DNA from: Candidatus Krumholzibacteriota bacterium
GTDB taxonomy: Bacteria; Krumholzibacteriota; Krumholzibacteriia; LZORAL124-64-63
Length of the DNA: 64,000 bases
Assembly (NCBI GenBank): GCA_022711765.1
Contig: JAKLEB010000002.1
Span: forward strand, 422,368 to 486,367
Direction of reading: 5' to 3'
The translations under genes and the position numbers were made by a program. Below are positions 1 to 64,000 of the stretch, piece after piece (positions within the stretch are counted from its first letter, which is position 1; the number at the start of each line of letters is the position of its first letter). Below the pieces are notes generated by a model. That model ran no database searches and was not told where the DNA came from. It was given only the letters and a program-made list of their open reading frames with translations.

Positions 1-2
1 AC

Positions 3-680
3 GCGATCACCGAGAACCACCCCGAAGTCCACCTCATCGTGCTGTTGATCGACGAGCGGCCCGAGGAAGTCACGGACATGGCCCGGTCGGTCCACGGCGA
101 GGTCATCAGCTCGACCTTCGACGAACCCGCCGAGCGCCACGTCCAGGTGGCGAACATGGTGCTGGCCAAGAGCCGCCGGCTCGTCGAGAGCGGCAAGGAC
201 GTGGTGATCCTCCTCGATTCCATCACCCGCCTCGCGCGCGCCCACAACGCGGTGGTGCCCCATTCCGGCAAGATCCTCTCCGGCGGCGTCGATTCCAACG
301 CCCTGCAGAAGCCCAAGCGGTTCTTCGGCGCGGCCCGCAACATCGAGGACGGCGGCTCGCTCACGATCATCGCGACCGCGCTCATCGAGACGGGCAGCCG
401 CATGGACGAGGTGATCTTCGAGGAATTCAAGGGCACGGGCAACATGGAGCTCGTCCTGGACCGCAAGATCGCCGACCGGCGCATCTATCCGGCCATCGAC
501 ATCTTCAAGAGCGGCACCCGCAAGGACGAGTTGCTGCTCGATCCCAAGGACCTCTCGAAGATCTGGGTCCTGCGCAAGTACCTGAGCGACTACTCGCCGG
601 TCGAGGCCATGGAATTCCTGCTCGACAAGCTCGGCAAGACCAAGGACAACAAGCAATTCCTGGCAGCGATGAACGCCTGA
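3..680 (+). CDS. rho: Transcription termination factor Rho (5'-truncated by window edge)
   Basis: [84 protein letters not shown]; frame is open from nt 3. Confidence 0.98.
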
Positions 681-787
681 GCCGGGGCGCCTGGCGATCG
701 ATCCCGAAATTCGCCCTTGCTCTCGGGCTCCCGGTTGATTTCCTTGTGGCTTCCTGGGAACAGGTCAGCAACCGAGGTCAGAGGACG

Positions 788-1009
788 ATGAAGCAGAACA
801 TCCACCCCAAGTACGTCGACTGCGACATCACTTGCCTCTGCGGCAACGTGATCAAGACGAAGTCAACGAAGCCCAAGATCAACGTCGAAATCTGCTCGAA
901 TTGCCACCCGTTCTTCACGGGACAGCAGAAGATCGTCGACACCGCCGGCCGCGTGGAGCGCTTCCGCAAGCGGTACGAAGGGGTCAAGTACGGCGGCAAG
1001 AAGAAGTAG
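788..1009 (+). CDS. rpmE: 50S ribosomal protein L31 (Zn-binding C+ type)
   Basis: [38 protein letters not shown]; GAGG RBS before ATG 788. Confidence 0.97.
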
Positions 1010-1144
1010 GCCGCGGCCCGCGGCGCCGGGCCGGACCGCCGCCCCTCTGAGTTTTCCGCGAGGGCGCCGGGCTGCTGACCCGGTGCCCTCGTGTCTTTGC
1101 CGGACGGTCGGCCGGCGTCCGACGTTCGTGATCTGGAGCACCGT

Positions 1145-2175
1145 ATGAAGGACCTTCGCCCCGTCGCGCAGCCCGCCGCCGACCTCGACCGGCCAGGCAT
1201 CGAGGTCGCGCGGAAGCTCGACCTCGCCGTCGGCGGCCAGGCCGTCATCGAAGGCGTGATGATGCGCAGCCCGACCGCGATCGCGACCGCCGTCCGCAAC
1301 CCCGAGGGCCGCATCGTCATCCGGAAGAAACCGTTCCACAGCATCGTCGCGCGGCACCGCTGGCTCAGCGTCCCGGTCTTCCGCGGCGGTGTCCACCTGA
1401 TCGAGACCATGGGCCTGGGCATCGACGCGCTCATGTTCTCGGCCGACCAGGCCGTGAGCGAGGAGCGGATCAAGGACAAGAAGTCGTCGCTCAAGGATCA
1501 GGTCTGGATGTGGGGGACGATCGGGATCGCGTTCCTGCTCAGCCTCGGCCTGTTCTTCTACCTGCCGCTGATGCTGACCCACTGGCTCGGCGTCGAGGGC
1601 TCGATCTGGTTCAACGTGGTCGATGGCGTCATCCGGGTCGCGCTCTTCGTGCTCTACCTGTGGGCGATCAGCCTGATGAAGGACATGGCCCGCGTCTTCG
1701 AGTACCACGGGGCCGAGCACAAGTCGATCCACGCCTTCGAGAACGGACGCTCGCTCGACGCCGACGGCGCGCGGCCCTTCACGACGCTGCATCCTCGTTG
1801 CGGCACCAGCTTCCTGTTCTTCGTGATGATCATCTCGATCCTGGTCTTCGTCTTCCTGGGCAAGCCCGAGACGATCGGCGAACGGCTGTTGCGCCTCGCG
1901 TTCGTCCCCGTGATCGGCGGCCTCGCGTACGAGGCGATCAAGCTGTCGGGCAAGTACTGCAACGCCTGGTGGCTCAAGCCGGCCATCCAGCCGGGGCTCT
2001 GGCTGCAGAAGATCACCACGAGCCAGCCGGACGATTCGCAGCTCGAGGTGGCGATGGCCGCCCTGCGCGCGGTCCTCACCCCCGAGGCCGAGGGTTTCAA
2101 GACGCGGATCTACTACGAGCTGCCGGAGGGTGAATCGGAGGCCGCCGCGCCCACCGGCAGCGGCGGAGGCCAGGT

Positions 2176-2179
<4 letters not shown>
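1145..2179 (+). CDS. DUF1385 family membrane protein
   Basis: [43 protein letters not shown]; usual position between rpmE and prfA; start could be 1091. Confidence 0.85.
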
Positions 2180-3249
<1,070 letters not shown>

Positions 3250-3283
3250 CGGCCCCGGCTCCCCTCACCCCGGCGGAGACCGC

Positions 3284-4162
3284 GTGAAGACCGTCCGCGA
3301 ACTCATCGCGCTTTCCGGCGAGTATCTCGCCGAGAAGGGCATCGAGTCCGCCCGCCTCAACGCGGAACGGCTGCTCGGCGACGTCCTGGGCCTCTCGCGC
3401 ATCGAGCTCTACCTGCAGGCCGATCGCCCGGTCGCGGGCGCCGAGCTGGACCGCTACCGCGATCTCGTCCGCCGCCGGGGCGCGGGCGAGCCCTTGCAGA
3501 CCATCATCGGCACGACCGGTTTCTACTCCCGCGAGTTCAAGGTCGAGGAGGGCGTGTTCATCCCGCGCCCGGAGACGGAGCGTCTCGTCGAGACCGTGAT
3601 CGGGCTGTTGACGCCACCGGACCGCCGCCTGATCGCGCCCCGCGTGGCCGAGGTGGGTTGCGGCAGCGGCGTGATCGCGGTGAGCCTCGCGGTCGAGATT
3701 CCGACCGTGGAGGCGTGGGCGACCGACCCGAATCCGCGGGCGGTGGAGCTGACCCGCCGCAACGCCCACCGGCACGGCGTCGACGCCCGGGTCCACGTCC
3801 TGCACGGCGAGCTGCTGCACCCGGTGCCCGCCCACCTGCGCGGCAAGATCGACGTGCTCGTGAGCAACCCGCCGTACGTGCGCCGCGACGAGCTGGCGGG
3901 CCTGCCGGCCGAGGTCCGGCACGACCCTGCCGACGCGCTCGACGGCGGGGACGACGGGCTCGACGTCCACCGCGCCCTGGCCGCCGCGGCCCCGCGCTGG
4001 CTCGCGCCGGGCGGCTGGCTCGCCGTGGAGATCGGGGCCGACCAGGGCGAGACGGTGCCTCGGCTCTTCGCCGCGGCCGGCCTGGCCGAGGTGACCATGA
4101 CGCGCGATTACAACGACCTGCCCCGGGTGGTCGTGGGCCGCTGGCCAGGAGGCGACGCCTGA
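3284..4162 (+). CDS. prmC: Release factor glutamine methyltransferase
   Basis: GEPLQTIIG, FIPRPETE, EVGCGSGVIA, SNPPY; follows prfA; GTG start after GGAG. Confidence 0.95.
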   Translation: MKTVRELIALSGEYLAEKGIESARLNAERLLGDVLGLSRIELYLQADRPVAGAELDRYRDLVRRRGAGEPLQTIIGTTGFYSREFKVEEGVFIPRPETERLVETVIGLLTPPDRRLIAPRVAEVGCGSGVIAVSLAVEIPTVEAWATDPNPRAVELTRRNAHRHGVDARVHVLHGELLHPVPAHLRGKIDVLVSNPPYVRRDELAGLPAEVRHDPADALDGGDDGLDVHRALAAAAPRWLAPGGWLAVEIGADQGETVPRLFAAAGLAEVTMTRDYNDLPRVVVGRWPGGDA

Positions 4163-4163
4163 C

Positions 4164-5423
4164 ATGGACTATTTCGTGATCGAGGGGCCGACCCCGCTTG
4201 ACGGCGACGTCCGCGTGGCGGGCGCCAAGAACGCCGTGCTGCCGCTCATGGCGGCCGCCCTGCTGTGCCGCGGCGAGTCGGTCATCACCAACGTCCCCGA
4301 CCTGCGCGACACGCGGTTCTTTCTGGACCTCCTGCGCGAGCTCGGCGTCGCCGGCGAGCTCGGTGCGGGCACCCTGCGGCTCGAGACCGCGAGCGGCGTC
4401 CGGTCGGTGACCGCGCCCTACGACATCGTCCGCAAGATGCGCGCGAGCATCTACGTGCTCGGTCCCCTGCTCGCCGCGTGCGGCGAGGCGCGCGTGTCCA
4501 AGCCGGGCGGCTGCGCTTGGGGTCCGCGGCCGGTCGACCTGCACGTGGCGGGCCTCGCCGCCCTCGGCGCGGAGATGAGCGAGGAGCACGGCTACATCGT
4601 AGCCCGCGCGCCCGGCGGCCTGCGCGGGGGGCGTTACCGCTTCGAGCCGGTCTCCGTGGGCGCGACCTGCAACGTGCTCATGGCCGCGGCGCTCGCGCGC
4701 GGCGAGACGACGCTCGAGAACTGCGCCTGCGAGCCGGAGGTCGTGCAGCTCGGCGAGGCGCTGGTCGGCGCCGGCGCGCGCGTCGAGGGCCTCGGCACGC
4801 GGACGCTGCACATCCAGGGCGTCGACGAGCTGCAGCCCCTGCGCTGCGCCGTGATCCCGGACCGCATCGAGGCCGGCACGTTCCTCGCCGCGGTCGCCGT
4901 GGCGGGTGGGCGGATCCGCCTGGCCGGCTGCCGGCTGGACCACGTCGCGCCGATTCTCGGCGTGCTGCGCGACCTCGGCTGCGAGATCCGCGCCGAAGGC
5001 GACCTGCTCGTGGCCGAGCGGTCGGGGCCGCTGCGGCCGGTGAAGGTGGAGACCGAGCCGTTCCCGGGCTTCCCGACCGACATGCAGGCCCAGGTCATGG
5101 CCGCGGCCGCGCTCGCCGATGGAGTCAGCTTCATCACCGACACGATCTACCCCGACCGCTTCACGCACGCGGCGGAGCTGGAACGCCTGGGCGCGAACAT
5201 CGAGGTCAAGAACGGCACGGCGACCGTGATCGGCGTCGCGGCCCTGCAGGGGGCGCCGGTGATGGCGACGGACCTGCGGGCGTCGGCGGCGCTGGTGCTC
5301 GCGGGCATCGCGGCGCGCGGGCGGACCGAGGTGCGGCGGGTCTACCACATCGATCGCGGCTACGAGCGGATCGAGGAGCGTTTGGCGGCGCTGGGAGCTC
5401 GGATCGAGAGGGTCGCGGGGTGA
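4164..5423 (+). CDS. murA: UDP-N-acetylglucosamine 1-carboxyvinyltransferase
   Basis: GAKNAVLP, MRASIYVLGPL, PGGCAWGPRPVDLH (catalytic Cys), PGFPTDMQAQ, TDLRASAAL, HIDRGYE. Confidence 0.97.
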   Translation: MDYFVIEGPTPLDGDVRVAGAKNAVLPLMAAALLCRGESVITNVPDLRDTRFFLDLLRELGVAGELGAGTLRLETASGVRSVTAPYDIVRKMRASIYVLGPLLAACGEARVSKPGGCAWGPRPVDLHVAGLAALGAEMSEEHGYIVARAPGGLRGGRYRFEPVSVGATCNVLMAAALARGETTLENCACEPEVVQLGEALVGAGARVEGLGTRTLHIQGVDELQPLRCAVIPDRIEAGTFLAAVAVAGGRIRLAGCRLDHVAPILGVLRDLGCEIRAEGDLLVAERSGPLRPVKVETEPFPGFPTDMQAQVMAAAALADGVSFITDTIYPDRFTHAAELERLGANIEVKNGTATVIGVAALQGAPVMATDLRASAALVLAGIAARGRTEVRRVYHIDRGYERIEERLAALGARIERVAG

Positions 5424-5501
5424 CGGCGTCGGCCGGCCCGGCGCGCGGTGCGGCGGCGCTTGCTGTTCCTCGCATTCGACGCCGGGTGGTCCGCGCCCGC
5501 A

Positions 5502-5523
5502 CCGTCGCGGATCCGCGCGACGG
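5502..5523 (+). terminator. Perfect 8-bp hairpin in murA-selB intergenic region (terminator or leader structure)
   Basis: CCGTCGCG-GATCCG-CGCGACGG; no U-tract. Confidence 0.3.
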
Positions 5524-5652
5524 GGGTCTGGCTGTCCTCTCCGCGCCCCGGCGCCGGCGCGGCCGCGCGTCCATCCCCGCCCTGGCTGCTCCCGCTGCCG
5601 CCGTGTTATCTTCGGTCCGTTCCCCAACCCGGTCCCCGCCGCGAGGTTCCCC

Positions 5653-7563
5653 ATGTCCGACCCCCGCCACTACATCCTCGGCGCCGCCGGCCACGTCGAT
5701 CACGGCAAGACCGCCCTGATCACGGCCCTGACCGGCACCAACACCGACCGCCTCAAGGAGGAGCAGGAGCGCGGCATCAGCATCGAGCTGGGCTTCGCCG
5801 AGCTGGACCTGGGCGATGGACTCACCCTCGGCGTCGTGGACATGCCCGGCCACGAGCGCTTCGTCAAGCAGATGGTCGCCGGCGCGGGCGGCGTCGACCT
5901 GGCGTTCCTGCTGGTGGCGGCCGACGAGGGCGTGATGCCGCAGACCGTCGAGCACCTGGCGATCCTCGACACCCTCGGCGTGCGCGGTGGCGTCGTGGTG
6001 ATCGCCAAGATCGACATGGTCGACGACGAGATGCAGGAGCTCGCGACCGAGGAGGCGCGCGAGCTCGTCAAGGGCACCTTCCTCGAAGGCCGGCCTATCG
6101 TGCCGGTCTCGGCCCACCAGCGGATCGGGCTCGAGGCGCTCCAGGACGCGCTGCGCGCCGAGGCCGCGGCGCTGCCGGTCCGGAGCGAAAGCGAGCCGTT
6201 CCGGCTGCCGGTCGATCGCATCTTCACCATGCCCGGCGCCGGCGTCGTGGTCACGGGGACCTGCTGGGGCGGGCGCGTGGCGGTCGGCGACCAGCTCGCC
6301 CTCGAGCCGGGCGGCTTCAAGGTTCGCGTGCGCGAGGTCCAGGCCCACGGCCGCAAGGTCGCTGCCGGCGGCGCCGGCCAGCGCCTCGCGCTCGCGCTGC
6401 ACGGCGTCAAGAAGGACGACGTCGAGCGCGGCCACCAGGTGCTGGCCCCGGATTCGGCGCCCGTGACGCGCCTGGTGGACGTGCGCGTCGACCTCTTCCC
6501 GCACTATCCGGGCGTCCTCAAGAACCGGCAACGCCTGCACGTGCACCACGCCGGCCGCGAGGTGCTCGGCCGGATCGTGCTCCTGGACATGGAGGAGCTC
6601 GGCGGCGACGGCCCCCGCTCGGGCCTGTGCCAGCTGCACCTCGAGGAGCCGCTCGTCCCGCGGCGCGGCGACCGCCTCGTGCTGCGCTTCTATTCTCCGG
6701 TCACGAGCATGGCCGGCGGCACGGTCCTCGACCCGGCCCCGCGGCGGCACAAGCGGTTCCAGGACGAGGTGGTCGAGCGCCTCGAGGTCATGGAGGAGGG
6801 CGACCCGGTCGCGCTGTTCCGCCAGAGCCTGCACGCGGCGGGGTTGCAGGGCCTCGCCGTCGCGGACGCGCTGGGTCGAGAGGGCGATCCGGCCGCGCTC
6901 GTGGTGGGCAGGCGCGTGTACGAGCGCGCGCTGCTCGAGGCGGAGGCGGCCGCGGTCGGCGAGGCCGTGCGGGCCTACGCCGAGAAGTTCCCGCTGCGCC
7001 TGGGCATGCCGCGCGAGGAGGTCCGCCGCCGGCGCAAGTTCGGCGGGACCACGCCCGAGTGGAACGCCCTCCTGCAGGTGCTGGCCCCGCTGGGCGGCTG
7101 GGCGGTCGTGGCCGACCGCATCGCCGTGACCCCGGACGGGCCGCCTCTCGGGGCCGGCCTCGCGGCCGGCGCCGCGGCGCGCGAGGCCGCCCTGCGCGCG
7201 TGCGGGCTCGACTGGCCTGGCCTCGACGCGTTCGCGGACAAGGTCCGCTCAGCGCCGCCGCCGCCCACGGGCCAGGGCGAGGAGGAGTATCTCCGCCACC
7301 TCGTGGACCACGGCCGGGCGGTCCAGATCGCCTCCGACTACCTTGTCCACCGCGAGGCGCTGGACGACCTGCTCCATCGCCTGCGCCGGCACTTCGCCGC
7401 CAAGGCGGAGCTGACCTTCGCCGAGTTCCGGGAGCTGAGCGGCCTGACGCGCAAGCTCGGCATCCCGATGCTCGAGTACCTGGACCAGACCGGCCGCACG
7501 CTGCGCACGGGCGATCTGCGCGTGGCGGGGCCGGCGCTCGCGGAGACCACCGACCGGCCATGA
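5653..7563 (+). CDS. selB: Selenocysteine-specific translation elongation factor
   Basis: GAAGHVDHGKT, DRLKEEQERGISIELGFA, VDMPGHERFVKQM, FRLPVDRIF, C-terminal winged helix FRELSGLTRKLGIPMLEYLD. Confidence 0.95.
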   Translation: MSDPRHYILGAAGHVDHGKTALITALTGTNTDRLKEEQERGISIELGFAELDLGDGLTLGVVDMPGHERFVKQMVAGAGGVDLAFLLVAADEGVMPQTVEHLAILDTLGVRGGVVVIAKIDMVDDEMQELATEEARELVKGTFLEGRPIVPVSAHQRIGLEALQDALRAEAAALPVRSESEPFRLPVDRIFTMPGAGVVVTGTCWGGRVAVGDQLALEPGGFKVRVREVQAHGRKVAAGGAGQRLALALHGVKKDDVERGHQVLAPDSAPVTRLVDVRVDLFPHYPGVLKNRQRLHVHHAGREVLGRIVLLDMEELGGDGPRSGLCQLHLEEPLVPRRGDRLVLRFYSPVTSMAGGTVLDPAPRRHKRFQDEVVERLEVMEEGDPVALFRQSLHAAGLQGLAVADALGREGDPAALVVGRRVYERALLEAEAAAVGEAVRAYAEKFPLRLGMPREEVRRRRKFGGTTPEWNALLQVLAPLGGWAVVADRIAVTPDGPPLGAGLAAGAAAREAALRACGLDWPGLDAFADKVRSAPPPPTGQGEEEYLRHLVDHGRAVQIASDYLVHREALDDLLHRLRRHFAAKAELTFAEFRELSGLTRKLGIPMLEYLDQTGRTLRTGDLRVAGPALAETTDRP

Positions 7564-8663
7564 GCGAGTTCACCCCCCGGGACACCGGCCAGCACCGGCC
7601 CACCTGCCGCCCGCGCCGCCCGACCCGGTCCGTGCAGGTCGGCCGCGTGCAGATCGGCGGCCTGGCGCCGGTCGCCGTGCAGTCGATGACCTGCACCCGC
7701 ACCCACGACGTCGAGGGCACGCTCGGGCAGATCCGCGAGCTCGCGTCGGCGGGCGCCGATCTCGTGCGCGTCACGGTGAACGACGAGGCCGCCGCGGCCG
7801 CCCTGCCGGCCATCGTCCGCGAGGCGAACGTGCCGCTCGTGGCGGATATCCACTACGACCACAAGATGGCGCTGGCCGCGCTCGCCGCGGGGATCGCCAA
7901 GCTGCGCATCAATCCCGGCAACATCGGCGGCGAAGACAAGGTGCGCGAGGTCGCGCGCGCGGCGAAGGACCGCGGGGTGCCGATCCGCGTCGGGGTCAAC
8001 CGCGGCAGCCTGCACAAGCGATACCGCGACCTGCGCATGATCGACCCCGCGGGCGCCCTGGTGCAGAGCGCGCTCGACGAACTCGAGGTGCTCGCGTCGG
8101 TCGGCTTCGACGACGTGGTCGTGAGCCTCAAGAGCAGCGAACCGCACGAGGTCATCGAGGCCTGCCGCCGCTTCAGCGAGGTCTGCGACGTGCCGCAGCA
8201 CCTGGGCGTGACCGAGGCCGGCACGCTGCACGCCGGCACGGCGCGCAGCACCGCCACCCTGGGCGTGCTGTTGAGCGAGGGCATCGGCGACACTCTGCGG
8301 ATCAGCCTCGCCGCCGACCCGGTGCACGAGGTCCGGGCCGCGTTCCACATGCTCCAGGCGCTCGGCCTGCGGGAAGGCTACGCCCGGGTGGTCGCCTGCC
8401 CGACCTGCGGGCGGGTCGAGGTGGACGTGATGAGCCTCGCCGCTAAGGTCGAGGAGCTCGCGAAGGACCTGCCGCCCGACAAGGTCATCTCGGTCATGGG
8501 CTGCATCGTCAACGGACCCGGCGAGGCCAAGAGCGCCGACCTCGGGATCGCCGCCGGCAAGAGCAAGGTGGCGATCTACCGGCAGGGCGAGCTGCACCGC
8601 AATATCGACAAGGAGGACCTCGAGGCGGTCCTGCTCGAGGAGATCGCGCGCCTGCGTCGATGA
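7560..8663 (+). CDS. ispG: HMB-PP synthase IspG (GcpE)
   Basis: PVAVQSMT, ADIHYDHK, RINPGNIG, HLGVTEAG, GIGDTLRISL, ACPTCGR, SVMGCIVNGPGEA; ATGA overlap with selB. Confidence 0.97.
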   Translation: MSEFTPRDTGQHRPTCRPRRPTRSVQVGRVQIGGLAPVAVQSMTCTRTHDVEGTLGQIRELASAGADLVRVTVNDEAAAAALPAIVREANVPLVADIHYDHKMALAALAAGIAKLRINPGNIGGEDKVREVARAAKDRGVPIRVGVNRGSLHKRYRDLRMIDPAGALVQSALDELEVLASVGFDDVVVSLKSSEPHEVIEACRRFSEVCDVPQHLGVTEAGTLHAGTARSTATLGVLLSEGIGDTLRISLAADPVHEVRAAFHMLQALGLREGYARVVACPTCGRVEVDVMSLAAKVEELAKDLPPDKVISVMGCIVNGPGEAKSADLGIAAGKSKVAIYRQGELHRNIDKEDLEAVLLEEIARLRR

Positions 8664-8760
8664 AGCCTCAGGTCCCGGCCGATCCGGCCGATCCCTACCC
8701 CGGAACCTCGCCCAGGTCCAGCAACGACTGCGGGGACCCGCACCGCTGTCCGGGGTATCG

Positions 8761-9984
8761 ATGGACGTCATCCTTCCCGACCAGCTGCCAGGCTTCATCG
8801 CCGAGCGAGACCGCGTCGCCGCCGCGACCGTGCTCGAACCGGCGGTTCCCGATCTGGTCCGCTTCTCCCAGCAGCTGCGCGCGCTCAGCTCGCTGAACGC
8901 ACGCCTGATCTGCATGGAGGCGGACCATCCGGTCTACGGCGAGATGGTCCGCGGCATCAGTCGGATCCTCAACATCGATATGTGCGCCCTGTTCATGCGC
9001 GAACCGGCCGGCGCGCACCTCGTGCTGGAAGGCATCGCCGGAGCGGCGAGGCCGGCCGGCCGCTGCTTGCTCGGGCTGGACGAGCTGCAGCGGCCGGCCG
9101 TCCAGGCTTTCCTCGAGGAATACCTCGTCCACGTGCCCGACACCGACTCGGTCCAGGGGGCGCAATCGCTCGTGGGCGGACACCGCAGCCTGCTCGCCAT
9201 GCCCATCATGGGTCGCGAAGGTCCGGTCGGGGCGTTCGAGTTCGCGCGCCGCGCGGCCGGCGGCTTCGCGACCGCGGAGATCGACCTGGCGACCATGCTG
9301 GTCGACCAGATGTCCTACCAGCTCGAGAACTACCGGCTCGTCCGGCAGCTGTCGACCAGCCGCGACGCGGTGATCCACGGCATGGCGCGGCTCGCGGAAT
9401 CGCGCGGCGGGAACATCGGCGGCCACCTCGACCGCATCTGCGCGTACTCGCAGCGGCTGGCGAGGACGCTGCAGGGCCGGCCGGGCTACGTGGGCGTGGT
9501 CACCGACGAGTGGATCGCGACCCTGACCCGAGCGGCCGCCTTGCACGACATCGGCAAGGTCGGCATCCCCGACCGCATCCTGCTGAAGCCCGGCGCGCTG
9601 GACGAGGACGAGTTCGAGGTCATGCGCACGCATGCCCGGCTCGGCGGCGAGATCCTGCAGGACCTGATGGTCAGCCACGGCACGTTCCCGATGCTGGAGA
9701 TGGGAATGGAGGTCGCCCTCGGGCACCACGAGCGCTGGGACGGTTCCGGCTATCCCAACGGCGTCGGCGGGAAGCGGATCCCGCTGTCGGCGCGGATCGT
9801 CGCGGTGACCGACGTCTATGACGCCCTCACGAGCGCCCGGGTCTACAAAGCGGCCTGGTCGCAGAAGGACACCATCGCCCAGGTGTTGGGGCTCGCCGGC
9901 TCGCACTTCGACCCGGACCTCGTGCGAGCGTTTCTGCAGGACACCGACGAATTGCTGCAGATCCAGCGGCGATTCCCCGACTGA
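8761..9984 (+). CDS. GAF + HD-GYP cyclic-dinucleotide phosphodiesterase
   Basis: N-terminal GAF-like segment (LLAMPIMGREGPVGAF); LHDIGKVGIPD, HHERWDGSGYP, RIVAVTDVYDAL. Confidence 0.9.
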   Translation: MDVILPDQLPGFIAERDRVAAATVLEPAVPDLVRFSQQLRALSSLNARLICMEADHPVYGEMVRGISRILNIDMCALFMREPAGAHLVLEGIAGAARPAGRCLLGLDELQRPAVQAFLEEYLVHVPDTDSVQGAQSLVGGHRSLLAMPIMGREGPVGAFEFARRAAGGFATAEIDLATMLVDQMSYQLENYRLVRQLSTSRDAVIHGMARLAESRGGNIGGHLDRICAYSQRLARTLQGRPGYVGVVTDEWIATLTRAAALHDIGKVGIPDRILLKPGALDEDEFEVMRTHARLGGEILQDLMVSHGTFPMLEMGMEVALGHHERWDGSGYPNGVGGKRIPLSARIVAVTDVYDALTSARVYKAAWSQKDTIAQVLGLAGSHFDPDLVRAFLQDTDELLQIQRRFPD

Positions 9985-9999
9985 CCTCGCCGGGCGGCG

Positions 10000-11451
10000 C
10001 TACGCGGGCTCCACCCCCGGAGCCACCCCCGGCTCCACGAACAGGCTCTCTTCTCTCAGGCACACGGCGATGCCCGGCGCCGCCTTGCGCGGACGGCGGA
10101 CGTAGCGGCGTTCGGTGTAGACCACCGGGACCAGACCGCTGTGACGCGCCTTGCTGTGCAGGGCCGCCAGGGCCGCGGCTCTCGCCAGCACCGCGCGAGG
10201 CACGGCGTCGGGCCGGCCGCCGGTCCGCAGCACGACGTGGCTGCCGGCCACGCCCTGGGCGTGCAGCCAGAGGTCGCGCGGGTGGCTCGCCCGGTGCGTC
10301 AGCTCGTCGTTCTCCTCGCTGCTGCGGCCGACCCACACCTCCCAACGATCGTCGATGCGGTAGCGACGGAACGGCCGGCTCGGCTCGTCGGGCGCTCGTC
10401 CGCCGGGGCCGTTCGTCTCGCGCAGCAGATCGGCGCCGGCCGCGGCGAACGCCTGGAGGGCGGCGAGGCGCGCCAGGACGACCGCCGGGAGCTCAGCGTC
10501 GGGGGAGCCGGGACGCGGCCCTGCGCGCAGCGGCGCGAGGTCGGCCAGGGCGCCCGCCGCGCTCGCTTGCTCGGCCCGCGCGGCCTCTAGCCGCTCGGCG
10601 ATGACGCTGCGGCCGCGCGCCGCCTTGCGCGCGAGCCGGAACAGCCGCTCGAGGTTGGCGTGCGGCGCCAGCGCCGGGTCGAGCGCGAGCGTGCGCGGGC
10701 GACCGTCGCGCGGGTCGGTCAGCGTGATCATCGACGTGCCGCGCTTCACGGTGGACAGGTGGGCCGCGAGGGTCTCGGCGTCGCGGCGCCTCGCCTCGCC
10801 GTCGTCGGCGCGCGCGAGGTCGCCGGCCAGGTTGGCGACGAGTCGGTCGGCGGCGGCGAGGCGTCGCGCGAGAGCGCGTTCGAGCTGATCGCCGAGCGCG
10901 GTCTCGCGCTGCCTCGCCAGCCGGGCCAGGCCGAGCGCGGTCCAGTCGGCGAGCCCGGCCGGCGCGGGCGAGGCGGGCGCAGCGAGCGGCGCGGCGACGT
11001 CGAGCAGGCAGGGATGCGGCGACGGGTGCAGGGTCCACAGCAGGCGGCCCGAGTCCTCGATGACGACCGCGCCGCCCCGGCTGCCGAAGAGCTGATGTCG
11101 CAGGTAGCGCGGCCCCGCCGCGGTCGCGAACTCGAGATGCACGACCAGGTCGCCGCTCAGCAGCCCGACGTCGGCGAGCCGGGCGTCGCTCAGCAGGTCG
11201 GCGAGCGGATCGCCGCGGCGGGCCGGCAGCGCCTCGCGCAGCGGCCCGGGCAGGGGCCCCGGGCAGGGGAAGACGAGCACCGCGCCCGGCAGCGCGCCGA
11301 GGAAGAGACTGTCGCGAGGGTCGCCCGCGAGCTGCAGGTTCGCCCAGCCCGGGCCGGTCACGGCGCGGTGCAGCGCCCTCCCGGCGGCCCGTTCCCGCCA
11401 GGCCGCCAAGAGAGGGGCCAGCCGATCGCGGTCGCGCCAGGTGGCGGGCAT
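10000..11451 (-). CDS. NFACT (RqcH/FbpA-like) protein with NFACT-R RNA-binding domain
   Basis: LDPALAPHANLERLF coiled-coil loop; C-terminal VWVGRSSEENDELT..DLWLHAQGVAGSHVVL..AALHSKAR..VVYTERRYVRRP. Confidence 0.85.
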   Translation of the reverse strand: MPATWRDRDRLAPLLAAWRERAAGRALHRAVTGPGWANLQLAGDPRDSLFLGALPGAVLVFPCPGPLPGPLREALPARRGDPLADLLSDARLADVGLLSGDLVVHLEFATAAGPRYLRHQLFGSRGGAVVIEDSGRLLWTLHPSPHPCLLDVAAPLAAPASPAPAGLADWTALGLARLARQRETALGDQLERALARRLAAADRLVANLAGDLARADDGEARRRDAETLAAHLSTVKRGTSMITLTDPRDGRPRTLALDPALAPHANLERLFRLARKAARGRSVIAERLEAARAEQASAAGALADLAPLRAGPRPGSPDAELPAVVLARLAALQAFAAAGADLLRETNGPGGRAPDEPSRPFRRYRIDDRWEVWVGRSSEENDELTHRASHPRDLWLHAQGVAGSHVVLRTGGRPDAVPRAVLARAAALAALHSKARHSGLVPVVYTERRYVRRPRKAAPGIAVCLREESLFVEPGVAPGVEPA

Positions 11452-11471
11452 GCCAGGATTCCGATCGCCGG

Positions 11472-11933
11472 CTAGAAGAACGTGAGACCCGCGGTGAGCT
11501 TCACGGTCGGCGCGTCCTCGACGCCCAGGCGGATCTCGGTCAGAAGCTCGCGAGACTGCGTCAGGTCGTAGGTGGCGCCGACGACCAGGTTCAGCGCGAA
11601 GTCGGTGGAATCGTGACCGTCTTTCGTGTAGTGGCCCAGCATCGGACCGCCGCCGGCGTAGAAACTCCAGCCGTTGCTGGCGTACTCGGTGAATTCGTAG
11701 ACGACGTCGCCGTTGGCGGCGAACAGGGTGCCGTCGCCGACGCCCACCTCGAGCGACGGGACGATGTGCACGTTGGCCGTCAGGTTGGCGAGCATCGCGT
11801 GCCCGCCGAAATGGAACTGGTCGAAGCCGGAATCGTGGGTGAAGCCCGCGCGCGGTCCGAAGGCGACGTCGGCGGCGGTCGCCGTCGCCGCGGCGATCAG
11901 CAGGGTCGCGAGGCAGGTGCAGACGGTTTTCAT
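11472..11933 (-). CDS. Small outer-membrane beta-barrel protein
   Basis: Signal peptide, alternating beta-strands (FYAGGGP, LNLVVGATY), C-terminal LTAGLTFF; strong AGGAGG RBS. Confidence 0.7.
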   Translation of the reverse strand: MKTVCTCLATLLIAAATATAADVAFGPRAGFTHDSGFDQFHFGGHAMLANLTANVHIVPSLEVGVGDGTLFAANGDVVYEFTEYASNGWSFYAGGGPMLGHYTKDGHDSTDFALNLVVGATYDLTQSRELLTEIRLGVEDAPTVKLTAGLTFF

Positions 11934-12052
11934 GGCTCCTCCTGGTCGGACTCGGGGTCGGCGCGGGAGATCATGTCCTGGAACGCGGAGCCGGGCAACG
12001 AGGTTTCCGCGCGGCGGCGGGTGGCGGGCGGCTCCGTCCGCCCATCGATGGT

Positions 12053-12484
12053 TCAACCGCGGACGGCTCGTCGCGCCGGCACGCCGAAGACCTCGCGCAC
12101 CCGAGCGACGATTTGCGGGTCCGTGAGCCGGTCGGCGTTCTCCAGCGAGAGCGGGCGGGAGGCGAGCGCCTTGTGCGAGGCGATCTTGCGCTTGAGCTCG
12201 TGCTTGGCCTGGCCTGGACCGAGGATGTGGATCTGCTCGGCGTCGCCGAGGCGCGCGATGATGGCGTCGTAGAAGCGGTCGAGGTAGTGGGACAGTCGCG
12301 CGTCCTGGCGATCGTCGGGGCCCACGCCGTGAGCCGACTGTCCTGGTGCGGCGCGCAGGCCTCCTCCGGAATGCGCTGGCGGCGGGACTTCCAGTTCGAT
12401 GGTTTCGGAGGAGAAGGTCTGGTCGCGGACGGTGACGAGGACGGCGCGCTTGCGGTCGAGCCAGAGGCCGATCTTCTGGCGCAT
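12053..12484 (-). CDS. Small eRF1/pelota-domain-2-like (host-attachment/baeRF-like) protein
   Basis: IGLWLDRKRAVLV start and FYDAII..L.DAEQIHILGPGQAKHEL pattern; GGAGG RBS. Confidence 0.55.
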   Translation of the reverse strand: MRQKIGLWLDRKRAVLVTVRDQTFSSETIELEVPPPAHSGGGLRAAPGQSAHGVGPDDRQDARLSHYLDRFYDAIIARLGDAEQIHILGPGQAKHELKRKIASHKALASRPLSLENADRLTDPQIVARVREVFGVPARRAVRG

Positions 12485-12663
12485 GGAGGCCTCCTTTCAC
12501 GATCGACAGGACTGTCGCTGCGCACAAGATACTCCAGCCTGCCGGTTCCGTCAGCTAGCCTTCGCTTGCTGGCCGCGGGCAGGTCGCCTAAGGTTAGCCT
12601 GCCGGCGCCGCGCGGCAGGCGAGACGCGCTTTCGGGCGCGCGGGCCGGGGAAAGGACCCCGCC

Positions 12664-13545
12664 ATGATGAGCATGACCGGATTCGGCAGCGGCGAGGCCG
12701 TGGCCGGTCCCGTGACCGTGACGGTGGAGCTGCGGTCGGTGAATCACCGTTTTCTCGACGCGTCGATCAAGCTGCCCGGTTCGCTGCAGTTCCTCGAAAT
12801 CGACCTGCGCAACCGGCTCAAGGACGGCATCGCCCGCGGCCGCGTGACCTGCGCGGCGACGGCGACCATCGATCCCGCCGCCTCCGCTCCCCGCCTCGAG
12901 CCCGGCCGGCTCGACGCGGCGCTGGCACTCCTGCTCGACGCCGCCGCCCGCGTGGAGCGGCAGACCGGCGAGCCCCAGGACGTGACGCTCGATCACCTCC
13001 TGCGGGTGCCCGACCTCTTCACGCCCGCGCAGGCGGAGCTGTCCCGCGACGACCTGCAGGCGGCGTTCTTCACGGCATTCGACCGGGCGCTCGCCGGACT
13101 GCAGGCGATGAAGCGGCAGGAAGGGTCGAAGCTGGTGACGGAGATGCAGGATCGCCTCGCGGCCATCGCCGACGGGCTGGTCGAGGTCCGCGCGCTCGCT
13201 CCCCGCGCGGCCGAGGAGGCCCACCGCAAGCTCAGCGAGCGGCTGATGGAGCTGATCGGCAGCGAGGTCGACCCGCAGCGGCTCGCGCAGGAGGCCGCCT
13301 TCCTCGCCGACAAGGCCAACATCAACGAGGAGTGCGAGCGGCTCGCGATCCACCTGCAGCACGCGCGCGACGACCTCGCGGCCGGCGGCCAGGTCGCGAA
13401 GCGGCTCAATTTCCTGCTGCAGGAGATGCACCGCGAGGTCAACACGATGGGCGCGAAGACCAACCTCATGGAGATCACCCAGCTCGTGATCGGCATGAAG
13501 GACGAGGTGGAATCGCTGCGCGAGCAGGTCCAGAACCTGGAGTAG
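12664..13545 (+). CDS. yicC: YicC/YloC family endoribonuclease
   Basis: MMSMTGFG, ELRSVNHRFLD, RLAQEAAFLADKANINEE, KRLNFLLQEMHREVNTMGAK, ESLREQVQNLE. Confidence 0.95.
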   Translation: MMSMTGFGSGEAVAGPVTVTVELRSVNHRFLDASIKLPGSLQFLEIDLRNRLKDGIARGRVTCAATATIDPAASAPRLEPGRLDAALALLLDAAARVERQTGEPQDVTLDHLLRVPDLFTPAQAELSRDDLQAAFFTAFDRALAGLQAMKRQEGSKLVTEMQDRLAAIADGLVEVRALAPRAAEEAHRKLSERLMELIGSEVDPQRLAQEAAFLADKANINEECERLAIHLQHARDDLAAGGQVAKRLNFLLQEMHREVNTMGAKTNLMEITQLVIGMKDEVESLREQVQNLE

Positions 13546-13549
13546 GGCG

Positions 13550-14155
13550 ATGATCCTGCTGATCTCGGGGCCCTCGGGCGCCGGCAAGAGCACCGTCTAC
13601 CACGAGCTGTTGCGGCGCGACCCGCGGCTCGGCTTCTCGGTGTCGACGACCACGCGGCCCGCGCGCGCCGGGGAGAAGGACGGCGTCGACTACGACTTCG
13701 TCGACGACGCGGAGTTCGACCGCCTGGTGGCGGCCGGCGCCTTCCTCGAATGGGCTCGCGTCCACGACCGCCGTTACGGCACGCGCCGCGACCAGGTGGC
13801 CGCGCTGGAGGCGGCCGGCAGGATCCCCCTGCTGGACATCGACGTGCAGGGCGGCGTGCAGGTGCTCGACCAGGTCGGCGTCGAGGTGGTGTCGGTCTTC
13901 GTCTGGCCGCCGTCCTGGGCGGCGCTCGAGGCGCGGCTGCGGGAGCGCGGGACCGACAGCGACGCCGTGATCGCGACGCGCCTGAAGAACGCGCGGTGGG
14001 AGATCGGGTACGCCGACCGGTACGCGTACTGGGTCGTGAACGACGAGGTCGAGGCTGCGGTCCGGCGGCTGGAGGCGATCCTGGTGGCGGAAGGGTGCCG
14101 CCGGGAGCGGTGGGGCGCAGCGCCGGTGCAGGCGCCGGCGCGCGAGCTGGAGTGA
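13550..14155 (+). CDS. gmk: Guanylate kinase
   Basis: SGPSGAGKST, SVSTTTRPAR.GEKDGVDYDF, FLEWARVHDRRYGT, LLDIDVQG. Confidence 0.96.
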   Translation: MILLISGPSGAGKSTVYHELLRRDPRLGFSVSTTTRPARAGEKDGVDYDFVDDAEFDRLVAAGAFLEWARVHDRRYGTRRDQVAALEAAGRIPLLDIDVQGGVQVLDQVGVEVVSVFVWPPSWAALEARLRERGTDSDAVIATRLKNARWEIGYADRYAYWVVNDEVEAAVRRLEAILVAEGCRRERWGAAPVQAPARELE

Positions 14156-14225
14156 ACGGCGACGCACGGACCGAGCCCCTGGCGTCCGCGCTTCGCTGTC
14201 AGCGACCACCGGCACGAGCCGTCGG

Positions 14226-15212
14226 TCACCGCGCCGCCGGCACCGCCGCGCGGTCGGGCCGTGGCGTCGCCACCCCGCGCGCGAGATGGCGCGCGAGCGT
14301 GGCGGCGATCGGCAGGCCGGTCGCCATCTCCACGTAGAGGAACTGGCCCGCGGGGTTGATCTCCAGGAACACGTATTCGCCGCCGGGAGTGAGCCGCAGA
14401 TCGATGGCGCCGTACTCGAGGCCGAGCCGGCGCATGAGGGCGAGCAGCCGCGCCGAGACCGCCGGCGGCAATTCGTGCGCCCGGTACTCGATCTGCGAGT
14501 TGAACCGCACGTCCACCTTGTACTCGCCGGTCTGGGAGTGGGCCTCGGCGGCCAGGAGCTCCTCGCCGACGGCCGTGACCCGCAGGTCGACGACGGCCGG
14601 GATGTACTCCTGGAAGATGACAGGCGCGAGGCGGATCGCCTCGGCGTACGCCTCCTCTTCATCGCGCAGGATCCTGGTCTCGCGCCAGGCGTGGAAGTTC
14701 GCGAGGAACTGCTTGTAGACGACCTGGCCCGGGCGGTCGCGCCAAAAGGCGCGGGCCGCCTCCGGGTCGTTGGTCATGAGCGTCTCGGGAATGGCGAGCC
14801 CGACCTCCTTGGCGACCGCCAGCTGCCACGGCTTGTGGGCGGCCGCGGTGTCCGCGAAGATGTCGTTCACCCAGAGCGCGGCGCTGGTCTGCCACATCCC
14901 CTGGAACGCGGTGGCGGCTTCGCTCATCGCGAAGTGGCGCATCGCCGGATCCGACACCGCGGCAGGGATCCCGAATCCCTGGGGCCGGCGCCACCAGAAC
15001 GCCTTCACCTCGTCGAGCCCCACCCGCATCCCGTCGGGGAACGTCAGGGAGAGGTCGCGGGTACCGTTGCGGCCGAACCGCATGCCGAGGCTCATACGCA
15101 GGGGGAATTCGCCGAGGTCGAGGATCCGCACGCGGGTCTCGCCCAGGAGGGCCAGCTCCCGCATGACGGCCTGCGCGTGGATGTCCTCGGGGGCGGAGAT
15201 GATGAGGATCAT
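14226..15212 (-). CDS. RimK-like ATP-grasp peptide ligase, graspetide (MvdC/MvdD-like) macrocyclase
   Basis: FWWRRP, WVND...AAHKPWQL..AKEVGLAIPETLMTNDP, VVYKQF, APVIFQEYIP..DLRVTAVG, YGAIDL..TPGGEYVFLEINPAGQFL; directly downstream of a Thr/Lys/Asp/Glu repeat protein. Confidence 0.9.
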   Translation of the reverse strand: MILIISAPEDIHAQAVMRELALLGETRVRILDLGEFPLRMSLGMRFGRNGTRDLSLTFPDGMRVGLDEVKAFWWRRPQGFGIPAAVSDPAMRHFAMSEAATAFQGMWQTSAALWVNDIFADTAAAHKPWQLAVAKEVGLAIPETLMTNDPEAARAFWRDRPGQVVYKQFLANFHAWRETRILRDEEEAYAEAIRLAPVIFQEYIPAVVDLRVTAVGEELLAAEAHSQTGEYKVDVRFNSQIEYRAHELPPAVSARLLALMRRLGLEYGAIDLRLTPGGEYVFLEINPAGQFLYVEMATGLPIAATLARHLARGVATPRPDRAAVPAAR

Positions 15213-15264
15213 GACGGCCTTTCCGGTGAAGCGGGGGGCGCCTCCGCCGAGGCGCCCCGCTCGA

Positions 15265-16152
15265 TCAGAACATCATGCCGGGGAGGTTCCACTGAGGCGG
15301 TTGATAGCCGCCCCCGGGCTGCTCGACGAGCGTGCCGCCGCCGACCTCGACCCAGGTGATCGGGTCCTGGATCGGGTCCTTGGTGAGTTCCTTGATGGTG
15401 GGCTGCTGGTCGAAGTAAGGGAACGTGCGGATGTCGACCAGCGGTGTCGTGTGCGGCTGGTCGAAGAAGTGGACCGTCTGCGGCTGATCCAGCGTCGGGA
15501 TCGTGGCGACCATGTCGAGCGCCACGGCTGTCGCGGCCTGGGCCTGGGCCTGCGCCTGGAACTGCGGCAGGCCGGCGGCCGCCGCTTGCCGCGCGATCAC
15601 CTCCGGCGGCGCGTGATGCGGCGTGGCCATCACGAACGGGATCGTGCCAAACTGACCCGGATCGATGGGATCGCCGAGTTGCTTGCCGGGGCCGATCACC
15701 TCCTGGATCGTGATCGGATCCTGGATCGGGTCCTTCGTCAATTCCTTGACCGTGTCGAAGGGCTGCTCCTTGATCGTGTCCCAGGGCTGTTCCTTGATCG
15801 TGTCGATGATCGGATCCTTGGGCTGTTCCTTGATTGTGTCGATCGGCGCTTCCTTGATGGTGTCGATCGGCCCCTTGGCGATGAGATCGCGAATCCGCGC
15901 CGGATCCAGCTTGAGCTCGAGGATCTTCTGCGTCCCGGTCTCCTGGACGATGCGGTACGACTCGACCGCGGCGACCGGCAGCTCGATGGTCTGGCCGCCG
16001 GTCATCAGGATGAACTGGTCGTTCTTGGACGATCTCATGACGGCGCCGACCATGGTCACCGGGCCCGTGACCTCGCGCGCCTCGGGCGCCTGGCGCAGGT
16101 AGTCGGCGAACGGCTTGTCTCCGCGCCCCGCCGACGGGTTCTTCTCGGGCAT
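15265..16152 (-). CDS. Putative multicore graspetide precursor (295 aa)
   Basis: GAGGAG RBS + ATG 16152; DT[IV]KE x5, KELTKDPIQDPIT x2, PFVMATPHH, TxxxxD x4; 52 bp upstream of the ATP-grasp gene. Confidence 0.8.
   Translation of the reverse strand: MPEKNPSAGRGDKPFADYLRQAPEAREVTGPVTMVGAVMRSSKNDQFILMTGGQTIELPVAAVESYRIVQETGTQKILELKLDPARIRDLIAKGPIDTIKEAPIDTIKEQPKDPIIDTIKEQPWDTIKEQPFDTVKELTKDPIQDPITIQEVIGPGKQLGDPIDPGQFGTIPFVMATPHHAPPEVIARQAAAAGLPQFQAQAQAQAATAVALDMVATIPTLDQPQTVHFFDQPHTTPLVDIRTFPYFDQQPTIKELTKDPIQDPITWVEVGGGTLVEQPGGGYQPPQWNLPGMMF
15742..15870 (-). repeat. Coding tandem repeat, ~24-bp unit (xDTIKEQP) x5
   Basis: Repeated GGCTG[TC]TCCTTGA[TC]xGTGTC on + strand, in frame in the precursor. 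Confidence 0.9.
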
Positions 16153-16383
16153 GGCACACACTCCTCGGGGTAGCTTCCGTGTTGGTCTATGACGCGGCGG
16201 CGCCGCGCCGGACGCGAGCCGAGCCGAAGCTGACGATTCGAGGAGATCCGGTGGGAAGCGCAGCGATCTTCTCGGGTGCGGGAGGTTCCGACGAGGGCCA
16301 TCGAAACGGGCGAGTCCCCACGGCCACCTGAACGCCGATCCGGCTCCTGCACGTGCGTCGAAGATGCTGGCTGAGCCGAAATT

Positions 16384-16412
16384 AGAATATTTCAATCCTA
16401 TTTGCTTGTCAA
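16384..16412 (-). promoter_or_regulatory. Sigma70-type promoter of the precursor/ATP-grasp operon
   Basis: Minus strand TTGACA-17 bp-TATTCT in an AT-rich patch ~230 nt upstream of ATG 16152. Confidence 0.75.
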
Positions 16413-16502
16413 CGGACTCTCGCGACTCCCCGCGGCCGGCGCGGCCTTGGACCGACGACCCGCGCGCACCTCGGGTAGCCGGCGGTACCGTCGTGCCCGC
16501 GG

Positions 16503-18794
16503 TCAGGCCTCGCCGACCCGCTTGCGCAGCTCGTCCAGGTTCAGATCGATGGACGTGCGGGATCGCAACAGGTTCTCGAGGACCTCGTCCGGCGGGCGGC
16601 GGCTCGCCTCGCCCGGCGGCAGATCGCCCAGGCGGCGGTTCAGGCTCTCCCAGACGTCCCGAGGCAGCACGCTCTCGAGATACTCCAGGCTGGTCCCGCG
16701 CAGCACGACGTCGCTGGTGAGCAGGCCCTTGTAGGAGATCTGCAGCGGCTCGCGCGGCAGCACCAGCGAGAGCAGCGTGAAGACGTATTCGAGGCTGCGG
16801 CTGCTGCGCGCGCGAAGCGTCGCGTCGCCGGCGATGGTCGATTCCGCCGGCGGCGGGTCGTCGATGAGCCGCCGGTTCTCCCACAGGCCCTTCTCGACGC
16901 GCGCTTCCCGCAAGACCGCCGCGTAGACGGACCTGCCGTCGACGGCGAGGGACGGCTCGCGCTCGCGCAGGCTCGCGAGCGCGGCGGCCGCCCGGAAGCG
17001 GACCTCGAAACGCTGGTCGTCCAGAGCCGCCGTCAATCCGGCGCACGCGCGCGCCGTGGCACAGGTGGCGAGGATCCGGGGGATGCGCCGGCGGACGGCG
17101 AAATCCTCGGCGGGGTCGATCAGCCGGTCGATCAGCTGGCCGGTGATCGCCGGCGCCGCTCTCGCGAGCGCTCGCGACGCCCAGGCGGTGACGTCGTCCC
17201 ACGCGAGCAGCGTGGTAACCTGGCCGGCGATGACGGGGCTCACGACGGATAGCTGCCGCAAATGCGCGCGGACGCGGCGCGCGTCGCCCGAGCGCAGCTC
17301 GACCAGGGCCGCGACCTCGGGATCCACGGCCCGCGCGGACCTGTCCGGCGGCGGCGGGTGCAGGGCGGCGGTCTTCCGGTCGGCCTCGTCGACGTTCGCC
17401 GTCGCCGCAAGGACCGTCCGGCGGACGTCGCCCAGCTTGAGGTCGTCGAGGGTCATGGAGAGGTCGAGACCGCTGAACGTCTCCATCAGGCTCGGCATGG
17501 CGTGCGCCTCGCCGGGGTCGAGCTCGAGGACCTTGGCGCGGTTGATCAGGCTCGCCTCGAGCGCGCGGACGTAACCGGGGCGCAGCGCGCGCGTCACGAG
17601 AAACCCGAGGACCGAGATCGCGACCGCGAGCAGCAGGAGCACCTGGCCGGAGGCCGCCGCCGGCAACAGGATGACGGCGCGGACGAGCACGCCGCCGACG
17701 ATGTCGCCGACGCGGTCGGCGCCGACGTCGATGATCGTCCGGGTGGCGCGGCGATCGCCCGGAACGACCGGCGTGAAGAGGAGCTCGTAGCTGGACCGAT
17801 GCAGCGATCCCTGGACCACGGCCTCGAGGCCGCGCAGGAAGCCCAGGCTGGCGAGGCTCACGAAGGGCGCGACGATCAGCCCGCCCACCGACAGCAGGGC
17901 CGGCCGGACCGCCATGCCCGGCGCGATCCCGATCCGTTCGATGAGGCGGCGCGTGACGCCGGCCTGCACGGCGAGCGTGACGAGCGACACGACCGTGTAG
18001 AAGATCGCGAAGAACCGCACGAGCTCGGCGCTGGTCGCGTAGGTCTGCGTCGCCCGGGCCTTGAACAGGAAGTCCACGAGCGTCGCCGCCGCGTTGCCGA
18101 GCAGGACGACCAGGGCCAGGTTGCGCAGGTAGGGGACCCGGCGCAGCACCTGGAAGCCGGACTCGCTCGCCGGGGGCCGGTCGGCGCGGGCCGCCGGCCG
18201 GTCCGACCGCGGCCTGGCGGTCGCGTGATGCGAGGGCAGTTGCCGCAGGAGGGCCGCGCAGACCAGGTGGAAGCCGGCGATGATGGGCAGCACCCAGAGG
18301 ATGCCGAGCGACGCGCTGACCCGGTCGGCGATCATGCCGCCGAACAGTCCGCCCGCCGTGGCGCCGCCGGCGATCCGGCCGATGTTCCGCTTGGCGGTCC
18401 GCGGGTCGAAGCTCTCGTTGATGGTCGACCAGAATCCCGAGATGAGGATCGAGCTGATGACCGCGACGTGCAGGTAGACGACGACAGCCGCGATCCGGAT
18501 GGTCACCGTCGCCAGGAGCCACTCGCCGAGAAGGAGCAGCCCGCTCGCGATGAAGAACGGCGGGATGACGCGCGCCGGTCCGTACCGCGCGACCCACCGC
18601 GCCGCGACCAGCACGGCTCCGATGGAGAGCACCGCCGAGATGACCAGGACCAGCGGCAAGGTCGAGATCGGGTAGTTGGACAGGAACAGCGCGTCCCGCA
18701 CGGCCTTGCCGGCGATCTGGGTGGCGATCATGACCGCGGCGCACGCCGACGCCGTGACGACCGGTGGGGCGGCGGCTGACCGGCGCCCGCTCAT
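16503..18794 (-). CDS. TLC/Npt (ATP/ADP translocase-like) transporter fused to HEAT repeats
   Basis: ~12 TM segments with KAVRDALFL, FWSTINESFDPRTAKR, SSYELLFTP, IIDVGADRVGD; C-terminal helical repeats (LDDQRFEVRFRAAAAL); ATG overlaps kinase stop (ATGA). Confidence 0.75.
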   Translation of the reverse strand: MSGRRSAAAPPVVTASACAAVMIATQIAGKAVRDALFLSNYPISTLPLVLVISAVLSIGAVLVAARWVARYGPARVIPPFFIASGLLLLGEWLLATVTIRIAAVVVYLHVAVISSILISGFWSTINESFDPRTAKRNIGRIAGGATAGGLFGGMIADRVSASLGILWVLPIIAGFHLVCAALLRQLPSHHATARPRSDRPAARADRPPASESGFQVLRRVPYLRNLALVVLLGNAAATLVDFLFKARATQTYATSAELVRFFAIFYTVVSLVTLAVQAGVTRRLIERIGIAPGMAVRPALLSVGGLIVAPFVSLASLGFLRGLEAVVQGSLHRSSYELLFTPVVPGDRRATRTIIDVGADRVGDIVGGVLVRAVILLPAAASGQVLLLLAVAISVLGFLVTRALRPGYVRALEASLINRAKVLELDPGEAHAMPSLMETFSGLDLSMTLDDLKLGDVRRTVLAATANVDEADRKTAALHPPPPDRSARAVDPEVAALVELRSGDARRVRAHLRQLSVVSPVIAGQVTTLLAWDDVTAWASRALARAAPAITGQLIDRLIDPAEDFAVRRRIPRILATCATARACAGLTAALDDQRFEVRFRAAAALASLREREPSLAVDGRSVYAAVLREARVEKGLWENRRLIDDPPPAESTIAGDATLRARSSRSLEYVFTLLSLVLPREPLQISYKGLLTSDVVLRGTSLEYLESVLPRDVWESLNRRLGDLPPGEASRRPPDEVLENLLRSRTSIDLNLDELRKRVGEA

Positions 18795-20446
18795 GGGTCG
18801 AGCGCCGCGGATTCGACGGCCGCGAACGCGCCGTCCGCGGAACCGGCGTAGAGATGCGGCAGGTTGACCCGCCACCACTGCTCGGCGCGCTCTCGCGTCC
18901 ACGGCGGCAGCGTCGCCGCCACCTCGGCGAGCATCACGCTGAGTTCTTCGGCCGAACCCGGCCGGTCGTCCGGATCCTTGGCCAGGCAAGCCCGCACGAT
19001 CGCCTCCAGGCGCGGCGGGACCTCGATCTCGCTGCGCGCGCTCATGGCCGGCGGCGTCTCCTTCACGTGCTGCACGAGGACCGACACGGGGGTGCCCGAG
19101 AACACCATCTGACCGGTCAAGAGCCAGTAAGCGACACAGCCCAGTCCGTAGATGTCGGCGCGCGGGCCGGCCGCGTGGTCGCCGAGGATCGCCTCCGGCG
19201 CCATGAATCCGGGAGTGCCGCTGGTGAGTCCGGCGCCGCCGAACCGGGTGGTCGCGTCGGTCGATTCCCCGACGTTCCGGACGAGTCCGAAGTCGAGCAC
19301 CTTCAGGACGTCGAACTCGCGGCCCCGCCGGCAGGTGAACAGGTTCGCCGGCTTGACGTCGCGGTGGATCAGGCCCCGATGGTGGGCGTCGGCGAGGGAA
19401 TCGCAGGCGGCCCGCAGGAAGTGGATCGCCCGCTCCGCCGGCACGGGTCCGTTCTCCTGTACGAGCGTCTTGAGGTCGCGCCCCTCGAGGAGTTCCATGA
19501 CGTAGTAGAACACGCCGTCGTCGCCGGTGCCGAAGTCGTAGAGCACGATGGAATGCGGAGACGAGAGCATCGCCGTCGCCTGCGCCTCGCGCTCGAAGCG
19601 CCGCAGCCCCGTCGCCCCGCCGTCGTCGCCGTTGGCGCCGGCGCGATCGGGCCGGATCAGCTTGACGGCGGCGGGCCGCCGGAGCATCCGGTGCTTGGCC
19701 GTCCAGACCTCGCCCATCCCGCCCGCGCCGATCTTGCGGACGAGCTGATAGGCGCCCAGGCGCTGTGCCTTGGACACGCTCCGGGCGAGGTGGAACACGC
19801 GGGATGCGCACGCGTAGCCGATGCCGACGCAGATGAAGACGGTCGTGGCGAGCCGCGCCAGCGCGATGTACGGCGATCCCACGAACTCGGCCGGAGTGCC
19901 GTGGACGAGGACCGACAGGGTGGCCGTGGCCGGCAGCGTCGCCGCGGCGAGGAGCGACGCCACGAGGATCTGCCGGGGCGGCAGGGTCACCACGCTGGCG
20001 TACATGACGATCCACACGCCGAGCCAGCTGACGCCGAACTCGAACGCGTGGTTCGTGAACGTGCTTTCCCAGCGCCAGGACCGGGCCGCGATCCCGAGGG
20101 ATGACACGATCAGGAAGATCGTCGCCAGGCGGCAGTAAGCGAGGCTCGAGCAGCGGTCGCACCGGCACCGGAACGCGACGAAGGACGCGCACCCGATCGC
20201 GCCCAGCGCGATCACGGCGTCGAACGCCGGCGGGAGCTGGAACTCGCGGACCGCCGCCAGCGAGATGAGCCAGCTCGACAGGAACACGACGGCATAGCCC
20301 ACGGCGTAGGTCGTGGCGGCCGCGGCGAGGGCCCGCAGGGCGCTCGCCTGCGTCTCGCGGTCCAGTTCGACGAAGCGGGACGGGCCGCTGGTCTCGTTCG
20401 ACTCGGCCCTGGGTCGGATGGCGATCGGCACGACCACGCTGAGCAC
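18791..20446 (-). CDS. Membrane-anchored Hanks-type Ser/Thr protein kinase
   Basis: N-terminal TM helices; IGAGGMGEVW, AAVKLI, FEREA, HRDVKPANL, KVLDFGL, GTPGFMAPE, DIYGLG; start approximate. Confidence 0.92.
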   Translation of the reverse strand: MLSVVVPIAIRPRAESNETSGPSRFVELDRETQASALRALAAAATTYAVGYAVVFLSSWLISLAAVREFQLPPAFDAVIALGAIGCASFVAFRCRCDRCSSLAYCRLATIFLIVSSLGIAARSWRWESTFTNHAFEFGVSWLGVWIVMYASVVTLPPRQILVASLLAAATLPATATLSVLVHGTPAEFVGSPYIALARLATTVFICVGIGYACASRVFHLARSVSKAQRLGAYQLVRKIGAGGMGEVWTAKHRMLRRPAAVKLIRPDRAGANGDDGGATGLRRFEREAQATAMLSSPHSIVLYDFGTGDDGVFYYVMELLEGRDLKTLVQENGPVPAERAIHFLRAACDSLADAHHRGLIHRDVKPANLFTCRRGREFDVLKVLDFGLVRNVGESTDATTRFGGAGLTSGTPGFMAPEAILGDHAAGPRADIYGLGCVAYWLLTGQMVFSGTPVSVLVQHVKETPPAMSARSEIEVPPRLEAIVRACLAKDPDDRPGSAEELSVMLAEVAATLPPWTRERAEQWWRVNLPHLYAGSADGAFAAVESAALDP

Positions 20447-20675
20447 CCCATCGTTCCGTCGGCCGCGCCCGGGGCGGCGCGCCGGCGTTGGTCGCCAGGT
20501 TACGCAGGGAACGCGAATCGAGCAAACGGCTCACGGGTCCGGCGCCGTCGGCCGCGATGGCGGCGTCCGGTGGGCGAAGCTATCCTCGGCGGGCGCGGGA
20601 TCGCCGCGCGGCCGTTCGAGGTGACGTTGCGCTGTCGTCGAGGCCCGAACCTCGCCAACCCCGAGAGTCCGATCC

Positions 20676-23228
20676 ATGCTTCGCTTCCCGGTCGGTTGCC
20701 TGGCGTTCGCGGCCCTGTGCGGATCGGTGTCGCCGCCCGGCGCGCCCGGCCGGGAGCCGCTGCCCTCGCCGGCGGATTCGGTCGTGGTGCGGCCGATCGC
20801 GGATCGGTACGCCGCGGGCTGGCTGCACCGCGCGCTGTTCGGCAGCGACTATCGCGACCTCTGGACGGCGCCGATCGCGGTGCCGGTCCTCGACCTCGCG
20901 ACCTTCGGCGGCGGCGTCGTGCCCATCTCGCGCGGGGGCGGTCAGCAGACGACGTCCCTGCGACTGCGCGCGGCCGACGGCCAGGAGTACTACTTCCGTT
21001 CGATCGACAAGAATCCAGCCGCGGGCTTGCCGCCGGAGCTGGTCGACACCGTCGTCGCCTCGGTGGTCCAGGATCAGACGTGCGCGACGTTTCCAGCCGG
21101 AGCCCTGCTGGTGGCTCCCCTGCTCGCGGCGGCCGGCGTGCTGCATGGCGAGCCGCGCCTGTACGTCCTGCCGGACGACGAACGCCTCGGCGAGTTTCGC
21201 GACCTGGCCGGACTCGCCGGGATCCTCGAGCCGCGCATCGCGGACGGATGGGGCGGCGCGACCGAGGTCATCGGCGGCGACGAGCTGCTCCGCCGCCTGG
21301 CGGCGAGTCCCGACGACCGGGTCGACGCGCGGGCGTTCCTGAAGGCGCGCCTGCTGGACATCCTGGTCGGCGACTGGGACCGTCACCGCGACCAGTGGTC
21401 GTGGGCCCGGTTCGGGGACGAGCGCCCCCGTCGGTGGCTGCCGGTCCCGCGCGACCGCGACTTCGCCCTGGTCCACTACGAGGGGCTGGTGCTCGCGGCG
21501 GCGCGCATCCGCTTGCCCCAGCTGATCAGGTTCGAAGCCGAGTATCCGGACGTGCTGGGGCTGACCTGGAACGGCCGCGAGCTCGACCGCCGGCTCCTGG
21601 CCGGGGCGGACGCGGCGACCTGGAACGCCGTCGTGGCCGAGGTCCAGGCGGCGATCACCGACGAGGTCATCGCGGACGCCGTGCGCCGGCTGCCGCTGCC
21701 GTTCCAGGCGCTTCGCGGGGCCCGCCTGGCCGACGCGCTCGAGCGGCGGCGCGACGCTCTCGGCGCCGTGGCGCGGCAGTTCTACGCGATGCTGTCCGCC
21801 GAGGCCGAGATCCACGCGACCGACGTCGACGAGACCGCCGTCGTCACCGTGATCGACCGGCGGACCGTCGCCGTCCAGCTCTTCCGGGCCGGCGAACCTG
21901 GCGCGGCGCGCGGCATCCCGTACTTCGCACGGCGGTTCTCCCGCGACGACTCGCGGGAGGTCCGGCTCTTCCTGGGCGGCGGGCAGGATACCGTCCGGGT
22001 CGAAGGCCGGTCGCGACCGGACCTCGAGCTGCGGGTGATCGGCGGCGCCGGCGCGGACGTCGTGCTGGACCCGGGCGCGCTCGGCGGCCTGCGGATGTAC
22101 GACGAGGACCCGGGCACGGTCGTGACCGGCGGGGCGCCGCTGGACAGCCGGCCCTACTCGCCGCCGCCGAAACGCCACGCCAACGAGATCCCGCCCCGCG
22201 ACTGGGGCCACGCCTGGCAGCCGGCGGGTCTGCTCGCCGCGGGGCCGGACATCGGCGTCCTCTTCGGCGTCGGTCGGACCTACACGACGTACGGGTTCCG
22301 CAAGCACCCTTACGCGAGCGAGCAACGGCTCCGGCTCGGGTTCGCGACCGAGCCGGCGACCTTCCGGGCTGACTATCGCCTCCGGCTGCGGCGCGCCCAT
22401 TCGTCCCGGGTGACCCAGCTCGCGCTGCGGGCCTCCGGCTTCGAGGTCCTCCGCTTCCATGGCTTCGGGAACGAGGCGCCCGCGACCGGCGACGAGCGGT
22501 ACTACCGCGTCACCCACGAGCACTACGGGATGTGGTTGTCGGTCGTGGCGCCGCTCGGGCGTCTCGGCGAGATGACGGCCGGTCCGGTCGCCCGGTACCT
22601 GACGACCGACGATCGGCCCGACCGCTTCCTGGCGACGCTCGACCCCTACGGAGCGGGCCGGTTCGGGCAGATCGGCGCCCGGCTGGACGTCTCGCTGGGC
22701 GGCGCCGGCCGATCCGACGCCGCCTGGCCGAAATTGCGGGTCGACGTCGGGGGCAGCGTCTATCCACCGTGGTGGGACGTCTCGCGCAGCTACGGCGAGG
22801 TCCACGCCGAGGCCGCCGGAACGCTCCCCTTCACGGCGCCCCTCGATCCCGCATTGCGCCTGCGGGCCGGCGGCAAGATCCTCTGGGGTCCGTATCCCTT
22901 CTTCGACGCCGCGTTCATCGGCGACCAGGGCACCGTCCGCCTCGGCCGCCAGAACCGGTACGCGGGCGACGCGTCGAGCTACGGATCCGGCGAGCTGCGC
23001 CTCACGCTCGGCCGGGTGTTCCTGGGCGCGCCGTCGGACGTCGGGGTCTTCGGCCTGGTGGATACGGGACGCGTCTATCTCGAGGGCGAACGATCGCGAC
23101 GCTGGCACACCGCGACCGGCGGCGGCGTGTGGGTCGCGATCCTGGACCGCGCCAACACCATCAGCCTCGCCCTGGCCGGCAGCGAGGAGCGCACGGTCCT
23201 TTACTTCCAGGGCGGTTTCGGTTTCTGA
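20676..23228 (+). CDS. Outer-membrane Omp85/TamA-type barrel with N-terminal atypical kinase-like domain
   Basis: Signal-like N-terminus; SRGGGQQTTSLRL..YYFRSIDK, GDWDRHRDQW, PRDRDFAL; C-terminal strands RNRYAGD, VGVFGLVDTGRVY, LYFQGGFGF. Confidence 0.7.
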   Translation: MLRFPVGCLAFAALCGSVSPPGAPGREPLPSPADSVVVRPIADRYAAGWLHRALFGSDYRDLWTAPIAVPVLDLATFGGGVVPISRGGGQQTTSLRLRAADGQEYYFRSIDKNPAAGLPPELVDTVVASVVQDQTCATFPAGALLVAPLLAAAGVLHGEPRLYVLPDDERLGEFRDLAGLAGILEPRIADGWGGATEVIGGDELLRRLAASPDDRVDARAFLKARLLDILVGDWDRHRDQWSWARFGDERPRRWLPVPRDRDFALVHYEGLVLAAARIRLPQLIRFEAEYPDVLGLTWNGRELDRRLLAGADAATWNAVVAEVQAAITDEVIADAVRRLPLPFQALRGARLADALERRRDALGAVARQFYAMLSAEAEIHATDVDETAVVTVIDRRTVAVQLFRAGEPGAARGIPYFARRFSRDDSREVRLFLGGGQDTVRVEGRSRPDLELRVIGGAGADVVLDPGALGGLRMYDEDPGTVVTGGAPLDSRPYSPPPKRHANEIPPRDWGHAWQPAGLLAAGPDIGVLFGVGRTYTTYGFRKHPYASEQRLRLGFATEPATFRADYRLRLRRAHSSRVTQLALRASGFEVLRFHGFGNEAPATGDERYYRVTHEHYGMWLSVVAPLGRLGEMTAGPVARYLTTDDRPDRFLATLDPYGAGRFGQIGARLDVSLGGAGRSDAAWPKLRVDVGGSVYPPWWDVSRSYGEVHAEAAGTLPFTAPLDPALRLRAGGKILWGPYPFFDAAFIGDQGTVRLGRQNRYAGDASSYGSGELRLTLGRVFLGAPSDVGVFGLVDTGRVYLEGERSRRWHTATGGGVWVAILDRANTISLALAGSEERTVLYFQGGFGF

Positions 23229-23263
23229 TGGCATCCGGAGATCCCGCCCGGGCAGGAGTCGTC

Positions 23264-24118
23264 ATGTCGCGAACGCCGCAGCCGCGCCTGCTGGCCGCCG
23301 TCCTCGTCGCGGTCCTGGCCCTCGCCGACGCGCCGGGCGCGCGCGCCGATGGCCACCTCGAGGCCGGGGAGGTGGCTGCCCTGGCGGCCGCGCCGGCCGC
23401 GCTGCTCTGGCTCGGCTCGGCGATCCACGGGTCCCAGGCCGATCGGCCGCCCCGCTGGACCGAGCCTCCGGGCATCGATCGGTGGGCAGCCGTCCACCTG
23501 GCGCCAGCGCCGCGCGCGACGCCGGCGAACTTCATGGACTCGGACCTGGCCGGCGCGATCGACGTCGTCGCCATGGGCGCCGCGGTCGGCTGGCTGGACG
23601 CGACCTATCCGTGGGACGATCCCGGTCGCGACTTCCTGCAGGGTCAACTCGTGTACTGGTCGGGCTACGGCAGCATGGTGGGTGTGCAGGAGGGAGTGAA
23701 GTCCCTGGTCGGGCGCCAGCGGCCGCTGTGGCGCCAGGCGCCCGAGGTCGCCGCCCTTCGTCGCGACGTCTCGCCGAGCCACCACCGCCAGTCGTTCTGG
23801 TCGGGACACGCCGCGGGCGCGTTCTACGGGGCGACCTTCCTGAACCTCCGCCTGCGCGCGGTGATGCGCGGGGAGCTGTCGGCCGGACAGTGGAAGTCCT
23901 GGAACTGGGTGCCGCCGGCGGTGCTCTTCACGTGGGCGTCGTGGGTCGGCTACAGCCGGATCCACGCTCACCAGCATTACCTGACCGACGTGCTCGTTGG
24001 CGCGGGGGTCGGGGCGGCCGCCGCGGCGCTCTTCGCGTCCTTCGACGACGGACGCGAGGATTCCCGCAGGTCCAGCCCGCAGCCCGTGCCGCTCGTCACA
24101 TTCGCGCTTCCTTTCTGA
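23264..24118 (+). CDS. PAP2-family phosphatase with signal peptide
   Basis: KSLVGRQRP, SFWSGH, SRIHAHQHYLTDV (PAP2 motifs C1-C3); CAGGAG RBS; alternative start 23228. Confidence 0.85.
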   Translation: MSRTPQPRLLAAVLVAVLALADAPGARADGHLEAGEVAALAAAPAALLWLGSAIHGSQADRPPRWTEPPGIDRWAAVHLAPAPRATPANFMDSDLAGAIDVVAMGAAVGWLDATYPWDDPGRDFLQGQLVYWSGYGSMVGVQEGVKSLVGRQRPLWRQAPEVAALRRDVSPSHHRQSFWSGHAAGAFYGATFLNLRLRAVMRGELSAGQWKSWNWVPPAVLFTWASWVGYSRIHAHQHYLTDVLVGAGVGAAAAALFASFDDGREDSRRSSPQPVPLVTFALPF

Positions 24119-25505
24119 GATCGCCGGCGATCTCGACGGCCTCGACCCGCCGGGCGCGTCTCATGGCGTGGTGGCGGCGCCCGACCGCCACGGACAGCGC
24201 GAGCCAGACGGCGACGAACGCGGCGTTTACCACCGCGAACGCTTGGGTCGAGAGCCCGACGGCCGTCCCGCCCACGACGACGCCGGCCGATGCCACGTCG
24301 CCGGCGCGCACGAAGAAGGTGTCGACGGCCTGCTTCCCCTTGTACTTGATCTCCGCCGGCGTCGGCAGGAACAGCGCGTGGCGCACCGTGTTCTGCAGCG
24401 AGTAGTCGGTCGCGTTCTCGACGGCCTTCACCAGGCGGATCAGCAGCAGGGCGGGGGCGGCCGCGAGCACCGCGTAGCCGGCCAGCGCGAGGACCGGCAG
24501 CACGAGGATGGCGCCCCGGACGCCGAGCCAGCCGATGGCCCGCGAGACGACGAAGAACTGCAGCGCGGCGGCGAGCACGTTGACCAGGGTGAAGTAGTGG
24601 GCGTAGAACGAGCCGACGAAGGCGTTGAGCTCCGCCTCCGTGCCCGCCGGGACCGCGACCGCCGCCGCCTGGCGGACTGTCCGGCCGAGGATGTACTCGC
24701 CCGTGGAGTTCACGAGGTTCAACACCAGCAGCATCAGGCCGATCAGCAGCAGGTAGCGGCTGCGCAGGACGAGGGCGAAGCCGGAGCGCGCGCTCTCGTC
24801 GTGCAGAGGCCGCAGCCGTCGGTTCGCCGCGACCGCCGCGAGCCGCGCCCGCTCGCGCCGCTGCACGACCGCGGTGATCGCGACGCTGGCCAGCAAGGCC
24901 ACGGCCGCGATCAGCATCAGCTCGTGCACGCCGATCCCGGCATCGAGCAGCCAGCCCGCGAACCAGGCGCCGGCGATGGCCCCGACCGAGCTGCCGATCG
25001 CGATCAGGGCGAACAGCCGCTTGCCCTGCTCGGGGGTGTAGAGGTCGTTCGCGAAGGACCAGAGCTGGGAGATCACCATCAGGCTGAAGATCCCCACCCA
25101 GATGAAGAACGGGACGCCGAGGTACGGCACGTCGAGCCGCGCCAGCGCGTAGAAGAGCGCGATGTTGCCGACGAAGAAGAGCCCGATGCGGTTGATCAGG
25201 CGCACGCGGCCGACGCGATTCACGAGCGCGCTGTACGTCGGGACGATCAACAGCAGCAGGAGCGTCTGCACCGCCGACGCGTAGCTCTTCACCTCGGCGC
25301 CGCCGCTGACGAGGACGAGCGGCTCCCGCACGGTCTTCAGGAGGTAGTAGGACGTCAACAGCAGGAACAGGGCCGCCATGAGCAGGAGCACGGTGCCGCC
25401 CTCGCCCGGCTCCACGCGCGCGAACGGGCGCAGGACGAGCGCGAGGCGATCCGGTCTCGCCCGGCCGGCGCCCGGGTCCGGTCGCGTGCCCCTGTCGATC
25501 GTCAT
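24096..25505 (-). CDS. TLC/Npt family NTP/NDP exchange transporter
   Basis: SYYLLKTVREPL, WSFANDLYTPEQGKRLF, DYSLQNTVRHALFLP, KYKGKQAVDTFFVRAGD; ~12 TM. Confidence 0.85.
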   Translation of the reverse strand: MTIDRGTRPDPGAGRARPDRLALVLRPFARVEPGEGGTVLLLMAALFLLLTSYYLLKTVREPLVLVSGGAEVKSYASAVQTLLLLLIVPTYSALVNRVGRVRLINRIGLFFVGNIALFYALARLDVPYLGVPFFIWVGIFSLMVISQLWSFANDLYTPEQGKRLFALIAIGSSVGAIAGAWFAGWLLDAGIGVHELMLIAAVALLASVAITAVVQRRERARLAAVAANRRLRPLHDESARSGFALVLRSRYLLLIGLMLLVLNLVNSTGEYILGRTVRQAAAVAVPAGTEAELNAFVGSFYAHYFTLVNVLAAALQFFVVSRAIGWLGVRGAILVLPVLALAGYAVLAAAPALLLIRLVKAVENATDYSLQNTVRHALFLPTPAEIKYKGKQAVDTFFVRAGDVASAGVVVGGTAVGLSTQAFAVVNAAFVAVWLALSVAVGRRHHAMRRARRVEAVEIAGDLRKEARM

Positions 25506-25680
25506 GGGTCCCCCTGGTCGCCGATCGTCGCCGTTTCCGGCAGGGTAGCCGCCCGCGTCCCTGGCCGCCCGCATAGCGGATAATATTTATCTGAATATCT
25601 TTTCCGGCAATTCCCATCATCCCCGCGTCAGCCGGAACGCCAGCCGGCGACCCGGATCGACCCTGGCCAGGAGGATCCCC

Positions 25681-26253
25681 ATGCGCATTTCGAGAACGGT
25701 GACTCTGCTGCTCGCCGCCGCCGCCGCCGCCGCCGCGACCGCCCAGGCTGCGCCGGACGGTGCGATCGGCGGGCGGATCGCGCTCAGCCGCCTCGTCCCG
25801 GACATCGTCATCCCCGCCGAATGGGGTGGCATCTGGGACGTCACCAGCACGACCTACGACTGCGAGACGAACGCCGTGACCGGTTCCGACGCCTACGCCG
25901 ACACGCTCTGCGCCGGCACCGTCCTCGATTTCGGCGACCCCGGCTTCGAGATCACCTGCACCGGCTCCGCCGACGGCAACACCATCACGTCCCATTGCAC
26001 GGGCTCGCTCGCGCTGAGCGACGACTGCACGATGAATTTCGACCTGCAGTCCACGACGACGCGCACCGGCGACACCTACGAGTCCGTCTCGACCATCAAC
26101 ACGACCTACGACGGCGCGGAGTGCGAATTCCTGCCCGATTCCTGCGACCGCGTGGAGACCACGGGCACGCGGACCGCGCCCGAGCCGGTCCCGTGCGGCA
26201 ACACGCCCGTCGAGACGGTCAGCTGGGGAACGGTCAAATCCCTGTACCGCTGA
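25681..26253 (+). CDS. Secreted Cys-rich protein with C-terminal TPVETVSWGTVKSLYR motif
   Basis: AGGAGG RBS, Ala-rich signal peptide, 8 Cys, Thr-rich beta content. Confidence 0.75.
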   Translation: MRISRTVTLLLAAAAAAAATAQAAPDGAIGGRIALSRLVPDIVIPAEWGGIWDVTSTTYDCETNAVTGSDAYADTLCAGTVLDFGDPGFEITCTGSADGNTITSHCTGSLALSDDCTMNFDLQSTTTRTGDTYESVSTINTTYDGAECEFLPDSCDRVETTGTRTAPEPVPCGNTPVETVSWGTVKSLYR

Positions 26254-26274
26254 TCCGGAGCGATCTCGTGGCGC

Positions 26275-26302
26275 GGGCCGTCTCCCACCAGGGAGGCGGC
26301 CC
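26275..26302. terminator. Hairpin between convergent genes
   Basis: GGGCCGTCTCCC-ACCA-GGGAGGCGGCCC, 12 bp with one wobble. Confidence 0.6.
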
Positions 26303-26352
26303 GGCATTCAGTCAGGTGGGCGGCCGCCGGCGCGCGCGCCGGCCCGGCGGCG

Positions 26353-28071
26353 TCACCGCACCAGCACCAGCTTCACCTGCCGGCTCGTCCCTCCGCCGCT
26401 CAGCCGCGCCAGGTACACCCCGCTCGGCATCTCGCGGCCGGCCTGATCGCGTCCGTCCCACGTCGCCGAGTGCCGGCCGATCGCGAGGACGCCCGACTGC
26501 AGCCGCCGCACGCAGCGCCCCCGCACGTCCAGGACCTCGAGGTCGACCGCGAGCGGGCGCGCCACCGAGAACGCGAGCCGCGTCAGGGGGTTGAACGGAT
26601 TCGGCCACGCCGGAGCCAGGGCGATGGGCGCCGCGGCGACCGGGCCGGCCGGCGCCGCCGTGACGTCCAGGTACTGGACCGCGGCCAGCGCGTCGAGGAT
26701 TCCCCAGCCGTAGTCGTTGTCCGGCGCGCCCGCGTGGTCGGCCGTGCTGCGCAGGGCCTCGCGCAGCCGGAAGGGGCTGGTTCCGGGATGGGCGCACAGC
26801 ACGAGCGCGCCGACGCCCGCGGCGAGCGGGCACGAGAAGCTGGTGCCCGACGCGTTCCCGTACTCGCTGAGCGACCCCGGCAACACGACGTGGTTGTTCA
26901 CGCCCAGGGCGCTGACGTCCGGCTTGATGCGGCCATCGGCCGTCGGGCCCGGCGAGCTGAAGTAGGCGATGTTACCCGAGAGGTCGACCGCGCCGACGGC
27001 GATCACGCTGTCCCCGTCGGCCGGCGCGGCGATCGTGCCGGTCGACTGGCGGTAGTTGCCGGCGCTGTTGAACACGGCGACGCCGAGAGCCGCGGCCTGG
27101 TCGGCGGCGATGGTGGTCGTGCAGGTGTTGCCGTCGAAGTCCGCGAACGTGTACCAGTCGTCGTACGCGAGGCTCGAGCTCACGAGGTCGCAGCCGTTGG
27201 CCTCGAGCCATTCGAGGCCCTCGACCCAGAAGTCCTCCTCCGCGGGCACCTCCTGGCCGATGTCCTCGGTCTTGGCGAGGTAGAAGGCCGCGGCGTAGGC
27301 GGGCCCGATGAGCGAGCCGGGCGCGTAGCCGCCGATCGTCGAGAGCGTCATCGTGCCGTGGTTGTCCTGGCCGCTGGGGTCGCCCGGCTCGTCGACCACG
27401 ACCGGGTCGTCGTTGACGAAATCCCAGGCGCCCCGCAGATCGAGGCTGGCGAAGGCCAGGTGGCTGGTGTCGAACCCCGAATCGAGCATGCCGATCACCA
27501 CGCCCTCGCCGTGGAACCCCAGGTCGTGGACGGGCGGGACGTTGACCTGCGCGAGCTCCGGCAGGCTCTCGCCGTACTCGAGGCGATCGGCACGGGGGCT
27601 CGCGGGCGCCGCGGGCTCGAGGACCGGGAGCGGCTCGCGCGGCGCGGCGCCCCTGACCGGCTCGAGCCGCGCGACGAACGGAAGGGCGGCCACGCGCGCC
27701 AGCTCGTCGGCGCCGAGGATCACGCTCGCCGCCGCGAGCCAGCGGCTCTCGGCGCGGATCTCGAGGCCGAGCGCGCGCAGCCCGGCGAGGTAGTCCGGGT
27801 CGTTCGGCAGGTCGATCGCGGTGACGAGCGGCAGGTCGCCCCGCGCACGCGCGCGACGCTCGAGCGACCGTTCGCTCAGCCGCTCGCCCGCAGCGACGAG
27901 GGCGGCGGGATCGCGCTCGAGGTCGCCCTTGTCGGCGAAGAAGACCCAGACCGGCCGCGGCCCCGATTCGAGAAGGGCCGGCAGTTCCTCCGCCACGTTG
28001 GCCGCGCGGGTCGCCGCGGCCGCCAGGCCGACCAGGGAGACCAGACCCAGCGCGCCGAAGATCCTCTGCAT
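26353..28071 (-). CDS. Secreted S8 (subtilisin-like) peptidase with FlgD-Ig/T9SS-like C-terminal domain
   Basis: Triad motifs MLDSGF, DNHGTMT, GTSFSCP; AWPNPFNP..WDGRDQAGREMPSGVYLARL. Confidence 0.9.
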   Translation of the reverse strand: MQRIFGALGLVSLVGLAAAATRAANVAEELPALLESGPRPVWVFFADKGDLERDPAALVAAGERLSERSLERRARARGDLPLVTAIDLPNDPDYLAGLRALGLEIRAESRWLAAASVILGADELARVAALPFVARLEPVRGAAPREPLPVLEPAAPASPRADRLEYGESLPELAQVNVPPVHDLGFHGEGVVIGMLDSGFDTSHLAFASLDLRGAWDFVNDDPVVVDEPGDPSGQDNHGTMTLSTIGGYAPGSLIGPAYAAAFYLAKTEDIGQEVPAEEDFWVEGLEWLEANGCDLVSSSLAYDDWYTFADFDGNTCTTTIAADQAAALGVAVFNSAGNYRQSTGTIAAPADGDSVIAVGAVDLSGNIAYFSSPGPTADGRIKPDVSALGVNNHVVLPGSLSEYGNASGTSFSCPLAAGVGALVLCAHPGTSPFRLREALRSTADHAGAPDNDYGWGILDALAAVQYLDVTAAPAGPVAAAPIALAPAWPNPFNPLTRLAFSVARPLAVDLEVLDVRGRCVRRLQSGVLAIGRHSATWDGRDQAGREMPSGVYLARLSGGGTSRQVKLVLVR

Positions 28072-28129
28072 GACATCCTCGTTTCGTTCGCCGGCCGGCC
28101 CCGCCGCCGTCGCTCCCGACGGTCCCGGG

Positions 28130-29686
28130 TCACCGCACCAGGCTCACCTTCCGCGTGATCTCGACCCTGCCGGCCCGCAGGCGCAGCAGGTACGTTCCGG
28201 CGGGCGCCGCCCGCCCCGCCGCGTCCCGGCCGTCCCAGACCGCAGGCTGCGGACCGCCGTCGCGCCATCCGCTCACGAGCCGCGCGACGAGCCGGCCCGC
28301 GAGGTCGTACACGCCGAGGTCGACCGGGCCGGCGCGCGCCAGCGAGAAGCTCACCGCGCACCCCGGACTGGCCGGATTCGGCGCGGGGTCGCCGAGCGCC
28401 GTCACGCCCGCAAGCGGCACCGCCGTCGGGGCCTCGACCAGGGGCCAGCTCGCGAACCCGCTCACGGGCCACGACACCTCCTGCTCCGCCTCGTTCACGA
28501 ACCGGAACCGCGATCCCCACTGGCCGACCTCGAGGACGACGAGGCTCACGGTGTAAGGGCGGCCCACGGTGAGGTCGCCCTCGCCCGCGGCGAGCGCGTG
28601 CACGGTCTCGCGGCCGCCGGGGTCGCGCAGCACGAGGGTGGCCGTGACCGGCGCGTCCGCCTCGGCGTCGCTGTAGGTCACGGTCCAGGCGACCGTGCCG
28701 CCGGGGCTCGCCACGGCGGGCTCGCAGCCGGCGGCGTCGAGCTGCGGTCGCAGGTTGAGCTCGCGGGGCTGCCAGGTGTCCGAGCCGAAGCCGGTCCCGC
28801 TGTCGTAGGCGATCCAGAAGTAACCGAAGAGGCCGAAACGCTCGCCCCAGCTGTTCTTGGCGAGCCAGGCCTGGCGCGCGTCGTCGTAGCCCACGATCGC
28901 GACCGAGTGGCCGCCGTCGGGCGGGCTCACGCCGTCCCAGACGTAGATGCCCTCGGCGTAGGCGTAGAAATCCGTGTAGACCTGGAAGTTCGTGACCAGC
29001 GGGCCGTCCTGCAGCGCCAGGTTGATCGCGTCCGGGTCGATCGCGCCGGCCGTGACCTGCGCGTAGTCGCCGAGGTAGACGAGCCGGCCCAGGACGTCGG
29101 GGCAGGCGGCGTCGCAGGGCACCGCGTGGTCGGCCTGGTAGGGGAAGCAGGCCTCGTCGCAGATCCCGTCGGTCGTGAGGAACGCGAGCGCGCGGTCGCA
29201 CCACCCGCCGAAGCAGCTGCCGGCCGTGATGCAGGAGAGGACCCACTGCTCGGAGAGGTCGAGGTCGTCCTGGCCAGGCTCGCCGCTCGTGATCATCAAC
29301 CACGATTCCATCGCCGCGACGGCCGAGAAGTCCCAGCACGAGCCGCAATCCTCCTGGTTGCGGATCGGCGTGACCCAGTCGCCGCCCAGGTCCCGCCAGT
29401 CCAGGAGCACGGGGAGGTCGCGCGCGAGGCCGCTTCGCTCGGGACCGCGCCAGCCGACGGGCGCGGGCGAGCCGTTGCGGCGGCTGCGCTCGCCGGGAGG
29501 GAGGCGGAAGATGGGGTTGTCGCCGGCCTGCCAGGGCAGATCGAGACGCTCGATGTTCGCCTGGATGCGGGCGAGCTCGGCGGCCTGCGCCGGGGTGAGC
29601 GGCGGGGCGGCGGCGGGCGCCGCAGCCGAAACCGCCAGGCAGGCGGCCAGCAGCAGGACGTGGCGGTCGATCGCGGTCAGACGCAT
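28130..29686 (-). CDS. Secreted C1A (papain-like) cysteine peptidase with FlgD-Ig C-terminal domain
   Basis: NQEDCGSCWDFS, GHSVAIVGYD, WLAKNSWG; PAPNPASP..WDGRDAAGRAAPAGTYLLRL. Confidence 0.9.
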   Translation of the reverse strand: MRLTAIDRHVLLLAACLAVSAAAPAAAPPLTPAQAAELARIQANIERLDLPWQAGDNPIFRLPPGERSRRNGSPAPVGWRGPERSGLARDLPVLLDWRDLGGDWVTPIRNQEDCGSCWDFSAVAAMESWLMITSGEPGQDDLDLSEQWVLSCITAGSCFGGWCDRALAFLTTDGICDEACFPYQADHAVPCDAACPDVLGRLVYLGDYAQVTAGAIDPDAINLALQDGPLVTNFQVYTDFYAYAEGIYVWDGVSPPDGGHSVAIVGYDDARQAWLAKNSWGERFGLFGYFWIAYDSGTGFGSDTWQPRELNLRPQLDAAGCEPAVASPGGTVAWTVTYSDAEADAPVTATLVLRDPGGRETVHALAAGEGDLTVGRPYTVSLVVLEVGQWGSRFRFVNEAEQEVSWPVSGFASWPLVEAPTAVPLAGVTALGDPAPNPASPGCAVSFSLARAGPVDLGVYDLAGRLVARLVSGWRDGGPQPAVWDGRDAAGRAAPAGTYLLRLRAGRVEITRKVSLVR

Positions 29687-29853
29687 CCAGCGACAACTCC
29701 CGGCGTCGAGTGGGAATTCGATGATACCACGAATCGGCGCGGGGATACTACCTCGGCCGCGGTCCGGTATGGTATCGTCGGCCAGGCGATCTGACACAGA
29801 CAGCACTCCGGAGGCCGACGAGAGACGGAGAGCGAGCCCAGGGAGGAATCGGG

Positions 29854-30399
29854 ATGGTCGGGATGAGAATCCGGGCCGCGATCGCGGTGGTCGCCTGGCT
29901 CATCGCCCACGCCGCGACGACGGCGGCCGAGTCTCCGCCGGAATCCCCGGCCGAGAACGGCTTCACCTGCCTCGGGCCCGACAGCGTGACGGTCCAGACC
30001 ATGCTCGAGCCGCTGCCGGCCGACAGCACCGCCCTCGAAACCTACCTCTGGGACCATTTCATCGGCAGCGACCTCTGCGGCCGGTTCGACTGCCTCGTCC
30101 ACCGCTGGCGCGAGCTGTGGCCGGCGTACGCGGAGACGCTGGTGGTCCGGGCGGAAGCGGCCGGACTCGACGGAGCGTCGTTGCGGACCTGTCTGGCCGC
30201 GGTCCGTGACGATGTCGGGCGCAACGCCTACCTGCCGATCGGCGCGAGCCGGGCGGTGCTCCGCGGCGAGCCGGTGTGGGTGATCCTCGTGAAGTGGGAA
30301 TGGGCGGACGCATCGTTGCGCGAGGTCCTGGGCCACACTCGGGCCTACGTGCTGGACGCGAAGGACGGCCGCCGGATCTTCCTCGCGTCCTGCAGCTAG
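29854..30399 (+). CDS. Hypothetical exported protein
   Basis: GGAGG RBS region, signal peptide, host-like codon usage. Confidence 0.6.
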   Translation: MVGMRIRAAIAVVAWLIAHAATTAAESPPESPAENGFTCLGPDSVTVQTMLEPLPADSTALETYLWDHFIGSDLCGRFDCLVHRWRELWPAYAETLVVRAEAAGLDGASLRTCLAAVRDDVGRNAYLPIGASRAVLRGEPVWVILVKWEWADASLREVLGHTRAYVLDAKDGRRIFLASCS

Positions 30400-30547
30400 G
30401 CGCCTGGCTGGCGGATCGAACGGCTCCTCCGTGCCTCCCGCCGGGAGACTCATTCGCCGACCCCCTCCCACCCGGGTGCCAACCTCCACCCTTCCCGCAG
30501 TGTCGGCCTGCGGCGAGATCCTTGGGATTGCCCTCCTCGATCCGCCC

Positions 30548-30575
30548 TTGAAAATTCCGCGAAGTCGACTATACT
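30548..30575 (+). promoter_or_regulatory. Sigma70-type promoter of rpoZ-coaBC-udg
   Basis: TTGAAA-16 bp-TATACT, 80 nt before ATG 30655. Confidence 0.65.
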
Positions 30576-30654
30576 TCATCGGTTGCCCGCCAGGGTCGGG
30601 GTCGCCGTACGCTCCGGCCGTCGCGTCACATCCCCTGGAAAAGGTTCTGCGCCA

Positions 30655-30897
30655 ATGACCTACATTCCGCGTCAGAAGGTGACCGACCTCATCCCCAACA
30701 AGTTCGAGGCCATCCGGGTGGCCGCCCTCGAGGCGCGCCGGCTGAACGCCCGCGCGCGGACCCTCGACGTGAGCCTGCCCGGCAAGATCACGAGCCTCGC
30801 CGTCAAGCGCCTGCTCACCGGCAAGGTGAGCTGGTTCGACAAGCGCGAGCGCGAAGCCCAGCTCAAGCAGGAGGCCGCGCAGGAACAGGGAGAGTGA
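30655..30897 (+). CDS. rpoZ: RNA polymerase omega subunit
   Basis: IPNKFEAIRVAALEARRLN..KITSLAVKRL; 80 aa, immediately upstream of coaBC. Confidence 0.8.
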   Translation: MTYIPRQKVTDLIPNKFEAIRVAALEARRLNARARTLDVSLPGKITSLAVKRLLTGKVSWFDKREREAQLKQEAAQEQGE

Positions 30898-30901
30898 TCC
30901 C

Positions 30902-32140
30902 ATGGCCGGCGGCCGCGTACTGCTCCTGGTCTCCGGTGGGATCGCTGCCTACAAGGCCTGCTACCTGACCCGCCTGCTCCGGCAGGCGGGTCTTGACGTC
31001 AAGGTGGCGATGACGGACGCCGCGCAGCGCTTCGTCACGCCGATGACGTTCCAGGTCCTCAGCGAGAATCCCGTGGCCAGCGACCTCTGGGGCGAAGGCC
31101 AGAGCCGCGCCCTCGATCACATCGAGTACGCCCGCTGGGCCGACGTGGCGGTGATCGCGCCCGCGACCGCGAACGTCCTGGCGAAGCTCGCGCACGGCAT
31201 CGCGGACGACATCGTCTCGACCCTCCTGCTCGCGCATCCGGGGCCCCTGATCGCCGCGCCGGCCATGAACGACAACATGTGGGCCCACCCGGCGACCCAG
31301 GCCAACCTCGCCGTCCTGCGGGCGCGCGGCGTGCACCTCATCGAGCCGGGCGAGGGCTGGCTCGCCTGCGGCATCGAGAGCAAGGGGCGGCTTGCCGAGC
31401 CGGAGACGATCCTCGCCGAGGTCCGGCGCGTGCTCGACGAGCGCCGTGCCGACCGGCCGGCGCGCCGTTTCTGGGCGGGCAAGAAGGTGGCCGTGACCGC
31501 GGGACCGACCTGCGAGGCGGTCGACGCCGTCCGCTTCCTCAGCAACCGGTCGACGGGGACGATGGGCGCGGCGATCGCTCGCCGGCTCGCCGCGCTCGGC
31601 GCGGAGGTCACGCTCATCGCGGGGCCGGGCGCCGCGCCCAGGCCGGCCGGGCTCGTGGACTACCTGCCGGTCGTGTCGGCGGCGGAGATGGCGCGCGCGG
31701 TGGCGGCGGTCCTCGACCGCGGCTGCGACTGGCTCTTCATGGCGGCCGCCGTCGCCGACTACGCGCCGCGCGAGGTCGCGCCGGGCAAGATCAAGAAGGA
31801 AGACCAGGGCGACACCTGGACCCTCGAGCTCGTGCGCACGCCGGACATCCTGCGCGAGGTCGTCGCGCCGCGTCGCGCCGGGCTCACGGTCGTGGGGTTC
31901 GCGCTGGAAACGGACCGGCTGCTCGAGCGCGCCGCTGCCAAGCTCGCCCGCAAGGGCATGGACTGGGTCGTCGCGAACGACCCCACCGCCGCCGGCTCCG
32001 GTTTCGGCGACGCGCCGCACTCGGTGCACCTCCTGGGCCCCGGCGGCGAGGTCTGGGCGAACGAGCGGCCACTCGGCAAGGACGACCTCGCCGGCGAGCT
32101 GCTCGATCGGCTCGCGGCCGCCGCGGAGGGCGCCGCGTGA
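30902..32140 (+). CDS. coaBC: Phosphopantothenoylcysteine decarboxylase/ligase
   Basis: VSGGIAAYK, HIEYARWAD, APATANVLAK, APAMNDNM, TAGPTCEAVDAVRFLSNRSTG, AAVADY, VGFALET. Confidence 0.96.
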   Translation: MAGGRVLLLVSGGIAAYKACYLTRLLRQAGLDVKVAMTDAAQRFVTPMTFQVLSENPVASDLWGEGQSRALDHIEYARWADVAVIAPATANVLAKLAHGIADDIVSTLLLAHPGPLIAAPAMNDNMWAHPATQANLAVLRARGVHLIEPGEGWLACGIESKGRLAEPETILAEVRRVLDERRADRPARRFWAGKKVAVTAGPTCEAVDAVRFLSNRSTGTMGAAIARRLAALGAEVTLIAGPGAAPRPAGLVDYLPVVSAAEMARAVAAVLDRGCDWLFMAAAVADYAPREVAPGKIKKEDQGDTWTLELVRTPDILREVVAPRRAGLTVVGFALETDRLLERAAAKLARKGMDWVVANDPTAAGSGFGDAPHSVHLLGPGGEVWANERPLGKDDLAGELLDRLAAAAEGAA

Positions 32141-33084
32141 CGGCCGGGCTCCAGGCGTTGCTGGACGACCTCGCCCGCTACCTCGTCCAGCAGCAGGCAG
32201 CCGGCTCGACGTTCATCTGGCGCGAGCCCGAGTCGAGTTCGGCGGCCGCGCCGGCTCCGGCGGCCGCGCCGACTCCGGCTCCGGCGCCATCGCCGGCTGC
32301 ACCGCCGCCACGGCAGACGCCCGGGACGAAGCAGGAACGCGAGTTGCTGTTCCAGCGCGAGTGCGCCGGCTTCGTGCGGGACAGCCTCGCGCTGATCGCC
32401 CGGACGCGCGCGCATGCCGCCGAGCCGACGGGATCGGCCCAGTCGGAGATGTTCGGCTCCGCGCCGGCGGTCGCGCTCCCGCCGCCGCCGCCGGTGTACG
32501 AGACCGTGGCCGAGAAGACCGCCGCCCTCGAGGCGATCGCGGCCGAGGCGCGCGCCTGCACCCGCTGTCCACTGCACGCGGGCCGCACCAACGCGGTGCC
32601 GGGCGCCGGCAATCCGGGCGCCGGCCTGGTGCTGATCGGCGAGGCTCCCGGCCAGGAGGAAGACCGTCAGGGTCTGCCGTTCGTCGGACGCAGCGGCCAG
32701 CTCCTGACCGACATCCTGCGGGCCATCGGCTTCACGCGGGACGAGGTCTTCATCTGCAACATCCTGAAGTGCCGCCCGCCCGGCAACCGCGATCCCGAGC
32801 GCCAGGAGGTCACGGCCTGCGAGCCGTACCTGCGCCGGCAGCTCGCGGTGATCCGGCCGCGGCTCGTCCTCTGCCTCGGGCGGGTCGCCGCCCACACCCT
32901 GCTCGGCACCTCGGCGCCGCTCGGCGCCCTGCGCCGGACGATCCATTTCTATGCCGGCGTGCCGGTCATGGCGACGTTCCACCCGGCCTCGCTGCTGCGC
33001 AATCCGGGCCAGAAGCGGGATACCTGGGACGACGTCCGCAAGGTCCGCGCGCTCTACGACGCGCTGGCCGCGATCGATGCGTGA
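32137..33084 (+). CDS. Uracil-DNA glycosylase family 4 (Fe-S) with Pro/Ala-rich N-terminal extension
   Basis: CTRCPLH, IGEAPGQEED, PFVGRSGQLL, NILKCRPPGNRDP, TFHPASLLR; GTGA overlap with coaBC. Confidence 0.92.
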   Translation: MTAGLQALLDDLARYLVQQQAAGSTFIWREPESSSAAAPAPAAAPTPAPAPSPAAPPPRQTPGTKQERELLFQRECAGFVRDSLALIARTRAHAAEPTGSAQSEMFGSAPAVALPPPPPVYETVAEKTAALEAIAAEARACTRCPLHAGRTNAVPGAGNPGAGLVLIGEAPGQEEDRQGLPFVGRSGQLLTDILRAIGFTRDEVFICNILKCRPPGNRDPERQEVTACEPYLRRQLAVIRPRLVLCLGRVAAHTLLGTSAPLGALRRTIHFYAGVPVMATFHPASLLRNPGQKRDTWDDVRKVRALYDALAAIDA

Positions 33085-33159
33085 CCCTCGCCTGACGATC
33101 GCGGCGCCGCCGACAACCGGCGGTCACGGCCAAGACGGTCCGCCGCGAAACGTTCGCCG

Positions 33160-34050
33160 CTAGAGACGCCGGCGCGCCACGACCATCGGGAACTCGAAGC
33201 GCTCGTCCACGCCGGTGATCGGCGGGAAGAACCGCGCACGGTCGAATCCGGCCGCCGCGAGCAACTCGGCCAGCTCGCGGTCGGTGTACGCCTGGTGGCA
33301 CTGCGCGTACCGGTCGAGTCGGCCGCTCGCAGGGTCGAGGATCCAGTGGACCGTGATCTCGGCGCGCGCCTCCTCGTCCCAGGCGAATTCCTGGAGCCAG
33401 AGGTGCGGTCCGGTCGCGAACACCGAGTCCTCGGCGACCGACCAGCTGGTCGAGTTCTCGCGGGGGAAGAGGTCCCAGGGCTGGTACTCGATCACGAGCA
33501 GGCCGTCCGCCGGCACCGCGGCGGCGACGGCGCTCACCATGGCGCGCGCCACCTCCGGCGGGAAGCTGGAGAACTCGCCGAACCAGAAGGTCACGACGTC
33601 GACGGGGCCGAGGCGGTCGATGAGGTCGCTCGCCAGGCTGGTCAGGTCGGCCTCCAGGATCGCGACCGAGTCCAGCCCGGCGTCAGCGGCCAGGCGCCGG
33701 GCGTGGGCCACCGCGGCGGGGGAGAAGTCGATGCCGGTCACGCGCAGGCCGGCCTGGGCGAGGGGCACCGCGTAGAGTCCGGGCCCGCAGCCGAGGTCGA
33801 GCACGTGGCGAGGGCGGCCGACCGGCGGCGGCTCGGCGCTGAGCAGCTCGCGGAGCCAGGTCACGTGCTCGGCGATGACGTCCGGGGTGCGGCTCGCCAT
33901 GTGCGTCGAGGGATCGAGGTGCACGGACAGGACGCGGCGGCTGAACTCGGGGTCGTTCCAGGGGATCTGCCGTCCGTCGCGCCAGGGCCGCGGGGGCCGG
34001 GGGCGGTCGGCGATCCGGCGCAGGGCGTCGCGGATCCACGCATCGGTCAT
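33160..34050 (-). CDS. Class I SAM-dependent methyltransferase
   Basis: VLDLGCGPGLYA, VTGIDFS, LEADLT. Confidence 0.85.
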   Translation of the reverse strand: MTDAWIRDALRRIADRPRPPRPWRDGRQIPWNDPEFSRRVLSVHLDPSTHMASRTPDVIAEHVTWLRELLSAEPPPVGRPRHVLDLGCGPGLYAVPLAQAGLRVTGIDFSPAAVAHARRLAADAGLDSVAILEADLTSLASDLIDRLGPVDVVTFWFGEFSSFPPEVARAMVSAVAAAVPADGLLVIEYQPWDLFPRENSTSWSVAEDSVFATGPHLWLQEFAWDEEARAEITVHWILDPASGRLDRYAQCHQAYTDRELAELLAAAGFDRARFFPPITGVDERFEFPMVVARRRL

Positions 34051-34080
34051 GGCGGGTCTTCCGGTTGCTGGTGTTCCCAG

Positions 34081-34220
34081 TTATCCACGGCGGGCGACCC
34101 CGCGCTCCGCCCGATCCAGCGCGGGCTTGCGGACGAGCGGCGCCGGCCGCCGCCGAGTTTTCCACCGCCGGCGCGAGTTGTCCACCGGGTTGTTCTCAGG
34201 ATGTCCCCGGTCTATCCACG
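34081..34220 (+). promoter_or_regulatory. Cluster of DnaA-box-like 9-mers upstream of dnaB
   Basis: TTATCCACG 34081, TTTTCCACC 34158, TTGTCCACC 34178, TTGTTCTCA 34190, ATGTCCCCG 34201, CTATCCACG 34212, all in the same orientation. Confidence 0.5.
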
Positions 34221-34331
34221 GGAATCGGCGTCGCGACGCGACATCGCGCCTGCTCGCGCATGCCGGATGTGCTACAGTGTCCGATCTTCCCACCCACGAC
34301 CGCGGCTCGAGTCCTCGCGAGGTGCGATTCC

Positions 34332-35711
34332 TTGGAAGCCAGCCTGCAACCGCAATCCGCTCCGGCCGGGCGGCGGCCGCCGTGCAACCTGGACGCCGAG
34401 CGCGCCATCCTCGGCGCCGCGCTGCTCGATCGCGAAGCGATCGGCCTGGCCCGCGAGGTGCTGCAGGGCGACGAGTTCTACCTCAAGGAACACCGCTTGC
34501 TCTTCCAGGCCATGCTCGAGCTCTACGAGGGCGATCAGGCCATCGACCCGATCACGGTCGGCGACCGGCTGCGCAAATCGGGCACGCTCGAGGCGGCGGG
34601 CGGCCTGGACTACGTGACCGATCTGCAGGCCATGGTCGCCACGGCGGCCCACGTGACCTATCACGCGGGCATCGTGCGCGAGAAGGCGGTGCTGCGCGAG
34701 CTGATCTCCGCCGCCGGCGAGACCGTCACCGACGCGATGGCCGGCGAGGGCGAGGCGGCCGAGATCCTCGACCGCGCTCAGGGCCGCTTCTTCGCGATCG
34801 GCGAGGAGGCGCGCCGGGGCGGATTCGTCGGCCTGGACGCCGTCGTGCCGAAGACCTTCCAGTCGATCGAGGCCGCGTTCCGCAACCAGAGCGACGTGAC
34901 CGGGCTGCGCACGGGCTTCGCGCAGATGGACTACATGACGAGCGGCCTGCAGAAGGGCGACCTGCTCGTGCTCGCCGCGCGGCCCTCGATGGGCAAGACC
35001 AGCCTCGCGCTCAACGTGGCCTACAACATCGCGGCCAAGTCCGACGTCGGCGTGGCGCTCTTCTCGCTGGAGATGAGCAAGGAGCAACTCGTGCTGCGCC
35101 TGCTCTGCTCGGCCACCGGCTTCAACCTGCACCACGTGCGCCGCGGCAAGCTGCGGCCCGAAGACTGGCCGCGCCTGACCCGCGCGTGCGATCAGCTCTC
35201 GCGCACGCCGATCTACATCGACGACTCGCCGGGGATCACGGTCCTCGAGATGAAGTCGAAGGCGCGCCGTCTGCAGCAGCAGCACGGGATCGGGCTCGTG
35301 ATCATCGACTACCTGCAGATGATGACCGGCTCGGCGCGGGCGGAGAACCGGCAGCAGGAGATCAGCCAGATCAGCCGCTCGCTCAAGGGCATGGCCAAGG
35401 ACCTCGACGTGCCGGTCCTCGCCCTGAGCCAGCTCTCGCGCGCCGTCGAGGCGCGCAGCGACCACAAGCCCATGCTCAGCGACCTGCGCGAGTCGGGGTC
35501 GATCGAGCAGGACGCCGACGTCGTGATGTTCATCTTCCGCGAGGAGTACTACAACCCCGACGACCCGTCGGTCCAGAACCTGGCGACGATCATCGTCGGC
35601 AAGCAGAGAAACGGTCCCACAGGCGAGTTCGACCTTCATTTCCACAAGGAGTTCACCCGGTTCAGCGATCTTGCGCCCGCGGCGCAGGAGGCGCCGCCGC
35701 CGGGGATCTGA
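34332..35711 (+). CDS. dnaB: Replicative DNA helicase
   Basis: PPCNLDAERAILG, GDLLVLAARPSMGKT, IIDYLQMM, LSQLSRAVE, DLRESGSIEQDAD, KQRNGPTG; TTG start after GAGGT. Confidence 0.97.
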   Translation: MEASLQPQSAPAGRRPPCNLDAERAILGAALLDREAIGLAREVLQGDEFYLKEHRLLFQAMLELYEGDQAIDPITVGDRLRKSGTLEAAGGLDYVTDLQAMVATAAHVTYHAGIVREKAVLRELISAAGETVTDAMAGEGEAAEILDRAQGRFFAIGEEARRGGFVGLDAVVPKTFQSIEAAFRNQSDVTGLRTGFAQMDYMTSGLQKGDLLVLAARPSMGKTSLALNVAYNIAAKSDVGVALFSLEMSKEQLVLRLLCSATGFNLHHVRRGKLRPEDWPRLTRACDQLSRTPIYIDDSPGITVLEMKSKARRLQQQHGIGLVIIDYLQMMTGSARAENRQQEISQISRSLKGMAKDLDVPVLALSQLSRAVEARSDHKPMLSDLRESGSIEQDADVVMFIFREEYYNPDDPSVQNLATIIVGKQRNGPTGEFDLHFHKEFTRFSDLAPAAQEAPPPGI

Positions 35712-35740
35712 GGGCGAACGCGAGAGGGTGGGATCCGTGG

Positions 35741-35767
35741 CGGGGCGCGGCTTGAGGCCGCGCCCCG
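35741..35767. terminator. Hairpin between convergent dnaB and downstream gene
   Basis: CGGGGCGCGGC-TTGAG-GCCGCGCCCCG, perfect 11 bp. Confidence 0.65.
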
Positions 35768-35798
35768 TTGGTCCATGGCCGGTCGCCCGGGCGGCGCG

Positions 35799-37709
35799 CT
35801 ACTTCAGCAGCGTGCACTTCCGGCTCAGCTCGACCGCGCCCGCGCGCAGGCGGTAGACGTACGTCCCCGACGGCAGGTCCCGCGGCTGCCATGCGACGCG
35901 GTGCGGGCCGGCCGGCAAGTCGCCGTCCACCAGCCGCGCGACCTCGCGTCCGGCGAGGTCGTAGACCGTGAGCGACACCCGCGCCGCCTGCTCGAGGCCG
36001 AACGCGATGTCGGTCGCCGGGTTGAACGGATTGGGGCTGTTCTGCGCGAGCGCGACGGCCGCGGGCGCGTCGGGCGCTCCGGTGGTCGCGATCGTCTCGG
36101 CGATGAGGACGGCGCGCGAGACGAGGCCGTCGCCCACGCAGTGGTAGGTTCCCCAGTCGTCGGCGCCCACGGTCGCGAAGAGGAGGCTCGCCGCGGTCGC
36201 GCCGGGGATCGGCTGGCCGTCCCGGTACCACTGGTAGCTCGCCGCGTCGAGGCCGGATTCCAGGACGAACTCCGCGACAGCCAGGCCCGTGGCGCCCGTG
36301 CCCACGGCCTGGTCCGCCGTGCCCGCGAGCACGACCCGCAGGTTCTTGAAGGTGCCGGTGTTCGCGAGGTCGCCCAGGGCCGTGATCCGGACCGGATGCG
36401 CGCCGTCCTGGATGGTGCCCTCGTTGCGGAGCAGGCCCTCGACGACGACGTCCGCCTCGTCGTAGGTCCAGCTCGTCAACGTGCCGGTCACGGTGAGTCC
36501 GTCGGTGCACAGGACGTCGCCGGCCATGGCGACCTGGTCGGCGATCACCCCGCGGTCGATCGTCACGAACTGGACATAGCCGGTCCCGTCGACGCTGATC
36601 GCGTTGCCGTTCGCGAGGATCGTTCCCGACCCGATCGCGCCGTACCCCGTGAACCGCAGCGAGCAGCCCGGCTGCAGGACGAGCGAGCCCACGCCGAGGC
36701 CCAGCCCGCCGGCGAATCGCACCGGCGTGTCGGCGACGAGCGTGGCGGCCTGGAATTCGGGCAGGAAGATCGTGGCGCTGATGACCGCGCTGGGTCCCAT
36801 GCTCAGGTGGTGGACGGCGCCGACGCCGACGAGCTCGAGCTGGGGATTGGTGATCGAACCGTCGTTCTCGATGTTCCCGTGGACGCGGATCGGGAAGCTG
36901 TACTGGACGTTGCGGATCGTGCCGTGATTGATGAGATCGCCCTCGACCGTGACGGAGCCGCCGCCGGTGAACGTCGTGTTCTGCAGGATGTCCTCGACCG
37001 TGACGCGGGTCGTGAACGTCGCCGAGGCGACGTTGACCTCGCCGGCGAGCACCACGTCGTCGATCGTGCAGCCCTGGAGGTAGGACCAGCCGAGGACATG
37101 CATCGTGTTGCCGCCGGCCGCCAGGCTGCCGCTGAACGCGCCGATGTCGAGGCTGAACGGGCAGCCCGGCTCGAGGACCAGGCGGCCGCCGGTCATGTCC
37201 ACGTCGCCGGTCACGGACAGCGGCGTGGTGGCGATCAGATCGCCCGACGAGCCCGGGCCGTACGCGAAGTCGGTGGCGAACCCGTGGGTCGGCTCATGGC
37301 TCACGGACCGCGGCGCGGGGCCCGTGAGCGTCGTCTGGTAATTGGCCCAGACGCCCGCGTTGTGCAGGTCGCCGCCCACTTCGAGGAACAGATTGAACGA
37401 ACCGTCGTCGATCACGCCGTCGTTCGTGACCGCGCCGCTCACCTGGAGCTTGTTGCTGGGGCCGGCGAACGCGCCGGCCAGGGATCCGGACTGGTTGACG
37501 GCGAGGCTCCGGCAGATTGCCGTGCCGGCGATCGTGACGGGCCCGGCGAGCACGACGTCGTCGCCGCTGCCGGGAACGATGCCGCCGATCCACGTCGCGT
37601 TCGCGGACCAGAGGCCGCCCGCGGCGGTCGAGGTGATGGTCGCCGCCGCGGCGACGGTTGCTCCGAACGCGAGGACGAGGGCTAACGGAAGGATACGCGC
37701 GTGCGCCAT
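35799..37709 (-). CDS. Secreted beta-rich protein (G8-like start, Ig-like domain) with FlgD-Ig C-terminal domain
   Basis: Signal peptide, ITSTAAGGLWSANATW, YQWYRDGQPIPGAT, NSPNPFNP..PSGTYVYRL. Confidence 0.75.
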   Translation of the reverse strand: MAHARILPLALVLAFGATVAAAATITSTAAGGLWSANATWIGGIVPGSGDDVVLAGPVTIAGTAICRSLAVNQSGSLAGAFAGPSNKLQVSGAVTNDGVIDDGSFNLFLEVGGDLHNAGVWANYQTTLTGPAPRSVSHEPTHGFATDFAYGPGSSGDLIATTPLSVTGDVDMTGGRLVLEPGCPFSLDIGAFSGSLAAGGNTMHVLGWSYLQGCTIDDVVLAGEVNVASATFTTRVTVEDILQNTTFTGGGSVTVEGDLINHGTIRNVQYSFPIRVHGNIENDGSITNPQLELVGVGAVHHLSMGPSAVISATIFLPEFQAATLVADTPVRFAGGLGLGVGSLVLQPGCSLRFTGYGAIGSGTILANGNAISVDGTGYVQFVTIDRGVIADQVAMAGDVLCTDGLTVTGTLTSWTYDEADVVVEGLLRNEGTIQDGAHPVRITALGDLANTGTFKNLRVVLAGTADQAVGTGATGLAVAEFVLESGLDAASYQWYRDGQPIPGATAASLLFATVGADDWGTYHCVGDGLVSRAVLIAETIATTGAPDAPAAVALAQNSPNPFNPATDIAFGLEQAARVSLTVYDLAGREVARLVDGDLPAGPHRVAWQPRDLPSGTYVYRLRAGAVELSRKCTLLK

Positions 37710-37764
37710 GGTCTTCCCCCTGGTTCTGGTGGTCTGCCTGGGAAGATCCGGCCGGGGCCGCGAT

Positions 37765-37793
37765 ATCGTACCATATTTATCCGATTTAATCAA
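37765..37793 (-). promoter_or_regulatory. Sigma70-type promoter for 35799..37709
   Basis: Minus strand TTGATT-17 bp-TACGAT. Confidence 0.6.
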
Positions 37794-37971
37794 TCGGCCC
37801 GGCGGGGTCCGGCGGCGGACGCCGGCCGGCGGGCGCCAGTGGCGAGATCGGCAGCTCGGCCCTACAGATGGAGGTCGGCGGCGTCGCGAACCGCGCGGTC
37901 CGCCTTGGAGTTGCGGCGCCGGCGGCCTATCTTGGCCCGGCCACCCGGCGCTCGCGCCGTCCCGGAGGACC

Positions 37972-38889
37972 ATGCTCCCGCAGCTCGATCTCATCGACCT
38001 CGATCAGCCCGCGCTCGAGGGATACCGTCGCTTCGTCTCCTGCTGGCTGAGCCGAGGCGAGGGCCCCGCGTTCCTCGTCGATCCGGGTCCGACCTCGACG
38101 GCGCCGCGGTTGATCGAGCGGCTCCGGGCGCTCGGCGTGGCTCGCCTGGACTTCATCCTGCTCACCCACATCCACCTCGACCACGCCGGCGGGACCGCGC
38201 TGCTCGTCGACGCGTTTCCGGACGCGCGGGTCTTCTGTCACCAGAACGGCCGGCAGCACCTCGTCGAGCCGGCCCGGCTCTGGGAGGGGTCGCGCGCGGT
38301 GCTCGGCGAGGTGGCCGACCACTTCGGGGCGCCGCGACCGGTCCCCGACCGGGCGTTCGCCAGCCAGGCCGATCTCACGTCCGCCGGCATCGCGGTGGTC
38401 CCGACCCCCGGCCACGCGCCGCATCACCTGAGCTTCCTTCACGAGGGCACGCTCTTCGCCGGCGAGGCCGCCGGCACCTACCTCGAGCTTGCGCGCGGAC
38501 TCTGGTACTTGCGGCCGGCGACGCCGCCGCGCTTCTTCCTCGAGACGGCGCTGGCGAGCCTCGACCGGATGGTGGCCCTGACCCCGGAGCCGGCTCGACT
38601 CGCCTTCGCCCATCACGGGCTGCACGAGGGCCGGGTCCGCGATCTTTTGCGGCTCGCCGGCGAGCAGCTGGCGCAGTGGGTGCAGGCCGTGCGCCACGCG
38701 CTCGCCGAGGCGCCGCGGGCGGAATTCGCGGCGTTGCGGGAGACGGTCGTGGCGCGGCTCGCCGCGGCCGATCCCCATTTCGCGCTGCGCGCGGAATTGC
38801 CGCCGGACATCCGGGCGCGCGAAGAGGCCTTCACGACTCAGACTCTCCGGGGTATGGTCCAGTACGTTGCCGAGTGCGCGGGCCGCTAG
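37972..38889 (+). CDS. MBL-fold metallo-hydrolase
   Basis: LVDPGP, THIHLDHAGG, TPGHAPHH, FAGEAAG; GGAGG RBS. Confidence 0.9.
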   Translation: MLPQLDLIDLDQPALEGYRRFVSCWLSRGEGPAFLVDPGPTSTAPRLIERLRALGVARLDFILLTHIHLDHAGGTALLVDAFPDARVFCHQNGRQHLVEPARLWEGSRAVLGEVADHFGAPRPVPDRAFASQADLTSAGIAVVPTPGHAPHHLSFLHEGTLFAGEAAGTYLELARGLWYLRPATPPRFFLETALASLDRMVALTPEPARLAFAHHGLHEGRVRDLLRLAGEQLAQWVQAVRHALAEAPRAEFAALRETVVARLAAADPHFALRAELPPDIRAREEAFTTQTLRGMVQYVAECAGR

Positions 38890-38914
38890 GCTCGGGATCG
38901 AGGACGGGGTGAGG

Positions 38915-39700
38915 ATGGACGTGTTCCGCAGGATCGGCGAGGCGACGCTCGGCATGGTCGCGGGCATGGGCCGGGGATTCCTCATGCTCTGCGGCGTCGT
39001 GTGCAACCTGCAGGCCACCTGGAAGCGCCACCGCGAGGTCATCGAGCAGATGCACATCCTGGTGATCGGCTCGCTGCCGCTCGTCGCGACGACCGCGGCG
39101 TTCACGGGCGCGATCACGGCGGTGCAGACCGGCTACCAGATGAAGGCCTACGTGCCGATGATCTTCCTGGGCACCGTCGTGACCAAGAGCGTGATCCTCG
39201 AGATGGGGCCGGTGCTGGCGGCGCTCGTCGTGGGCAGCCGCCTATCGGCCAACTACGCCGCCGAGCTGGGCACGATGAAGGTGACCGAGCAGCTCGACGC
39301 CATGGAGATCATGGCCATCGAGCCGATCCAGTACCTCGGCCTGCCGCGGTTCGTGGCGGCGGTCCTGATGATGCCCGTGATCACCGTGATCGCCGACCTG
39401 ATCGCCATCCTGGGCGGCCTCGTGGTCTCGGTGATCACCCTCGACGTCACCGTGCAGACGTTCGCCGAGGGCATGCGCATGTTCTGGACGGTCGGCGACG
39501 TGATCACCGGCGTCGGCAAGACCTTCTTCTTCGGCGGCATCATCGCCATGAGCGGCATCTACCACGGTTTCAACACGCAGGGCGGCGCCGAGGGCGTCGG
39601 CCGGGCGACGATGCAGGCGGTGGTGGGCACCTGCCTGAGCGTGCTGATCGCCGACTACCTGCTCAACACGGTCTTCATGCAGATCATCTTCAAGGGCTGA
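38915..39700 (+). CDS. mlaE: MlaE-family ABC permease
   Basis: ILEMGPVLAALVVGSR, AAELGTMKVTEQLDAM, GGAEGVGRAT. Confidence 0.92.
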   Translation: MDVFRRIGEATLGMVAGMGRGFLMLCGVVCNLQATWKRHREVIEQMHILVIGSLPLVATTAAFTGAITAVQTGYQMKAYVPMIFLGTVVTKSVILEMGPVLAALVVGSRLSANYAAELGTMKVTEQLDAMEIMAIEPIQYLGLPRFVAAVLMMPVITVIADLIAILGGLVVSVITLDVTVQTFAEGMRMFWTVGDVITGVGKTFFFGGIIAMSGIYHGFNTQGGAEGVGRATMQAVVGTCLSVLIADYLLNTVFMQIIFKG

Positions 39701-39705
39701 GATCG

Positions 39706-40512
39706 ATGGACGCGCGCGAACATTCGACAGTCGACCTGCGACTCGCGGATCCCGCCGCGTTTGCGGGCATCGCCGTGCAGGGTCTCAGCAAGAGTTTCGG
39801 CCCCAAGGTCGTGCTCGACCGCTGCGATCTGACGATCCGCAAGGGCGAGACCCTGGTCATCATCGGCCGCAGCGGCCAGGGCAAGTCCGTGCTGCTGAAG
39901 CTGATGGTCCGGCTCCTGGAGCCCGACGCCGGCCGGGTCTGGGTGGAAGGCCAGGAACTCACGGCGCTCGGGCGCCGGCCGCTCATGGAGCTGCGCAAGA
40001 ACTTCGGGATGCTGTTCCAGGGCGCGGCGCTGTTCGACTCGATGACCGTCGGCGAGAACGTCGGGTTGATCCTCCAGGAGCACCGGGACTGGAGCGAGGA
40101 GCGGATCCGCGCCCGCGCCCGCGAGTGCCTGGAGCTGGTCGGCCTGGTCGGGACCGACGACAAGCTGCCGAGCGCGCTGTCGGGGGGCATGAAGAAGCGG
40201 GCCGGCCTGGCGCGCGCCATCGTCATGCAGCCGCAGTACATCCTCTACGACGAGCCGACGACGGGGCTCGATCCCATCACCGCCGACGCGATCAACGACC
40301 TGATCATCAAGCTGCAACGGGAGCTGCGAGTCACCAGCATCGTCGTCACCCACGACATGCAGAGCGCCTACAAGGTCGCCGACCGCATGGTCATGCTCAA
40401 CGACGGGCGCATCATCTTCGACGGCACGGTGGACGAGGTCCGCGGGACGGACCACCCGGCCGTGCGGCAGTTCATCGAGGGCCGGGCCGAGGGGCCGCTG
40501 GGGGTCTTCTGA
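39706..40512 (+). CDS. mlaF: MlaF/Mkl ABC ATPase
   Basis: GRSGQGKS, FQGAALFDS, LSGGMKKR, LYDEPTTGLDP, VVTHD. Confidence 0.92.
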   Translation: MDAREHSTVDLRLADPAAFAGIAVQGLSKSFGPKVVLDRCDLTIRKGETLVIIGRSGQGKSVLLKLMVRLLEPDAGRVWVEGQELTALGRRPLMELRKNFGMLFQGAALFDSMTVGENVGLILQEHRDWSEERIRARARECLELVGLVGTDDKLPSALSGGMKKRAGLARAIVMQPQYILYDEPTTGLDPITADAINDLIIKLQRELRVTSIVVTHDMQSAYKVADRMVMLNDGRIIFDGTVDEVRGTDHPAVRQFIEGRAEGPLGVF

Positions 40513-40544
40513 CGGCGCGCGCGGGCGCGGACACGGAGAGAGGC

Positions 40545-41435
40545 ATGGACAGGGAACGCAAGCGCGAGATCCAGGTGGGCGTGATGGTCGTGGTCGCCGT
40601 GCTGGTCCTGATCGGGGGCCTGATGTTCTTCAAGCGGATCAGCCTGAGGTCCGACATGGTGTCCTACGCGGTGGACATCCCCGTCGTCGAGGGCCTGCGC
40701 AAGGGCGACCGCGTCCAGGTCCGCGGCATCCGGGTCGGCCAGGTCACGCGTTTCGAGATCATGCCCAACACGGTCCGCGTGTTCATCGAGGTCGAGGACT
40801 GGGTCGAGCTGCACAACGACGCCGTGGTGACCCTGGTCATGAAGGGCCTCGTGGGCGAGGTGCTCCTGGAGATCGAGCCGGGCGACGGCTCCCGGGTCGC
40901 GCCCGACTACGTCTTCACGGGCCGCAACACGGCGTCCATGATGGCCCTGGGCGACCGGGTCAACGAATCGCTCGGCCAGATGTCGGCGCTCAGCGAGGAG
41001 GTGCGCCTGTTCATCTCGGAGATGCGGGCGGAGGGCCAGCTCGTCGGCCCGCTCGCGGCCGCCGAGCGCACCTTCCTCGAGACCGAGGGCATGCTGAAGG
41101 AGAATCGCGAGGAGATCCGGCACCTGCTCCTGAACCTGAACACCCTGGTCCGCGCCCTCGAGGGCGCGCTGGGCGATGGGCAGCTCGACAGCCTCCTCGT
41201 CACCACCCGGCAGGCCGCGACCAGCCTCGACAGCACCATGGTCGAGCTGCGCGCGACGACCGGCCACGCGCGCACCCTGCTCGCCGGACTCGAGCGGGGC
41301 GAGGGCACCGTCGGGCGCCTCCTCAACGATCCCGGCCTCTACGACCGGGCGGACAGCACCCTCGATTCGCTCGATCGCCTGCTGGACCAGATGCGGCGCA
41401 ATCCGAAGTCGATGTTCAAGGTCTCGGTGTTCTGA
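40545..41435 (+). CDS. mlaD: MlaD/MCE family protein with helical C-terminus
   Basis: N-terminal TM, EGLRKGDRVQVRGIRVGQV, GTVGRLLNDPGLY. Confidence 0.88.
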   Translation: MDRERKREIQVGVMVVVAVLVLIGGLMFFKRISLRSDMVSYAVDIPVVEGLRKGDRVQVRGIRVGQVTRFEIMPNTVRVFIEVEDWVELHNDAVVTLVMKGLVGEVLLEIEPGDGSRVAPDYVFTGRNTASMMALGDRVNESLGQMSALSEEVRLFISEMRAEGQLVGPLAAAERTFLETEGMLKENREEIRHLLLNLNTLVRALEGALGDGQLDSLLVTTRQAATSLDSTMVELRATTGHARTLLAGLERGEGTVGRLLNDPGLYDRADSTLDSLDRLLDQMRRNPKSMFKVSVF

Positions 41436-41507
41436 CCGGCGGCGAATCCCGGCGGCCCTTCCCGGGTACCTCGCGCGTTCGCCCCCGCAACACCGGAGGT
41501 TCTCGCC

Positions 41508-42191
41508 ATGACCGATCCCGCGCTGCGACTGCCGGAGGAGATCCTGCTCTTGGCCCTCGACGACGCGAAGGGCACCATCGAGTTCGGGAGCCTGTGGCAG
41601 CACGCCGCCGGCGGCGCCATCGTCGCCGAGCTCCTGCTCGGCGGCCGCCTGCGTACGAGCGACCACAAGCGACCCCGGCTCGAGGTCGTCGACGCGACGC
41701 CGCTCGGCGACCCGGTCCTCGACGACGCGCTGCGCGAGATCGGCGCCGCCCGCAAGCCGAAAGCAGGCGCCGACTGGGTCAGCAAGCTGGGCGGCCGCCG
41801 CGACCTGAAGGAGCGCCTCACGGCCGGCCTCGTCGTGCGCGGCGTGCTCGCCGAGCGCGAGGGCAAGGTGCTGGGAGTCTTCCCCCGGACGCAGTATCCC
41901 GCGCGCGACGGCCGGCCGGAAACGGAGGTCGTGGCGCGGCTCGAGCGGGCCATCTTCACCGAAACGCGCGAACTCGCCCCGCGCACGGTCGTGCTGGTGG
42001 CGCTCGCGAACGCCGCCGGCCTCTTGCCGAACGTCTTCGCGAAGCGGCGGCTCAAGGACCGCAAGGAACGCCTCCAGCGGATCACCACCAGCGACGCGGC
42101 CGGCGCCATGACCCGCGAGGCCATCGAGGCGATGCAGGCCGCCCTCGCGGTCGCCGCCATCATACCGGTCTTCTTCGTGACCACGACCTGA
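41508..42191 (+). CDS. GPP34 (GOLPH3/Vps74-like) family protein
   Basis: LRLPEEILLLALDD, GGAIVAELLLGGRL, LGDPVLDDAL, GKVLGVFPRTQYP. Confidence 0.8.
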   Translation: MTDPALRLPEEILLLALDDAKGTIEFGSLWQHAAGGAIVAELLLGGRLRTSDHKRPRLEVVDATPLGDPVLDDALREIGAARKPKAGADWVSKLGGRRDLKERLTAGLVVRGVLAEREGKVLGVFPRTQYPARDGRPETEVVARLERAIFTETRELAPRTVVLVALANAAGLLPNVFAKRRLKDRKERLQRITTSDAAGAMTREAIEAMQAALAVAAIIPVFFVTTT

Positions 42192-42284
42192 CGCTGGCGC
42201 CGCCGCGCCGCCGCCGTATCTTGATCCCCACCACGACCGGCGACCGCCGCGCCCTTGCGGCGGTCGCTTCGCCGAGAGGGACCG

Positions 42285-43424
42285 ATGCGCCGACTCCGCC
42301 TGCTTTTGACCTGGCTCGCGCTCGTCCCGCTCGCCGGCACGACCGCGCCCGCCCGAGCCCAGACGCCGGAACCCAGCGAGGCCATGCGCGCGGTGCCGGC
42401 CGATTCGGCCGCCGACGTCGCCGAGACGCCGCCGCGCAGCGGTTGGTACTACGTGCTGCCGGTCGTCGCCTATTCGCCGGAGACGAAGTTCGCGTTCGGG
42501 GCGACCGCGGCGCGCTACTACCGCTTGAGCGACGAGCCTGACGCGCGGCCGACCACCATCTCGCCGCTCGCGATGGTGACGACCAACAGCCAGATCATAC
42601 TCGGCCTGTTCGGCGACCTGTGGTGGTCGGACGATCGCTGGCACCTCGCCACGAACCTGAGCTTCAGCAAGTACCCGACGCAATTCTACGGGATCGGCGA
42701 CGACACGCCGGCGTCCGCGGAGGAGGACTACACGCCGCGCACGGCCGAGCTGTTCGTGGATGTCTCGCGCGCGCTGTCGGGCGCGTTCTACCTGGGCGCG
42801 ATCGTGAATGCCAAGCACACGACCCTTCGGGACCTCGCGGATGGCGGCCTGCTCGCCGCGGGCGGCATCGCCGGCGCGGAAGGTGGCGCCCTCGTCGGCG
42901 CCGGCATCTCGGCCGCCTGGGACACGCGCGACGCCGTGCACTACCCGACCCGGGGCTGGTACCACCGCCTGGCCTGCGTCCGTTATCTGGACGGTCTCGG
43001 CAGCGACTTCACCTACACGGCGGTCGACCTGACGCTCACTCGCTACTGGTCGCTGGGCGGGGCCCGCGTCCTCGCCCTGAACCTCGCCGGAGCGTCGCTC
43101 GCCGGCGACCCCGTGCCGTTCTACGAGCTGAGCCGGCTCCGACTGCGCGGCTACTTCGAGGAACGCTACCTCGAGCGCCACGCCGTGCGGGCCCAGCTCG
43201 AGTTCCGGACCCCGGTCTGGCGCCGCCTCGGCGCCGCGGTCTTCGTGGGCGCCGGTGAGCTTGCCGCGCGCCTCGACCGGCTGCGCCTGGATGAGGTCTA
43301 CCCGGCGGCCGGCTGCGGCGTCCGCTACAACCTGGGGGGCGAGCAGCGGGCCAACCTGCGCCTCGACGTCGGGTTCGGCGACGGGGATAGCGGCGTCTAC
43401 GTCCGTTTCGCGGAGGCGTTCTAG
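42285..43424 (+). CDS. Omp85/TamA-type outer-membrane barrel (no obvious POTRA domains)
   Basis: Signal peptide, WDTRDAVHYPTRG, LRGYFEERY, NLRLDVGFG, C-terminal FAEAF. Confidence 0.8.
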   Translation: MRRLRLLLTWLALVPLAGTTAPARAQTPEPSEAMRAVPADSAADVAETPPRSGWYYVLPVVAYSPETKFAFGATAARYYRLSDEPDARPTTISPLAMVTTNSQIILGLFGDLWWSDDRWHLATNLSFSKYPTQFYGIGDDTPASAEEDYTPRTAELFVDVSRALSGAFYLGAIVNAKHTTLRDLADGGLLAAGGIAGAEGGALVGAGISAAWDTRDAVHYPTRGWYHRLACVRYLDGLGSDFTYTAVDLTLTRYWSLGGARVLALNLAGASLAGDPVPFYELSRLRLRGYFEERYLERHAVRAQLEFRTPVWRRLGAAVFVGAGELAARLDRLRLDEVYPAAGCGVRYNLGGEQRANLRLDVGFGDGDSGVYVRFAEAF

Positions 43425-43769
43425 CCGGGGTATGCGCGGGTTCCGAGCGGTCAGCGCCAACGGAGCGGTCCGACGTCGCTCATCCACAAACGGAATTGCA
43501 GCAGCACAGCACGCACATTCGCATTTGCGCACCACCGGATGACAGGTGGCGCGTCAATCGGTCGTCGGAGCCCACCGTCCGACTCTCCGAACGATAGGGC
43601 GAGGCGCGGCCGACCTCGAGTACGACGATGACCGCGGATTCGACCACTCAACTGCAACTCCGCGCCGGCTCCCCCGCCTCCCGCTGAACAGATCCTCCCG
43701 CTGCGGCCGCAGGCGTGATATCATCAGACTGCTATAGGACTTCGAGGTCGAATAGGGGAGAGAATTCCC

Positions 43770-44951
43770 GTGATTGCCAGGTTGACCGCGGTGCTGGTGG
43801 GGGTGCTGTCGATAGCGGCGGCCCCGACAGCCGCGCGGACATGGCACGTGGAAAAGGACGGTTCCGGGGACTACACGGTTATCTACGAGGCAGTGGACGC
43901 CGCCGCCGCCGGGGACACGATCCTGATTGGACCGGGGAGATTCGAAGAATACCGTCTCGAACCGGATTATGCCTCTGAGACCTACTGCTGTGTGCACGTT
44001 ACGACGTCCGATCTAACGCTCATCGGTAGTGGTGCGGAGGCAACCACGATCGGGCTGGATTACTTCGACCCGCATTACGAATACTACGTAATAGGAATCT
44101 CCAGTCTTGAGGTAGACGTCAATATTGAGAATTTAGCGGTGAATGGTGTCTTCGAGGGAGTCCATTTCGAAGGATCGAATTTGTATGTCCAGCATTGCGA
44201 CTTTGTCGATTGCGACGGCGGTGTCGTTACGTGGAGTGTTTCGGAGACCACAGTCAATCGGTGCCGCTTTATCGGCACTGTACATAATGGACTCTTTGGT
44301 GCCCACGCTAACGGAGTATCGGTTTCTGAGTGCGAATTTACGAATGTATCCAGGTATGCAATAACGGGCGTTGGAGGAGTAGGATGGGTAGTCCGCGATA
44401 CACAGTTCCACGACGGTAGCGGGGGCATACAGTTTGAGCAAGGAGCCACGGGGATTGTTGAAAGATGCTGCGTTCGAGTTGCCGGGGGGAATCCGCCGGC
44501 GATCGGCCTTCTCGATGGAACGTGTTTTGTTCTTCACGATAACGAATTTCAAGGTGAAACGTGGGCGGCAGGTTTTGCCACGGGCGGAACAACAGTTACG
44601 GCAAGAAACAACGTCTTCATTGGCGGAACGGGCACGACAATAGAGATCAACCGTACGCCGATGGACTTCCACCAGAACGACATCATCAACGGCGGCGGTC
44701 TGTCGGTCATCGCGAAATGGGAACGGGGATCCCTCGACGTACCCTACGATCTCGACCTCACTGGTAACTACTGGGGGACGGATAACCCAGCTCAGATCTC
44801 GGAGTGGATTGAGGATTACGGTGACCACGGCCCTATGGAGCTCTGGTGGTACGTGACAGTGCGCTACGATCCGTACGCGAGCGAATCAACCCCTGTCGAG
44901 TCTCACACGTGGACCGAGGTGAAGCAGATGTTCAGGCCGTCCGGGAGGTAG
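43770..44951 (+). CDS. Secreted right-handed parallel beta-helix protein with C-terminal TPVESHTWTEVKQMFR motif
   Basis: Signal peptide, WHVEKDGSGDYTVIYEAVDAAAAGDTILIGPG, beta-helix repeats, DLTGNYWGT; low-GC core. Confidence 0.8.
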   Translation: MIARLTAVLVGVLSIAAAPTAARTWHVEKDGSGDYTVIYEAVDAAAAGDTILIGPGRFEEYRLEPDYASETYCCVHVTTSDLTLIGSGAEATTIGLDYFDPHYEYYVIGISSLEVDVNIENLAVNGVFEGVHFEGSNLYVQHCDFVDCDGGVVTWSVSETTVNRCRFIGTVHNGLFGAHANGVSVSECEFTNVSRYAITGVGGVGWVVRDTQFHDGSGGIQFEQGATGIVERCCVRVAGGNPPAIGLLDGTCFVLHDNEFQGETWAAGFATGGTTVTARNNVFIGGTGTTIEINRTPMDFHQNDIINGGGLSVIAKWERGSLDVPYDLDLTGNYWGTDNPAQISEWIEDYGDHGPMELWWYVTVRYDPYASESTPVESHTWTEVKQMFRPSGR

Positions 44952-45196
44952 GGCGGGGCGCGGCCAACGTCTCCTTCCCTTCCATAGAGCGGGCTGTCAA
45001 GACGCCCGCGATACCGGCTTGATACCAGCTTCCGCGCCGCGATCGCCAGCCGCGCTTTGCGCGCGCGGTAGCTTTGCTGCACGCGCCCCCGACAAGCGGC
45101 TTGGACCATGCCCGGCATTGTGTTTTCGTCCGCGACCGCTATCATTCCCGTTCCAGCGATTCCACCGCCGCGACCCGGCCTCTGCGAGGAAGAGCC

Positions 45197-47614
45197 ATGG
45201 CCTACGACCCCTCCGCCATCGAGCCCCGGTGGCAACGCTACTGGGACGAGCACGGGACGTTCCGCACGCCCGACTCGAGCGATCGGCCCAAGTACTACGT
45301 CCTCGACATGTTCCCCTATCCGTCGGGACAGGGCCTACACGTCGGCCATCCCGAAGGGTACACGGCGACCGACATCCTGGCGCGCTACAAGCGGATGCGC
45401 GGCTTCAACGTGCTGCACCCGATGGGTTGGGACGCTTTCGGCCTGCCGGCGGAGAACTACGCGGTGCGCACGGGAACCCACCCGGCGATCACCACGCGGC
45501 GGAACATCGAGACCTTCAAGCGCCAGCTCAAGATGTTCGGGTTCAGCTACGACTGGGAGCGCGAGATCGCGACGACCCATCCCGAGTACTACCGCTGGAC
45601 CCAGTGGATCTTTACCCTGCTCTACCGCCAGGGGCTGGCGTACGAGGCGGAGGTTCCGGTGAACTGGTGCCCGGAACTGGGCACCGTCCTCGCCAACGAG
45701 GAGGTCACCGACGGCAAGAGCGAGATCGGCGGCCACCCGGTGATCCGCAAGCCGATGAAGCAGTGGATGCTGCGGATCACCGCCTACGCCGAGCGCCTCC
45801 TTGCCGACCTCGAGGGCCTCGACTGGCCCGAATCGATCAAGGACCTCCAGCGCAACTGGATCGGCCGCAGCGAGGGCGCCGAGGTCGACTTCCCCGTCGT
45901 CGGCTCCGGGCGCAAGCTGCGGATCTTCACGACCCGGCCGGACACCATGTTCGGGGCGACCTACATGGTGATCAGCCCCGAGCACCCCTGGGTCGACGAG
46001 CTCGCGACGGCCGGCGCCCGCCAGTCCGTCGCGGCCTACCGGGCCGAATCCGCCGCCAAGAGCGACCGCGATCGCCAGACCGCGAAGGAGAAGACCGGCG
46101 TCTTCACCGGTACCTACTGCCGCAACCCGGCCAACGGCCAGCGGATCCCGATCTGGGTCGCCGACTACGTGATGATGGGCTACGGAACCGGCGCGATCAT
46201 GGCGGTGCCCGGGCAGGACGAGCGCGACTGGGAGTTCGCCGAGGTCCACGGCCTGCCGATCGTGCGGACGGTGCAGCCGCCCACCGACTTCACGGGCAAG
46301 GCCTACGTCGGCGACGGTCCCGCGATCAACAGCGGCTTCCTCGACGGCCTCGGCGTCGCCGAGGCCAAGGAGCGGATGACCGCCTGGGTCGAGGCGCAGG
46401 GCGTCGGCGAGCGCAAGATCAACTACAAGCTGCGCGACTGGCTGTTCAGCCGGCAGCGCTACTGGGGCGAACCGTTCCCGCTCTTGAAGCTGGCGGACGG
46501 CACCGTCCGCGTGCTCGAGCCGGACGAGCTGCCGCTCATGCTCCCGCAGGTCGACACCTACAAGCCGGCGGGCACCGGCGAGGGTCCGCTGGCGACGATC
46601 GCGGACTGGATCCACACGACCGATCCGGTGACCGGCCAGACGGCCTCGCGCGAGAGCAACACGATGCCGCAGTGGGCCGGGTCGTGCTGGTACTACCTGC
46701 GCTTCGTCGATCCGCGCAACCGGCAGCGGGCCTGGGACCCGGACAGGGAACGCTACTGGTTGCCGGTCGACCTCTACCTCGGCGGCACCGAGCACGCGGT
46801 CCTGCACCTGCTCTACGCGCGTTTCTGGCACAAGGTCCTCTACGATCTCGGCCTCGTGTCGACGAACGAGCCGTTCCAGTGCCTGCGCAACCAGGGCATG
46901 ATCCTCGGCGAGAACGGGGAGAAGATGTCCAAGAGCCGCGGCAACGTCGTGAATCCGGACGACGTCATCGCGGACCACGGCGCCGACGCGCTGCGCATGT
47001 TCCTGATGTTCCTGGGACCCCTGGACCGCGACAAGCCGTGGAACCCGCGCGGCATCGAGGGCCTGCACCGGTTCCTGGACCGGGTCTGGCGGCTGTTCTG
47101 CGACGAGGGCGAGACCCTCTCGGCGCGGGTGCAGGACGTTGCGCCCGACGACGCGTCGCTGCGCGCCCTCCATCGCTGCATCGCCGACGTCACGGAGCGG
47201 ACCGAGAAGCTGAACTTCAACACCGCGATCAGCGCGATGATGATCCTCGTCAACGAGCTGACCCAGCGCGACGCGCGGCCGCGCGCCGTGCTCGAGCCGT
47301 GCGTGTTGCTGCTGGCACCCTACGCGCCGCACCTGGCCGAGGAGCTGTGGCGCCTGCTGGGCCACGGCGAGTCCCTGGCCTATGCGCCGTGGCCCCGGAG
47401 CGACGAGCGGTACCTCGTCCAGGCGACCGTGACCTACGTGGTCCAGATCAACGGCAAGGTCCGCGAGCGGCTCGAGGCGCCCGCCGACGCGGGCGAGGAC
47501 GAGGTGCGCGCGCTGGCCCTCGCGAGCGAGCGGGTCCAGAAGTGGCTCGAGGGCAAGCAGGTCCGCAAGACGGTCTTCGTGCCGGGCAAGCTCGTGGGGC
47601 TCGTGGTCGGCTGA
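45197..47614 (+). CDS. leuS: Leucyl-tRNA synthetase
   Basis: [45 protein letters not shown]. Confidence 0.98.
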
Positions 47615-47625
47615 GACCGCTCGAG

Positions 47626-49113
47626 CTAGACCGGGATCGCCGGCTCGAGCGCGGCCAGCCCGGCCGCCAGGACCACCTCCTTGATCATGCGCGCGTGCTC
47701 GGCGGGGTCCGCCCACCGGCGGCGGCCCTCGGCGGGCAGCCGGTCCAGCGGGTCGAAGTAGACGTAGTAGCGCCCGGGGTCGACGCTCGGGCTGCGGTAG
47801 ACGCTGATGCCCGTCGTCTCGTCGTAGCGCTCGTAGCTGTGCAGGTCCCGCTTGCCGCCGCCGCCAGGGGCGTCCATCACGAAGGTCGGCGTGTTGAAGC
47901 CGGCCGTCGCGCCGCGGACCCAGCGTTCCAGCTCGATCGACTCGGCGAGGCTCGTGCGCAGCTCCTCCACTCCCTTGACCATGTCGTGCTGGTAGACGTA
48001 GTACGGCTGCACGTTGATTGCGGACAGCCGGCGCACGAGGTGGATCATACGCCGCGCGTCGTCGTTGACGCCGCGGATCAGCACGGTCTGGTTGCGGACC
48101 TTCACGCCCCGGCTGAACAGCAGGTTCATCGCCTGCCGCGTGATGAAGGTCATCTCCTCGGGCGAGTTGACGTGCGTGTGCAGGCAGACCTCCTGGCCGT
48201 GCGCGCGGCCGTGGTCCACGGCGTCGCACAGCGCGTCGGTCCACGCGCGGTCGCGCAGGATCTTCATCGGCATGACCGCCGGACCCTTGCTCGCCACCCG
48301 GACGCGCCGGACGTGGGGGATCGCCAAAAGCGCCATCAGCAGCTCGCTCAGCATCCGGGCGGGCAGCATGAAGGCGTCGCCTCCGGAGAGGACGACGTCC
48401 TCGATCTCCGGCCGCGAGGCCACGTACGCCAGGCCGGCCTGCCACCGGCTCGGCTGCGGTTTGAAGCCCTGTTTGCGCACGGTGGACGTGCTGCCGCCGA
48501 TCGCATAGCTGCGGGTGCAGAACCGGCAGTAGACCGGGCAGACGTCCAGCGCCAGGAAGAGGGCCTTGTCGGGGTACCGGTGCACGAGTCCCGGGGTCGG
48601 CGAGTCCGCCTGCTCGTGAAGCGAGTCGAAGGCGAGCCGCGGGTGGTCCGGCACGCGCGTCGACGCCGTCGGCAGGAACTGCCGGCGGACTGGGTCCCCG
48701 TAGGGCTCGCGCCAGTCGATCCGCGAGAGAACGTACGGCGACAGCCGCATGTTCATCGGCGCCTCGCGGAGACCGGCCTCCACGTCGTCGAGGAACGCCT
48801 CGGCGACGAGGGAGCCCACCGCCTCGCGCAGGCCCGCGGCGCTCGTGACGGTGTGCCGGTTCTGGAAGGCGGGATCGAGGAACGTGTCGAGGTCGATCGA
48901 GGCGAACCGGGGGATCCGTTGCCAGAACGGGTCCTCCGGGAAGTCGCGGTGGCCGAGGTCCGCCACGGCGACGGCCGGCTTGAGCGCCGGGGGGATTGCG
49001 AGGTCGAGCAGGGCTGACGAAGGAGGCTCCTCCGCCGCGGCGGACGGGACATCGGCGACGCTCTGGGCGCCGCCGCCAGCGGGATTCGCGGCACGCTGGG
49101 TCCGTGGCTTCAT
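47626..49113 (-). CDS. kamA: KamA-family radical SAM/PLP 2,3-aminomutase
   Basis: GLVHRYPDKALF, CPVYCRFC, DVVLSGGD, NQTVLIRGVND, QPYYVYQHD, DAPGGGGK (PLP lysine). Confidence 0.88.
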   Translation of the reverse strand: MKPRTQRAANPAGGGAQSVADVPSAAAEEPPSSALLDLAIPPALKPAVAVADLGHRDFPEDPFWQRIPRFASIDLDTFLDPAFQNRHTVTSAAGLREAVGSLVAEAFLDDVEAGLREAPMNMRLSPYVLSRIDWREPYGDPVRRQFLPTASTRVPDHPRLAFDSLHEQADSPTPGLVHRYPDKALFLALDVCPVYCRFCTRSYAIGGSTSTVRKQGFKPQPSRWQAGLAYVASRPEIEDVVLSGGDAFMLPARMLSELLMALLAIPHVRRVRVASKGPAVMPMKILRDRAWTDALCDAVDHGRAHGQEVCLHTHVNSPEEMTFITRQAMNLLFSRGVKVRNQTVLIRGVNDDARRMIHLVRRLSAINVQPYYVYQHDMVKGVEELRTSLAESIELERWVRGATAGFNTPTFVMDAPGGGGKRDLHSYERYDETTGISVYRSPSVDPGRYYVYFDPLDRLPAEGRRRWADPAEHARMIKEVVLAAGLAALEPAIPV

Positions 49114-49297
49114 CGTCTGACTCCTTCCGGTTGGACACCGATGGCGCGCAACGTCGCGCCAGAGATATACGAACTCGGACTAAATTGGTAGTAATAAATT
49201 GCCTCCGGCCCGAACTTTTTTCGGCCCGGGGTGGACGCCGCCGGCGGGTCCGCCGACCATGGACGCGGCGGCGCGCGGGCGCCGCCGGAAGGATGGG

Positions 49298-50518
49298 ATG
49301 ATGCGCTCGCCATCGGTCCGCGCCATCGCGCTCGCCGCGTGCCTGGCGGCCGGCGTCCCCGTCCGCTGGGTGGCCCAGGCCGCCGAACCGGCCTGGCCCT
49401 ACGAGGACGGCTTCACCGAGGACCTGCTGCACGTCCATCCCGAGGTGAACTACGCGCTGCACCCCGACTGGCTCGCCGCCTGGGAACGGGACCGGCTCGG
49501 GACCGGCGCCTTCCGCGGCGCCTTCGGCAGCACCGCGACCGACGAGCTGCTCGTGGATGCCCAGTGGGCGCTCGATCCCGAGCTCGCGCCGGGCTTGCGG
49601 TTCCGCAGCGACCTCCTCTGGCAGGAGCAGCGCCACCTGCCGACGGAGCGGCGCGACCTCTGGCTGGGATTCGAGCAGCGCGCCTGCCGGTCCATCGGCG
49701 TGGTCGTCCAGGTGGCTCCCGCCGAGGACAAGGAGACCATCGACCTGCGGCTGGGCGGACTGTGGACGGCCGCCGACCGCACCAGCTACGTGCAGGTCCT
49801 GTACGTCCTGGAGGACCTGGTCCACGACGAGAAGGACGAACGCCGCGGCGAGACCCTCGCCGCGCCGCGGGGGGTCGACTGGCTCCTGCGGCTCGCCCGC
49901 GGACCATGGTCCCTGTTCAGCCAGGGGCACTGGGTGCGCGCCTTCGCCCGCACGTACCCGGATCCGGTCCGCTCGCCCGACCTCGCGGCCCACGACCGCG
50001 CCGCGAACGATCTCGCCGTGCGGGCGCGCTGGCAGCCGAACGCGCGCGCGCAGCTGGAACTCGCCTGGCGCCAGGTCGAGGACGCCGAGGCGCGTGCCTA
50101 CCGGGGAGCCGACTCGGTCCACGACCACGACTACGGCGGCTGGTATCGCGTGGCGTCCGCCCGCGGCGTGATGCCGCTCGGCGGGCGCTGGCGCCTGCGC
50201 GCCGAGCTGCACGATCTCCGCCGCCGGGCGACGGCGTCCGGCTGGCGCGCCTTCGCCTACCGCCGCACCGAGATCATGCCCGCGGTCCGCGCCGAGTGGC
50301 ACTGGGGCGGCCGCCACTGGATCGAGGTCGGCTACCTCGGCACGCGCTACCGCTGGCGGTACGACGGCGAGGACGAACGGTCGGGTTTCGCGGACAAGGT
50401 CGAGATGGCCGTGGTCTGCGGCCTGCGCGGCGAGTCGGTGCTCGAGGTCTCCCTGAGCCACGAGGTCTCGCTCGACCGGTTCGGCGGCGGGAGCGTGCGC
50501 ATGGTCACGAGATTCTGA
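49298..50518 (+). CDS. Hypothetical outer-membrane beta-barrel protein
   Basis: Signal peptide, amphipathic Trp/Tyr-rich strands, C-terminal VRMVTRF. Confidence 0.6.
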   Translation: MMRSPSVRAIALAACLAAGVPVRWVAQAAEPAWPYEDGFTEDLLHVHPEVNYALHPDWLAAWERDRLGTGAFRGAFGSTATDELLVDAQWALDPELAPGLRFRSDLLWQEQRHLPTERRDLWLGFEQRACRSIGVVVQVAPAEDKETIDLRLGGLWTAADRTSYVQVLYVLEDLVHDEKDERRGETLAAPRGVDWLLRLARGPWSLFSQGHWVRAFARTYPDPVRSPDLAAHDRAANDLAVRARWQPNARAQLELAWRQVEDAEARAYRGADSVHDHDYGGWYRVASARGVMPLGGRWRLRAELHDLRRRATASGWRAFAYRRTEIMPAVRAEWHWGGRHWIEVGYLGTRYRWRYDGEDERSGFADKVEMAVVCGLRGESVLEVSLSHEVSLDRFGGGSVRMVTRF

Positions 50519-50633
50519 GCACCGCGGCGGCGCGTAAGCGATTCGTCCTTTGACAGGCGGCGGCCGATCCTCCAGATTCGCCGCGACGACCCGTCCCGCG
50601 CCGACCGCGGCCGGATTCACCATTCCCGCGAAG

Positions 50634-51767
50634 ATGTCGATGACGATCGCTCGCCTCGGATCCGTCTGCCTCCTCGCCCTGGCCGCCGGGGCGACGGCGC
50701 CCTGTGTCCGCGCGCAACCGGCGGCGGACGCGGCTGTTCCCGTCGAGGAATACTACTTCTACCACGCCCGGGATTACGGCTCCGAGAGCCTGGTCAACCC
50801 CCTGCGCCTGATCACGAACGGCGGCTTCGGCATCCTGCAGATCGAGAGCCGCTCGAACCAGCTCGATGAGATCCACTGGCGCGACGGCTGGCGGAATCTC
50901 TGGAAGAACCTCGGCAGCCCGCTCGCGGCGATCGAGCAGAAGGGCTGGTGGGACTTCCTCTCGACCGAGGTCATCCCGGTCAGCATCAACGGCGGGAACG
51001 CCCAGTACTGGCCGAACTACATGAACCACCTGCTCGGCGGCGGCATGAGCTATCGCCTGATGCGCGAGTGGTACCGTTACCACGGAGTCCGCGGCGAGGT
51101 CCCCTGGGCCCTGGCCACGCTCGCCGCCTACCACGTCCTGAACGAGACGGTCGAGATGGACGACAAGACGGGCTGGCGGGTCGACCCCATCGCGGACATG
51201 TACATCTTCAACGTGGCGGGCGTCCTGGTCTTCTCCTCCGACGGCGTCTGTCGTTTCTTCGCCCGGACGCTGCACCTGGCGGACTGGTCGCTGCAGCCGT
51301 TCTACGACCCGCGGCGCGGGAGGCTCGAGAACGCCGGCCAGAACTACATGATCCGCCTCGGCCTGCGCCGCGAGTCGCCGTGGTACCTGTTCTATCACTG
51401 GGGCAACAGCGGCGAGCTGGGTCTCTCGCGCCGGCTCGGCGGCGGCCACCACCTCAGCGGCGGCGCGGGCTTCGTCGCCAAGAACCTGCGGGACGTCGAC
51501 GGCATCAGCGAGACCGTGGACCTCGCGACGACCTTCGGCCTCTTCTGGGACCGCGACGGGAGCCTGCTGGCCTCGGCGCTCTACTCGCGCGAGAAAGACA
51601 ACCGCTGGCGTTTCAACCTGTATCCGGGAGTCCTGGAGGTGGGGCCGCTGCGCCCGGGCCTGACCTTCATCGTGAGCCGGCAGAACGACCTGATCGCGGG
51701 CGTCACGTTCGGCAGCGTGCCGATGGTGCCGGTGGGCCTGGGGGCGAAGGTCGGCGACAATCCCTGA
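50634..51767 (+). CDS. Hypothetical exported/outer-membrane protein (DUF3943-like, uncertain)
   Basis: Signal peptide, NYMNHLLGGGMSYR helix, then beta-strand-rich C-terminal half. Confidence 0.55.
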   Translation: MSMTIARLGSVCLLALAAGATAPCVRAQPAADAAVPVEEYYFYHARDYGSESLVNPLRLITNGGFGILQIESRSNQLDEIHWRDGWRNLWKNLGSPLAAIEQKGWWDFLSTEVIPVSINGGNAQYWPNYMNHLLGGGMSYRLMREWYRYHGVRGEVPWALATLAAYHVLNETVEMDDKTGWRVDPIADMYIFNVAGVLVFSSDGVCRFFARTLHLADWSLQPFYDPRRGRLENAGQNYMIRLGLRRESPWYLFYHWGNSGELGLSRRLGGGHHLSGGAGFVAKNLRDVDGISETVDLATTFGLFWDRDGSLLASALYSREKDNRWRFNLYPGVLEVGPLRPGLTFIVSRQNDLIAGVTFGSVPMVPVGLGAKVGDNP

Positions 51768-51795
51768 GCCGTGACGGCCCCGCCGCGCAATGCGA

Positions 51796-51821
51796 ACCGC
51801 CGCCCCCGAGGGAGCGGCGGT
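51796..51821. terminator. Hairpin between convergent genes
   Basis: ACCGCCGC-N10-GCGGCGGT. Confidence 0.5.
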
Positions 51822-51846
51822 CGGATTCGAGGCGAGGTCGTCGTCC

Positions 51847-52227
51847 CTACCAGCCCTGGCTGCTCTCCAGCTTCTCCTGGGCCTTCACGCTCAGGCGCGC
51901 CGTGGGCAGGGCGCGCAGGCGGTCGAGCCCGATCGGTTCGCCGGTCATCTCGCAGATCCCGTACGTGCCGTCCTCGATGCGCTGGAGCGCCTCGTCGATC
52001 TCGCGCAGGTATTCCATCTGGGTCGCCGAGAGCAGCAGCTTGGTCTCGTACTCGGCCTCGTCGCTGCCCTGGTCCGCGAGGTGATTGCTGTGGGCGCGCC
52101 CGGCGCCACTCTCCGACTCGCCGTCGGCATGGCGAATGGCCTTCTCGTTCCGCTGCACGTCCTTGAGCAAGCGCGCGCGCTCGTTCAAGAGGATCTCGCG
52201 GAACTTCGCCAGGTTTCTCTTGTCCAT
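51847..52227 (-). CDS. DksA/TraR family transcription factor, one-Cys type
   Basis: HLADQGSD coiled-coil tip, EIDEALQRIEDGTYGICEMTGEPI..RL.ALP.ARLSVKA; AGGAGG RBS. Confidence 0.88.
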   Translation of the reverse strand: MDKRNLAKFREILLNERARLLKDVQRNEKAIRHADGESESGAGRAHSNHLADQGSDEAEYETKLLLSATQMEYLREIDEALQRIEDGTYGICEMTGEPIGLDRLRALPTARLSVKAQEKLESSQGW

Positions 52228-52373
52228 GGCTCCTCCTGGAAAACACCGGGGTCCGGGGCGAATCGTGACCCGGGGGCGATAGATTAATCGCTGGCGGCGG
52301 GTTCGCAAGGTCGAATCGCGTTCCATTGACAGGGTCGGTATCGATCGTCGGCGGGACGGGGCCCGGCGGGAGG

Positions 52374-53309
52374 CTAGATGCCGCCGCCGAAGAGGCTGCC
52401 CACCCGGCGGATCGCCTGCGCGACCGGCGATTGCCGCAGCGCCCAGAGCCGCTCGAGTTCCGGGAGCGCGGCCCGGGCGGCCTCGTACCCGATGTCGCGA
52501 ATCGCTTCGCCCGACCGGAAATCGGCCCAGTGGTAGAGCTCGAGGCCGGGTCGGATGAGCAGGTCGGCCTGCGCGCACACGAAATCGTTGAGCCGATCCA
52601 GCGCGACCGCGTTGCTGCGCATACCCAGGTCGAAGCCCGTGCGCAACTCGTGCTCGTGATAGGCGGGGATGTCGACCGCGACCACGAAGTCCGCGCCGAG
52701 GTCGCGCACCGCCTCGACCGGGACGCGGAAAGGCCCGCCGCCGTCGACGATCACCATCGCGCCGCGCACGACGGGCGGGAACACCCCGGGGATCGCGCAG
52801 CTCGCATACAGGCCCTCGAGCAGCGAGCCTTCGCGCTGGGCGACCATCCTGCCCGTGGTGAGGTCCAGGGCCACCGCCGCGAACGGTACCTTCAACTCCG
52901 CGAACGACCCGGTGCCGGCGAACAGGCGGGCCAGCGGGTCGTACAGGCGCGCGCGGGACTCGGCGGCGCGCAGGGCCACGGCCTTGACCGCGATGCGGCC
53001 GCGGTGCATGAAGTCGAAGAGGCCGTCCCAGCGGCGGGCGCCTTCGCGGTCCTCGGCCGTGCGGCGGGGCAGGAAGGTCGCCCAGTGGTCGGCGAACTCG
53101 CGGTCCTCGACGTAGGCGACGAGGTGCTGCCACGTGGCGGCCGGGTCGGGATCCCGGGCGTAGAGCGCCCCGACGATCGCGCCCATGCTCGTGCCCGCGA
53201 TGGCGTCGACCGGCAGGCCGGCCTCGTGGATCGCCTGCAACACGCCGCAATGAGCGAGGCCGCGAGCGCCGCCGCTGCCGAGCGCAAGGCCGAGGAGGGG
53301 TCGGTTCAT
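52374..53309 (-). CDS. Patatin-like phospholipase
   Basis: LGSGGARGLAHCGV, AGTSMGA, SCAIPGVF, VDGGG. Confidence 0.92.
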   Translation of the reverse strand: MNRPLLGLALGSGGARGLAHCGVLQAIHEAGLPVDAIAGTSMGAIVGALYARDPDPAATWQHLVAYVEDREFADHWATFLPRRTAEDREGARRWDGLFDFMHRGRIAVKAVALRAAESRARLYDPLARLFAGTGSFAELKVPFAAVALDLTTGRMVAQREGSLLEGLYASCAIPGVFPPVVRGAMVIVDGGGPFRVPVEAVRDLGADFVVAVDIPAYHEHELRTGFDLGMRSNAVALDRLNDFVCAQADLLIRPGLELYHWADFRSGEAIRDIGYEAARAALPELERLWALRQSPVAQAIRRVGSLFGGGI

Positions 53310-53343
53310 CGGGGGTGCTCCGGGGCTGGGACGCTTGGCGAGG

Positions 53344-53372
53344 ATGGTACAGCCGCCGGCCGCGATTGCCAA
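53344..53372 (-). promoter_or_regulatory. Sigma70-type promoter of the patatin gene; a divergent TATAAT at 53400-53405 may serve the S8 gene
   Basis: Minus strand TTGGCA-17 bp-TACCAT. Confidence 0.55.
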
Positions 53373-53454
53373 GGGCAGCCGCGCCCGCCCGTTCTTTAGT
53401 ATAATGATCCATCGAGGGGGGTGGACGATGTCCCCGTCGCCGGAGACCCTGGCC

Positions 53455-56400
53455 GTGAAGAGGTTCTTGCTCGCGTGCGCGCTCGCCTCCGTGGTCGTGC
53501 CGGCGCTGGCCCAGGAGTTGCCGGCCGGCGTCGCCGGACGCCTCGCGCGGGCGCTCGCCGACCCCGGCGGGACCATGCGGCACGCGGATGGCTCGTACGC
53601 GGTCTGGGTCCGCTTCACCGACAGGGCGATCGCGGCCGACCGGCTGGCCGGCGCCCTCGCCGCCGCCGAGGCGGCGCTGCCCGCGCGCACCCTGGCGCGC
53701 CGCGCCAAGGTGGCGCGCCCCGGTGAACGGACCGTCGACGCGCGAGACCTGCCGGTCGCGCCCGCGTACCTGGCGGCGGTCGCGGCCACGGGCGCACGGT
53801 TGCGGCACGAGTCGCGCTGGCTGAACGCCGCGAGCGTCGACGCGGATCGCGACCAGATCGCGGCCATCGCGCGGTTGCCGTTCGTCGCCTCGGTCGACCT
53901 CGTCGCGCGCTTCCGCCGGCCGGCCCCCCCGGCCGAACCCGCGGAGCGCGAAGCGGCGCGGCAGGCGGCCGAGACGGCGAGGGCCGCGTCCAGTGAACAC
54001 TGGACCCTGGGCTATGGCGGCAGCCTCGCCGGTCTCGAGCAGATCAACGTGCCGCCGGTGCACGAGCTCGGCGTGACCGGCCAGGGTGTCGTGATCGGCC
54101 TGCTCGACTCGGGGTTCCGGACCACCCACGAGGCGCTCGCGGGGATCTCCGTGCTCGCGCGGCACGATTTCGTCCAGGACGACGACGTGGTCGAGAACGA
54201 GCCCGGCGACGGGCCGAACCAGCACGACCACGGCACCAGGACCCTGTCTCTCGTGGCGGGATTCCGCGCCGGCAGGCTCGCGGGCGCGGCCTTCGGGGCC
54301 AGCGTGATCCTGGCCAAGACGGAGGACGTCTCGCACGAGGCGCCGATCGAGGAGGACCGGTGGGTGGCGGGCCTGGAATGGGTCGAGCGGCTCGGGGCGG
54401 ACGTGGTGACCAGCAGCCTCGGCTACCACGACTGGTACGAGTTCGCCGACCTGGACGGCAACACCGCCGTGACCACGATCGCCGCCGACCTCGCCGCGGG
54501 CCGCGGCCTGGTCGTGGTAAACGCCGCCGGCAACGAGCGCCGCACCAGCTTCGGACACCTCATCGCGCCGGCCGACGGCGACAGCGTGATCGCGGTCGGC
54601 GCGGTCAACCTGGCCGGCGCGGTCGCGAACTTCAGCTCGCCGGGCCCGACCTTCGACGGCCGCATCAAGCCGGACGTCGTGGCGCAAGGCGTCGCCAACC
54701 ACGTCGCCTCCGCGATCACCGACGACGACTACGCGACGGCCGACGGCACGAGCTACTCGTGCCCCCTGGCCGCGGGGGTCGCGGCCCTCGTCCTCGCGCG
54801 CGTGCCGCAGCTGACGCCCCTGCAGGTCCACGAGGCGCTGCGGATGACCGCCGACCGCGCGGACGCTCCCGACAACGACTACGGCTGGGGCGTTCTCGAC
54901 GCGCTCGCCGCCGTGACCTACTGGGGCGCGTCGATCGACCACGCCCCGCTCGCGGACACCGAGGATACGGTGGGACCGTACGTCGTCGCGGCCAGGATCA
55001 CCGGCCGCCTGCCGGTCGACCCCGCGCGGATGTTCGCGGCCTGGCGCGCGGGCGACGGGGCGTGGCAGTCGGCGCCGCTCGTCGAGTCCAGCGGCGGGCG
55101 CTGGCACGCCCTGTTGCCTGGCCAGCCGGGCGGGACCGAGGTCGCGTACTACCTCGAGGTCACCGACAGCGCCGGCATCACGATGCGGTCGCCCGCGGCG
55201 GGCGCCGCGGCCCCTCTCGTCTTCACGGTCGGGCCGGATGAGACGCCGCCGGCGGTCGCGCACGCGCCGCTCGGCGATCAGCCCCTCGCGATCTGGCCGC
55301 CCCTGGTGTCGGCGATCGTCACGGACAACCTGGGGGTCGAGCGCGTCGAGCTGCATTTCACGCGCAATGGCGGCGCTGAGCAGGGACCGTACCCGCTCGC
55401 CGGCGCCGGCGACGTCTACGCGCGCGCGTTCCCGCTCGCCGCCGGCCAGGTCGCGGTCGGCGACGCGATCAGCTACCGGGTGGACGCCTGGGACCGCGCG
55501 GAGGTCCCCAACCGCACGACGAGCGGCCCGCACGCGTTCTCCGTCGTCTCGACCCGGGGCGTCGTCCTCGTGATCGACGACAGCGACGCGGGCGTTCGCG
55601 ACGAGAAGGTCGACGAGCGGAAGGCCGTGGTGTCCGCGCAGGTCGGCCGATCCTCGGCGGCCGAGTTCGCGCAATGGCTGGTCGAGGCCGGTTACACGGT
55701 GGAGGTGATCCCGGCCGGTGCGGTCACGCCGGAGAGCTTCGCCGGCTTCGAGGTCGTGGTCCATTCGGCCGGCAATTCGCCCGCGCCGCTGGCGAGCCCG
55801 GCCCTGCGCGAGGCGCTCATCGGCTGGACCGCCGGCGGCGGCCGCATCCTCGTCGAGGGCGGCGAGGTCGGCTACGACGTGCTCAGCTTCCCTGGCTACC
55901 CCGCGTTCGCCGATTCCGTCCTCCACGCGGGCGCCTGGCGGACCGACGCCGCCGGGGCCCTGCAGGTCGTGCCGGCTCAGGCGGGCCACCCGCTGCTGAA
56001 CCTGCCGCACGCGCTGCCGGCCGCCATTCCGCTCAGTTACGGCGGCTACGGCGACCAGGACGCGGTCGACCCCGCGGCCGGCGCGACGGTGGTCTTCGCG
56101 CCGGTGGTCCATCCGGCGTCCGCGGGCGTGCTCATCCACGACGACAACGAGGCTCCGGCCGCCGGTCAGGTCGTCTACTTCGCGTTCAACGTGCGCGCGA
56201 TCGGCGCGGAGACGGGCCGCCAGCTCGCCGAGAACGCCGTCGCTTACCTCCTGGCGGCGGAGGCGCCGCCGACGGCCTCGATCGCCGGTACGGTCGAGCT
56301 GCCGGGCGCCGGCGACGCGGCGGGCGTGGTCGTGAGCTGCGGGCCTGGCCACAGCGTCGTGACCGGACCGGACGGCTCGTACCTGCTCGATTCGCTCTAC

Positions 56401-57210
56401 GGCGGCGACTACGTCGTCACCGCGAGCAGGCCGGGCTACGCCACGGGGACCGCTGCCGTCAGCCTCGACGAGGGGGAGCAGCTCGCCGGGGTCGACTTCA
56501 TGCTCGTGCCGGTCGCCGAGGTCCACGTGGCGGCCGCGCCTCATCAGGAGATCCCCGACAACAGCGGACCCGGTCTGACGAGCCAGATCATGGTCGACGT
56601 GAGCGGCGAGCTGGTCGACGTCACGGTCGACATCGAGCTGGCGCATACCTGGATCGGCGACCTCGTCGTGCGCCTGACGAGCCCGGCCGGCACCGAGGTC
56701 ACGCTGCACAACCGGTCCGGCGGCAGCATGAACGACATCGTCGGCACCTGGCCGACCACGCTCTCGGTCGACGGCCCCGGCACGCTCGCGGATTACCTCG
56801 GCGAGGAGATCCACGGTCTCTGGACGCTCCTGGTCAGCGACCAGGCGAGCAACGACACCGGCACGCTCCACGTCTGGGGCCTGAACTTCCTGGTGCCGCA
56901 GCCGCCGGTGTCGCCGACCGAGACCCTGCCGTCGGCGACGCGGCTGGTGGGTTGCGTCCCCAATCCGTTCAATCCGCTGACCGAGGTCGTCTTCGACCTG
57001 GCCCGCGGCGGTCCGGTCCAGCTCGCCGTCTACGACCTGCGTGGTCGCCTCGTGCGCCGGCTGCTGGACGATGCGGTCGAGCCGGGCCGCCATCGCCTGC
57101 GCTGGGACGGCCGCGACGAGGGCGGCCGCGAGACGCCGAGCGGGGTCTACGTCTGCCGGTTCCGCGGGGATGGCACGACCGAGCGGTACAAGCTGACGCT
57201 GGTGCGGTAG
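53455..57210 (+). CDS. Large secreted multidomain S8 peptidase (Ig-like, carboxypeptidase-regulatory-like, P-domain, FlgD-Ig CTD)
   Basis: LLDSGF, DHGTRT, GTSYSCP; P-domain HTWIGDLVVRLTSPAG; VPNPFNP..WDGRDEGG; start GTG 53455 or ATG 53428. Confidence 0.9.
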   Translation: MKRFLLACALASVVVPALAQELPAGVAGRLARALADPGGTMRHADGSYAVWVRFTDRAIAADRLAGALAAAEAALPARTLARRAKVARPGERTVDARDLPVAPAYLAAVAATGARLRHESRWLNAASVDADRDQIAAIARLPFVASVDLVARFRRPAPPAEPAEREAARQAAETARAASSEHWTLGYGGSLAGLEQINVPPVHELGVTGQGVVIGLLDSGFRTTHEALAGISVLARHDFVQDDDVVENEPGDGPNQHDHGTRTLSLVAGFRAGRLAGAAFGASVILAKTEDVSHEAPIEEDRWVAGLEWVERLGADVVTSSLGYHDWYEFADLDGNTAVTTIAADLAAGRGLVVVNAAGNERRTSFGHLIAPADGDSVIAVGAVNLAGAVANFSSPGPTFDGRIKPDVVAQGVANHVASAITDDDYATADGTSYSCPLAAGVAALVLARVPQLTPLQVHEALRMTADRADAPDNDYGWGVLDALAAVTYWGASIDHAPLADTEDTVGPYVVAARITGRLPVDPARMFAAWRAGDGAWQSAPLVESSGGRWHALLPGQPGGTEVAYYLEVTDSAGITMRSPAAGAAAPLVFTVGPDETPPAVAHAPLGDQPLAIWPPLVSAIVTDNLGVERVELHFTRNGGAEQGPYPLAGAGDVYARAFPLAAGQVAVGDAISYRVDAWDRAEVPNRTTSGPHAFSVVSTRGVVLVIDDSDAGVRDEKVDERKAVVSAQVGRSSAAEFAQWLVEAGYTVEVIPAGAVTPESFAGFEVVVHSAGNSPAPLASPALREALIGWTAGGGRILVEGGEVGYDVLSFPGYPAFADSVLHAGAWRTDAAGALQVVPAQAGHPLLNLPHALPAAIPLSYGGYGDQDAVDPAAGATVVFAPVVHPASAGVLIHDDNEAPAAGQVVYFAFNVRAIGAETGRQLAENAVAYLLAAEAPPTASIAGTVELPGAGDAAGVVVSCGPGHSVVTGPDGSYLLDSLYGGDYVVTASRPGYATGTAAVSLDEGEQLAGVDFMLVPVAEVHVAAAPHQEIPDNSGPGLTSQIMVDVSGELVDVTVDIELAHTWIGDLVVRLTSPAGTEVTLHNRSGGSMNDIVGTWPTTLSVDGPGTLADYLGEEIHGLWTLLVSDQASNDTGTLHVWGLNFLVPQPPVSPTETLPSATRLVGCVPNPFNPLTEVVFDLARGGPVQLAVYDLRGRLVRRLLDDAVEPGRHRLRWDGRDEGGRETPSGVYVCRFRGDGTTERYKLTLVR

Positions 57211-57291
57211 CGAGATCTCGTCGACGGGTAGACGGCCGCGCGCGGCGGCCGTATCCTGCCGGGACGCGAGACGCCCAGCGGGAGGTTGACC

Positions 57292-58188
57292 GTGACCCGC
57301 AGCGAGAAGATCCTGATCGTGATCGCTCTGTCGACCGCCGCCGCCGGGATCTGCGGCGCCCAGGTCGGCGGGGAAGGAGCGGCGTTGGACCTCCTGTTCA
57401 TCCACCACTCCTGCGGCGGCCAGCTGCTCGCCGACCAGGGACCGCTCGCCGGTGGCGGGCGCGATTCCGCCGAGCGCTGCATCCACGAGAGCCACCCCAA
57501 CGGCGGCGGCCTGCGCGCGCAGCTCGAGCAGGCCGGGTACCGGGTCCACGAGGCGAGTTACGGGTCCGTGATCGGCGAGGACACCGACGTCTGCCACTGG
57601 CGCGACAAGTTCGCCACGCAGATGGACCGCATCCTGCGCACCGAACGGCAGGACAGTCTGTTGCCCGAGGGCAGGACCAACCGGATCGTCTGCTTCAAGA
57701 GCTGCTTCCCCAACAACGGCTTCACGGCCCGCGGCGAGGAGCCCGGCGACCCCGACGCCTGCGAGCGGACCGTCGCCAACGCGAAAGCCGCCTACCGAGC
57801 GGTGCTGCCCCTGCTGCGCGAGCGGCCGGACGTGCTGTTCGTCGCGTTCACGGCGCCGCCGCTCGCCGAGCCGAAGCCGGCCGGTCTGGGCGCGACGATC
57901 AAGAGCTGGTTCAAGGGCAAGGACAGGAGCGGCGAGCTCGCTCGCGAGTTCGCCACCTGGCTCGCCGATCCCCAGCGGGGCTGGCTGGCGGGCTACGACC
58001 TGCCCAACGTCGTCGTCTTCGACCACTACGACGTCCTGACCCGGCACGGCGCGACCGACTACGCGGCGTTCGCGACGCACGGCGGCCGCGACAGCCATCC
58101 CAGCAGCGATGGCAACCGGCAGGCCGCGGCGGCGTTCGTGCCGTTCCTCGCCTCGGCGGTGTCGGCGATGGGCTGGCCGACCCCGTGA
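57292..58188 (+). CDS. Exported SGNH-like hypothetical protein
   Basis: Signal peptide, FIHHSCG, FKSCFPNN, RDSHP (DxH); start 57286 or 57292. Confidence 0.5.
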   Translation: MTRSEKILIVIALSTAAAGICGAQVGGEGAALDLLFIHHSCGGQLLADQGPLAGGGRDSAERCIHESHPNGGGLRAQLEQAGYRVHEASYGSVIGEDTDVCHWRDKFATQMDRILRTERQDSLLPEGRTNRIVCFKSCFPNNGFTARGEEPGDPDACERTVANAKAAYRAVLPLLRERPDVLFVAFTAPPLAEPKPAGLGATIKSWFKGKDRSGELAREFATWLADPQRGWLAGYDLPNVVVFDHYDVLTRHGATDYAAFATHGGRDSHPSSDGNRQAAAAFVPFLASAVSAMGWPTP

Positions 58189-59294
58189 CCGGGCCGGTCG
58201 CCATCATCGCCGCCGGCGAGCTCTTCGGCGGTGCCGAGCGCCACGTCCTGGGCCTCGGCGCCTTCCTGCGCGGCGCCGGCCTCGACCCGCGCGTCATCCT
58301 GTTCCACGACCGCGAGCTCGCGGCGCGCTGCCGGGACGGGGGATTGCCGGTCGACGTGCTGCCGGCGACCTCGGCGCTGGATCCGGCGGGACCGCGCCGG
58401 CTCGGGGCGCTCTGCGCGGACCTCGGCGTTCGCCTCGTCCACGTGCACGGCTACAAGGCCGCAGCCAACGCGGCGCTCGCGCCGGGACGCTTCGCGATGG
58501 TCTCGACCCTGCACGGCCAGGGCGAGCCCGACTGGCGCCGGCCGCGGGAATTCCTCCGGGACCGTCTGTACCGCAACCTCGAGGTCCAGGCCTGCCGACG
58601 TCGGCGCGCCGCGGTATGCTTCGTGACCGAGGATCTGCGGCGGCGGCACGGCCGGCGGTACGGCGCGTTGCCGCTCTTCACGGTCCCCAACGGCATCGCG
58701 CCGCTCGAACCCGAGGATTACCCGCAACGGCCGCCGGACCTGCCGCCCGACCGGTTGCACGCGGTGATGGTCGGCCGGCTCACGCCGGTGAAGGGCATCG
58801 ATCTTGCGCTCGCCGCCCTGGCGGCCGCGCCACCCGAGGTGCCGTGGCACCTGGACGTGATCGGCGACGGGAAGCTCCGCGACGCGCTGGAAGCCCAGGC
58901 GCGCGAGCTGGGCGTGGGCGATCGCGTCACGTTCCACGGGTTCCGCCGGGACGTCTACGCGGTGCTCGCCCACAGCGACCTCCTGGTGATGTCGTCGCAT
59001 CACGAGGGGCTGCCCTATACGCTGCTGGAGGCGATGTCGCTCGGCTTGCCGACCCTCGCCTCCGACGTCGGCGGACTCGCCGAGGTGTTGCGCCACGAGG
59101 AAACGGGTCTCCTCGTGCCGGTGGGCGATGTCGCTGGCCTCGCGGCGGCGCTCGCCCGGCTCGGCCGCGACGCCGAGCTACGCCGGCGCCTGGGCCGGAA
59201 CGCCGCGCTCCGCCAGCGCCGAGACTATACCCTGCAGGCGATGGGCGAAGGATACCTCGCCGCCTACCGCGCGTCAGCCGGCACCTTGCGGTAG
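58185..59294 (+). CDS. Glycosyltransferase family 4
   Basis: GGAERHV, VPNGI, GRLTPVKG, GDG, FHGFRRD, SSHHEGLPYTLLEAM; GTGA overlap with upstream gene. Confidence 0.92.
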   Translation: MTGPVAIIAAGELFGGAERHVLGLGAFLRGAGLDPRVILFHDRELAARCRDGGLPVDVLPATSALDPAGPRRLGALCADLGVRLVHVHGYKAAANAALAPGRFAMVSTLHGQGEPDWRRPREFLRDRLYRNLEVQACRRRRAAVCFVTEDLRRRHGRRYGALPLFTVPNGIAPLEPEDYPQRPPDLPPDRLHAVMVGRLTPVKGIDLALAALAAAPPEVPWHLDVIGDGKLRDALEAQARELGVGDRVTFHGFRRDVYAVLAHSDLLVMSSHHEGLPYTLLEAMSLGLPTLASDVGGLAEVLRHEETGLLVPVGDVAGLAAALARLGRDAELRRRLGRNAALRQRRDYTLQAMGEGYLAAYRASAGTLR

Positions 59295-59773
59295 CGCAAC
59301 GTGACGAGTGCGAGCCAGCCCAGCACGAACCCGGCGTAGACCGCGAGGTCGAGCCAGAAACCCTCCAGGCTCGCCGCGCGGCCCAGGTTCACGCGCACGG
59401 TGCGGTGGAAGTAGTCGAAGATCAGCAGCTGGGACGCGGCGCCGAGCCAGAGCAGCCGGGCCGTCAGATCGAGGCGGGTCAGGCGCTCGCGCTCGGCGGC
59501 GAACCACCACGCTCGATGCGGCAGGTTGAGCCAGCGCGCGGGCGTCTTCAGGACGAGCCCGGCCAGGATCAGGAACGCGGCCGCGACCGCGACGATCACG
59601 GTGAGGTGGACGTCGATGAGGGTGTCGCGGGCGGTCAAGGCGACGGGGACTCCGGTCAGGTCGAAACGGCTCGCGACCTCGTCGGGCAGCTGGATGGAGG
59701 AGCAGAGGGTGTGGCAGAGGCCGAGCGCGACGGACACCCCGAAGGCCAGGCTGGCGAGGTGGCGACGGTCCAT
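59264..59773 (-). CDS. DUF1648/SdpI-like membrane protein
   Basis: LPDEVASRFDLTGVP, WLNLPHRAWW; three to four TM segments. Confidence 0.65.
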   Translation of the reverse strand: MDRRHLASLAFGVSVALGLCHTLCSSIQLPDEVASRFDLTGVPVALTARDTLIDVHLTVIVAVAAAFLILAGLVLKTPARWLNLPHRAWWFAAERERLTRLDLTARLLWLGAASQLLIFDYFHRTVRVNLGRAASLEGFWLDLAVYAGFVLGWLALVTLRYRKVPADAR

Positions 59774-59934
59774 GGGCGATCTCCATCGTGCGTGGGCGTC
59801 GGTCGGGGGCCGAGCATCGCGACTACCCGGCGCGGGCGGCGATTGTTCCCGGCGGATTGACCGCCGTCCCCCCGCCCGGTAACCTGTCACCTCGCGGCGC
59901 CGGATGCCGTCCGGCGGGAACGGAGAGCGACACC

Positions 59935-61374
59935 ATGGCCCGGGCCAGCACGAACTACGTCTGCGGCGACTGCGGCCACGCGGAGGTCCGCTGGTACGGG
60001 CGCTGTCCGTCCTGCGGGGCGTTCGGGACGTTCCGGGAGTTCCGCGAGGCGTCGCCGGCGAGCGCGGGCCGCGGCTCGCGGGGGTTCCGGTCGTCCGGCG
60101 CCGATCCGGCGAACCTGCGCCCCGTGCCGCTGCGCGAGGTCGACGCCGCCCGCGCGGCGCGGCTGCCGGTCGAGCCGGCCGAGATCGCCCGCGTGCTTGG
60201 GGGCGGGCTGGTGGAGGGGTCGGTCGTGCTGCTGGGCGGCGAGCCCGGCGTCGGCAAGTCGACCCTCCTGACGGGGCTCGCGCTGAACTGGTCGCGGCGC
60301 GGCGTGCGGGTCCTGTACGTCGCCGGCGAGGAATCGCCGCCGCAGATCCGCCTGCGGGCCGAACGGCTGGGATTCAAGCCGGACGAGGAGGCCGGTTTCG
60401 AGATCCTGGCCGAGGTCCGGCTCGAGCCGCTGCTGGCGGCGCTCGAGGACGCGCTCGCGGGCCAGGCCGGCCCCGCGGTGATCATCGCCGACTCGGTGCA
60501 GACCCTGCACGGCGAGCAGGTCGACGCCTACCCCGGCTCGCCGACCCAGATCCGCTACTGCGGCGGCACGCTCGCCGACTTCGCCCGCCGCCACGGCTGT
60601 CCCGTGTTCCTGGTGGGCCACGTGACCAAGACGGGCGACCTCGCCGGCCCCAAGCTCCTCGAGCACATGGTCGACACGGTCCTGTACTTCGAGGGCTCGG
60701 GCGGCGGCGCGATCCGCCTCGTCCGCGCGGTCAAGAACCGCTTCGGGACGACCGGCGAGCTGGCCGTGCTCGAGATGCGGCAGGATGGCCTGGTGCCGGT
60801 CGACGACGCGGGCGTGCTCTTCCTCGGCGGCCGCGAGGGCCGCGAGCCGGGCGCCGCGGTGTGCGCCGTGCGCAACGGGTCCCGGATCTTCCTCGTGGAG
60901 GTGCAGGCGCTCGTGGCAGGGTCGCGTTACGGCACGCCGCAGCGCGTCGTCCAGGGCGTGGACGGCAAGCGCGTGGCCCTGCTCGCCGCTATCCTGGAGA
61001 AGCGGGCCGGGCTTGACCTCTCCGGTTGCGACGTGTTCGTCAAGGTCGCGGGCGGCGGCCGCCTCGACGACCCCGCCGCCGACCTCGCGATCCTCGCCGC
61101 GATCGCCTCGAGCCTGCGCGAGCGGCCGGTTCCCGCGGGAACGCTGATCCTGGGCGAGGTCGGCCTGACGGGCGAGGTGAGGCCCGCCACCGCCGAGAGC
61201 GAGCGCCTGCGCGAAGCCTCCCGCCACGGATTCACGCGCGCAGTGTGCGCGCGGCCCGCGGATGGGCGCGATCGGCCCCGACCGCCGCGCGGTCTCTCGG
61301 TCGCCGCGGCCGAGAGCGTGGAGGAGGCGGTCGCCCTGGCCCTGAGCGCGCACCACGACGCGGAGGAAGGATGA
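59935..61374 (+). CDS. radA: DNA repair protein RadA/Sms
   Basis: CGDCG..WYGRCPSCG, GGEPGVGKSTLL, GHVTKTGDLAGPKLLEHMVD, KNRFG, GEVGLTGEVR. Confidence 0.97.
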   Translation: MARASTNYVCGDCGHAEVRWYGRCPSCGAFGTFREFREASPASAGRGSRGFRSSGADPANLRPVPLREVDAARAARLPVEPAEIARVLGGGLVEGSVVLLGGEPGVGKSTLLTGLALNWSRRGVRVLYVAGEESPPQIRLRAERLGFKPDEEAGFEILAEVRLEPLLAALEDALAGQAGPAVIIADSVQTLHGEQVDAYPGSPTQIRYCGGTLADFARRHGCPVFLVGHVTKTGDLAGPKLLEHMVDTVLYFEGSGGGAIRLVRAVKNRFGTTGELAVLEMRQDGLVPVDDAGVLFLGGREGREPGAAVCAVRNGSRIFLVEVQALVAGSRYGTPQRVVQGVDGKRVALLAAILEKRAGLDLSGCDVFVKVAGGGRLDDPAADLAILAAIASSLRERPVPAGTLILGEVGLTGEVRPATAESERLREASRHGFTRAVCARPADGRDRPRPPRGLSVAAAESVEEAVALALSAHHDAEEG

Positions 61375-61384
61375 GCCGCCGGCC

Positions 61385-62176
61385 ATGACCCAGATCCTGC
61401 AGCCCCGGCTCTACCTGGCCATCCTCGCCGGCGGCCAGTCGACCCGCGCCCGCCGCGGCGACAGCAGCGCGCCCAAGCAGTTCCGCGAGGTCGCCGGCGA
61501 GGCGCTCTTCCTCCACGGCCTGCGCGAGCTCGCGCACGCGCCGGGCATCGCCCGTGCGGTCGTGGTCGTGCCCGACGCGTGGCGGCCGATCGCCGAGCAA
61601 TCGCTCGAGGCTGCCGCGCTTCCCCTGCCCGTGACCCTGGCTCCGGCGGGCCGCCACCGCACGGAGTCGGCCTGGCGGGCGCTGCAGGCCCTCGCCGGCC
61701 TGCCGGCCGGCCAGACGCCAGCCCCGAGCGACCTCGTTGCGGTCCATGACGCGGCGCGGCCCTTCGCCACCCGACACCTCCTGGGGCGCCTGGCCCGCGC
61801 CGCCGCGCGCAGCGGCGCCGCCGTGCCCGGTGTGCCGGTGACCGACACGATCGTTCAGCTCGACGCCGAGGCGGTGGCGGCCGACCCGGCCGGATTCGAC
61901 GAGGACGCCGGGCTCGAGGTGCCGGTCGGAGCGTACCTCGAGCGCCGGCTCCTGGTCGCCGTGCAGACCCCGCAGGTCTGCCGCTGGCGGGAGCTGTACG
62001 CGGCCCACGCCTGGGCGGCGGCCGAGCGCCTGAGCTTCACCGACGACGGCGGCCTCGTCGCGGCGCGCGGCGTCGTGCCCGTCGTGGTGATGGGGGAGCG
62101 CGCGAACTGGAAGATCACCACGGAGGACGACTGGCAGCGCGCGGTGGCGCAGCTGCGGCGCGAAGCGGTCCGCTGA
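61385..62176 (+). CDS. ispD: IspD/TarI-family cytidylyltransferase
   Basis: LAGGQSTR, PKQF, VAVHDAARPF, VQTPQ, FTDD, NWKITTEDD; follows radA. Confidence 0.8.
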   Translation: MTQILQPRLYLAILAGGQSTRARRGDSSAPKQFREVAGEALFLHGLRELAHAPGIARAVVVVPDAWRPIAEQSLEAAALPLPVTLAPAGRHRTESAWRALQALAGLPAGQTPAPSDLVAVHDAARPFATRHLLGRLARAAARSGAAVPGVPVTDTIVQLDAEAVAADPAGFDEDAGLEVPVGAYLERRLLVAVQTPQVCRWRELYAAHAWAAAERLSFTDDGGLVAARGVVPVVVMGERANWKITTEDDWQRAVAQLRREAVR

Positions 62177-62194
62177 CGCGCCGCGCCGCGCCGC

Positions 62195-62223
62195 TTGCCT
62201 TGCCGGCGGCGTTCCGTTACCAT
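62195..62223 (+). promoter_or_regulatory. Sigma70-type promoter
   Basis: TTGCCT-17 bp-TACCAT upstream of GTG 62267. Confidence 0.55.
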
Positions 62224-62266
62224 GATAACACAGTGAAATGATAGGCTTTCAACCGGGAGTGACGCC

Positions 62267-62845
62267 GTGTCCCTCGGGCTCCATCGATCGCTCGGTTCGA
62301 CGCTGGCGGTGACGCTCGCGATCCTCGGTCTGGCCGCGCCGGCTGCCGCCCAGTACGTCGTCTTTCCGCGTCTCGGCCTGTCGGCGGCCCCGGACCGCTA
62401 CGAACCGAACATCGAGGTCCACGGCGACGATCCCTTCGACCTCTGGGTCCTCGTCCTGCCGCCCGAGGGCGAGGCGATGCTCGGCAACGAGTACGGCAGC
62501 TTCCACTGGGCGGTGCTCGAGGCCTGCTGCGGGGGCGCCGCGCGGATCGTCGCGCAGGACTACTCGCCGCTCTACCAGCACGAGGGCGACATCCTGTTCG
62601 GCATCGTCTCGTCGGCCCAGGAATGCGGGTCCGGCGACGTCATCGAGCTATGCCGGCTCACCCTCCAGATGACCGTCGACCTGTCGGGCCAGTACTTCAT
62701 CATCGCCGGCCCGCTCTCCCTCGCGTACACCTGCAACTTGGATGGCGTCGTGATGACCGACATGATGGTCTACGTGACCTACGTCGCGGACACGACGCCG
62801 GTCGAGCCGTCGAGCTGGAGCGAGGTCAAGAGCCTGTTCCGGTAG
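62267..62845 (+). CDS. Secreted protein with C-terminal TPVEPSSWSEVKSLFR motif
   Basis: GGGAG RBS + GTG, signal peptide, beta-sandwich-like body, 5 Cys. Confidence 0.75.
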   Translation: MSLGLHRSLGSTLAVTLAILGLAAPAAAQYVVFPRLGLSAAPDRYEPNIEVHGDDPFDLWVLVLPPEGEAMLGNEYGSFHWAVLEACCGGAARIVAQDYSPLYQHEGDILFGIVSSAQECGSGDVIELCRLTLQMTVDLSGQYFIIAGPLSLAYTCNLDGVVMTDMMVYVTYVADTTPVEPSSWSEVKSLFR

Positions 62846-63076
62846 GTGACGGTAGGCGAGACGCGGCGACTAGGCCGATCTCGGCGTCCTGGCGACAGAG
62901 TGCCTCGACCGAGATCCGGATCGACTGCTCGATCGCGACGGCCTTGACCGGAGTTGAGAACCAGAGGACCTCGTCGTCCGGGCCGCATTCGTCGAACCAC
63001 GATAGGGTCGGCGCGGTCGGCAAAGCCTTGTGATCGTGGGCTTCCGATCCCGAGAACCAAGACGGAGGAACAATCC

Positions 63077-63463
63077 ATGCGGATCGCGAAATACGACCTA
63101 CCCGTGAGGATCGACGCCCCGGGTGCCGTGGCCCGGCAGATGACGGATTTCGGCGACGCGAGTGGCTACGGCAAGATCAGCGGCGAGTTCTTCTCGCTCG
63201 GATCCGGCACGGATATCTCGCCGCTGCTCCGGGGACTCGAGGGCGACCTGTGCCATTCGCCGCACTGGGGCTACCTGCTCCAGGGTGAACTCACCGTCAC
63301 CTACGCGGATGGCACCCAGGAGGTGGTCACCCGGGGCGACCTCTTCTATTGGCCGCCTGGACACACGGTCCGTGTCGGCGAAGATGCCGAGATCATCCTG
63401 TTCAGCCCGCAGAAGGAGCACTGCGAGGTCATCGACCACATGCGAGCCAAGATGGCTGGTTGA
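63077..63463 (+). CDS. Cupin domain protein
   Basis: CHSPHWGYLLQGELTVTY, GDLFYWPPGH; GGAGG RBS. Confidence 0.85.
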   Translation: MRIAKYDLPVRIDAPGAVARQMTDFGDASGYGKISGEFFSLGSGTDISPLLRGLEGDLCHSPHWGYLLQGELTVTYADGTQEVVTRGDLFYWPPGHTVRVGEDAEIILFSPQKEHCEVIDHMRAKMAG

Positions 63464-63488
63464 TGGGTCGACATCCGCCGCAACAGTA

Positions 63489-63518
63489 GCCGGGGCCCCG
63501 CGAAATGTGAGCCCCGGC
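63489..63518. terminator. Hairpin between convergent genes
   Basis: GCCGGGGC-N14-GCCCCGGC. Confidence 0.5.
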
Positions 63519-63550
63519 CTGGTCGTTCCGGTTGCGCGGTTGATGCCGCT

Positions 63551-64000
63551 CTATTTGATCATGGTCATGACCCTGGTCGCCTCGAGGTCGCCGACCCGCA
63601 GCCGCGACAGGTAACTGCCGCTCGGCAGTCGGTTGCCGCGGGCGTCTAGCCCGTCGAAGGCGGCCACGTGGCGGCCGACCGCGCCAGCGCCGGAAACGAG
63701 CGTGCGCACGACGCGCCCGCGCAGGTCGAGGACGTCGAGGCGGACCAACCCGCCGTCGCGATCGGCCGGCACCTCGTACGGGATGCTGGTCGAAGGGTTG
63801 AACGGGTTAGGGAAGTTCGCCCCGAGCAGGGTCGCGCTGGCCGGCACGTCCTCGACCGGGGTGCCGGTCGGCAGGCGGTCGATCGCCTGCTGGAGCACGA
63901 TCGTCAGCGCGGGGATGTTCACGCTGCCCCGGTACTGGACGACGCCCTCGCCGTCGATGACGAAGCAGTAGTGGTAGCTGCAGTTGTACATCGACGGAGC
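63551..64000 (-). CDS. Secreted protein with FlgD-Ig C-terminal domain, possibly redoxin-like (5'-truncated)
   Basis: FVIDGEGVVQYRG, TPVE linker, NFPNPFNP..FDGLDARGNRLPSGSYLSRL; frame open to window edge. Confidence 0.75.
   Translation of the reverse strand, partial: APSMYNCSYHYCFVIDGEGVVQYRGSVNIPALTIVLQQAIDRLPTGTPVEDVPASATLLGANFPNPFNPSTSIPYEVPADRDGGLVRLDVLDLRGRVVRTLVSGAGAVGRHVAAFDGLDARGNRLPSGSYLSRLRVGDLEATRVMTMIK

What the first reader, a model, noticed from the sequence alone, without database searches (positions are those of the whole stretch)
14226..16412. Two-gene graspetide (ATP-grasp RiPP) locus with an unusual long precursor
Seen: one promoter (16384-16412), a 295-aa Thr/Lys/Asp/Glu repeat protein and, 52 bp downstream, an ATP-grasp ligase with the microviridin/plesiocin macrocyclase motif set. 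Established: such ligases (MdnB/MdnC, PsnB) join Thr/Ser or Lys side chains to Asp/Glu as omega-esters/amides. Seen: the cores match none of the motifs I recall (microviridin TxKxPSD, plesiocin TTxxxxEE, thuringinin TxxTxxxExxD), and no peptidase, acetyltransferase or exporter is adjacent. Inference: a new or little-studied graspetide class from a candidate-phylum organism, or a crosslinked protein that is never cleaved.
Basis: partly seen in the sequence, partly recalled or inferred. Interest (0 to 1): 0.88.

Follow-up and report, generated by a model that had tools for sequence, protein, structure and literature searches.

The report
ATP-grasp ligase that staples a protein
A two-gene operon pairs a microviridin-type ATP-grasp ligase with a 295-residue repeat protein. 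It belongs to a widespread, unstudied family in which this ligase always sits next to a full-size protein, often a protease or tyrosinase, carrying the same signature box. The ligase therefore probably cross-links whole proteins rather than making a small peptide.

Summary
A sigma-70-like promoter (16412-16384), a 295-aa gene (16152-15265, minus strand), a 52-bp spacer and a 328-aa MvdD-type ATP-grasp ligase (15212-14226) are all present.

The pairing is not chance:
- Relatives of the ligase occur in about 450 species-representative genomes.
- In 74 of the 80 best loci, the gene just upstream on the same strand encodes a protein with one conserved box, P-F-x-x-A-T-P-H-H (window residues 172-180).
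- The strict box occurs nowhere else in those loci, and no other flanking gene is conserved.

Partner proteins either carry the window's N-terminal beta-barrel domain or are complete enzymes: trypsin-like, subtilase, M43, astacin or tyrosinase. All have a repeat tail, and the ligase tree follows partner type.

In the window protein, 14 of 17 tail Asp lie five residues after a Lys or Thr (2.5 expected). The same spacing is enriched 2.6-fold across the family.

Best reading: the ligase is guided by the PF box and installs many small side-chain rings in a protein that is not cleaved. The chemistry is untested.

A 2026 survey lists the astacin relatives as "Group 30" but names a different, YscW-like precursor. 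This is a new variant of a known kind.

The parts
16384..16412 (-). Sigma-70-like promoter TTGACA-17-TATTCT in an AT-rich patch of the 350-bp intergenic region. It implies a 5' UTR of about 230 nt.
   Evidence: 10 of 12 positions match, and it is the only site in 13900-16700 (0.2 expected). No Rfam family is found in the UTR. Function as a promoter is inferred.
15265..16152 (-). Substrate ('precursor') gene, 295 aa.
   Evidence: independent gene calls on 19 contigs. Homologues share 63% to about 30% identity. There are 380 family representatives at 50% identity.
15877..16116 (-). N-terminal folded domain, residues 13-92. It consists of a helix (PFADYLR, residues 14-20, resembling the microviridin leader PFFARFL), five beta strands and a second helix.
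   Evidence: AlphaFold2 gives pLDDT about 90 for residues 30-90. There is no significant PDB fold match, best E 0.03. The domain is conserved across type-A partners.
15709..15876 (-). Repeat block 1, residues 93-148: five DT[IV]KE units and two KDPIxD units. It holds seven Lys-x4-Asp pairs and six Thr-x2-Glu pairs, which are the predicted cross-link sites.
   Evidence: Predicted disordered when unmodified.
15607..15639 (-). PF box PFVMATPHHAP, residues 172-182. This is the only element shared by all partner proteins of this ligase clade and is the proposed ligase recognition sequence.
   Evidence: P172 is the only invariant column and F173 is at least 90% conserved across 72 partners of all architectures. 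The strict box is found only next to ligases. It occurs once in the window. It fits the general graspetide leader motif P-h-h-x(1,2)-h (PMC8939145). Binding is not shown; the AlphaFold2 test was inconclusive.
15409..15531 (-). Thr-x4-Asp block, residues 208-248: TAVALD, TIPTLD, TVHFFD, TTPLVD, TFPYFD. Between these units only the Thr and Asp recur.
   Evidence: This block aligns with the TSVYAD, TALYFD and TTPWFD units of homologues.
15352..15399 (-). Repeat block 2, residues 252-267 (TIKELTKDPIQDPITW), on the C-terminal side of the PF box.
   Evidence: K254 and D259 are invariant and T252 and E255 are at least 90% conserved among 23 type-A homologues.
15268..15300 (-). Conserved extreme C-terminus PPQWNLPGMMF. 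Its role is unknown.
   Evidence: W288, P291 and G292 are at least 90% conserved. The motif is shared by loci L014, L017, L019 and L024.
15213..15264 (-). 52-bp spacer between the two genes, with a weak GGAAAGG ribosome-binding site before the ligase ATG.
   Evidence: The P0002 locus has the same spacer length.
14226..15212 (-). MvdD-type ATP-grasp ligase, 328 aa. Residues 1-118 are the pre-ATP-grasp domain and the rest is the ATP-grasp domain.
   Evidence: ATP-grasp signature residues, including E284 and N286 in FLEINPAGQ, are invariant in the clade. AlphaFold2 of a 63%-identical homologue gives pLDDT above 90.

Best explanation
This is a bicistronic operon. A graspetide-type (MvdD/MdnB-like) ATP-grasp ligase post-translationally cross-links the protein encoded just upstream of it.

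Proposed mechanism:
1. The ligase docks on the conserved PF box (PFVMATPHHAP, residues 172-182). This step is inferred.
2. It activates Asp/Glu side-chain carboxylates with ATP as acyl-phosphates. This chemistry is established for MdnB/MdnC and PsnB.
3. A Lys amine or Thr hydroxyl attacks: five residues upstream for Asp, possibly three residues upstream for Glu. This is inferred from spacing statistics.
4. The result would be up to about 14 small macrolactam or macrolactone rings, plus possibly 9 Thr-Glu esters, strung along the otherwise disordered tail on both sides of the box.

The product most likely remains a protein: an N-terminal beta-barrel domain with a multiply stapled tail. It is probably not cut into small exported peptides. 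In relatives the same tail hangs on complete proteases and tyrosinases. The biological role of the stapled tail is not known; stiffening, protease resistance and enzyme latency are candidates.
For: Ligase family:
- PF21068 and TIGR04187/04184/04185 hits.
- Nearest solved structures are MdnB (E 1.4e-40), MdnC, AMdnB, CdnC and PsnB.

Conserved pairing:
- All 9 precursor-derived loci have the ligase immediately downstream.
- About 450 species-representative genomes match the clade-specific ligase patterns.
- Of the best 80 loci, 56 have the strict box and 74 the relaxed box in the upstream same-strand ORF.
- The other six are one fusion (L022), one variant box (L047), three contig-edge truncations (L021, L053, L091) and one unclear case (L018).
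- The strict box occurs nowhere else in those loci.
- A natural precursor-ligase fusion exists (P0033).
- The ligase NJ tree clusters by partner architecture.

Only the pair is conserved:
- No flanking family is shared by more than 10 of 80 loci.
- There is no conserved downstream ORF.
- The window's own neighbours are not found in related loci.

Cross-link pattern:
- In window residues 93-295 there are 14 [K/T]-x4-D pairs against 2.5 +/- 1.4 in shuffles; none of 20,000 shuffles reaches 14. These pairs involve 14 of the 17 Asp. Nine of the 10 Glu are at T+3.
- Across 75 partners with unrelated repeat sequences, donor-to-Asp spacing of +5 is the top spacing: 557 observed against 214 expected. 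It is the best spacing in 34 of 75 proteins.
- The units include TLKFRDD, TSVYAD, TNILxD and KxPWxD.

Protein rather than peptide:
- Partners carry Trypsin_2/Trypsin, Peptidase_M43, Peptidase_S8, Tyrosinase or Astacin domains in the same ORF.

Precedents:
- Corallotide is a roughly 22-kDa precursor with five KxxxD isopeptide rings (PMC13097080).
- ThfB tolerates its leader placed C-terminal to the core (PMC13003496).
Against: - No chemistry was or could be tested here.
- AlphaFold2 of the natural fusion P0033 did not dock either candidate recognition element onto the ligase. pLDDT was about 28-32 for both. That run had no alignment depth for the substrate half, so it is inconclusive rather than negative.
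- The N-terminal helix PFADYL resembles the microviridin leader PFFARFL. It could be the true recognition helix in this subgroup, which would leave the PF box with another role.
- The repeat structure and the relatedness of the sequences inflate the spacing statistics.
- Absence of a linked protease does not prove that the protein is not cleaved. According to Makarova 2022, the leader peptidase is typically not encoded in ATP-grasp loci.
- The ligase scores below the curated cut-off of every named NCBIfam maturase family.
Confidence: 0.6

Rival explanations
1. Classical multi-core RiPP. The 295-aa protein is a long precursor. After cyclisation, unlinked proteases cut out small macrocyclic peptides from the repeats, for example protease inhibitors as with plesiocin or multi-core microviridins. 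The N-terminal domain and PF box would serve only as leader.
For: Repeated cores with donor and acceptor residues resemble multi-core graspetides. According to PMC8939145, all graspetides characterised up to 2022 were protease inhibitors, and the leader peptidase is typically not encoded in the ATP-grasp locus. An MFS-type membrane protein lies directly upstream in the window.
Against: No peptidase or transporter is conserved with the pair in 80 loci, and the MFS gene is unique to this genome. Relatives carry the tail on full-size enzymes of 500-840 aa, which is hard to reconcile with a disposable leader. The substrate has a confidently folded N-terminal domain. None of the precursors or enzyme fusions inspected has a signal peptide.
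Confidence: 0.25
2. Intermolecular cross-linking. The ligase joins Lys/Thr of one tail to Asp/Glu of another, building covalent oligomers or a matrix rather than intramolecular rings.
For: There are many donors and acceptors on a disordered tail. Enzyme-fused relatives end in a Q/E-rich predicted coiled coil that could bring tails together.
Against: Every characterised enzyme of this family makes intramolecular rings (PMC8939145, PMC13097080). The strict +5 donor-acceptor register is what an intramolecular ring would select for; an intermolecular link would not require it.
Confidence: 0.07
3. The neighbour is not the substrate. The ATP-grasp enzyme would do something else, such as adding amino acids to a carboxylate as RimK does or making a small metabolite. 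The repeat protein would be a regulator, scaffold or unrelated partner.
For: The ligase misses the curated cut-offs of all named maturase families and has weak RimK-family hits. No modification has been observed.
Against: The RiPP-specific MvdD pre-ATP-grasp domain is present. The ligase and PF-box protein are adjacent in nearly every locus, are fused in one case, and their trees are congruent. Acidic residues sit in a fixed register with nucleophiles.
Confidence: 0.05

Closest known systems
Microviridin system (MdnA with ligases MdnB/MdnC)
   Same: The ligase is the closest solved-structure relative (5ig8 at E 1.4e-40, 5ig9 at E 1.6e-37). It has the same pre-ATP-grasp plus ATP-grasp architecture. 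The substrate's units start with T-x-K, as the microviridin core TxKxPSD does. The N-terminal PFADYL resembles the leader PFFARFL.
   Different: There is one ligase rather than two, and no GNAT or transporter. The core TxKxPSDx(D/E)(D/E) is absent. The substrate is 295 aa with a folded domain. The universally conserved element is an internal PF box rather than an N-terminal leader helix. NCBIfam scores of 183 and 172 bits are far below the MvdD and MvdC cut-offs of 475 and 425.
Corallotide (graspetide group 15; CorA/CorB; Carter et al. 2026, PMC13097080)
   Same: The precursor is large (about 22 kDa) with repeated simple one-ring motifs (Lys to Asp isopeptide, KxxxD). A single ligase matching NCBIfam TIGR04187 makes them. 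The window ligase's best NCBIfam match is also TIGR04187, though below cut-off. The product behaves as a protein-like material.
   Different: The ring register here is i to i+5, not i+4, and Thr is used as well as Lys. There is no 2OG oxygenase or beta-lactamase neighbour. Corallotide is restricted to Corallococcus, whereas this clade spans many phyla. No PF box is reported for CorA.
Graspetide 'Group 30' of the 2026 RODEO survey (synthetase + astacin + YscW-like protein; PMC13097080, supplement)
   Same: The astacin loci found here (L010, L011) have the same gene set. Their small downstream ORF is 47% identical (E 3e-24) to the published Group 30 'precursor'. Their ligases are 39-45% identical to the window ligase. 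Their astacin proteins carry the window's TIKE/KDPIxD repeats and PF box.
   Different: The survey treats the astacin as a neighbouring protease and the YscW-like protein as the precursor. The comparison here points to the astacin's own C-terminal tail as the substrate. The window has neither astacin nor YscW. Trypsin_2, M43, S8 and tyrosinase do not appear in any of the survey's group co-occurrence tables.
Plesiocin (PsnA2/PsnB)
   Same: A single ligase acts on several tandem core repeats in one precursor. PsnB is a detectable structural relative (7drm, E 8e-21).
   Different: The core TTxxxxEE is absent. The precursor is a short peptide with an N-terminal leader. No enzyme-fused relatives are known.
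Engineered 'follower' fuscimiditide precursors (ThfA/ThfB; PMC13003496)
   Same: That work shows a graspetide synthetase can act when its recognition sequence lies C-terminal to the core. This is the arrangement found naturally in the enzyme-fused relatives and partly in the window protein.
   Different: That arrangement was engineered and described as not seen in nature. Here it appears to be the native layout, with cores on both sides of the box in the window protein.

Membership tests
Graspetide biosynthetic pair (ATP-grasp RiPP) | Ligase with an MvdD-type pre-ATP-grasp domain plus an ATP-grasp domain and intact nucleotide/Mg-binding signature | tested here: met
   PF21068 at E 8e-10. Full-length alignment to TIGR04187, TIGR04184 and TIGR04185. 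PDB relatives are MdnB, MdnC, CdnC and PsnB. E284 and N286 and other signature residues are invariant in the clade.
Graspetide biosynthetic pair (ATP-grasp RiPP) | Ligase reaches the curated score of a named maturase family (TIGR04187, TIGR04184 or TIGR04185) | tested here: not met
   Scores of 245, 183 and 172 bits against cut-offs of 350, 475 and 425. It is a distinct, unnamed subfamily.
Graspetide biosynthetic pair (ATP-grasp RiPP) | Adjacent gene product with conserved Thr/Ser/Lys donors and Asp/Glu acceptors in a fixed register | tested here: met
   14 [K/T]-x4-D pairs against 2.5 expected, and 9 T-x2-E pairs. The +5 register is the top spacing across 75 partners.
Graspetide biosynthetic pair (ATP-grasp RiPP) | Conserved recognition (leader) motif of the type P-h-h-x(1,2)-h that binds the ligase | tested here: inconclusive
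   Two candidates are present at sequence level: the PF box (universal) and PFADYL (type-A partners only). AlphaFold2 of the natural fusion docked neither. Binding cannot be tested here.
Graspetide biosynthetic pair (ATP-grasp RiPP) | ATP-dependent dehydration (-18 Da per ester or amide link) of the precursor | not testable with these tools
   This needs co-expression and mass spectrometry.
Graspetide biosynthetic pair (ATP-grasp RiPP) | Short precursor peptide whose leader is removed to release a small product | tested here: not met
   The substrate is 295 aa with a folded domain. Relatives are 500-840-aa enzymes. No peptidase or exporter is conserved nearby. Whether cleavage occurs is itself untested.
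Microviridin | Core TxKxPSDx(D/E)(D/E), two paralogous ligases, GNAT acetyltransferase | tested here: not met
   The regex finds no such core. There is a single ligase and no GNAT in the locus.
Plesiocin / thuringinin | Cores TTxxxxEE / TxxTxxxExxD | tested here: not met
   Both are absent.
Corallotide (group 15) | KxxxD repeats with co-occurring 2OG-Fe(II) oxygenase and beta-lactamase | tested here: not met
   Only 3 incidental K-x3-D matches against 14 [K/T]-x4-D pairs. Neither enzyme is in the locus.
RODEO Group 30 (astacin-associated) | Synthetase co-occurring with Astacin (98.5% of clusters) and a YscW-like protein (80%) | tested here: not met
   The window has neither. The related astacin loci L010 and L011 do. 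The window locus is a sister architecture, not a member.

The most novel reading that the evidence does not exclude
ATP-grasp macrocyclisation here is a genuine protein post-translational modification rather than natural-product biosynthesis. One ligase clade, guided by a portable PF box that can lie before, within or after the cores, staples repeat tails onto folded proteins. Those proteins include cytoplasmically made trypsin-like, subtilisin-like, astacin and M43 proteases and tyrosinases. The stapled tail would act as a built-in latency, inhibitor or protection module. By implication, the published precursor assignment for graspetide Group 30 is wrong: the astacin itself would be the substrate.
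Probability: 0.4. Interest if true: 0.88.

Novelty: new variant of a known kind. Interest (0 to 1): 0.78.

Why it matters
Graspetide ligases are studied as makers of small cyclic peptides, and genome-mining tools look for short precursors.

This locus and its relatives suggest a sizeable blind spot. Relatives occur in about 450 species-level genomes across Acidobacteriota, Gemmatimonadota, Chloroflexota, Proteobacteria, Actinomycetota, Bacteroidota, Cyanobacteria and others. In all of them the partner of the ligase is a full-size protein marked by one conserved box.

If this reading is right, it would give:
- a natural example of a recognition sequence placed inside or after the cores, an arrangement so far only engineered;
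- a simple, portable ring unit ([K/T]-x4-D) plus tag that could be used to staple proteins;
- a new way in which bacteria might control or protect proteases and tyrosinases made without signal peptides;
- a testable correction to the precursor assigned to one published graspetide group.

Several carriers are cultured, so the question can be tested directly: Marivita cryptomonadis CL-SK44, Caulobacter hibisci KACC 18849, Paraburkholderia antibiotica G-4-1-8, Rivibacter subsaxonicus DSM 19570, Robertkochia solimangrovi and Kribbella spp.

Tried and rejected
- **AlphaFold2 of the natural precursor-ligase fusion P0033**, as a stand-in for a complex. The ligase folded well, but neither the PF box nor the N-terminal helix gained confidence. 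A mixed alignment could not be built because MAFFT misplaced the precursors on the ligase half, so the substrate half had no alignment depth. The result is inconclusive.
- **Foldseek of the N-terminal domain against the PDB**. Only weak SH3- or PH-like hits were found (E at least 0.03), so no functional lead.
- **Pfam, NCBIfam and PHROGs on the precursor.** Pfam and PHROGs gave no hit and NCBIfam only a chance-level one at E 0.12.
- **Rfam on the 230-nt 5' UTR and the whole window.** Nothing was found.
- **A conserved third gene.** None is downstream of the ligase or in the flanks, and the window's MFS, kinase, gmk and yicC neighbours are not conserved. The idea that the upstream MFS protein is a dedicated exporter was dropped.
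- **Homology between the window's N-domain and the small 'precursors' published for Groups 30 and 32.** No meaningful similarity was found, so this was rejected.
- **A further PF-box protein in the window**, for example the S8 protease at 26353-28071. There is none.
- **Literature searches** for graspetide with astacin, tyrosinase or Gemmatimonadota, and for the motif strings. Nothing relevant was found. Iyer et al. 2009 could not be read.
- **Gemmatimonadota as the host.** I first guessed this from the names attached to homologues. The SelB comparison points instead to a Krumholzibacteriota-like lineage.
Full report
**1. What is in the window**

The window has about 72% GC, so mechanical ORFs are long and numerous. 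Two of them on the minus strand are real genes.

- The ligase ORF is 14226..15212 (328 aa).
- The upstream gene ends at 15265. Its true start is the ATG at 16152, preceded by GAGGAG. This gives 295 aa.
- Gene calls on 19 public contigs that carry the identical protein agree with this start. So do the N-termini of homologues.
- The two genes are separated by 52 bp.
- The 350-bp intergenic region upstream holds the only sigma-70-like site in 2.8 kb: TTGACA-17-TATTCT at 16412..16384, with 10 of 12 positions matching and 0.2 sites expected.
- Downstream, gmk and yicC converge on the ligase.
- Upstream on the same strand lie an MFS/TLC-like membrane protein with HEAT repeats and a Ser/Thr kinase.

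The one exception is that a transporter-like gene is in fact adjacent.

**2. The ligase**

- It has the MvdD pre-ATP-grasp domain (PF21068, E 8e-10).
- It aligns end to end with the three NCBIfam ribosomal-peptide maturase models, but below each curated cut-off: TIGR04187 at 245 bits against 350, TIGR04184 at 183 against 475, and TIGR04185 at 172 against 425.
- Its closest solved relatives are MdnB (E 1.4e-40), 9bou, MdnC, AMdnB, CdnC and PsnB.
- The ATP-grasp signature residues are invariant in the clade.

It is a graspetide-type macrocyclase homologue belonging to an unnamed subfamily.

**3. The partner protein**

It has no Pfam or PHROGs match and only a chance-level NCBIfam hit at E 0.12.

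AlphaFold2 with 23 homologues gives a confident small domain: a helix at residues 15-21, five strands and a helix at 84-92, with pLDDT about 90. The rest is disordered. The fold has no significant PDB match.

The tail contains:
- five DT[IV]KE units and three KDPIxD units;
- a central PFVMATPHHAP;
- a run of five divergent T-x4-D units;
- one more TIKELTKDPIQDPIT;
- a conserved C-terminal WNLPGMMF.

The microviridin, plesiocin and thuringinin cores are absent.

**4. The pairing is conserved and specific**

- A search with the precursor found 9 loci in Anaerolineaceae, Nitrosomonas, Marivita and other Alphaproteobacteria genomes. All 9 have a ligase homologue (44-65% identity) starting within about 170 bp downstream.
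- A search with a ligase alignment matched about 450 species-representative genomes.
- In the 80 best loci, the ORF ending just upstream on the same strand carries the strict box P-F-x-[LMI]-[AS]-T-P-H-[HQR] in 56 cases. That box occurs nowhere else in those loci.
- With degenerate versions (PFALATAHQAP, PFVLACGHQAP, PFSLAAARQAP, PFVQAGPY) the count is 74 of 80.
- The remaining six are one natural precursor-ligase fusion (L022), one further variant (L047), three ligases cut by a contig end (L021, L053, L091) and one unclear case (L018).
- Across 72 partners, P172 is the only invariant column and F173 is at least 90% conserved.
- No other gene is conserved. There is no downstream ORF family. 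No flanking family occurs in more than 10 of 80 loci. The window's own neighbours are absent from 93 related loci.
- The closest homologous locus has the same 52-bp spacer but different neighbours.

**5. Partner architectures**

About half of the partners look like the window protein (type A: N-terminal beta-barrel domain, tail and PF box). A profile of type A finds 380 representatives at 50% identity among 1.84 billion proteins.

The others (type B) are complete enzymes in the same reading frame:
- Trypsin_2 or Trypsin (13 and 9 Pfam matches);
- Peptidase_M43 (11);
- Peptidase_S8 (7);
- Tyrosinase (4);
- Astacin, from the protein database.

Each enzyme is followed by repeats of about 9 residues (consensus P-T-L-K-F-R-D-D). 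Then come a VKxPxLDKxPxxD element, a Gly/Pro linker, PFVLSTPHHSMAW and a Q/E-rich helical C-terminus of about 70 aa. The inspected type-B N-termini show no signal peptide.

A neighbour-joining tree of the ligases groups them by partner type. This is what co-diversifying enzyme-substrate pairs would show.

**6. Where the links probably go**

- In window residues 93-295, 14 of the 17 Asp lie exactly five residues after a Lys or Thr. Shuffles give 2.5 +/- 1.4, and none of 20,000 shuffles reaches 14.
- Nine of the 10 Glu lie three residues after a Thr.
- Across 75 partners, in the 160 residues before the box, [T/S/K] to Asp at +5 is the most enriched spacing: 557 observed against 214 expected. It is the best spacing in 34 proteins, and +4 is best in 12.
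- The units are otherwise unrelated in sequence: KEQPWD, KDPIQD, TVHFFD, TSVYAD, TNILxD, TLKFRD and KxPWxD.
- Minimal partners from Kribbella and Leptolyngbya have only one or two T-x4-D units, placed after the box.

Repeats and shared ancestry inflate these numbers. Even so, the register is the one constant among variable cores. The variable-core, constant-box pattern is the usual signature of a core plus a recognition sequence.

The box fits the general graspetide leader motif P-h-h-x(1,2)-h, which is thought to play the role of PFFARFL (PMC8939145). A caveat is that type-A proteins also have an N-terminal PFADYL/KSFAQFLEEQ helix very like PFFARFL, and this could be the docking helix in this subgroup. 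My one computational test was AlphaFold2 on the natural fusion. It did not dock either element and is inconclusive.

**7. Mechanism proposed**

- Shown: the gene pair, the ligase family, the conserved adjacency, the box, the register and the enzyme-fused relatives.
- Established elsewhere: these ligases phosphorylate Asp/Glu side chains and form omega-esters or omega-amides with Thr/Ser/Lys.
- Inferred: the PF box recruits the ligase. Rings form between Lys/Thr(i) and Asp(i+5), and perhaps between Thr(i) and Glu(i+3), on both sides of the box. The product stays a protein.
- Unknown: what the stapled tail does. Candidates are rigidity, protease resistance next to a protease domain, or latency of enzymes made in the cytoplasm. 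None of these was tested.

**8. Comparison with the literature**

- Makarova et al. 2022 curated 174 precursor families. Neither the consensus list nor the sequence files held contain ATPHH, WNLPG or KDPI-type precursors of this kind.
- Carter et al. 2026 updated RODEO to 43 groups.
  - Their Group 30 (65 clusters) is synthetase plus Astacin (98.5%) plus a YscW-like protein (80%).
  - The figure for that group shows a 112-aa 'precursor'. It is 47% identical to the small YscW-like ORF that follows the ligase in my astacin loci.
  - The astacin proteins of those loci carry the window's repeats and PF box. I therefore think the astacin tail is the more likely substrate.
  - Trypsin_2, M43, S8 and tyrosinase appear in none of their group tables. 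Most of this clade seems to have escaped a search built around short precursors.
- Precedents make the proposal reasonable. Corallotide is a roughly 22-kDa precursor with five KxxxD isopeptide rings made by a ligase matching TIGR04187. ThfB still works when its leader is moved behind the core.
- No paper in the library links graspetides with astacin, tyrosinase or these motif strings.

**9. Host**

The window's SelB is 83% identical to an uncultured MAG labelled Fibrobacteraceae. It is about 64% identical to Candidatus Krumholzibacteriia MAGs. 'Candidate-phylum organism' is therefore plausible.

**10. Verdict**

It is not a member of any named graspetide group. It works like one but acts on a full-size protein, as part of a widespread and apparently unrecognised clade.

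My confidence by step:
- about 0.9 that the ligase modifies its neighbour;
- about 0.6 that the PF box is the recognition element;
- about 0.5 for the +5 ring register;
- about 0.5-0.6 that the product is not cleaved.

Noticed in passing
L010 8132-8500; L011 8282-8623: A small ORF of 113-122 aa overlaps the end of the ligase gene, but only in the astacin-type loci. The L011 copy is YscW-like (PF09619) and 47% identical to the protein published as the 'precursor' of graspetide Group 30. Its role (partner protein, chaperone or substrate) is open.
   Followed up: partly
L022 (protein P0033, 507 aa, Gemmatimonadota MAG): Precursor N-domain, three repeats, PF box and ligase are read as one ORF. This may be a real fusion, or a lost stop or frameshift in the assembly. 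I used it as a stand-in complex for AlphaFold2.
   Followed up: partly
window 16503-18794 (-) and 18791-20446 (-): A 763-aa MFS/TLC-like membrane protein with C-terminal HEAT repeats overlaps by 4 bp with a 551-aa membrane Ser/Thr kinase, directly upstream of the operon. The MFS gene is absent from all 93 related loci; only the kinase has weak homologues, in two of them.
   Followed up: partly
window 15268-15300 (-): The extreme C-terminus WNLPGMMF is nearly invariant in one subgroup of type-A partners spanning several phyla. It is always the last residues of the protein. It could be a docking or sorting signal; there is no explanation yet.
   Followed up: no
window 5653-7563 (+): SelB, the selenocysteine-specific elongation factor (TIGR00475, 353 bits), so the organism probably uses selenoproteins. 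I used it only for taxonomic placement.
   Followed up: partly
window 26353-28071 (-): A subtilisin/mycosin-like S8 protease with a C-terminal region that gives weak matches to T9SS sortase PorU and FlgD models. It has no PF box, so it is unrelated to the ligase system.
   Followed up: partly
window 43770-44951 (+): An ORF in the lowest-GC stretch of the window (61% against about 72%). It has a signal-peptide-like N-terminus and a repetitive beta-helix-like sequence, and lies next to leuS (45074-47614). It may have been acquired horizontally.
   Followed up: no
window 10000-11451 (-): An NFACT/RqcH-like (fibronectin-binding protein A family) C-terminal domain protein.
   Followed up: no
L060 2962-3399 and four other M43-type loci: A small conserved ORF lies just upstream of the M43-type partner genes in 5 loci. 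It might be a subgroup-specific accessory gene.
   Followed up: no
window 1-64000: No tRNA gene and no Rfam family at gathering threshold in the whole 64 kb.
   Followed up: yes

What the first reader, a model, noticed from the sequence alone, without database searches (positions are those of the whole stretch)
15265..16152. Precursor has two different core arrays on either side of an internal PFVMATPHH motif
Seen: ~90-aa non-repetitive N-terminus; IDTIKEAP-IDTIKEQPKDP-IIDTIKEQP-WDTIKEQP-FDTVKE (nt ~15742-15870); KELTKDPIQDPIT; PFVMATPHH (15613-15639); Ala/Gln spacer; TIPTLD, TVHFFD, TTPLVD, TFPYFD (~15400-15505); a second KELTKDPIQDPIT. Established: graspetide leaders carry an N-terminal recognition motif such as PFFARFL. 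Inference: here a PF-type recognition motif may be internal, serving cores on both sides, and one ligase may make two topologies (Lys-containing DTIKE units, ester-only TxxxxD units). The variable aromatic positions look like a built-in library.
Basis: partly seen in the sequence, partly recalled or inferred. Interest (0 to 1): 0.78.

Follow-up and report, generated by a model that had tools for sequence, protein, structure and literature searches.

The report
Repeat-rich ATP-grasp substrate with internal docking motif
A 295-residue protein sits next to a peptide-crosslinking ATP-grasp enzyme, carries two arrays of short ring-forming units around an invariant PFVMATPHH motif, and its relatives suggest that the "missing precursors" of a peptidase-linked ATP-grasp clade are the peptidases' own tails.

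Summary
The gene at 15265-16152 (-) encodes a folded ~90-aa N-domain, a DTIKE/KDPIxD array, PFVMATPHH, an Ala/Gln spacer, a TxxxxD array and a second KELTKDPIQDPIT. An MvdD-type ATP-grasp ligase gene follows 52 nt downstream.

- A conserved C-terminal WNLPGMMF.
- An N-terminal KPFADYL helix resembling the microviridin PFFARFL leader.
- One spacing, [K/T]-x4-D, shared by every unit type (14 observed, 3.1 expected).

PF[VI][LM]ATPHH is invariant in homologues, and every protein examined that carries it has a homologous ligase gene just downstream (18 of 18 loci). In natural relatives the motif lies before, between or after the arrays. The same arrays-plus-motif tail is fused to astacin and trypsin-like peptidases. 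Those loci match ATP-grasp "branch 7" / "group 30", where no precursor, or only a YscW-like protein, had been proposed.

Best reading: a multi-core graspetide-type substrate with a position-independent docking motif. I rate it a new variant of a known kind.

The parts
16384..16412 (-). Sigma-70-like promoter candidate (TTGACA-17-TATTCT), about 230 nt upstream of the precursor start
   Evidence: It is the only site in 14000-16600; shuffles give 0.2 on average. This is a consensus match only.
15265..16152 (-). Precursor/substrate protein CDS, 295 aa (stop codon 15265-15267)
   Evidence: It has no Pfam or NCBIfam family. There are 65 homologues.
16096..16116 (-). N-terminal leader-like motif KPFADYL (residues 13-19). 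Homologues have K[ST]FAxFL. It resembles the microviridin PFFARFL leader.
   Evidence: F15 invariant or nearly so. AlphaFold2 predicts a helix at 15-21.
15877..16122 (-). Folded N-domain (residues 11-92): one helix, a five-stranded small beta-barrel, one helix
   Evidence: AlphaFold2 pLDDT is 80-95. Foldseek finds no significant PDB match. It was found in only 42 other cluster representatives, always at the N-terminus except for one match I judge spurious.
15709..15864 (-). Array A / module 1 (residues 97-148): five DT(I/V)KE units plus KDPIID and KELTKDPIQDPIT. It holds seven overlapping K-x4-D units and six T-x2-E.
   Evidence: Copy number varies between homologues: 10 units in P0002 against 5 here.
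15613..15639 (-). PFVMATPHH (residues 172-180), the proposed ligase-docking motif
   Evidence: Invariant as PF[VI][LM]ATPHH in the family. It is shared with the peptidase fusions. 18 of 18 loci carrying it have a ligase gene directly downstream.
15505..15612 (-). Ala/Gln-rich spacer (residues 181-216) with a weak predicted helix at 183-192
   Evidence: The corresponding region in the peptidase fusions is a coiled-coil-like helix.
15355..15504 (-). Array B / module 2 (residues 217-266): TIPTLD, TVHFFD, TTPLVD, TFPYFD (T-x4-D), then TIKELTKDPIQDPIT (two K-x4-D)
   Evidence: Homologues carry TSVYAD or TxxYFD units here.
15268..15291 (-). Conserved C-terminal motif WNLPGMMF (residues 288-295)
   Evidence: NPVWNLPGMMF in most stand-alone homologues. 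Its function is unknown.
15229..15262 (-). GC-rich stem-loop in the 52-nt gap between the precursor and ligase genes, with no T-tract
   Evidence: -35.1 kcal/mol for the 71-nt stretch 15205-15275 that contains it, z = -2.4. Any role is inferred only.
14226..15212 (-). ATP-grasp ligase (graspetide-synthetase family), 328 aa
   Evidence: PF21068 MvdD pre-ATP-grasp domain, 8e-10. TIGR04187 1e-72, TIGR04184 and TIGR04185 about 1e-50, all below their cutoffs. PDB matches: MdnB 5ig8 1.4e-40, MdnC 5ig9, CdnC, the 7drm ATP-grasp chains. It is the only ligase copy in the window.

Best explanation
The two genes form a self-contained cassette: a substrate protein and its ATP-grasp ligase.

The substrate has a small folded beta-barrel head and a long disordered tail. 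The tail carries two modules of short units, and in each unit a nucleophile (Lys or Thr) lies five residues upstream of an Asp ([K/T]-x4-D). Many units also contain T-x2-E.

Proposed mechanism:
1. The ligase docks on the invariant PFVMATPHH segment. This is a short recognition sequence that works regardless of its position relative to the cores.
2. From there it reaches cores on both sides, activates Asp (and possibly Glu) side chains with ATP, and closes small side-chain rings. Lys units would give lactams and Thr units lactones, up to about 14 [K/T]x4D rings.
3. The N-terminal KPFADYL helix and the C-terminal WNLPGMMF may be auxiliary docking elements.

The same tail (arrays, then a PFV motif, then a helix) is a portable module. 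In other bacteria it is fused behind astacin or trypsin-like peptidases.

What is shown: the architecture, the conservation, the gene linkage and the ligase family. What is inferred: docking at PFVMATPHH, ring connectivity, and whether small peptides are released.
For: - Ligase identity.
- Linkage: all 18 loci found through the PFV motif or the repeats have a ligase homologue (40-65% identity) starting -28 to +134 nt downstream on the same strand.
- Reverse test: starting from ligase homologues P0137 and P0184, the upstream gene is the same family, with PFIMATPHH or PFAIATPHH.
- Motif invariance while the arrays vary in type and copy number.
- Motif position before, between or after the arrays in natural homologues.
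- [K/T]x4D is the top-enriched spacing in every architecture: z = 23.5, 30.2, 35.2 and 12.1; in the window 14 observed against 3.1 expected.
- The tail is predicted disordered and the head folded.
- Chemical precedents: a TxxxxD lactone ring in chitinoviridin/chryseoviridin-type peptides and tandem (KxxE)n lactams (PMC12848669); KxxxD lactam repeats in the ~22 kDa His-tagged CorA precursor of corallotide (PMC13097080).
- An engineered C-terminal leader works for the ligase ThfB, and adding a second leader improves modification of a multivalent core (PMC13003496).
Against: - There is no biochemical evidence of any cross-link.
- AlphaFold2 on the natural precursor-ligase fusion P0033 left PFIMATPHH at pLDDT about 29, so no docking was predicted. 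That run had no alignment for the precursor half, so it is a weak negative.
- The His-His pair is not kept in most astacin fusions (PFVLATPSR, PFVLAGGSR). Only PF-V-[LM]-A is universal.
- The N-terminal K[ST]FAxFL helix looks more like the canonical PFFARFL leader.
- T and E of DTIKE are conserved but are not explained by the [K/T]x4D scheme alone.
- No protease or exporter is conserved beside the pair, so release of small peptides is doubtful.
Confidence: 0.6

Rival explanations
1. Canonical N-terminal leader. The ligase is recruited by the N-terminal helix KPFADYL (K[ST]FAxFL), the counterpart of microviridin PFFARFL. PFVMATPHH has another role, for example a processing site, a metal-binding site or a structural element.
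For: - The motif lies within the first 30 residues and is P/S-F-x-x-aromatic-L, close to the 'Phhx(1,2)h' leader signature (PMC8939145).
- F15 is invariant or nearly so.
- It is predicted helical at pLDDT about 80.
Against: - It is absent from the astacin and trypsin-like fusions. Their ligases are 40-50% identical to the window ligase, and they keep the PFV motif.
- In the model the helix belongs to a folded domain and is not a free leader.
- It was not docked in the P0033 model either.
Confidence: 0.2
2. One follower motif per module. Each array has its own downstream docking motif: PFVMATPHH for module 1 and the C-terminal WNLPGMMF for module 2. PFVMATPHH would then not serve both sides.
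For: - Both modules end with T(V/I)KELTKDPIQDPIT, a roughly 21-23-residue Gly/Pro-rich linker, and then a hydrophobic motif.
- P0004 shows a third such module ending in PMMAF.
- WNLPGMMF is conserved in most homologues that have a C-terminal array.
Against: - P0186 and P0014 have arrays only after the PFV motif, and P0207 and P0214 only before it, so PFV can sit on either side.
- L006-L008, P0191 and P0198 have a downstream array but lack WNLPGMMF.
Confidence: 0.15
3. The repeat protein is not the substrate. It is a structural, scaffold or partner protein, with the 8-residue periodic arrays forming for example a beta-helix or a linker, and the ligase modifies something encoded elsewhere.
For: - Makarova et al. 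could not find precursors for the peptidase-linked branch and suggested substrates encoded elsewhere (PMC8939145).
- RODEO picks the YscW-like protein in group 30 (PMC13097080).
- The TSVYAD repeats of P0025 weakly match the T4 gp5 beta-helix repeat model.
Against: - Gene order and spacing are strict in 18 of 18 loci.
- Unrelated repeat sequences all keep a nucleophile-x4-Asp spacing.
- The arrays are predicted disordered.
- The YscW-like gene occurs only in astacin loci and is absent from the window, the trypsin-like fusions and the N-domain loci.
Confidence: 0.05

Closest known systems
Microviridin / chryseoviridin-type graspetides (MdnA with MdnB/MdnC; CdnA with CdnC)
   Same: - The ligase is homologous (5ig8 1.4e-40, 5ig9, 7mgv).
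- Side-chain Thr/Lys to Asp/Glu chemistry is expected.
- The N-terminus has a PFFARFL-like helix.
- A TxxxxD lactone ring is documented in this class (PMC12848669).
   Different: - There is no TxKxPSDx(D/E)(D/E) cage motif.
- There is one ligase gene where microviridin clusters have two.
- The precursor is 295 aa with a folded head.
- The clade-wide conserved motif is internal or C-terminal, not N-terminal.
Corallotide (CorA/CorB, graspetide group 15)
   Same: - It has a large (~22 kDa His-tagged) precursor protein with repeated single small Lys-Asp lactam rings.
- Its ligase is of the TIGR04187 type (PMC13097080).
   Different: - The spacing is KxxxD (i+4) against [K/T]x4D (i+5) here.
- Corallotide clusters need a 2OG oxygenase and a beta-lactamase-like gene, both absent here.
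- Corallotide has no Thr units and no PFV motif.
Myxomiditide (KxxE)n lactams made by MyxF
   Same: Tandem very small rings (i to i+3) are installed one after another by one ATP-grasp ligase (PMC12848669). This is analogous to the T-x2-E units (TIKE, TLVE) enriched here.
   Different: - Here the i/i+3 pair has Thr, not Lys, as nucleophile.
- Myxomiditide is a microviridin-class peptide with an N-terminal PFFxRFx leader and four ligases.
ATP-grasp 'branch 7' (Makarova 2022) / graspetide 'group 30' (Carter 2026): ligase + peptidase + YscW-like protein
   Same: - The window ligase is 46% and 40% identical to the ligases of two such loci.
- The astacin proteins of those loci carry TxKExxKDPxxD arrays and a PFVLA motif homologous to the window protein.
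- The third gene of L001 is PF09619 YscW and is 47% identical to the published group-30 'precursor'.
   Different: - The window has no peptidase domain and no YscW-like gene; a ~90-aa beta-barrel replaces the peptidase.
- The window protein has a second array and WNLPGMMF after the motif.
- The literature reports either no precursor for this branch or the YscW-like protein as precursor, not the peptidase tail.
Engineered ThfA 'leader-to-follower' constructs (fuscimiditide, ThfB)
   Same: A short recognition sequence works when placed C-terminal to the cores. Two leaders improve modification of a trivalent core (PMC13003496). This matches the proposed logic.
   Different: Those constructs are artificial, and the authors call the C-terminal leader 'unnatural'. 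Here the arrangement is natural and the motif (PFVMATPHH against RPFG) is unrelated.
Multi-core graspetides (plesiocin, thuringinin)
   Same: Several repeated cores in one precursor are modified by one ligase (as summarised in PMC8939145).
   Different: - Those have an N-terminal leader and hairpin-type TTxxxxEE or TxxTxxT...ExxDxD cores.
- They have no folded head domain and no internal motif.

Membership tests
Graspetide biosynthetic pair (ATP-grasp macrocyclase + ribosomal substrate) | Ligase of the MvdC/MvdD graspetide-synthetase family | tested here: met
   PF21068 at 39.3 bits, above its cutoff of 27. PDB matches: MdnB 1.4e-40, MdnC 1.6e-37, CdnC, the 7drm ATP-grasp chains.
Graspetide biosynthetic pair (ATP-grasp macrocyclase + ribosomal substrate) | Substrate gene adjacent and co-oriented, with conserved Thr/Ser/Lys donors and Asp/Glu acceptors at fixed spacing | tested here: met
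   The gap is 52 nt on the same strand. 18 of 18 related loci keep this order. [K/T]x4D gives z = 12-35 in all architectures.
Graspetide biosynthetic pair (ATP-grasp macrocyclase + ribosomal substrate) | N-terminal leader carrying the recognition motif, followed by the core(s) | tested here: inconclusive
   An N-terminal KPFADYL helix exists. The clade-wide invariant motif, however, is internal or C-terminal, and the peptidase fusions lack the N-terminal one.
Graspetide biosynthetic pair (ATP-grasp macrocyclase + ribosomal substrate) | Side-chain macrolactone or macrolactam links actually present in the product | not testable with these tools
   This needs mass spectrometry or NMR of the co-expressed product.
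Graspetide biosynthetic pair (ATP-grasp macrocyclase + ribosomal substrate) | Leader removal to give a small mature peptide | not tested
   No protease or exporter is conserved next to the pair. The product may remain a protein.
Microviridin class (group 1) | Core motif TxKxPSDx(D/E)(D/E) | tested here: not met
   The translation contains no such motif.
Microviridin class (group 1) | Two paralogous ligases, one for esters and one for amides | tested here: not met
   tblastn of the ligase against the 64-kb window finds only itself.
NCBIfam TIGR04187 GRASP_SAV_5884 / TIGR04184 MvdD / TIGR04185 MvdC | Score at or above the curated cutoff | tested here: not met
   Scores and cutoffs are 244.8 against 350, 182.9 against 475 and 171.6 against 425. 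The ligase is related to all three but is a member of none.
ATP-grasp branch 7 / graspetide group 30 (peptidase-associated) | Peptidase (astacin in 98.5% of group 30) encoded next to the ligase | tested here: not met
   There is no astacin or other peptidase homologue in the window.
ATP-grasp branch 7 / graspetide group 30 (peptidase-associated) | YscW-like (PF09619) gene in the locus (80% of group 30) | tested here: not met
   tblastn with three YscW-like queries finds nothing in the window or in the N-domain loci.
ATP-grasp branch 7 / graspetide group 30 (peptidase-associated) | Ligase in the same sequence cluster | tested here: inconclusive
   The window ligase is 46% and 40% identical to the ligases of two astacin loci. 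The published network and tree were not available to place it.
Corallotide-type (group 15) | KxxxD repeats plus co-encoded 2OG-Fe(II) oxygenase and beta-lactamase-like protein | tested here: not met
   [KT]x3D is not enriched: 4 observed against 3.1 expected. The neighbours are gmk, yicC, an MFS/HEAT protein and a kinase.

The most novel reading that the evidence does not exclude
The arrays-PFV motif-helix tail is a portable module that an ATP-grasp ligase cross-links. It uses a natural, position-independent follower or internal recognition sequence.

In the peptidase-linked ATP-grasp clade (Makarova branch 7, Carter group 30) the long-sought substrate would then be the C-terminal tail of the astacin or trypsin-like peptidase itself. 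It would not be the YscW-like protein or a distant gene. The window cassette is the peptidase-free, two-module version of this system.
Probability: 0.5. Interest if true: 0.8.

Novelty: new variant of a known kind. Interest (0 to 1): 0.7.

Why it matters
- **Recognition sequence.** In the papers read here, graspetide recognition sequences are N-terminal leaders, and a C-terminal one has so far only been engineered. A natural motif that works before, between or after the cores would show that nature already uses this logic. It would also supply a short tag (PFV[LM]ATPHH) for engineering.
- **Missing precursors.** The comparative data give a concrete, testable answer to a stated open problem. 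Two large surveys of graspetide loci found peptidase-associated ligases with no convincing precursor. Here the peptidases themselves carry the candidate cores and the docking motif.
- **Size of the clade.** The ligase clade is large, with more than 2000 database clusters at E <= 1e-30, and comes almost entirely from uncultured bacteria.
- **Possible new ring type.** If the [K/T]x4D rings are confirmed, tandem i-to-i+5 lactam/lactone arrays in a protein of about 30 kDa would extend the corallotide-type 'cross-linked protein' idea.

Tried and rejected
- **AlphaFold2 on the fusion P0033, using a 120-row ligase alignment.** The ligase folds well (pLDDT above 90), but neither PFIMATPHH (about 29) nor the N-terminal motif (about 26-34) is ordered, so the run says nothing about docking. 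A combined precursor-plus-ligase alignment could not be made cleanly. MAFFT placed precursor rows on ligase columns when more than 5 ligases were present, and their C-terminal halves still spilled onto the ligase columns with 5.
- **AlphaFold2 on the window protein followed by Foldseek against the PDB.** The head is a confident small beta-barrel, but the best match is only E = 0.02 (an SH3 circular permutant), so no function can be inferred.
- **N-domain against the YscW-like protein (BLASTP) and against the published group-41 large precursor (hhalign).** Neither shows similarity.
- **Graspetide groups 34 and 35 ('long precursors with repeats') of Carter et al.** Their representative sequences are unrelated.
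- **Pfam and NCBIfam on the precursor.** There are no hits. The PF22178 hit on P0025 comes from its TSVYAD repeats and has no individually significant stretch.
- **Literature searches.** Searches for astacin or YscW together with graspetide or ATP-grasp returned only Makarova 2022, and graspetide with Gemmatimonad returned nothing.
- **P0212.** This 911-aa repeat protein in the N-domain search is a spurious match.
Full report
**1. The observation**

The start is supported by a GAGGAG ribosome-binding site and by homologues that begin at the same methionine.

- The DT(I/V)KE units are residues 97-137 (nt 15742-15864). At DNA level they form a 24-nt tandem repeat with 85-95% matches.
- PFVMATPHH is residues 172-180 (nt 15613-15639).
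- The four TxxxxD units are residues 217-248.
- KELTKDPIQDPIT occurs at residues 136-148 and 254-266.

The pattern is far beyond chance. DTxKE occurs 5 times against 0.01 expected. [KT]x4D occurs 14 times against 3.09 +/- 1.57, and none of 5000 shuffles reached that count.

**2. Immediate context**

A 328-aa gene starts 52 nt downstream on the same strand (14226-15212).

- It carries the MvdD pre-ATP-grasp domain (PF21068, 8e-10).
- It scores 1e-72 on TIGR04187 and about 1e-50 on the MvdD and MvdC models, all below their curated cutoffs.
- It matches the solved graspetide ligases MdnB, MdnC, AMdnB, CdnC and the 7drm ATP-grasp chains, down to 1.4e-40.
- It is the only such gene in the window.

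A sigma-70-like promoter candidate lies at 16384-16412. A GC-rich hairpin without a T-tract lies between the two genes.

The flanking genes are gmk and yicC on the other strand, and upstream an MFS/TLC-like membrane protein with HEAT repeats and a Ser/Thr kinase. None of these recurs in related loci, so the conserved unit is the two-gene cassette.

**3. The protein family**

The precursor has no Pfam or NCBIfam family. A database search found 65 relatives. About 35 are full-length relatives (24-63% identity) with the same plan:

- an N-terminal K[ST]FAxFL motif;
- a ~90-aa domain;
- variable arrays;
- an invariant PF[VI][LM]ATPHHA block;
- further arrays;
- usually a C-terminal NPVWNLPGMMF.

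The arrays change in type and number. The closest homologue has 10 DTxKE units where the window has 5. Others replace TxxYFD with long TSVYAD runs.

AlphaFold2 with a 27-row alignment gives a confident head: residues 11-92 at pLDDT 80-95, with a helix at 15-21, five strands and a helix at 84-92. Everything after residue 96 is disordered, including PFVMATPHH. The head has no significant structural neighbour in the PDB.

An exhaustive search of 1.84 billion representatives found the head in only 42 other clusters. It always lies at the N-terminus of proteins of 93-466 aa, apart from one match I judge spurious.

**4. The key comparative result**

The remaining hits are astacin metallopeptidases. 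After the catalytic domain they carry TxKExxKDPxxD arrays, a Pro/Gly-rich linker, a PFV[LM]A motif and a coiled-coil-like helix.

In two such loci the next gene is an MvdD-type ligase, followed by a small gene. Those ligases are 46% and 40% identical to the window ligase.

A scan of species-representative genomes with PFV[LM]ATPHH returned 16 loci from Chloroflexota, Acidobacteriota, Nitrosomonas, Actinomycetota, Alphaproteobacteria and Saprospiraceae.

- All 16, and the two astacin loci, have a ligase homologue starting between -28 and +134 nt downstream on the same strand.
- The heads differ:
  - the small N-domain in L003-L008;
  - astacin in L001, L002 and L009;
  - a trypsin-like serine peptidase in the Marivita group L010-L017 (PF13365/PF00089);
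  - another chymotrypsin-fold peptidase in L018.
- The reverse test agrees. Starting from two ligase homologues, the upstream gene again belongs to the family and carries PFIMATPHH or PFAIATPHH.

PF-V-[LM]-A(-TPHH) is therefore the one non-repeat element that travels with this ligase clade. The N-terminal head is interchangeable.

**5. Position of the motif**

Among natural homologues the motif lies:

- directly after the head and before all arrays (P0186, P0014);
- between arrays (the window and most relatives);
- after all arrays near the C-terminus (P0207, P0214 and every peptidase fusion).

A docking sequence that acts independently of its position would behave this way. It also mirrors what was engineered for ThfA/ThfB. 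There a leader moved to the C-terminus still worked, and a second leader improved modification of a trivalent core (PMC13003496).

**6. What the units have in common**

In fact every unit type contains a nucleophile five residues upstream of an Asp: KEAPID, KEQPKD, KDPIID, KEQPWD, KEQPFD, KELTKD, KDPIQD, TIPTLD, TVHFFD, TTPLVD and TFPYFD.

Across architectures this spacing is the most enriched of all spacings from 0 to 8:

| Array set | z for [K/T]x4D |
|---|---|
| Upstream arrays of the stand-alone family | 23.5 |
| Downstream arrays of the stand-alone family | 30.2 |
| Astacin tails | 35.2 |
| Trypsin-like tails (PTNILxDR units, otherwise unrelated) | 12.1 |

T-x2-E is a second enriched pair in the Lys-type arrays (z = 22-38). 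It dominates by eye in L018 and is absent from the trypsin-like tails.

Both ring types have experimental precedent. A TxxxxD lactone ring occurs in chitinoviridin/chryseoviridin-type peptides, and tandem KxxE lactams occur in myxomiditides (PMC12848669). KxxxD lactam repeats occur in corallotide (PMC13097080).

The simplest model is one ring geometry (i to i+5) with lactam or lactone chemistry, possibly with additional T(i)-E(i+3) rings. Connectivity is inferred, not shown.

**7. Rivals for the docking site**

- **N-terminal helix.** KPFADYL resembles PFFARFL and the 'Phhx(1,2)h' leader signature, and it is conserved. It is missing from all peptidase fusions, and in the model it is part of a folded domain.
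- **C-terminal WNLPGMMF.** It follows the second KDPIQDPIT by about the same distance as PFVMATPHH follows the first. That suggests one downstream motif per module. Several homologues with a downstream array lack it.

AlphaFold2 on P0033, an apparent natural precursor-ligase fusion, docked none of these elements. I treat that as uninformative, because the precursor half had no alignment.

**8. Relation to what is known**

Makarova et al. described ATP-grasp 'branch 7'. Its loci encode peptidases of several unrelated families and often a YscW homologue. [quoted passage not shown]

Carter et al. defined graspetide 'group 30' with 65 clusters. Astacin co-occurs in 98.5% of them and YscW in 80%. 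Their tool assigned the YscW-like protein as the precursor and treated the astacin as a neighbouring protease (PMC13097080).

The third gene of L001 is PF09619 and is 47% identical to that published 'precursor', so L001 belongs to this group.

In the loci examined here the YscW-like gene occurs only with astacin heads (L001, L002, L009). It is absent from the trypsin-like and N-domain loci and from the window. The arrays and the PFV motif are present in all of them. The peptidase tails are therefore better substrate candidates than the YscW-like protein, which looks astacin-specific. It does, however, carry a conserved PF-containing segment, so it cannot be excluded as a partner or second substrate.

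I found no paper in the searchable library that makes this link. The window cassette is the peptidase-free, two-module relative of that system.

**9. Function**

The cassette sits among housekeeping genes. It has no dedicated exporter or protease, and I saw no obvious signal peptide in the sequence, though this was not tested with a predictor. The product may therefore stay a cross-linked protein, as corallotide does.

For the peptidase fusions two ideas are open, and both are speculative:

- the head releases cyclised units from its own tail;
- the cross-linked tail acts as a protease-resistant or autoinhibitory appendage.

**10. Verdict**

The internal motif idea gains strong comparative support. 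'Two topologies' is better replaced by one shared spacing. Two further conserved motifs must be considered.
- This is a new variant of a known kind (graspetide-type ATP-grasp cross-linking).
- It points to a credible and easily testable answer to the missing-precursor question for a peptidase-associated ligase clade.

Noticed in passing
window 15229-15262 (-): A GC-rich stem-loop with no T-tract lies in the 52-nt gap between the precursor and ligase genes (-35.1 kcal/mol for the 71-nt stretch containing it, z = -2.4). It might set the precursor-to-enzyme expression ratio.
   Followed up: partly
window 16503-18794 (-) and 18791-20446 (-): Upstream of the cassette is a 763-aa MFS/TLC-like membrane protein with C-terminal HEAT repeats. 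By my coordinate arithmetic (not read from the sequence) its start overlaps by 4 nt the stop of a 551-aa Ser/Thr protein kinase with a hydrophobic (likely membrane) N-terminal half. Neither gene recurs next to related cassettes in other organisms.
   Followed up: partly
P0033 (Gemmatimonadota MAG, 507 aa): This is an apparent in-frame fusion of a truncated precursor (N-domain, short array, PFIMATPHH) to a complete ligase. It could be a real fusion or a frameshift or assembly artefact.
   Followed up: partly
L004 (Chloroflexia MAG; protein P0012): The precursor's C-terminus is aberrant and runs 28 nt into the ligase gene. The ligase match is split into two frames at about residue 181. The locus is probably decaying or mis-assembled.
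   Followed up: no
L001 10282-10623, L002 10132-10500, L009 about 4378-4620 (opposite strand): The YscW-like (PF09619) gene accompanies only the astacin-headed loci. It contains a conserved (R)(I/V)PF(S/D) segment, which may be why a precursor-prediction tool scored it as a precursor.
   Followed up: partly
P0025 residues 295-335 (TSVYAD repeats): The 8-residue TSVYAD repeats weakly match the phage T4 gp5 C-terminal beta-helix repeat model (PF22178, 5.9e-08, with no individually significant stretch). This is probably a periodicity artefact, but it raises the question of whether the 8-residue arrays adopt a regular structure.
   Followed up: no
window 15355-15400 and 15709-15747 (-): The two KELTKDPIQDPIT copies are identical in protein but differ at several synonymous DNA positions. 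This suggests the peptide is maintained by selection and is not a recent duplication.
   Followed up: no
window 10000-11451 (-): An NFACT-family (RqcH-like) protein is encoded a few kb from the cassette. It is unrelated to the finding.
   Followed up: no

Follow-up and report, generated by a model that had tools for sequence, protein, structure and literature searches.

A widespread, uncharacterised envelope module links an exported kinase-fold barrel protein to TLC-family carriers and suggests phosphorylation outside the cytoplasm

Five contiguous genes occupy positions 16503-25505 of the window, the 64-kb stretch of DNA that was analysed. Their arrangement had been proposed in the original prediction; it agrees with a frame plot of third-position GC and with the genes called independently on public contigs of identical sequence. 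The genes and the region between the two operons are:

16503..18794, minus strand: TLC+HEAT carrier (TLC-HEAT), 763 aa
18791..20446, minus strand: Hanks-type Ser/Thr kinase, 551 aa
20447..20675, no strand: divergent intergenic region between two operons, 229 bp, from the gene coordinates
20676..23228, plus strand: kinase-barrel protein, 850 aa
23264..24118, plus strand: membrane PAP2 phosphatase, 284 aa
24096..25505, minus strand: stand-alone TLC carrier (TLC2), 469 aa

The operon of the Hanks kinase and TLC-HEAT diverges from that of the kinase-barrel protein and PAP2, and TLC2 is convergent with the latter. The stop codon of the Hanks kinase gene overlaps the start of TLC-HEAT as ATGA, so that the two are translationally coupled; 35 nt separate the kinase-barrel gene from PAP2 downstream, which overlaps TLC2 by 23 nt. 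A search of the 229-bp intergenic region (20447..20675) for sigma-70-like promoter or terminator matches found none. The window also carries housekeeping genes (LeuRS, DnaB, SelB, RadA), and the source contig exceeds 1.3 Mb in public assemblies.

The 850-residue protein is divided by the models and motifs as follows:

20676..20774, plus strand: residues 1-33, predicted signal peptide and N-terminus modelled with low confidence (hydrophobic start of the translation; pLDDT <50)
20775..21800, plus strand: residues 34-375, predicted exported HipA/CtkA-like protein-kinase-fold domain with helical extension (AlphaFold, Foldseek, motifs)
20934-20954, plus strand: P-loop GGGQQT of the kinase-fold domain
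21369-21398, plus strand: catalytic loop GDWDRHRDQW of the kinase-fold domain, residues 232-241
21453-21461, plus strand: DRD (metal-binding) of the kinase-fold domain
21801..22190, plus strand: residues 376-505, beta-rich linker with short strands only (DSSP of the models)
22191..23228, plus strand: residues 506-850, predicted 16-strand Omp85-type outer-membrane beta-barrel, ending GFGF (Foldseek, NCBIfam)

That this protein couples an atypical kinase to an Omp85 barrel, as first proposed from the letters, is upheld by structure prediction, with the catalytic motifs invariant. The assignment is out of reach of profile libraries and rests on AlphaFold and Foldseek: the N-terminal part has no Pfam match and no PDB sequence match, sequence-profile methods place it in no kinase family, and hhalign detects no similarity to E. 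coli HipA. Residues 34-505 were modelled with a pLDDT of 85.5 and a pTM of 0.87. The best Foldseek match of the N-terminal domain is CtkA (3akl, E 2.2e-6), with further matches to HipA (4pu5), CotH (5jd9), HipT (8ezs) and Fam20C (5yh0) and a best TM of 0.52 on the target. HipA, HipT and CtkA are atypical Ser/Thr kinases of PI3/4-kinase-like fold. The barrel protein resembles them in its P-loop, ISxxGxQxxTxL, and in the loop [LIV]-G-x-x-D-x-H-x-x-[N/Q]-[FW]-S with a metal-binding Asp about 25 residues on; its motifs have the same residues at the same spacing as those of E. coli HipA (ISVAGAQEKTALL / LIGATDGHAKNFSV). It differs from them in having a signal peptide and a covalent Omp85 barrel, in the change of Asn to Gln and of a single Asp to DRD, and in having neither a Pfam HipA_C match nor an antitoxin partner. 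All 81 sequences compared, which represent every clade, keep the catalytic motifs (100% conservation); this favours an active enzyme over a scaffold.

The barrel matches those of BamA, TamA and Sam50 (Foldseek E 8e-10 to 5e-8). An NCBIfam Omp85_fam match is limited to residues 748-850 (E 7.6e-7), PF01103 is recorded in many homologues, and in the homologue consensus the N-terminal segment ends A-x-A-Q. From the models the protein is predicted to be exported and to place a 16-strand barrel of Omp85 type in the outer membrane. The linker holds GGxGxD-like repeats and may form a beta-roll; one homologue gives a weak RTX-repeat Pfam match (E 0.76). POTRA-type helices are absent between enzyme and barrel in the AlphaFold models, as read by DSSP.

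With 3706 clusters at 50% identity this is a large family, mostly present in one or a few copies, in free-living bacteria of soil and sludge. It also has a split form, in which a small Omp85 barrel (PF01103) accompanies an exported protein that is separate from it and about 550 aa long. The latter carries the motifs IKFD, HxDxKxxN and IDFG, keeps the spacings of the fused protein (5 from Asp to Asn/Gln, 25 from Asp to Asp) and shares with it a helical TD..I..AV..RRD segment. From these motifs and from weak hhalign matches (E 0.075-0.089) it appears to be kinase-like.

A forward survey of 80 genome loci around kinase-barrel homologues bears on the expectation in the original prediction that carrier genes would be enriched beside such proteins, and enrichment was found. 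Up to 4 kb from the kinase-barrel gene, TLC2-type genes have a density of 6.4 per 100 kb, compared with 0.2 at 4-10 kb; for TLC-HEAT the figures are 5.8 and 0.4, so that carriers are 15-30 times denser close by. TLC2 adjoins the kinase-barrel homologues in 33 loci and TLC-HEAT in about 30 of the 80. Hanks kinase, TLC2 and TLC-HEAT are all present in 22 of the 80, and in 13 of the 37 with flanks of 5 kb or more on each side. The genes are arranged in no fewer than five orders (K-T-M-X-H, K-D-T-X-H, T-X-K-H, M-X-K-T and the window's H<K< X>P> T<), and the linkage is found in at least three clades of the kinase-barrel protein tree. Viewed from the carrier side, 13 TLC2 loci have flanks of 5 kb or more in both directions, and 9 of them carry an exported kinase-like protein, fused or split; at the other four no kinase-like neighbour was detected. 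The local density, the varied gene order and this reverse association argue that the linkage is not due to chance. The association is partial in both directions: about half of the kinase-barrel homologues, many paralogues among them, have no carrier within 10 kb, and pairs of TLC2 and TLC-HEAT occur without any detected kinase-barrel. The kinase-barrel gene has an evolutionary link to two TLC/NTT carriers, a membrane-anchored Hanks kinase and, in the majority of relatives, an exported phosphatase.

The identity of that phosphatase varies. The window's PAP2 protein (Pfam E 1.6e-16) has the three motifs of the family, KX6RP (KSLVGRQRP), SGH and SRX5HX3D (SRIHAHQHYLTD), and several hydrophobic segments, with an active site that should face the periplasm, as in the membrane enzymes PgpB, LpxE/LpxF and LpxT. 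It is not conserved with the module: no PAP2 gene adjoins the kinase-barrel gene in the 80 loci except at the distant locus L079, where an independent one (E 3.7e-21) lies 30 nt downstream, and none does so in the closest relatives, among them the 71%-identical one. PAP2 is probably a lineage-specific, accessory member. A metallophosphoesterase, a purple-acid-phosphatase-like lipoprotein with the motifs GDxG/GDxxY/GNHD/H/GHxH and a lipoprotein-type signal, adjoins the kinase-barrel gene in 42 of the 80 loci, and a protein of 1335 aa (P0203) fuses Metallophos, kinase fold and Omp85. The two phosphatases are apparently interchangeable among relatives. A phosphatase partner, first proposed as PAP2 in the part of eraser, is a recurrent feature (42 of 80 loci, the P0203 fusion, and PAP2 twice independently), although PAP2 as such is not a conserved one.

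Both carriers score above the Pfam TLC cut-off of 21 bits: TLC2 reaches 50.1 bits (E 2.5e-13) and TLC-HEAT 34.9 bits (E 1e-8), the latter also matching MFS_1 (E 1.1e-8). They stand far below the cut-off of 387 bits for NCBIfam TIGR00769 (44.7 and 29.8 bits), and their matches to solved NTTs are weak (TLC2, 9j3n E 1.4e-4 and 9j3j E 0.011; TLC-HEAT, 9j3n). TLC-HEAT is a predicted inner-membrane carrier with an alpha-solenoid, HEAT-like C-terminal tail (HEAT_2, 20.9 bits, E 4.3e-4, under the Pfam cut-off). Chlamydia Npt1, Rickettsia Tlc1 and plastid NTT1 belong to the same family; the present carriers occur beside housekeeping genes on a large contig and not in a reduced intracellular genome. To our knowledge, every characterised TLC-family member transports a nucleotide or a nucleotide-like cofactor. 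The motif KxKGKxAxD and E385 are kept in TLC2. Neither carrier retains E245 and K527, two of the four charged residues essential for ATP/ADP exchange in AtNTT1: the first is Gly or Ala in TLC2 and Thr, Ser, Ala or Gly in TLC-HEAT, and the second, the ATP-binding lysine of AtNTT1, has been replaced by Asp in 25 of 26 TLC2 and 28 of 28 TLC-HEAT sequences. In the window's TLC2, E245 is Gly and K527 is Asp. In AtNTT1 the K527E mutation abolishes ATP binding and leaves ADP binding intact (PMC3306366). Given these substitutions, the cargo may be something other than ATP.

The Hanks kinase (Pkinase E 1.3e-41, residues 233-500) has the motifs AAVK, HRDVKPAN, DFG and APE. Its N-terminal 225 or so residues are hydrophobic, with about six segments counted by eye, and the catalytic domain is predicted to be cytoplasmic and membrane-anchored. 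Homologues occur at 6.0 per 100 kb near the kinase-barrel gene and at 2.0 further away. Other regulators and enzymes appear elsewhere: at L099 a cNMP-binding protein follows TLC-HEAT and a TonB-dependent-type barrel heads the operon, and some operons include an HtrA-type protease. Operons that join an NTT-HEAT carrier to a cNMP-binding protein were described by Major et al. 2017 (PMC5381601). TLC-HEAT resembles that uncharacterised clade in its HEAT-like tail and in sharing its operon with a regulator gene, as NTT-HEAT-cNBD does, but here the regulator is a membrane Hanks kinase. No earlier description of an outer-membrane kinase-barrel and phosphatases as partners of TLC/NTT carriers was found in the literature.

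The locus is an uncharacterised, widespread envelope module, and it suggests a phosphorylation system outside the cytoplasm, where ATP is supposedly absent. The best reading, to which we give a probability of about 40%, is an extracytoplasmic kinase/phosphatase system that nucleotide carriers would supply. The original prediction had offered this interpretation; its observation is confirmed and its interpretation is upheld in part: the exported kinase-barrel and the carrier linkage are supported, PAP2 as a conserved member is not, and ATP as cargo and outward transport are putative. The locus would be an envelope phosphoryl-transfer module in which the two carriers move nucleotide between cytoplasm and periplasm, exporting nucleoside triphosphate and recovering the spent di- or monophosphate. 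The outward direction would be favoured if the exchanger is electrogenic and the potential inside-negative, as for the mitochondrial ADP/ATP carrier. The exported nucleotide could then serve as phosphoryl donor for the kinase domain, which would otherwise be without one. The cytoplasmic Hanks kinase, coupled to the HEAT-tailed carrier, may gate the flux, and the cyclic-nucleotide-binding protein may fill its place in other lineages. A phosphatase, PAP2 here and the purple-acid-phosphatase-like lipoprotein elsewhere, would reverse the modification or recycle phosphate. Candidate substrates of the kinase are an envelope protein, lipid, glycan or polyphosphate, and its domain may face either the periplasm or the cell surface. 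If this reading is true, a kinase domain is supplied with a phosphoryl donor in an ATP-free compartment.

There is a likeness in concept to the eukaryotic secretory pathway, in which the kinase FAM20C draws on lumenal ATP delivered by an ATP/ADP exchanger and extracellular acid phosphatases are present. Both would place a kinase in a compartment without ATP synthesis, with a nucleotide exchanger as its supply and a purple-acid-type phosphatase as eraser, and the N-terminal domain matches the structures of Fam20C and CotH, among others. The proposed system differs in its unrelated carrier family, its bacterial host and the anchoring of the kinase to an outer-membrane barrel, and is known from sequence and models.

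The same genes could instead work inward, with the barrel admitting or capturing extracellular nucleotides or phosphorylated compounds, the kinase fold acting as a nucleotide-binding receptor, exported phosphatases freeing phosphate and the TLC carriers bringing nucleotides through the inner membrane, as do class II NTTs in intracellular bacteria. Characterised TLC carriers are nucleotide importers, the best-conserved neighbours of the kinase-barrel gene are exported phosphatases, the TonB-dependent-type barrel at L099 would suit uptake, and the replacement of K527 by Asp speaks against classical ATP/ADP exchange. Periplasmic PAP2 enzymes that hydrolyse nucleotides are also known, such as the Shigella apyrase PhoN2 (PMC5613738). 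Such scavenging is nevertheless unlikely. A receptor needs no invariant catalytic Asp, DRD and P-loop, which all 81 sequences have; periplasmic dephosphorylation would ruin the importer's cargo; and a HEAT-tailed carrier, together with a regulator that is a cytoplasmic Hanks kinase or a cNMP-binding protein, is unusual in plain nutrient uptake. We know of no Omp85 barrel that acts as a solute channel.

It is possible, though less probable still, that the barrel surfaces its own HipA-like domain, as in the type Vd protein PlpD, or secretes the split partner, and that the kinase acts on neighbour or prey cells with their ATP, the phosphatase and carriers serving self-protection or regulation. 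Type Vd proteins likewise have their enzyme at the N-terminus and a 16-strand Omp85 barrel after it, and the occurrence of one enzyme family both fused and beside a stand-alone barrel parallels type Vd and the type Vb, or two-partner (TpsA/TpsB), systems; homologue barrels give weak ShlB/FhaC (TpsB) Pfam matches. CtkA, the best structural match, is a secreted effector kinase, and HipA and HipT are toxins. Repeats of the GGxGxD kind, here in the barrel-proximal linker, typically fold outside the cell, and the HtrA-type protease might release a passenger. The protein differs from type V systems in that its enzyme is of kinase fold and not a lipase or adhesin, and its surface exposure is putative. 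Against this reading, no POTRA domain was detected between enzyme and barrel, and a small immunity-like gene is absent. The tight, ancient linkage to two inner-membrane nucleotide carriers, which has no type V counterpart, and to a phosphatase would be left without explanation, and the size of the family and its occurrence in free-living bacteria, mostly in one or a few copies, also speak against it.

Equally improbable is an envelope system in which the kinase fold and phosphoesterase act on polyphosphate or on a phospholipid or lipid A head group at the outer membrane, with polyphosphate (PPK1, DUF4956) instead of free ATP as the phosphoryl supply and TLC carriers balancing ADP and Pi. CYTH-PPK1 lies directly beside the kinase-barrel gene in five loci (L031, L037, L046, L052, L065) and in the neighbourhood in two more (L071, L081), and DUF4956 membrane proteins occur in 12; their position beside some paralogues points to polyphosphate and not ATP. 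Yeast endopolyphosphatases are metallophosphoesterases, the typical substrates of membrane PAP2 enzymes (PgpB, LpxE/F/T) are lipid phosphates, and the first Gemmatimonas brought into culture was obtained as an accumulator of polyphosphate. However, both kinds of neighbour are confined to certain clades and the window has neither, a literature search gave no link between DUF4956 and polyphosphate, and we know of no kinase of the HipA/CtkA fold that uses polyphosphate.

A chance neighbourhood of five unrelated genes that share only "phosphate" annotations is scarcely credible: PAP2 is not conserved and Hanks kinases are abundant in these genomes (background 2.0 per 100 kb), but the 15-30 fold local enrichment, its recurrence over several clades and gene orders, the existence of a fusion protein and the association seen from the carrier side contradict it for four of the five genes and leave it possible for PAP2 only.

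The candidate extracytoplasmic phosphorylation system comprises five genes, here listed in window order:

16503..18794, minus strand: TLC-family carrier with a HEAT-like C-terminal tail (TLC-HEAT), 763 aa
18791..20446, minus strand: Hanks kinase, 551 aa
20676..23228, plus strand: kinase-barrel protein, 850 aa
23264..24118, plus strand: PAP2 phosphatase, 284 aa
24096..25505, minus strand: second, stand-alone TLC carrier (TLC2), 469 aa

The G+C content of the window is about 72%; reading frames were picked by third-position GC and agree with the genes called independently on identical contigs in public assemblies. The identical contig, of more than 1.3 Mb, occurs in public sludge and digester assemblies. 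The stop of the Hanks kinase overlaps the TLC-HEAT start in an ATGA, 35 nt separate the kinase-barrel gene from the PAP2 start, and TLC2 is convergent with PAP2 and overlaps it by 23 nt. A scan of the divergent region between Hanks kinase and kinase-barrel found no promoter or terminator, and Rfam and tRNA scans across the window gave no match. Just past TLC2 lies a gene for a 190-aa exported Cys-rich protein (25681-26253, plus strand), which is kept on the identical contigs; the protein has no family match, and tblastn at E 1e-5 found a copy in none of 160 related loci.

The combination of a kinase-like domain with an Omp85 barrel, proposed originally from the sequence, is upheld by structural comparison. 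AlphaFold models built on homologue alignments predict four parts for the 850-aa protein (full-length pLDDT 79.7): a signal peptide is followed by a kinase-like domain of two lobes that bears a long helical extension, then by a beta-rich linker, and finally by a 16-strand barrel. Because the barrel swamped the full-length Foldseek search, the N-terminal domain was modelled on its own (residues 34-505, pLDDT 85.5, pTM 0.87). This model is closest to CtkA of H. pylori (E 2.2e-6, TM 0.52 on the target), with HipA, CotH, HipT, and Fam20C as further matches. The barrel matches BamA, TamA, and Sam50 with E values of 8e-10 to 5e-8; residues 748-850 match NCBIfam Omp85_fam, and PF01103 is detected on homologues. 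The protein thus shares the 16-strand barrel of the Omp85 superfamily (BamA/TamA/TpsB) but not the POTRA domains, for in both models DSSP assigns only short strands to residues 376-505, with no beta-alpha-alpha-beta-beta unit.

The first 500 or so residues are recognised by no profile library (Pfam, NCBIfam, PDB sequence search). None of 16 N-domains of the family has a Pfam match at E values up to 10, searches of PDB sequences with the N-domain as a single sequence and as a profile gave no meaningful match, and hhalign found no similarity between the N-domain profile and E. coli HipA (probability 0.05%). The relation to HipA is therefore one of fold and motifs only: the kinase-barrel shares the fold, the P-loop, and the ATP-anchoring basic residue of HipA/CtkA-like kinases, without a HipA_C-type profile match. 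For the motif comparison the HipA sequence was taken from NC_000913. The P-loop region reads ISRGGGQQTTSL in the kinase-barrel and ISVAGAQEKTAL in HipA, whose P-loop is VAGAQEKT; the catalytic-loop regions are LVGDWDRHRDQWSW and LIGATDGHAKNFSV, respectively. D235-R-H-R-D-Q240 is spaced as the D-x-H-x-x-N of HipA, with glutamine in place of asparagine, and the putative metal-binding D260-R-D262 follows the catalytic aspartate by 25-27 residues, compared with 23 in HipA (D309 to D332). Across 81 sequences drawn from every clade, conservation reaches 99-100% at G232-D-W-D-R-H, Q240, D260-R-D262, G88, R108, K112, and D133-Q134, and is nearly as high at G89, Q91, and T92. Such conservation suits an active phosphotransferase better than a scaffold, and phosphotransferase chemistry seems plausible from these motifs. 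The N-domain profile matches 3,706 clusters at 50% identity; most of the best 150 of these are about 850 aa in size, and the 850-aa protein has its homologues almost wholly in metagenome-assembled Gemmatimonadales genomes.

Eighty genome loci encoding homologues of the 850-aa protein were fetched and searched with the proteins of the window. Membrane kinase, TLC2, and TLC-HEAT occur together in 22 of the 80, and in 13 of the 37 where both flanks are at least 5 kb. The anticipated enrichment of TLC genes beside kinase-Omp85 homologues is borne out: per 100 kb, TLC2 has a density of 6.4 within 4 kb of the kinase-barrel versus 0.2 at 4-10 kb, and TLC-HEAT 5.8 versus 0.4. The corresponding values for the membrane kinase are 6.0 and 2.0. 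In a neighbour-joining tree the linked loci fall in at least three clades, and within the window's own clade nearly all members with sufficient flanks have the module. Gene order varies from clade to clade. With K for the kinase, T for TLC2, H for TLC-HEAT, X for the kinase-barrel, M for a metallophosphoesterase, D for an HtrA protease, and P for PAP2, the orders K-T-M-X-H, K-D-T-X-H, T-X-K-H, and M-X-K-T are found besides the inverted H<K< X>P> T< of the window. Retention of a module despite rearrangement is a classical sign of functional coupling.

Several further genes were seen at these loci. In the window's closest clades, two or three tandem copies of the membrane Hanks kinase precede TLC2 (L004, L005, L011, L035, L058, L165). 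An HtrA/DegP-type protease with PDZ domains (L011, 7111-8538, plus strand; also L015, L027, L050, L069, L082) sits within the operon in one clade, where its gene either separates TLC2 from the membrane kinase or immediately precedes the kinase-barrel. An unusually long polyphosphate kinase 1 of about 1,100 aa (1119-1140) adjoins kinase-barrel paralogues in another clade (L065, 2973-6395; L081, 12373-15732, with an N-terminal CYTH domain; also L031, L037, L046, L052, L071). DUF4956 membrane proteins are encoded in 12 kinase-barrel loci.

The phosphatase presents a different picture from that first drawn. PAP2 itself is securely assigned (Pfam E 1.6e-16), and its KX6RP, PSGH, and SRX5HX3D motifs were matched by regular expression at 23699-23989. 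It had been cast as the eraser of the module. By tblastn and motif search of 80 + 80 loci, however, PAP2 adjoins the kinase-barrel in just two cases, the window and one of the 80 kinase-barrel loci (L079), and it is absent beside the 71% and 66% relatives; PAP2 is thus rejected as a conserved member. In L079, which belongs to a distant lineage of lower GC, an independent PAP2 gene follows the kinase-barrel after 30 nt; in two other loci (L061, L074) an HD-domain gene follows it. The commonest neighbour, in 42 of 80 loci, is a 379-aa metallophosphoesterase that has a lipoprotein-type signal and shows the motifs of purple acid phosphatases (GDxG / GDxxY / GNHD / H / GHxH). It is usually encoded just upstream of the kinase-barrel on the same strand, and also in clades without carriers. 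A database protein of 1335 aa as annotated (P0203), a candidate fusion, joins a Metallophos domain (69-266), a kinase-like domain (481-926), and an Omp85 barrel (1084-1297). Together with the metallophosphoesterase neighbours and the PAP2 gene of L079, this protein suggests that what is conserved is a kinase-barrel plus an exported phosphohydrolase; the PAP2 of the window looks like a lineage-specific substitute phosphatase.

The identification of the carriers as Npt-type ATP/ADP translocases holds at the level of the family only. Both pass the Pfam TLC (PF03219) cut-off of 21, with 50.1 bits for TLC2 and 34.9 for TLC-HEAT, but both fall far short of the 387.2 set by NCBIfam TIGR00769 (NTP/NDP exchanger), with 44.7 and 29.8 bits. 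Matches to solved NTT structures are weak for both (E 1e-4). Four charged residues, K155, E245, E385, and K527, are essential in AtNTT1, where the K527E change abolishes binding of ATP but not of ADP, and exchange is blocked by E245K (PMC3306366). In the present study 26 TLC2 and 28 TLC-HEAT sequences were aligned with sections of AtNTT1 and Chlamydia Npt1, the offset being fixed at three positions. The alignment covers three of the four residues, E245, E385, and K527. The E385 equivalent is kept as Glu or Asp in both families, and both keep the KxKGKxAxD motif. The E245 equivalent is Gly or Ala in TLC2 and Thr, Ser, Ala, or Gly in TLC-HEAT, and an aspartate occupies the K527 position in all but one of the 54 sequences (TLC2, 25 of 26; TLC-HEAT, all 28). 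With E245 and K527 replaced, the classical ATP/ADP antiporter signature fails, although membership of the TLC family holds. Judging from these residues, the carriers might move a nucleotide other than ATP, a metal-nucleotide complex, or ADP/AMP.

NTT-HEAT fusions are widespread and occur in Chlamydia, cyanobacteria, and oomycetes, among others. They form a known but uncharacterised clade in which a cyclic-nucleotide-binding gene is often next (Major et al. 2017, PMC5381601); compared by layout, the TLC-HEAT of the window shares the domain arrangement and an adjoining regulator gene. That regulator is a Hanks kinase in the window and a cNMP-binding protein in two other loci (L099, L066). The HEAT_2-like tail is weak in the window (E 4.3e-4) and strong in TLC-HEAT relatives that adjoin TLC2 homologues (L099, E 8e-14; L126, E 7.6e-18). 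The Hanks kinase has a clear Pkinase match (E 1.3e-41) with AAVK, HRDVKPAN, DFG, and APE all present. Since about 225 hydrophobic residues, with some six membrane segments by eye, precede the catalytic domain, that domain would be cytoplasmic.

The reverse test started from 80 metagenome loci encoding TLC2 homologues. The fused kinase-barrel adjoins TLC2 in 5 of the 80, and the notion that TLC2 always lies beside a kinase-barrel was rejected on that count; it was revised once a split form had been found. At many other TLC2 loci the carrier is adjoined by a small Omp85 barrel (about 420 aa, PF01103) and an exported protein of about 550 aa. In the latter, a signal peptide or lipobox is accompanied by a Gly-rich loop with IKFD after it and by the motifs HxDxKxxN and HYLIDFG; the protein has no Pfam match and, as a profile, none in the PDB. 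Its best local hhalign match to the window's Hanks kinase is HRDVKPAN...DFG, at a weak E of 0.089, and its best match to the N-domain of the kinase-barrel is a shared helical TD..I..AV..RRD, at an equally weak E of 0.075. Spacings are the same in the split-form and kinase-barrel families (Asp to Asn/Gln, 5; Asp to Asp, 25). Given the weak hhalign scores and the empty PDB profile search, the kinase status of the split form rests on these motifs; we read the 550-aa protein and small Omp85 as a probable split version of the fused protein. An exported kinase-like protein, fused or split, is present in 9 of the 13 TLC2 loci in which both flanks are at least 5 kb, and linkage is thus seen from both sides. 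One locus (L099) holds a complete operon for a TonB-dependent-type barrel, TLC2, TLC-HEAT, a cNMP-binding protein, a small Omp85, and an exported kinase-like protein; in another (L034), fused and split forms both surround a single carrier pair.

Elsewhere in the window, a GPP34/GOLPH3-family protein (PF05719, E 7.5e-48) is followed after 33 nt by a 399-aa Omp85-superfamily barrel (PF01103, E 6e-10; both within 41436-43424, plus strand). Small stand-alone barrels of this type lie with TLC2 in other organisms. At another locus (L159, 11562-13985, plus strand) a TLC2 homologue is followed by the gene for an exported, Cys-rich protein of 476 aa, whose motifs include QQDRVGN and NDND, and next by a Metallophos gene (E 7e-17); from its motifs, the 476-aa protein may represent a third, Fam20-like type of secreted kinase.

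An extracytoplasmic phosphoryl-transfer module is the best-supported reading of the locus, with a probability of roughly 0.4. A HipA-like kinase would be tethered to the outer membrane or secreted, an exported phosphatase would act as its eraser, and two regulated TLC carriers would connect the module to the cytoplasmic nucleotide pool, gated by the Hanks kinase or the HEAT tail. Of this picture, the architecture, the conservation of the motifs, the linkage in both directions, and the candidate fusion protein are observations; kinase activity, the nucleotide cargo and its direction, the gating, and the eraser role are inferred. A more ambitious version must be regarded as tentative. It envisages a dedicated extracytoplasmic nucleotide economy in some free-living diderms, in which regulated TLC carriers export NTP and retrieve the spent nucleotide, thereby fuelling an Omp85-tethered or -secreted HipA-like kinase whose products exported phosphatases erase.

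The direction of transport separates this scheme from inward scavenging of nucleotide or phosphate, the strongest of the alternatives though an unlikely one. Scavenging would accommodate the exported phosphatases and carriers that depart from the antiporter signature; the conserved catalytic motifs of the N-domain favour phosphoryl transfer, and an outward direction is physically reasonable because the inside-negative membrane potential pulls electrogenic nucleotide exchange outward. A type V-like secreted kinase effector is somewhat less probable. Its layout, with the enzyme N-terminal to its own barrel, appears compatible with a type Vd autotransporter (PlpD-like), and the recurrent carriers and phosphatases speak for the phosphoryl-transfer module. 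An envelope polyphosphate or lipid-phosphate system is given similarly little credence; the theme that recurs among the neighbours and phosphatases, envelope chemistry of phosphoryl groups, nucleotides, or polyphosphate, would suit it. A chance neighbourhood is highly improbable for genes kept together through rearrangement, and is realistic for PAP2 only.

Each part of the phosphoryl-transfer module belongs to a known superfamily; the system as a whole is without a characterised bacterial counterpart. Literature searches on HipA-like proteins with Omp85, NTT-HEAT function, DUF4956 with polyphosphate, and periplasmic kinases or ATP supply returned no description of it, nor of a kinase-Omp85 fusion, a phosphatase partner, or a functional context for NTT-HEAT proteins or free-living TLC carriers. 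The nearest analogy is phosphorylation in the eukaryotic secretory pathway, with FAM20C, lumenal ATP import, and acid phosphatases. Gram-negative envelope biology is organised around the assumption that the periplasm lacks ATP; this is the usual explanation for the fact that outer-membrane assembly, lipoprotein sorting, and lipopolysaccharide transport take their energy from the inner membrane. If real, the nucleotide economy would use ATP to phosphorylate envelope components reversibly, in a compartment described by textbooks as free of ATP. Since the conserved module joins carriers, an exported kinase with intact motifs, and exported phosphatases, a regulated nucleotide supply to the envelope becomes directly testable. 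The module would provide the first functional context for NTT-HEAT fusions, for the TLC homologues of free-living bacteria, and for the kinase-barrel family, with its at least 3,700 sequence clusters and an enzymatic half that has no Pfam domain. Even should ATP export prove wrong, the kinase-barrel/phosphatase pair would be a new kind of outer-membrane enzyme.

Three other features of the window deserve mention. An MvdD-type ATP-grasp ligase (328 aa; PF21068) is encoded directly downstream of a 295-aa protein rich in DTIKE(Q)P / KDPIQDPIT repeats, which correspond to 24-nt tandem units in the DNA; the 295-aa protein has no Pfam or NCBIfam match. The sequence of this region (14226-16152, minus strand) suggests a cluster for a graspetide (omega-ester peptide) whose precursor has several cores. 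The gene for an exported 393-aa protein that contains beta-helix-like repeats (43770-44951, plus strand) coincides with the clearest dip in G+C, 0.61 versus about 0.72, with no tRNA or Rfam element nearby, and may have been recently acquired. Several large peptidases predicted to be secreted, of types S8 and C1 and including a 1318-aa subtilase that has a P-domain, are encoded at 26353-29806 (minus strand) and 53254-57210 (plus strand); each of them ends in a FlgD_ig-like domain, perhaps a shared tag for sorting or anchoring.
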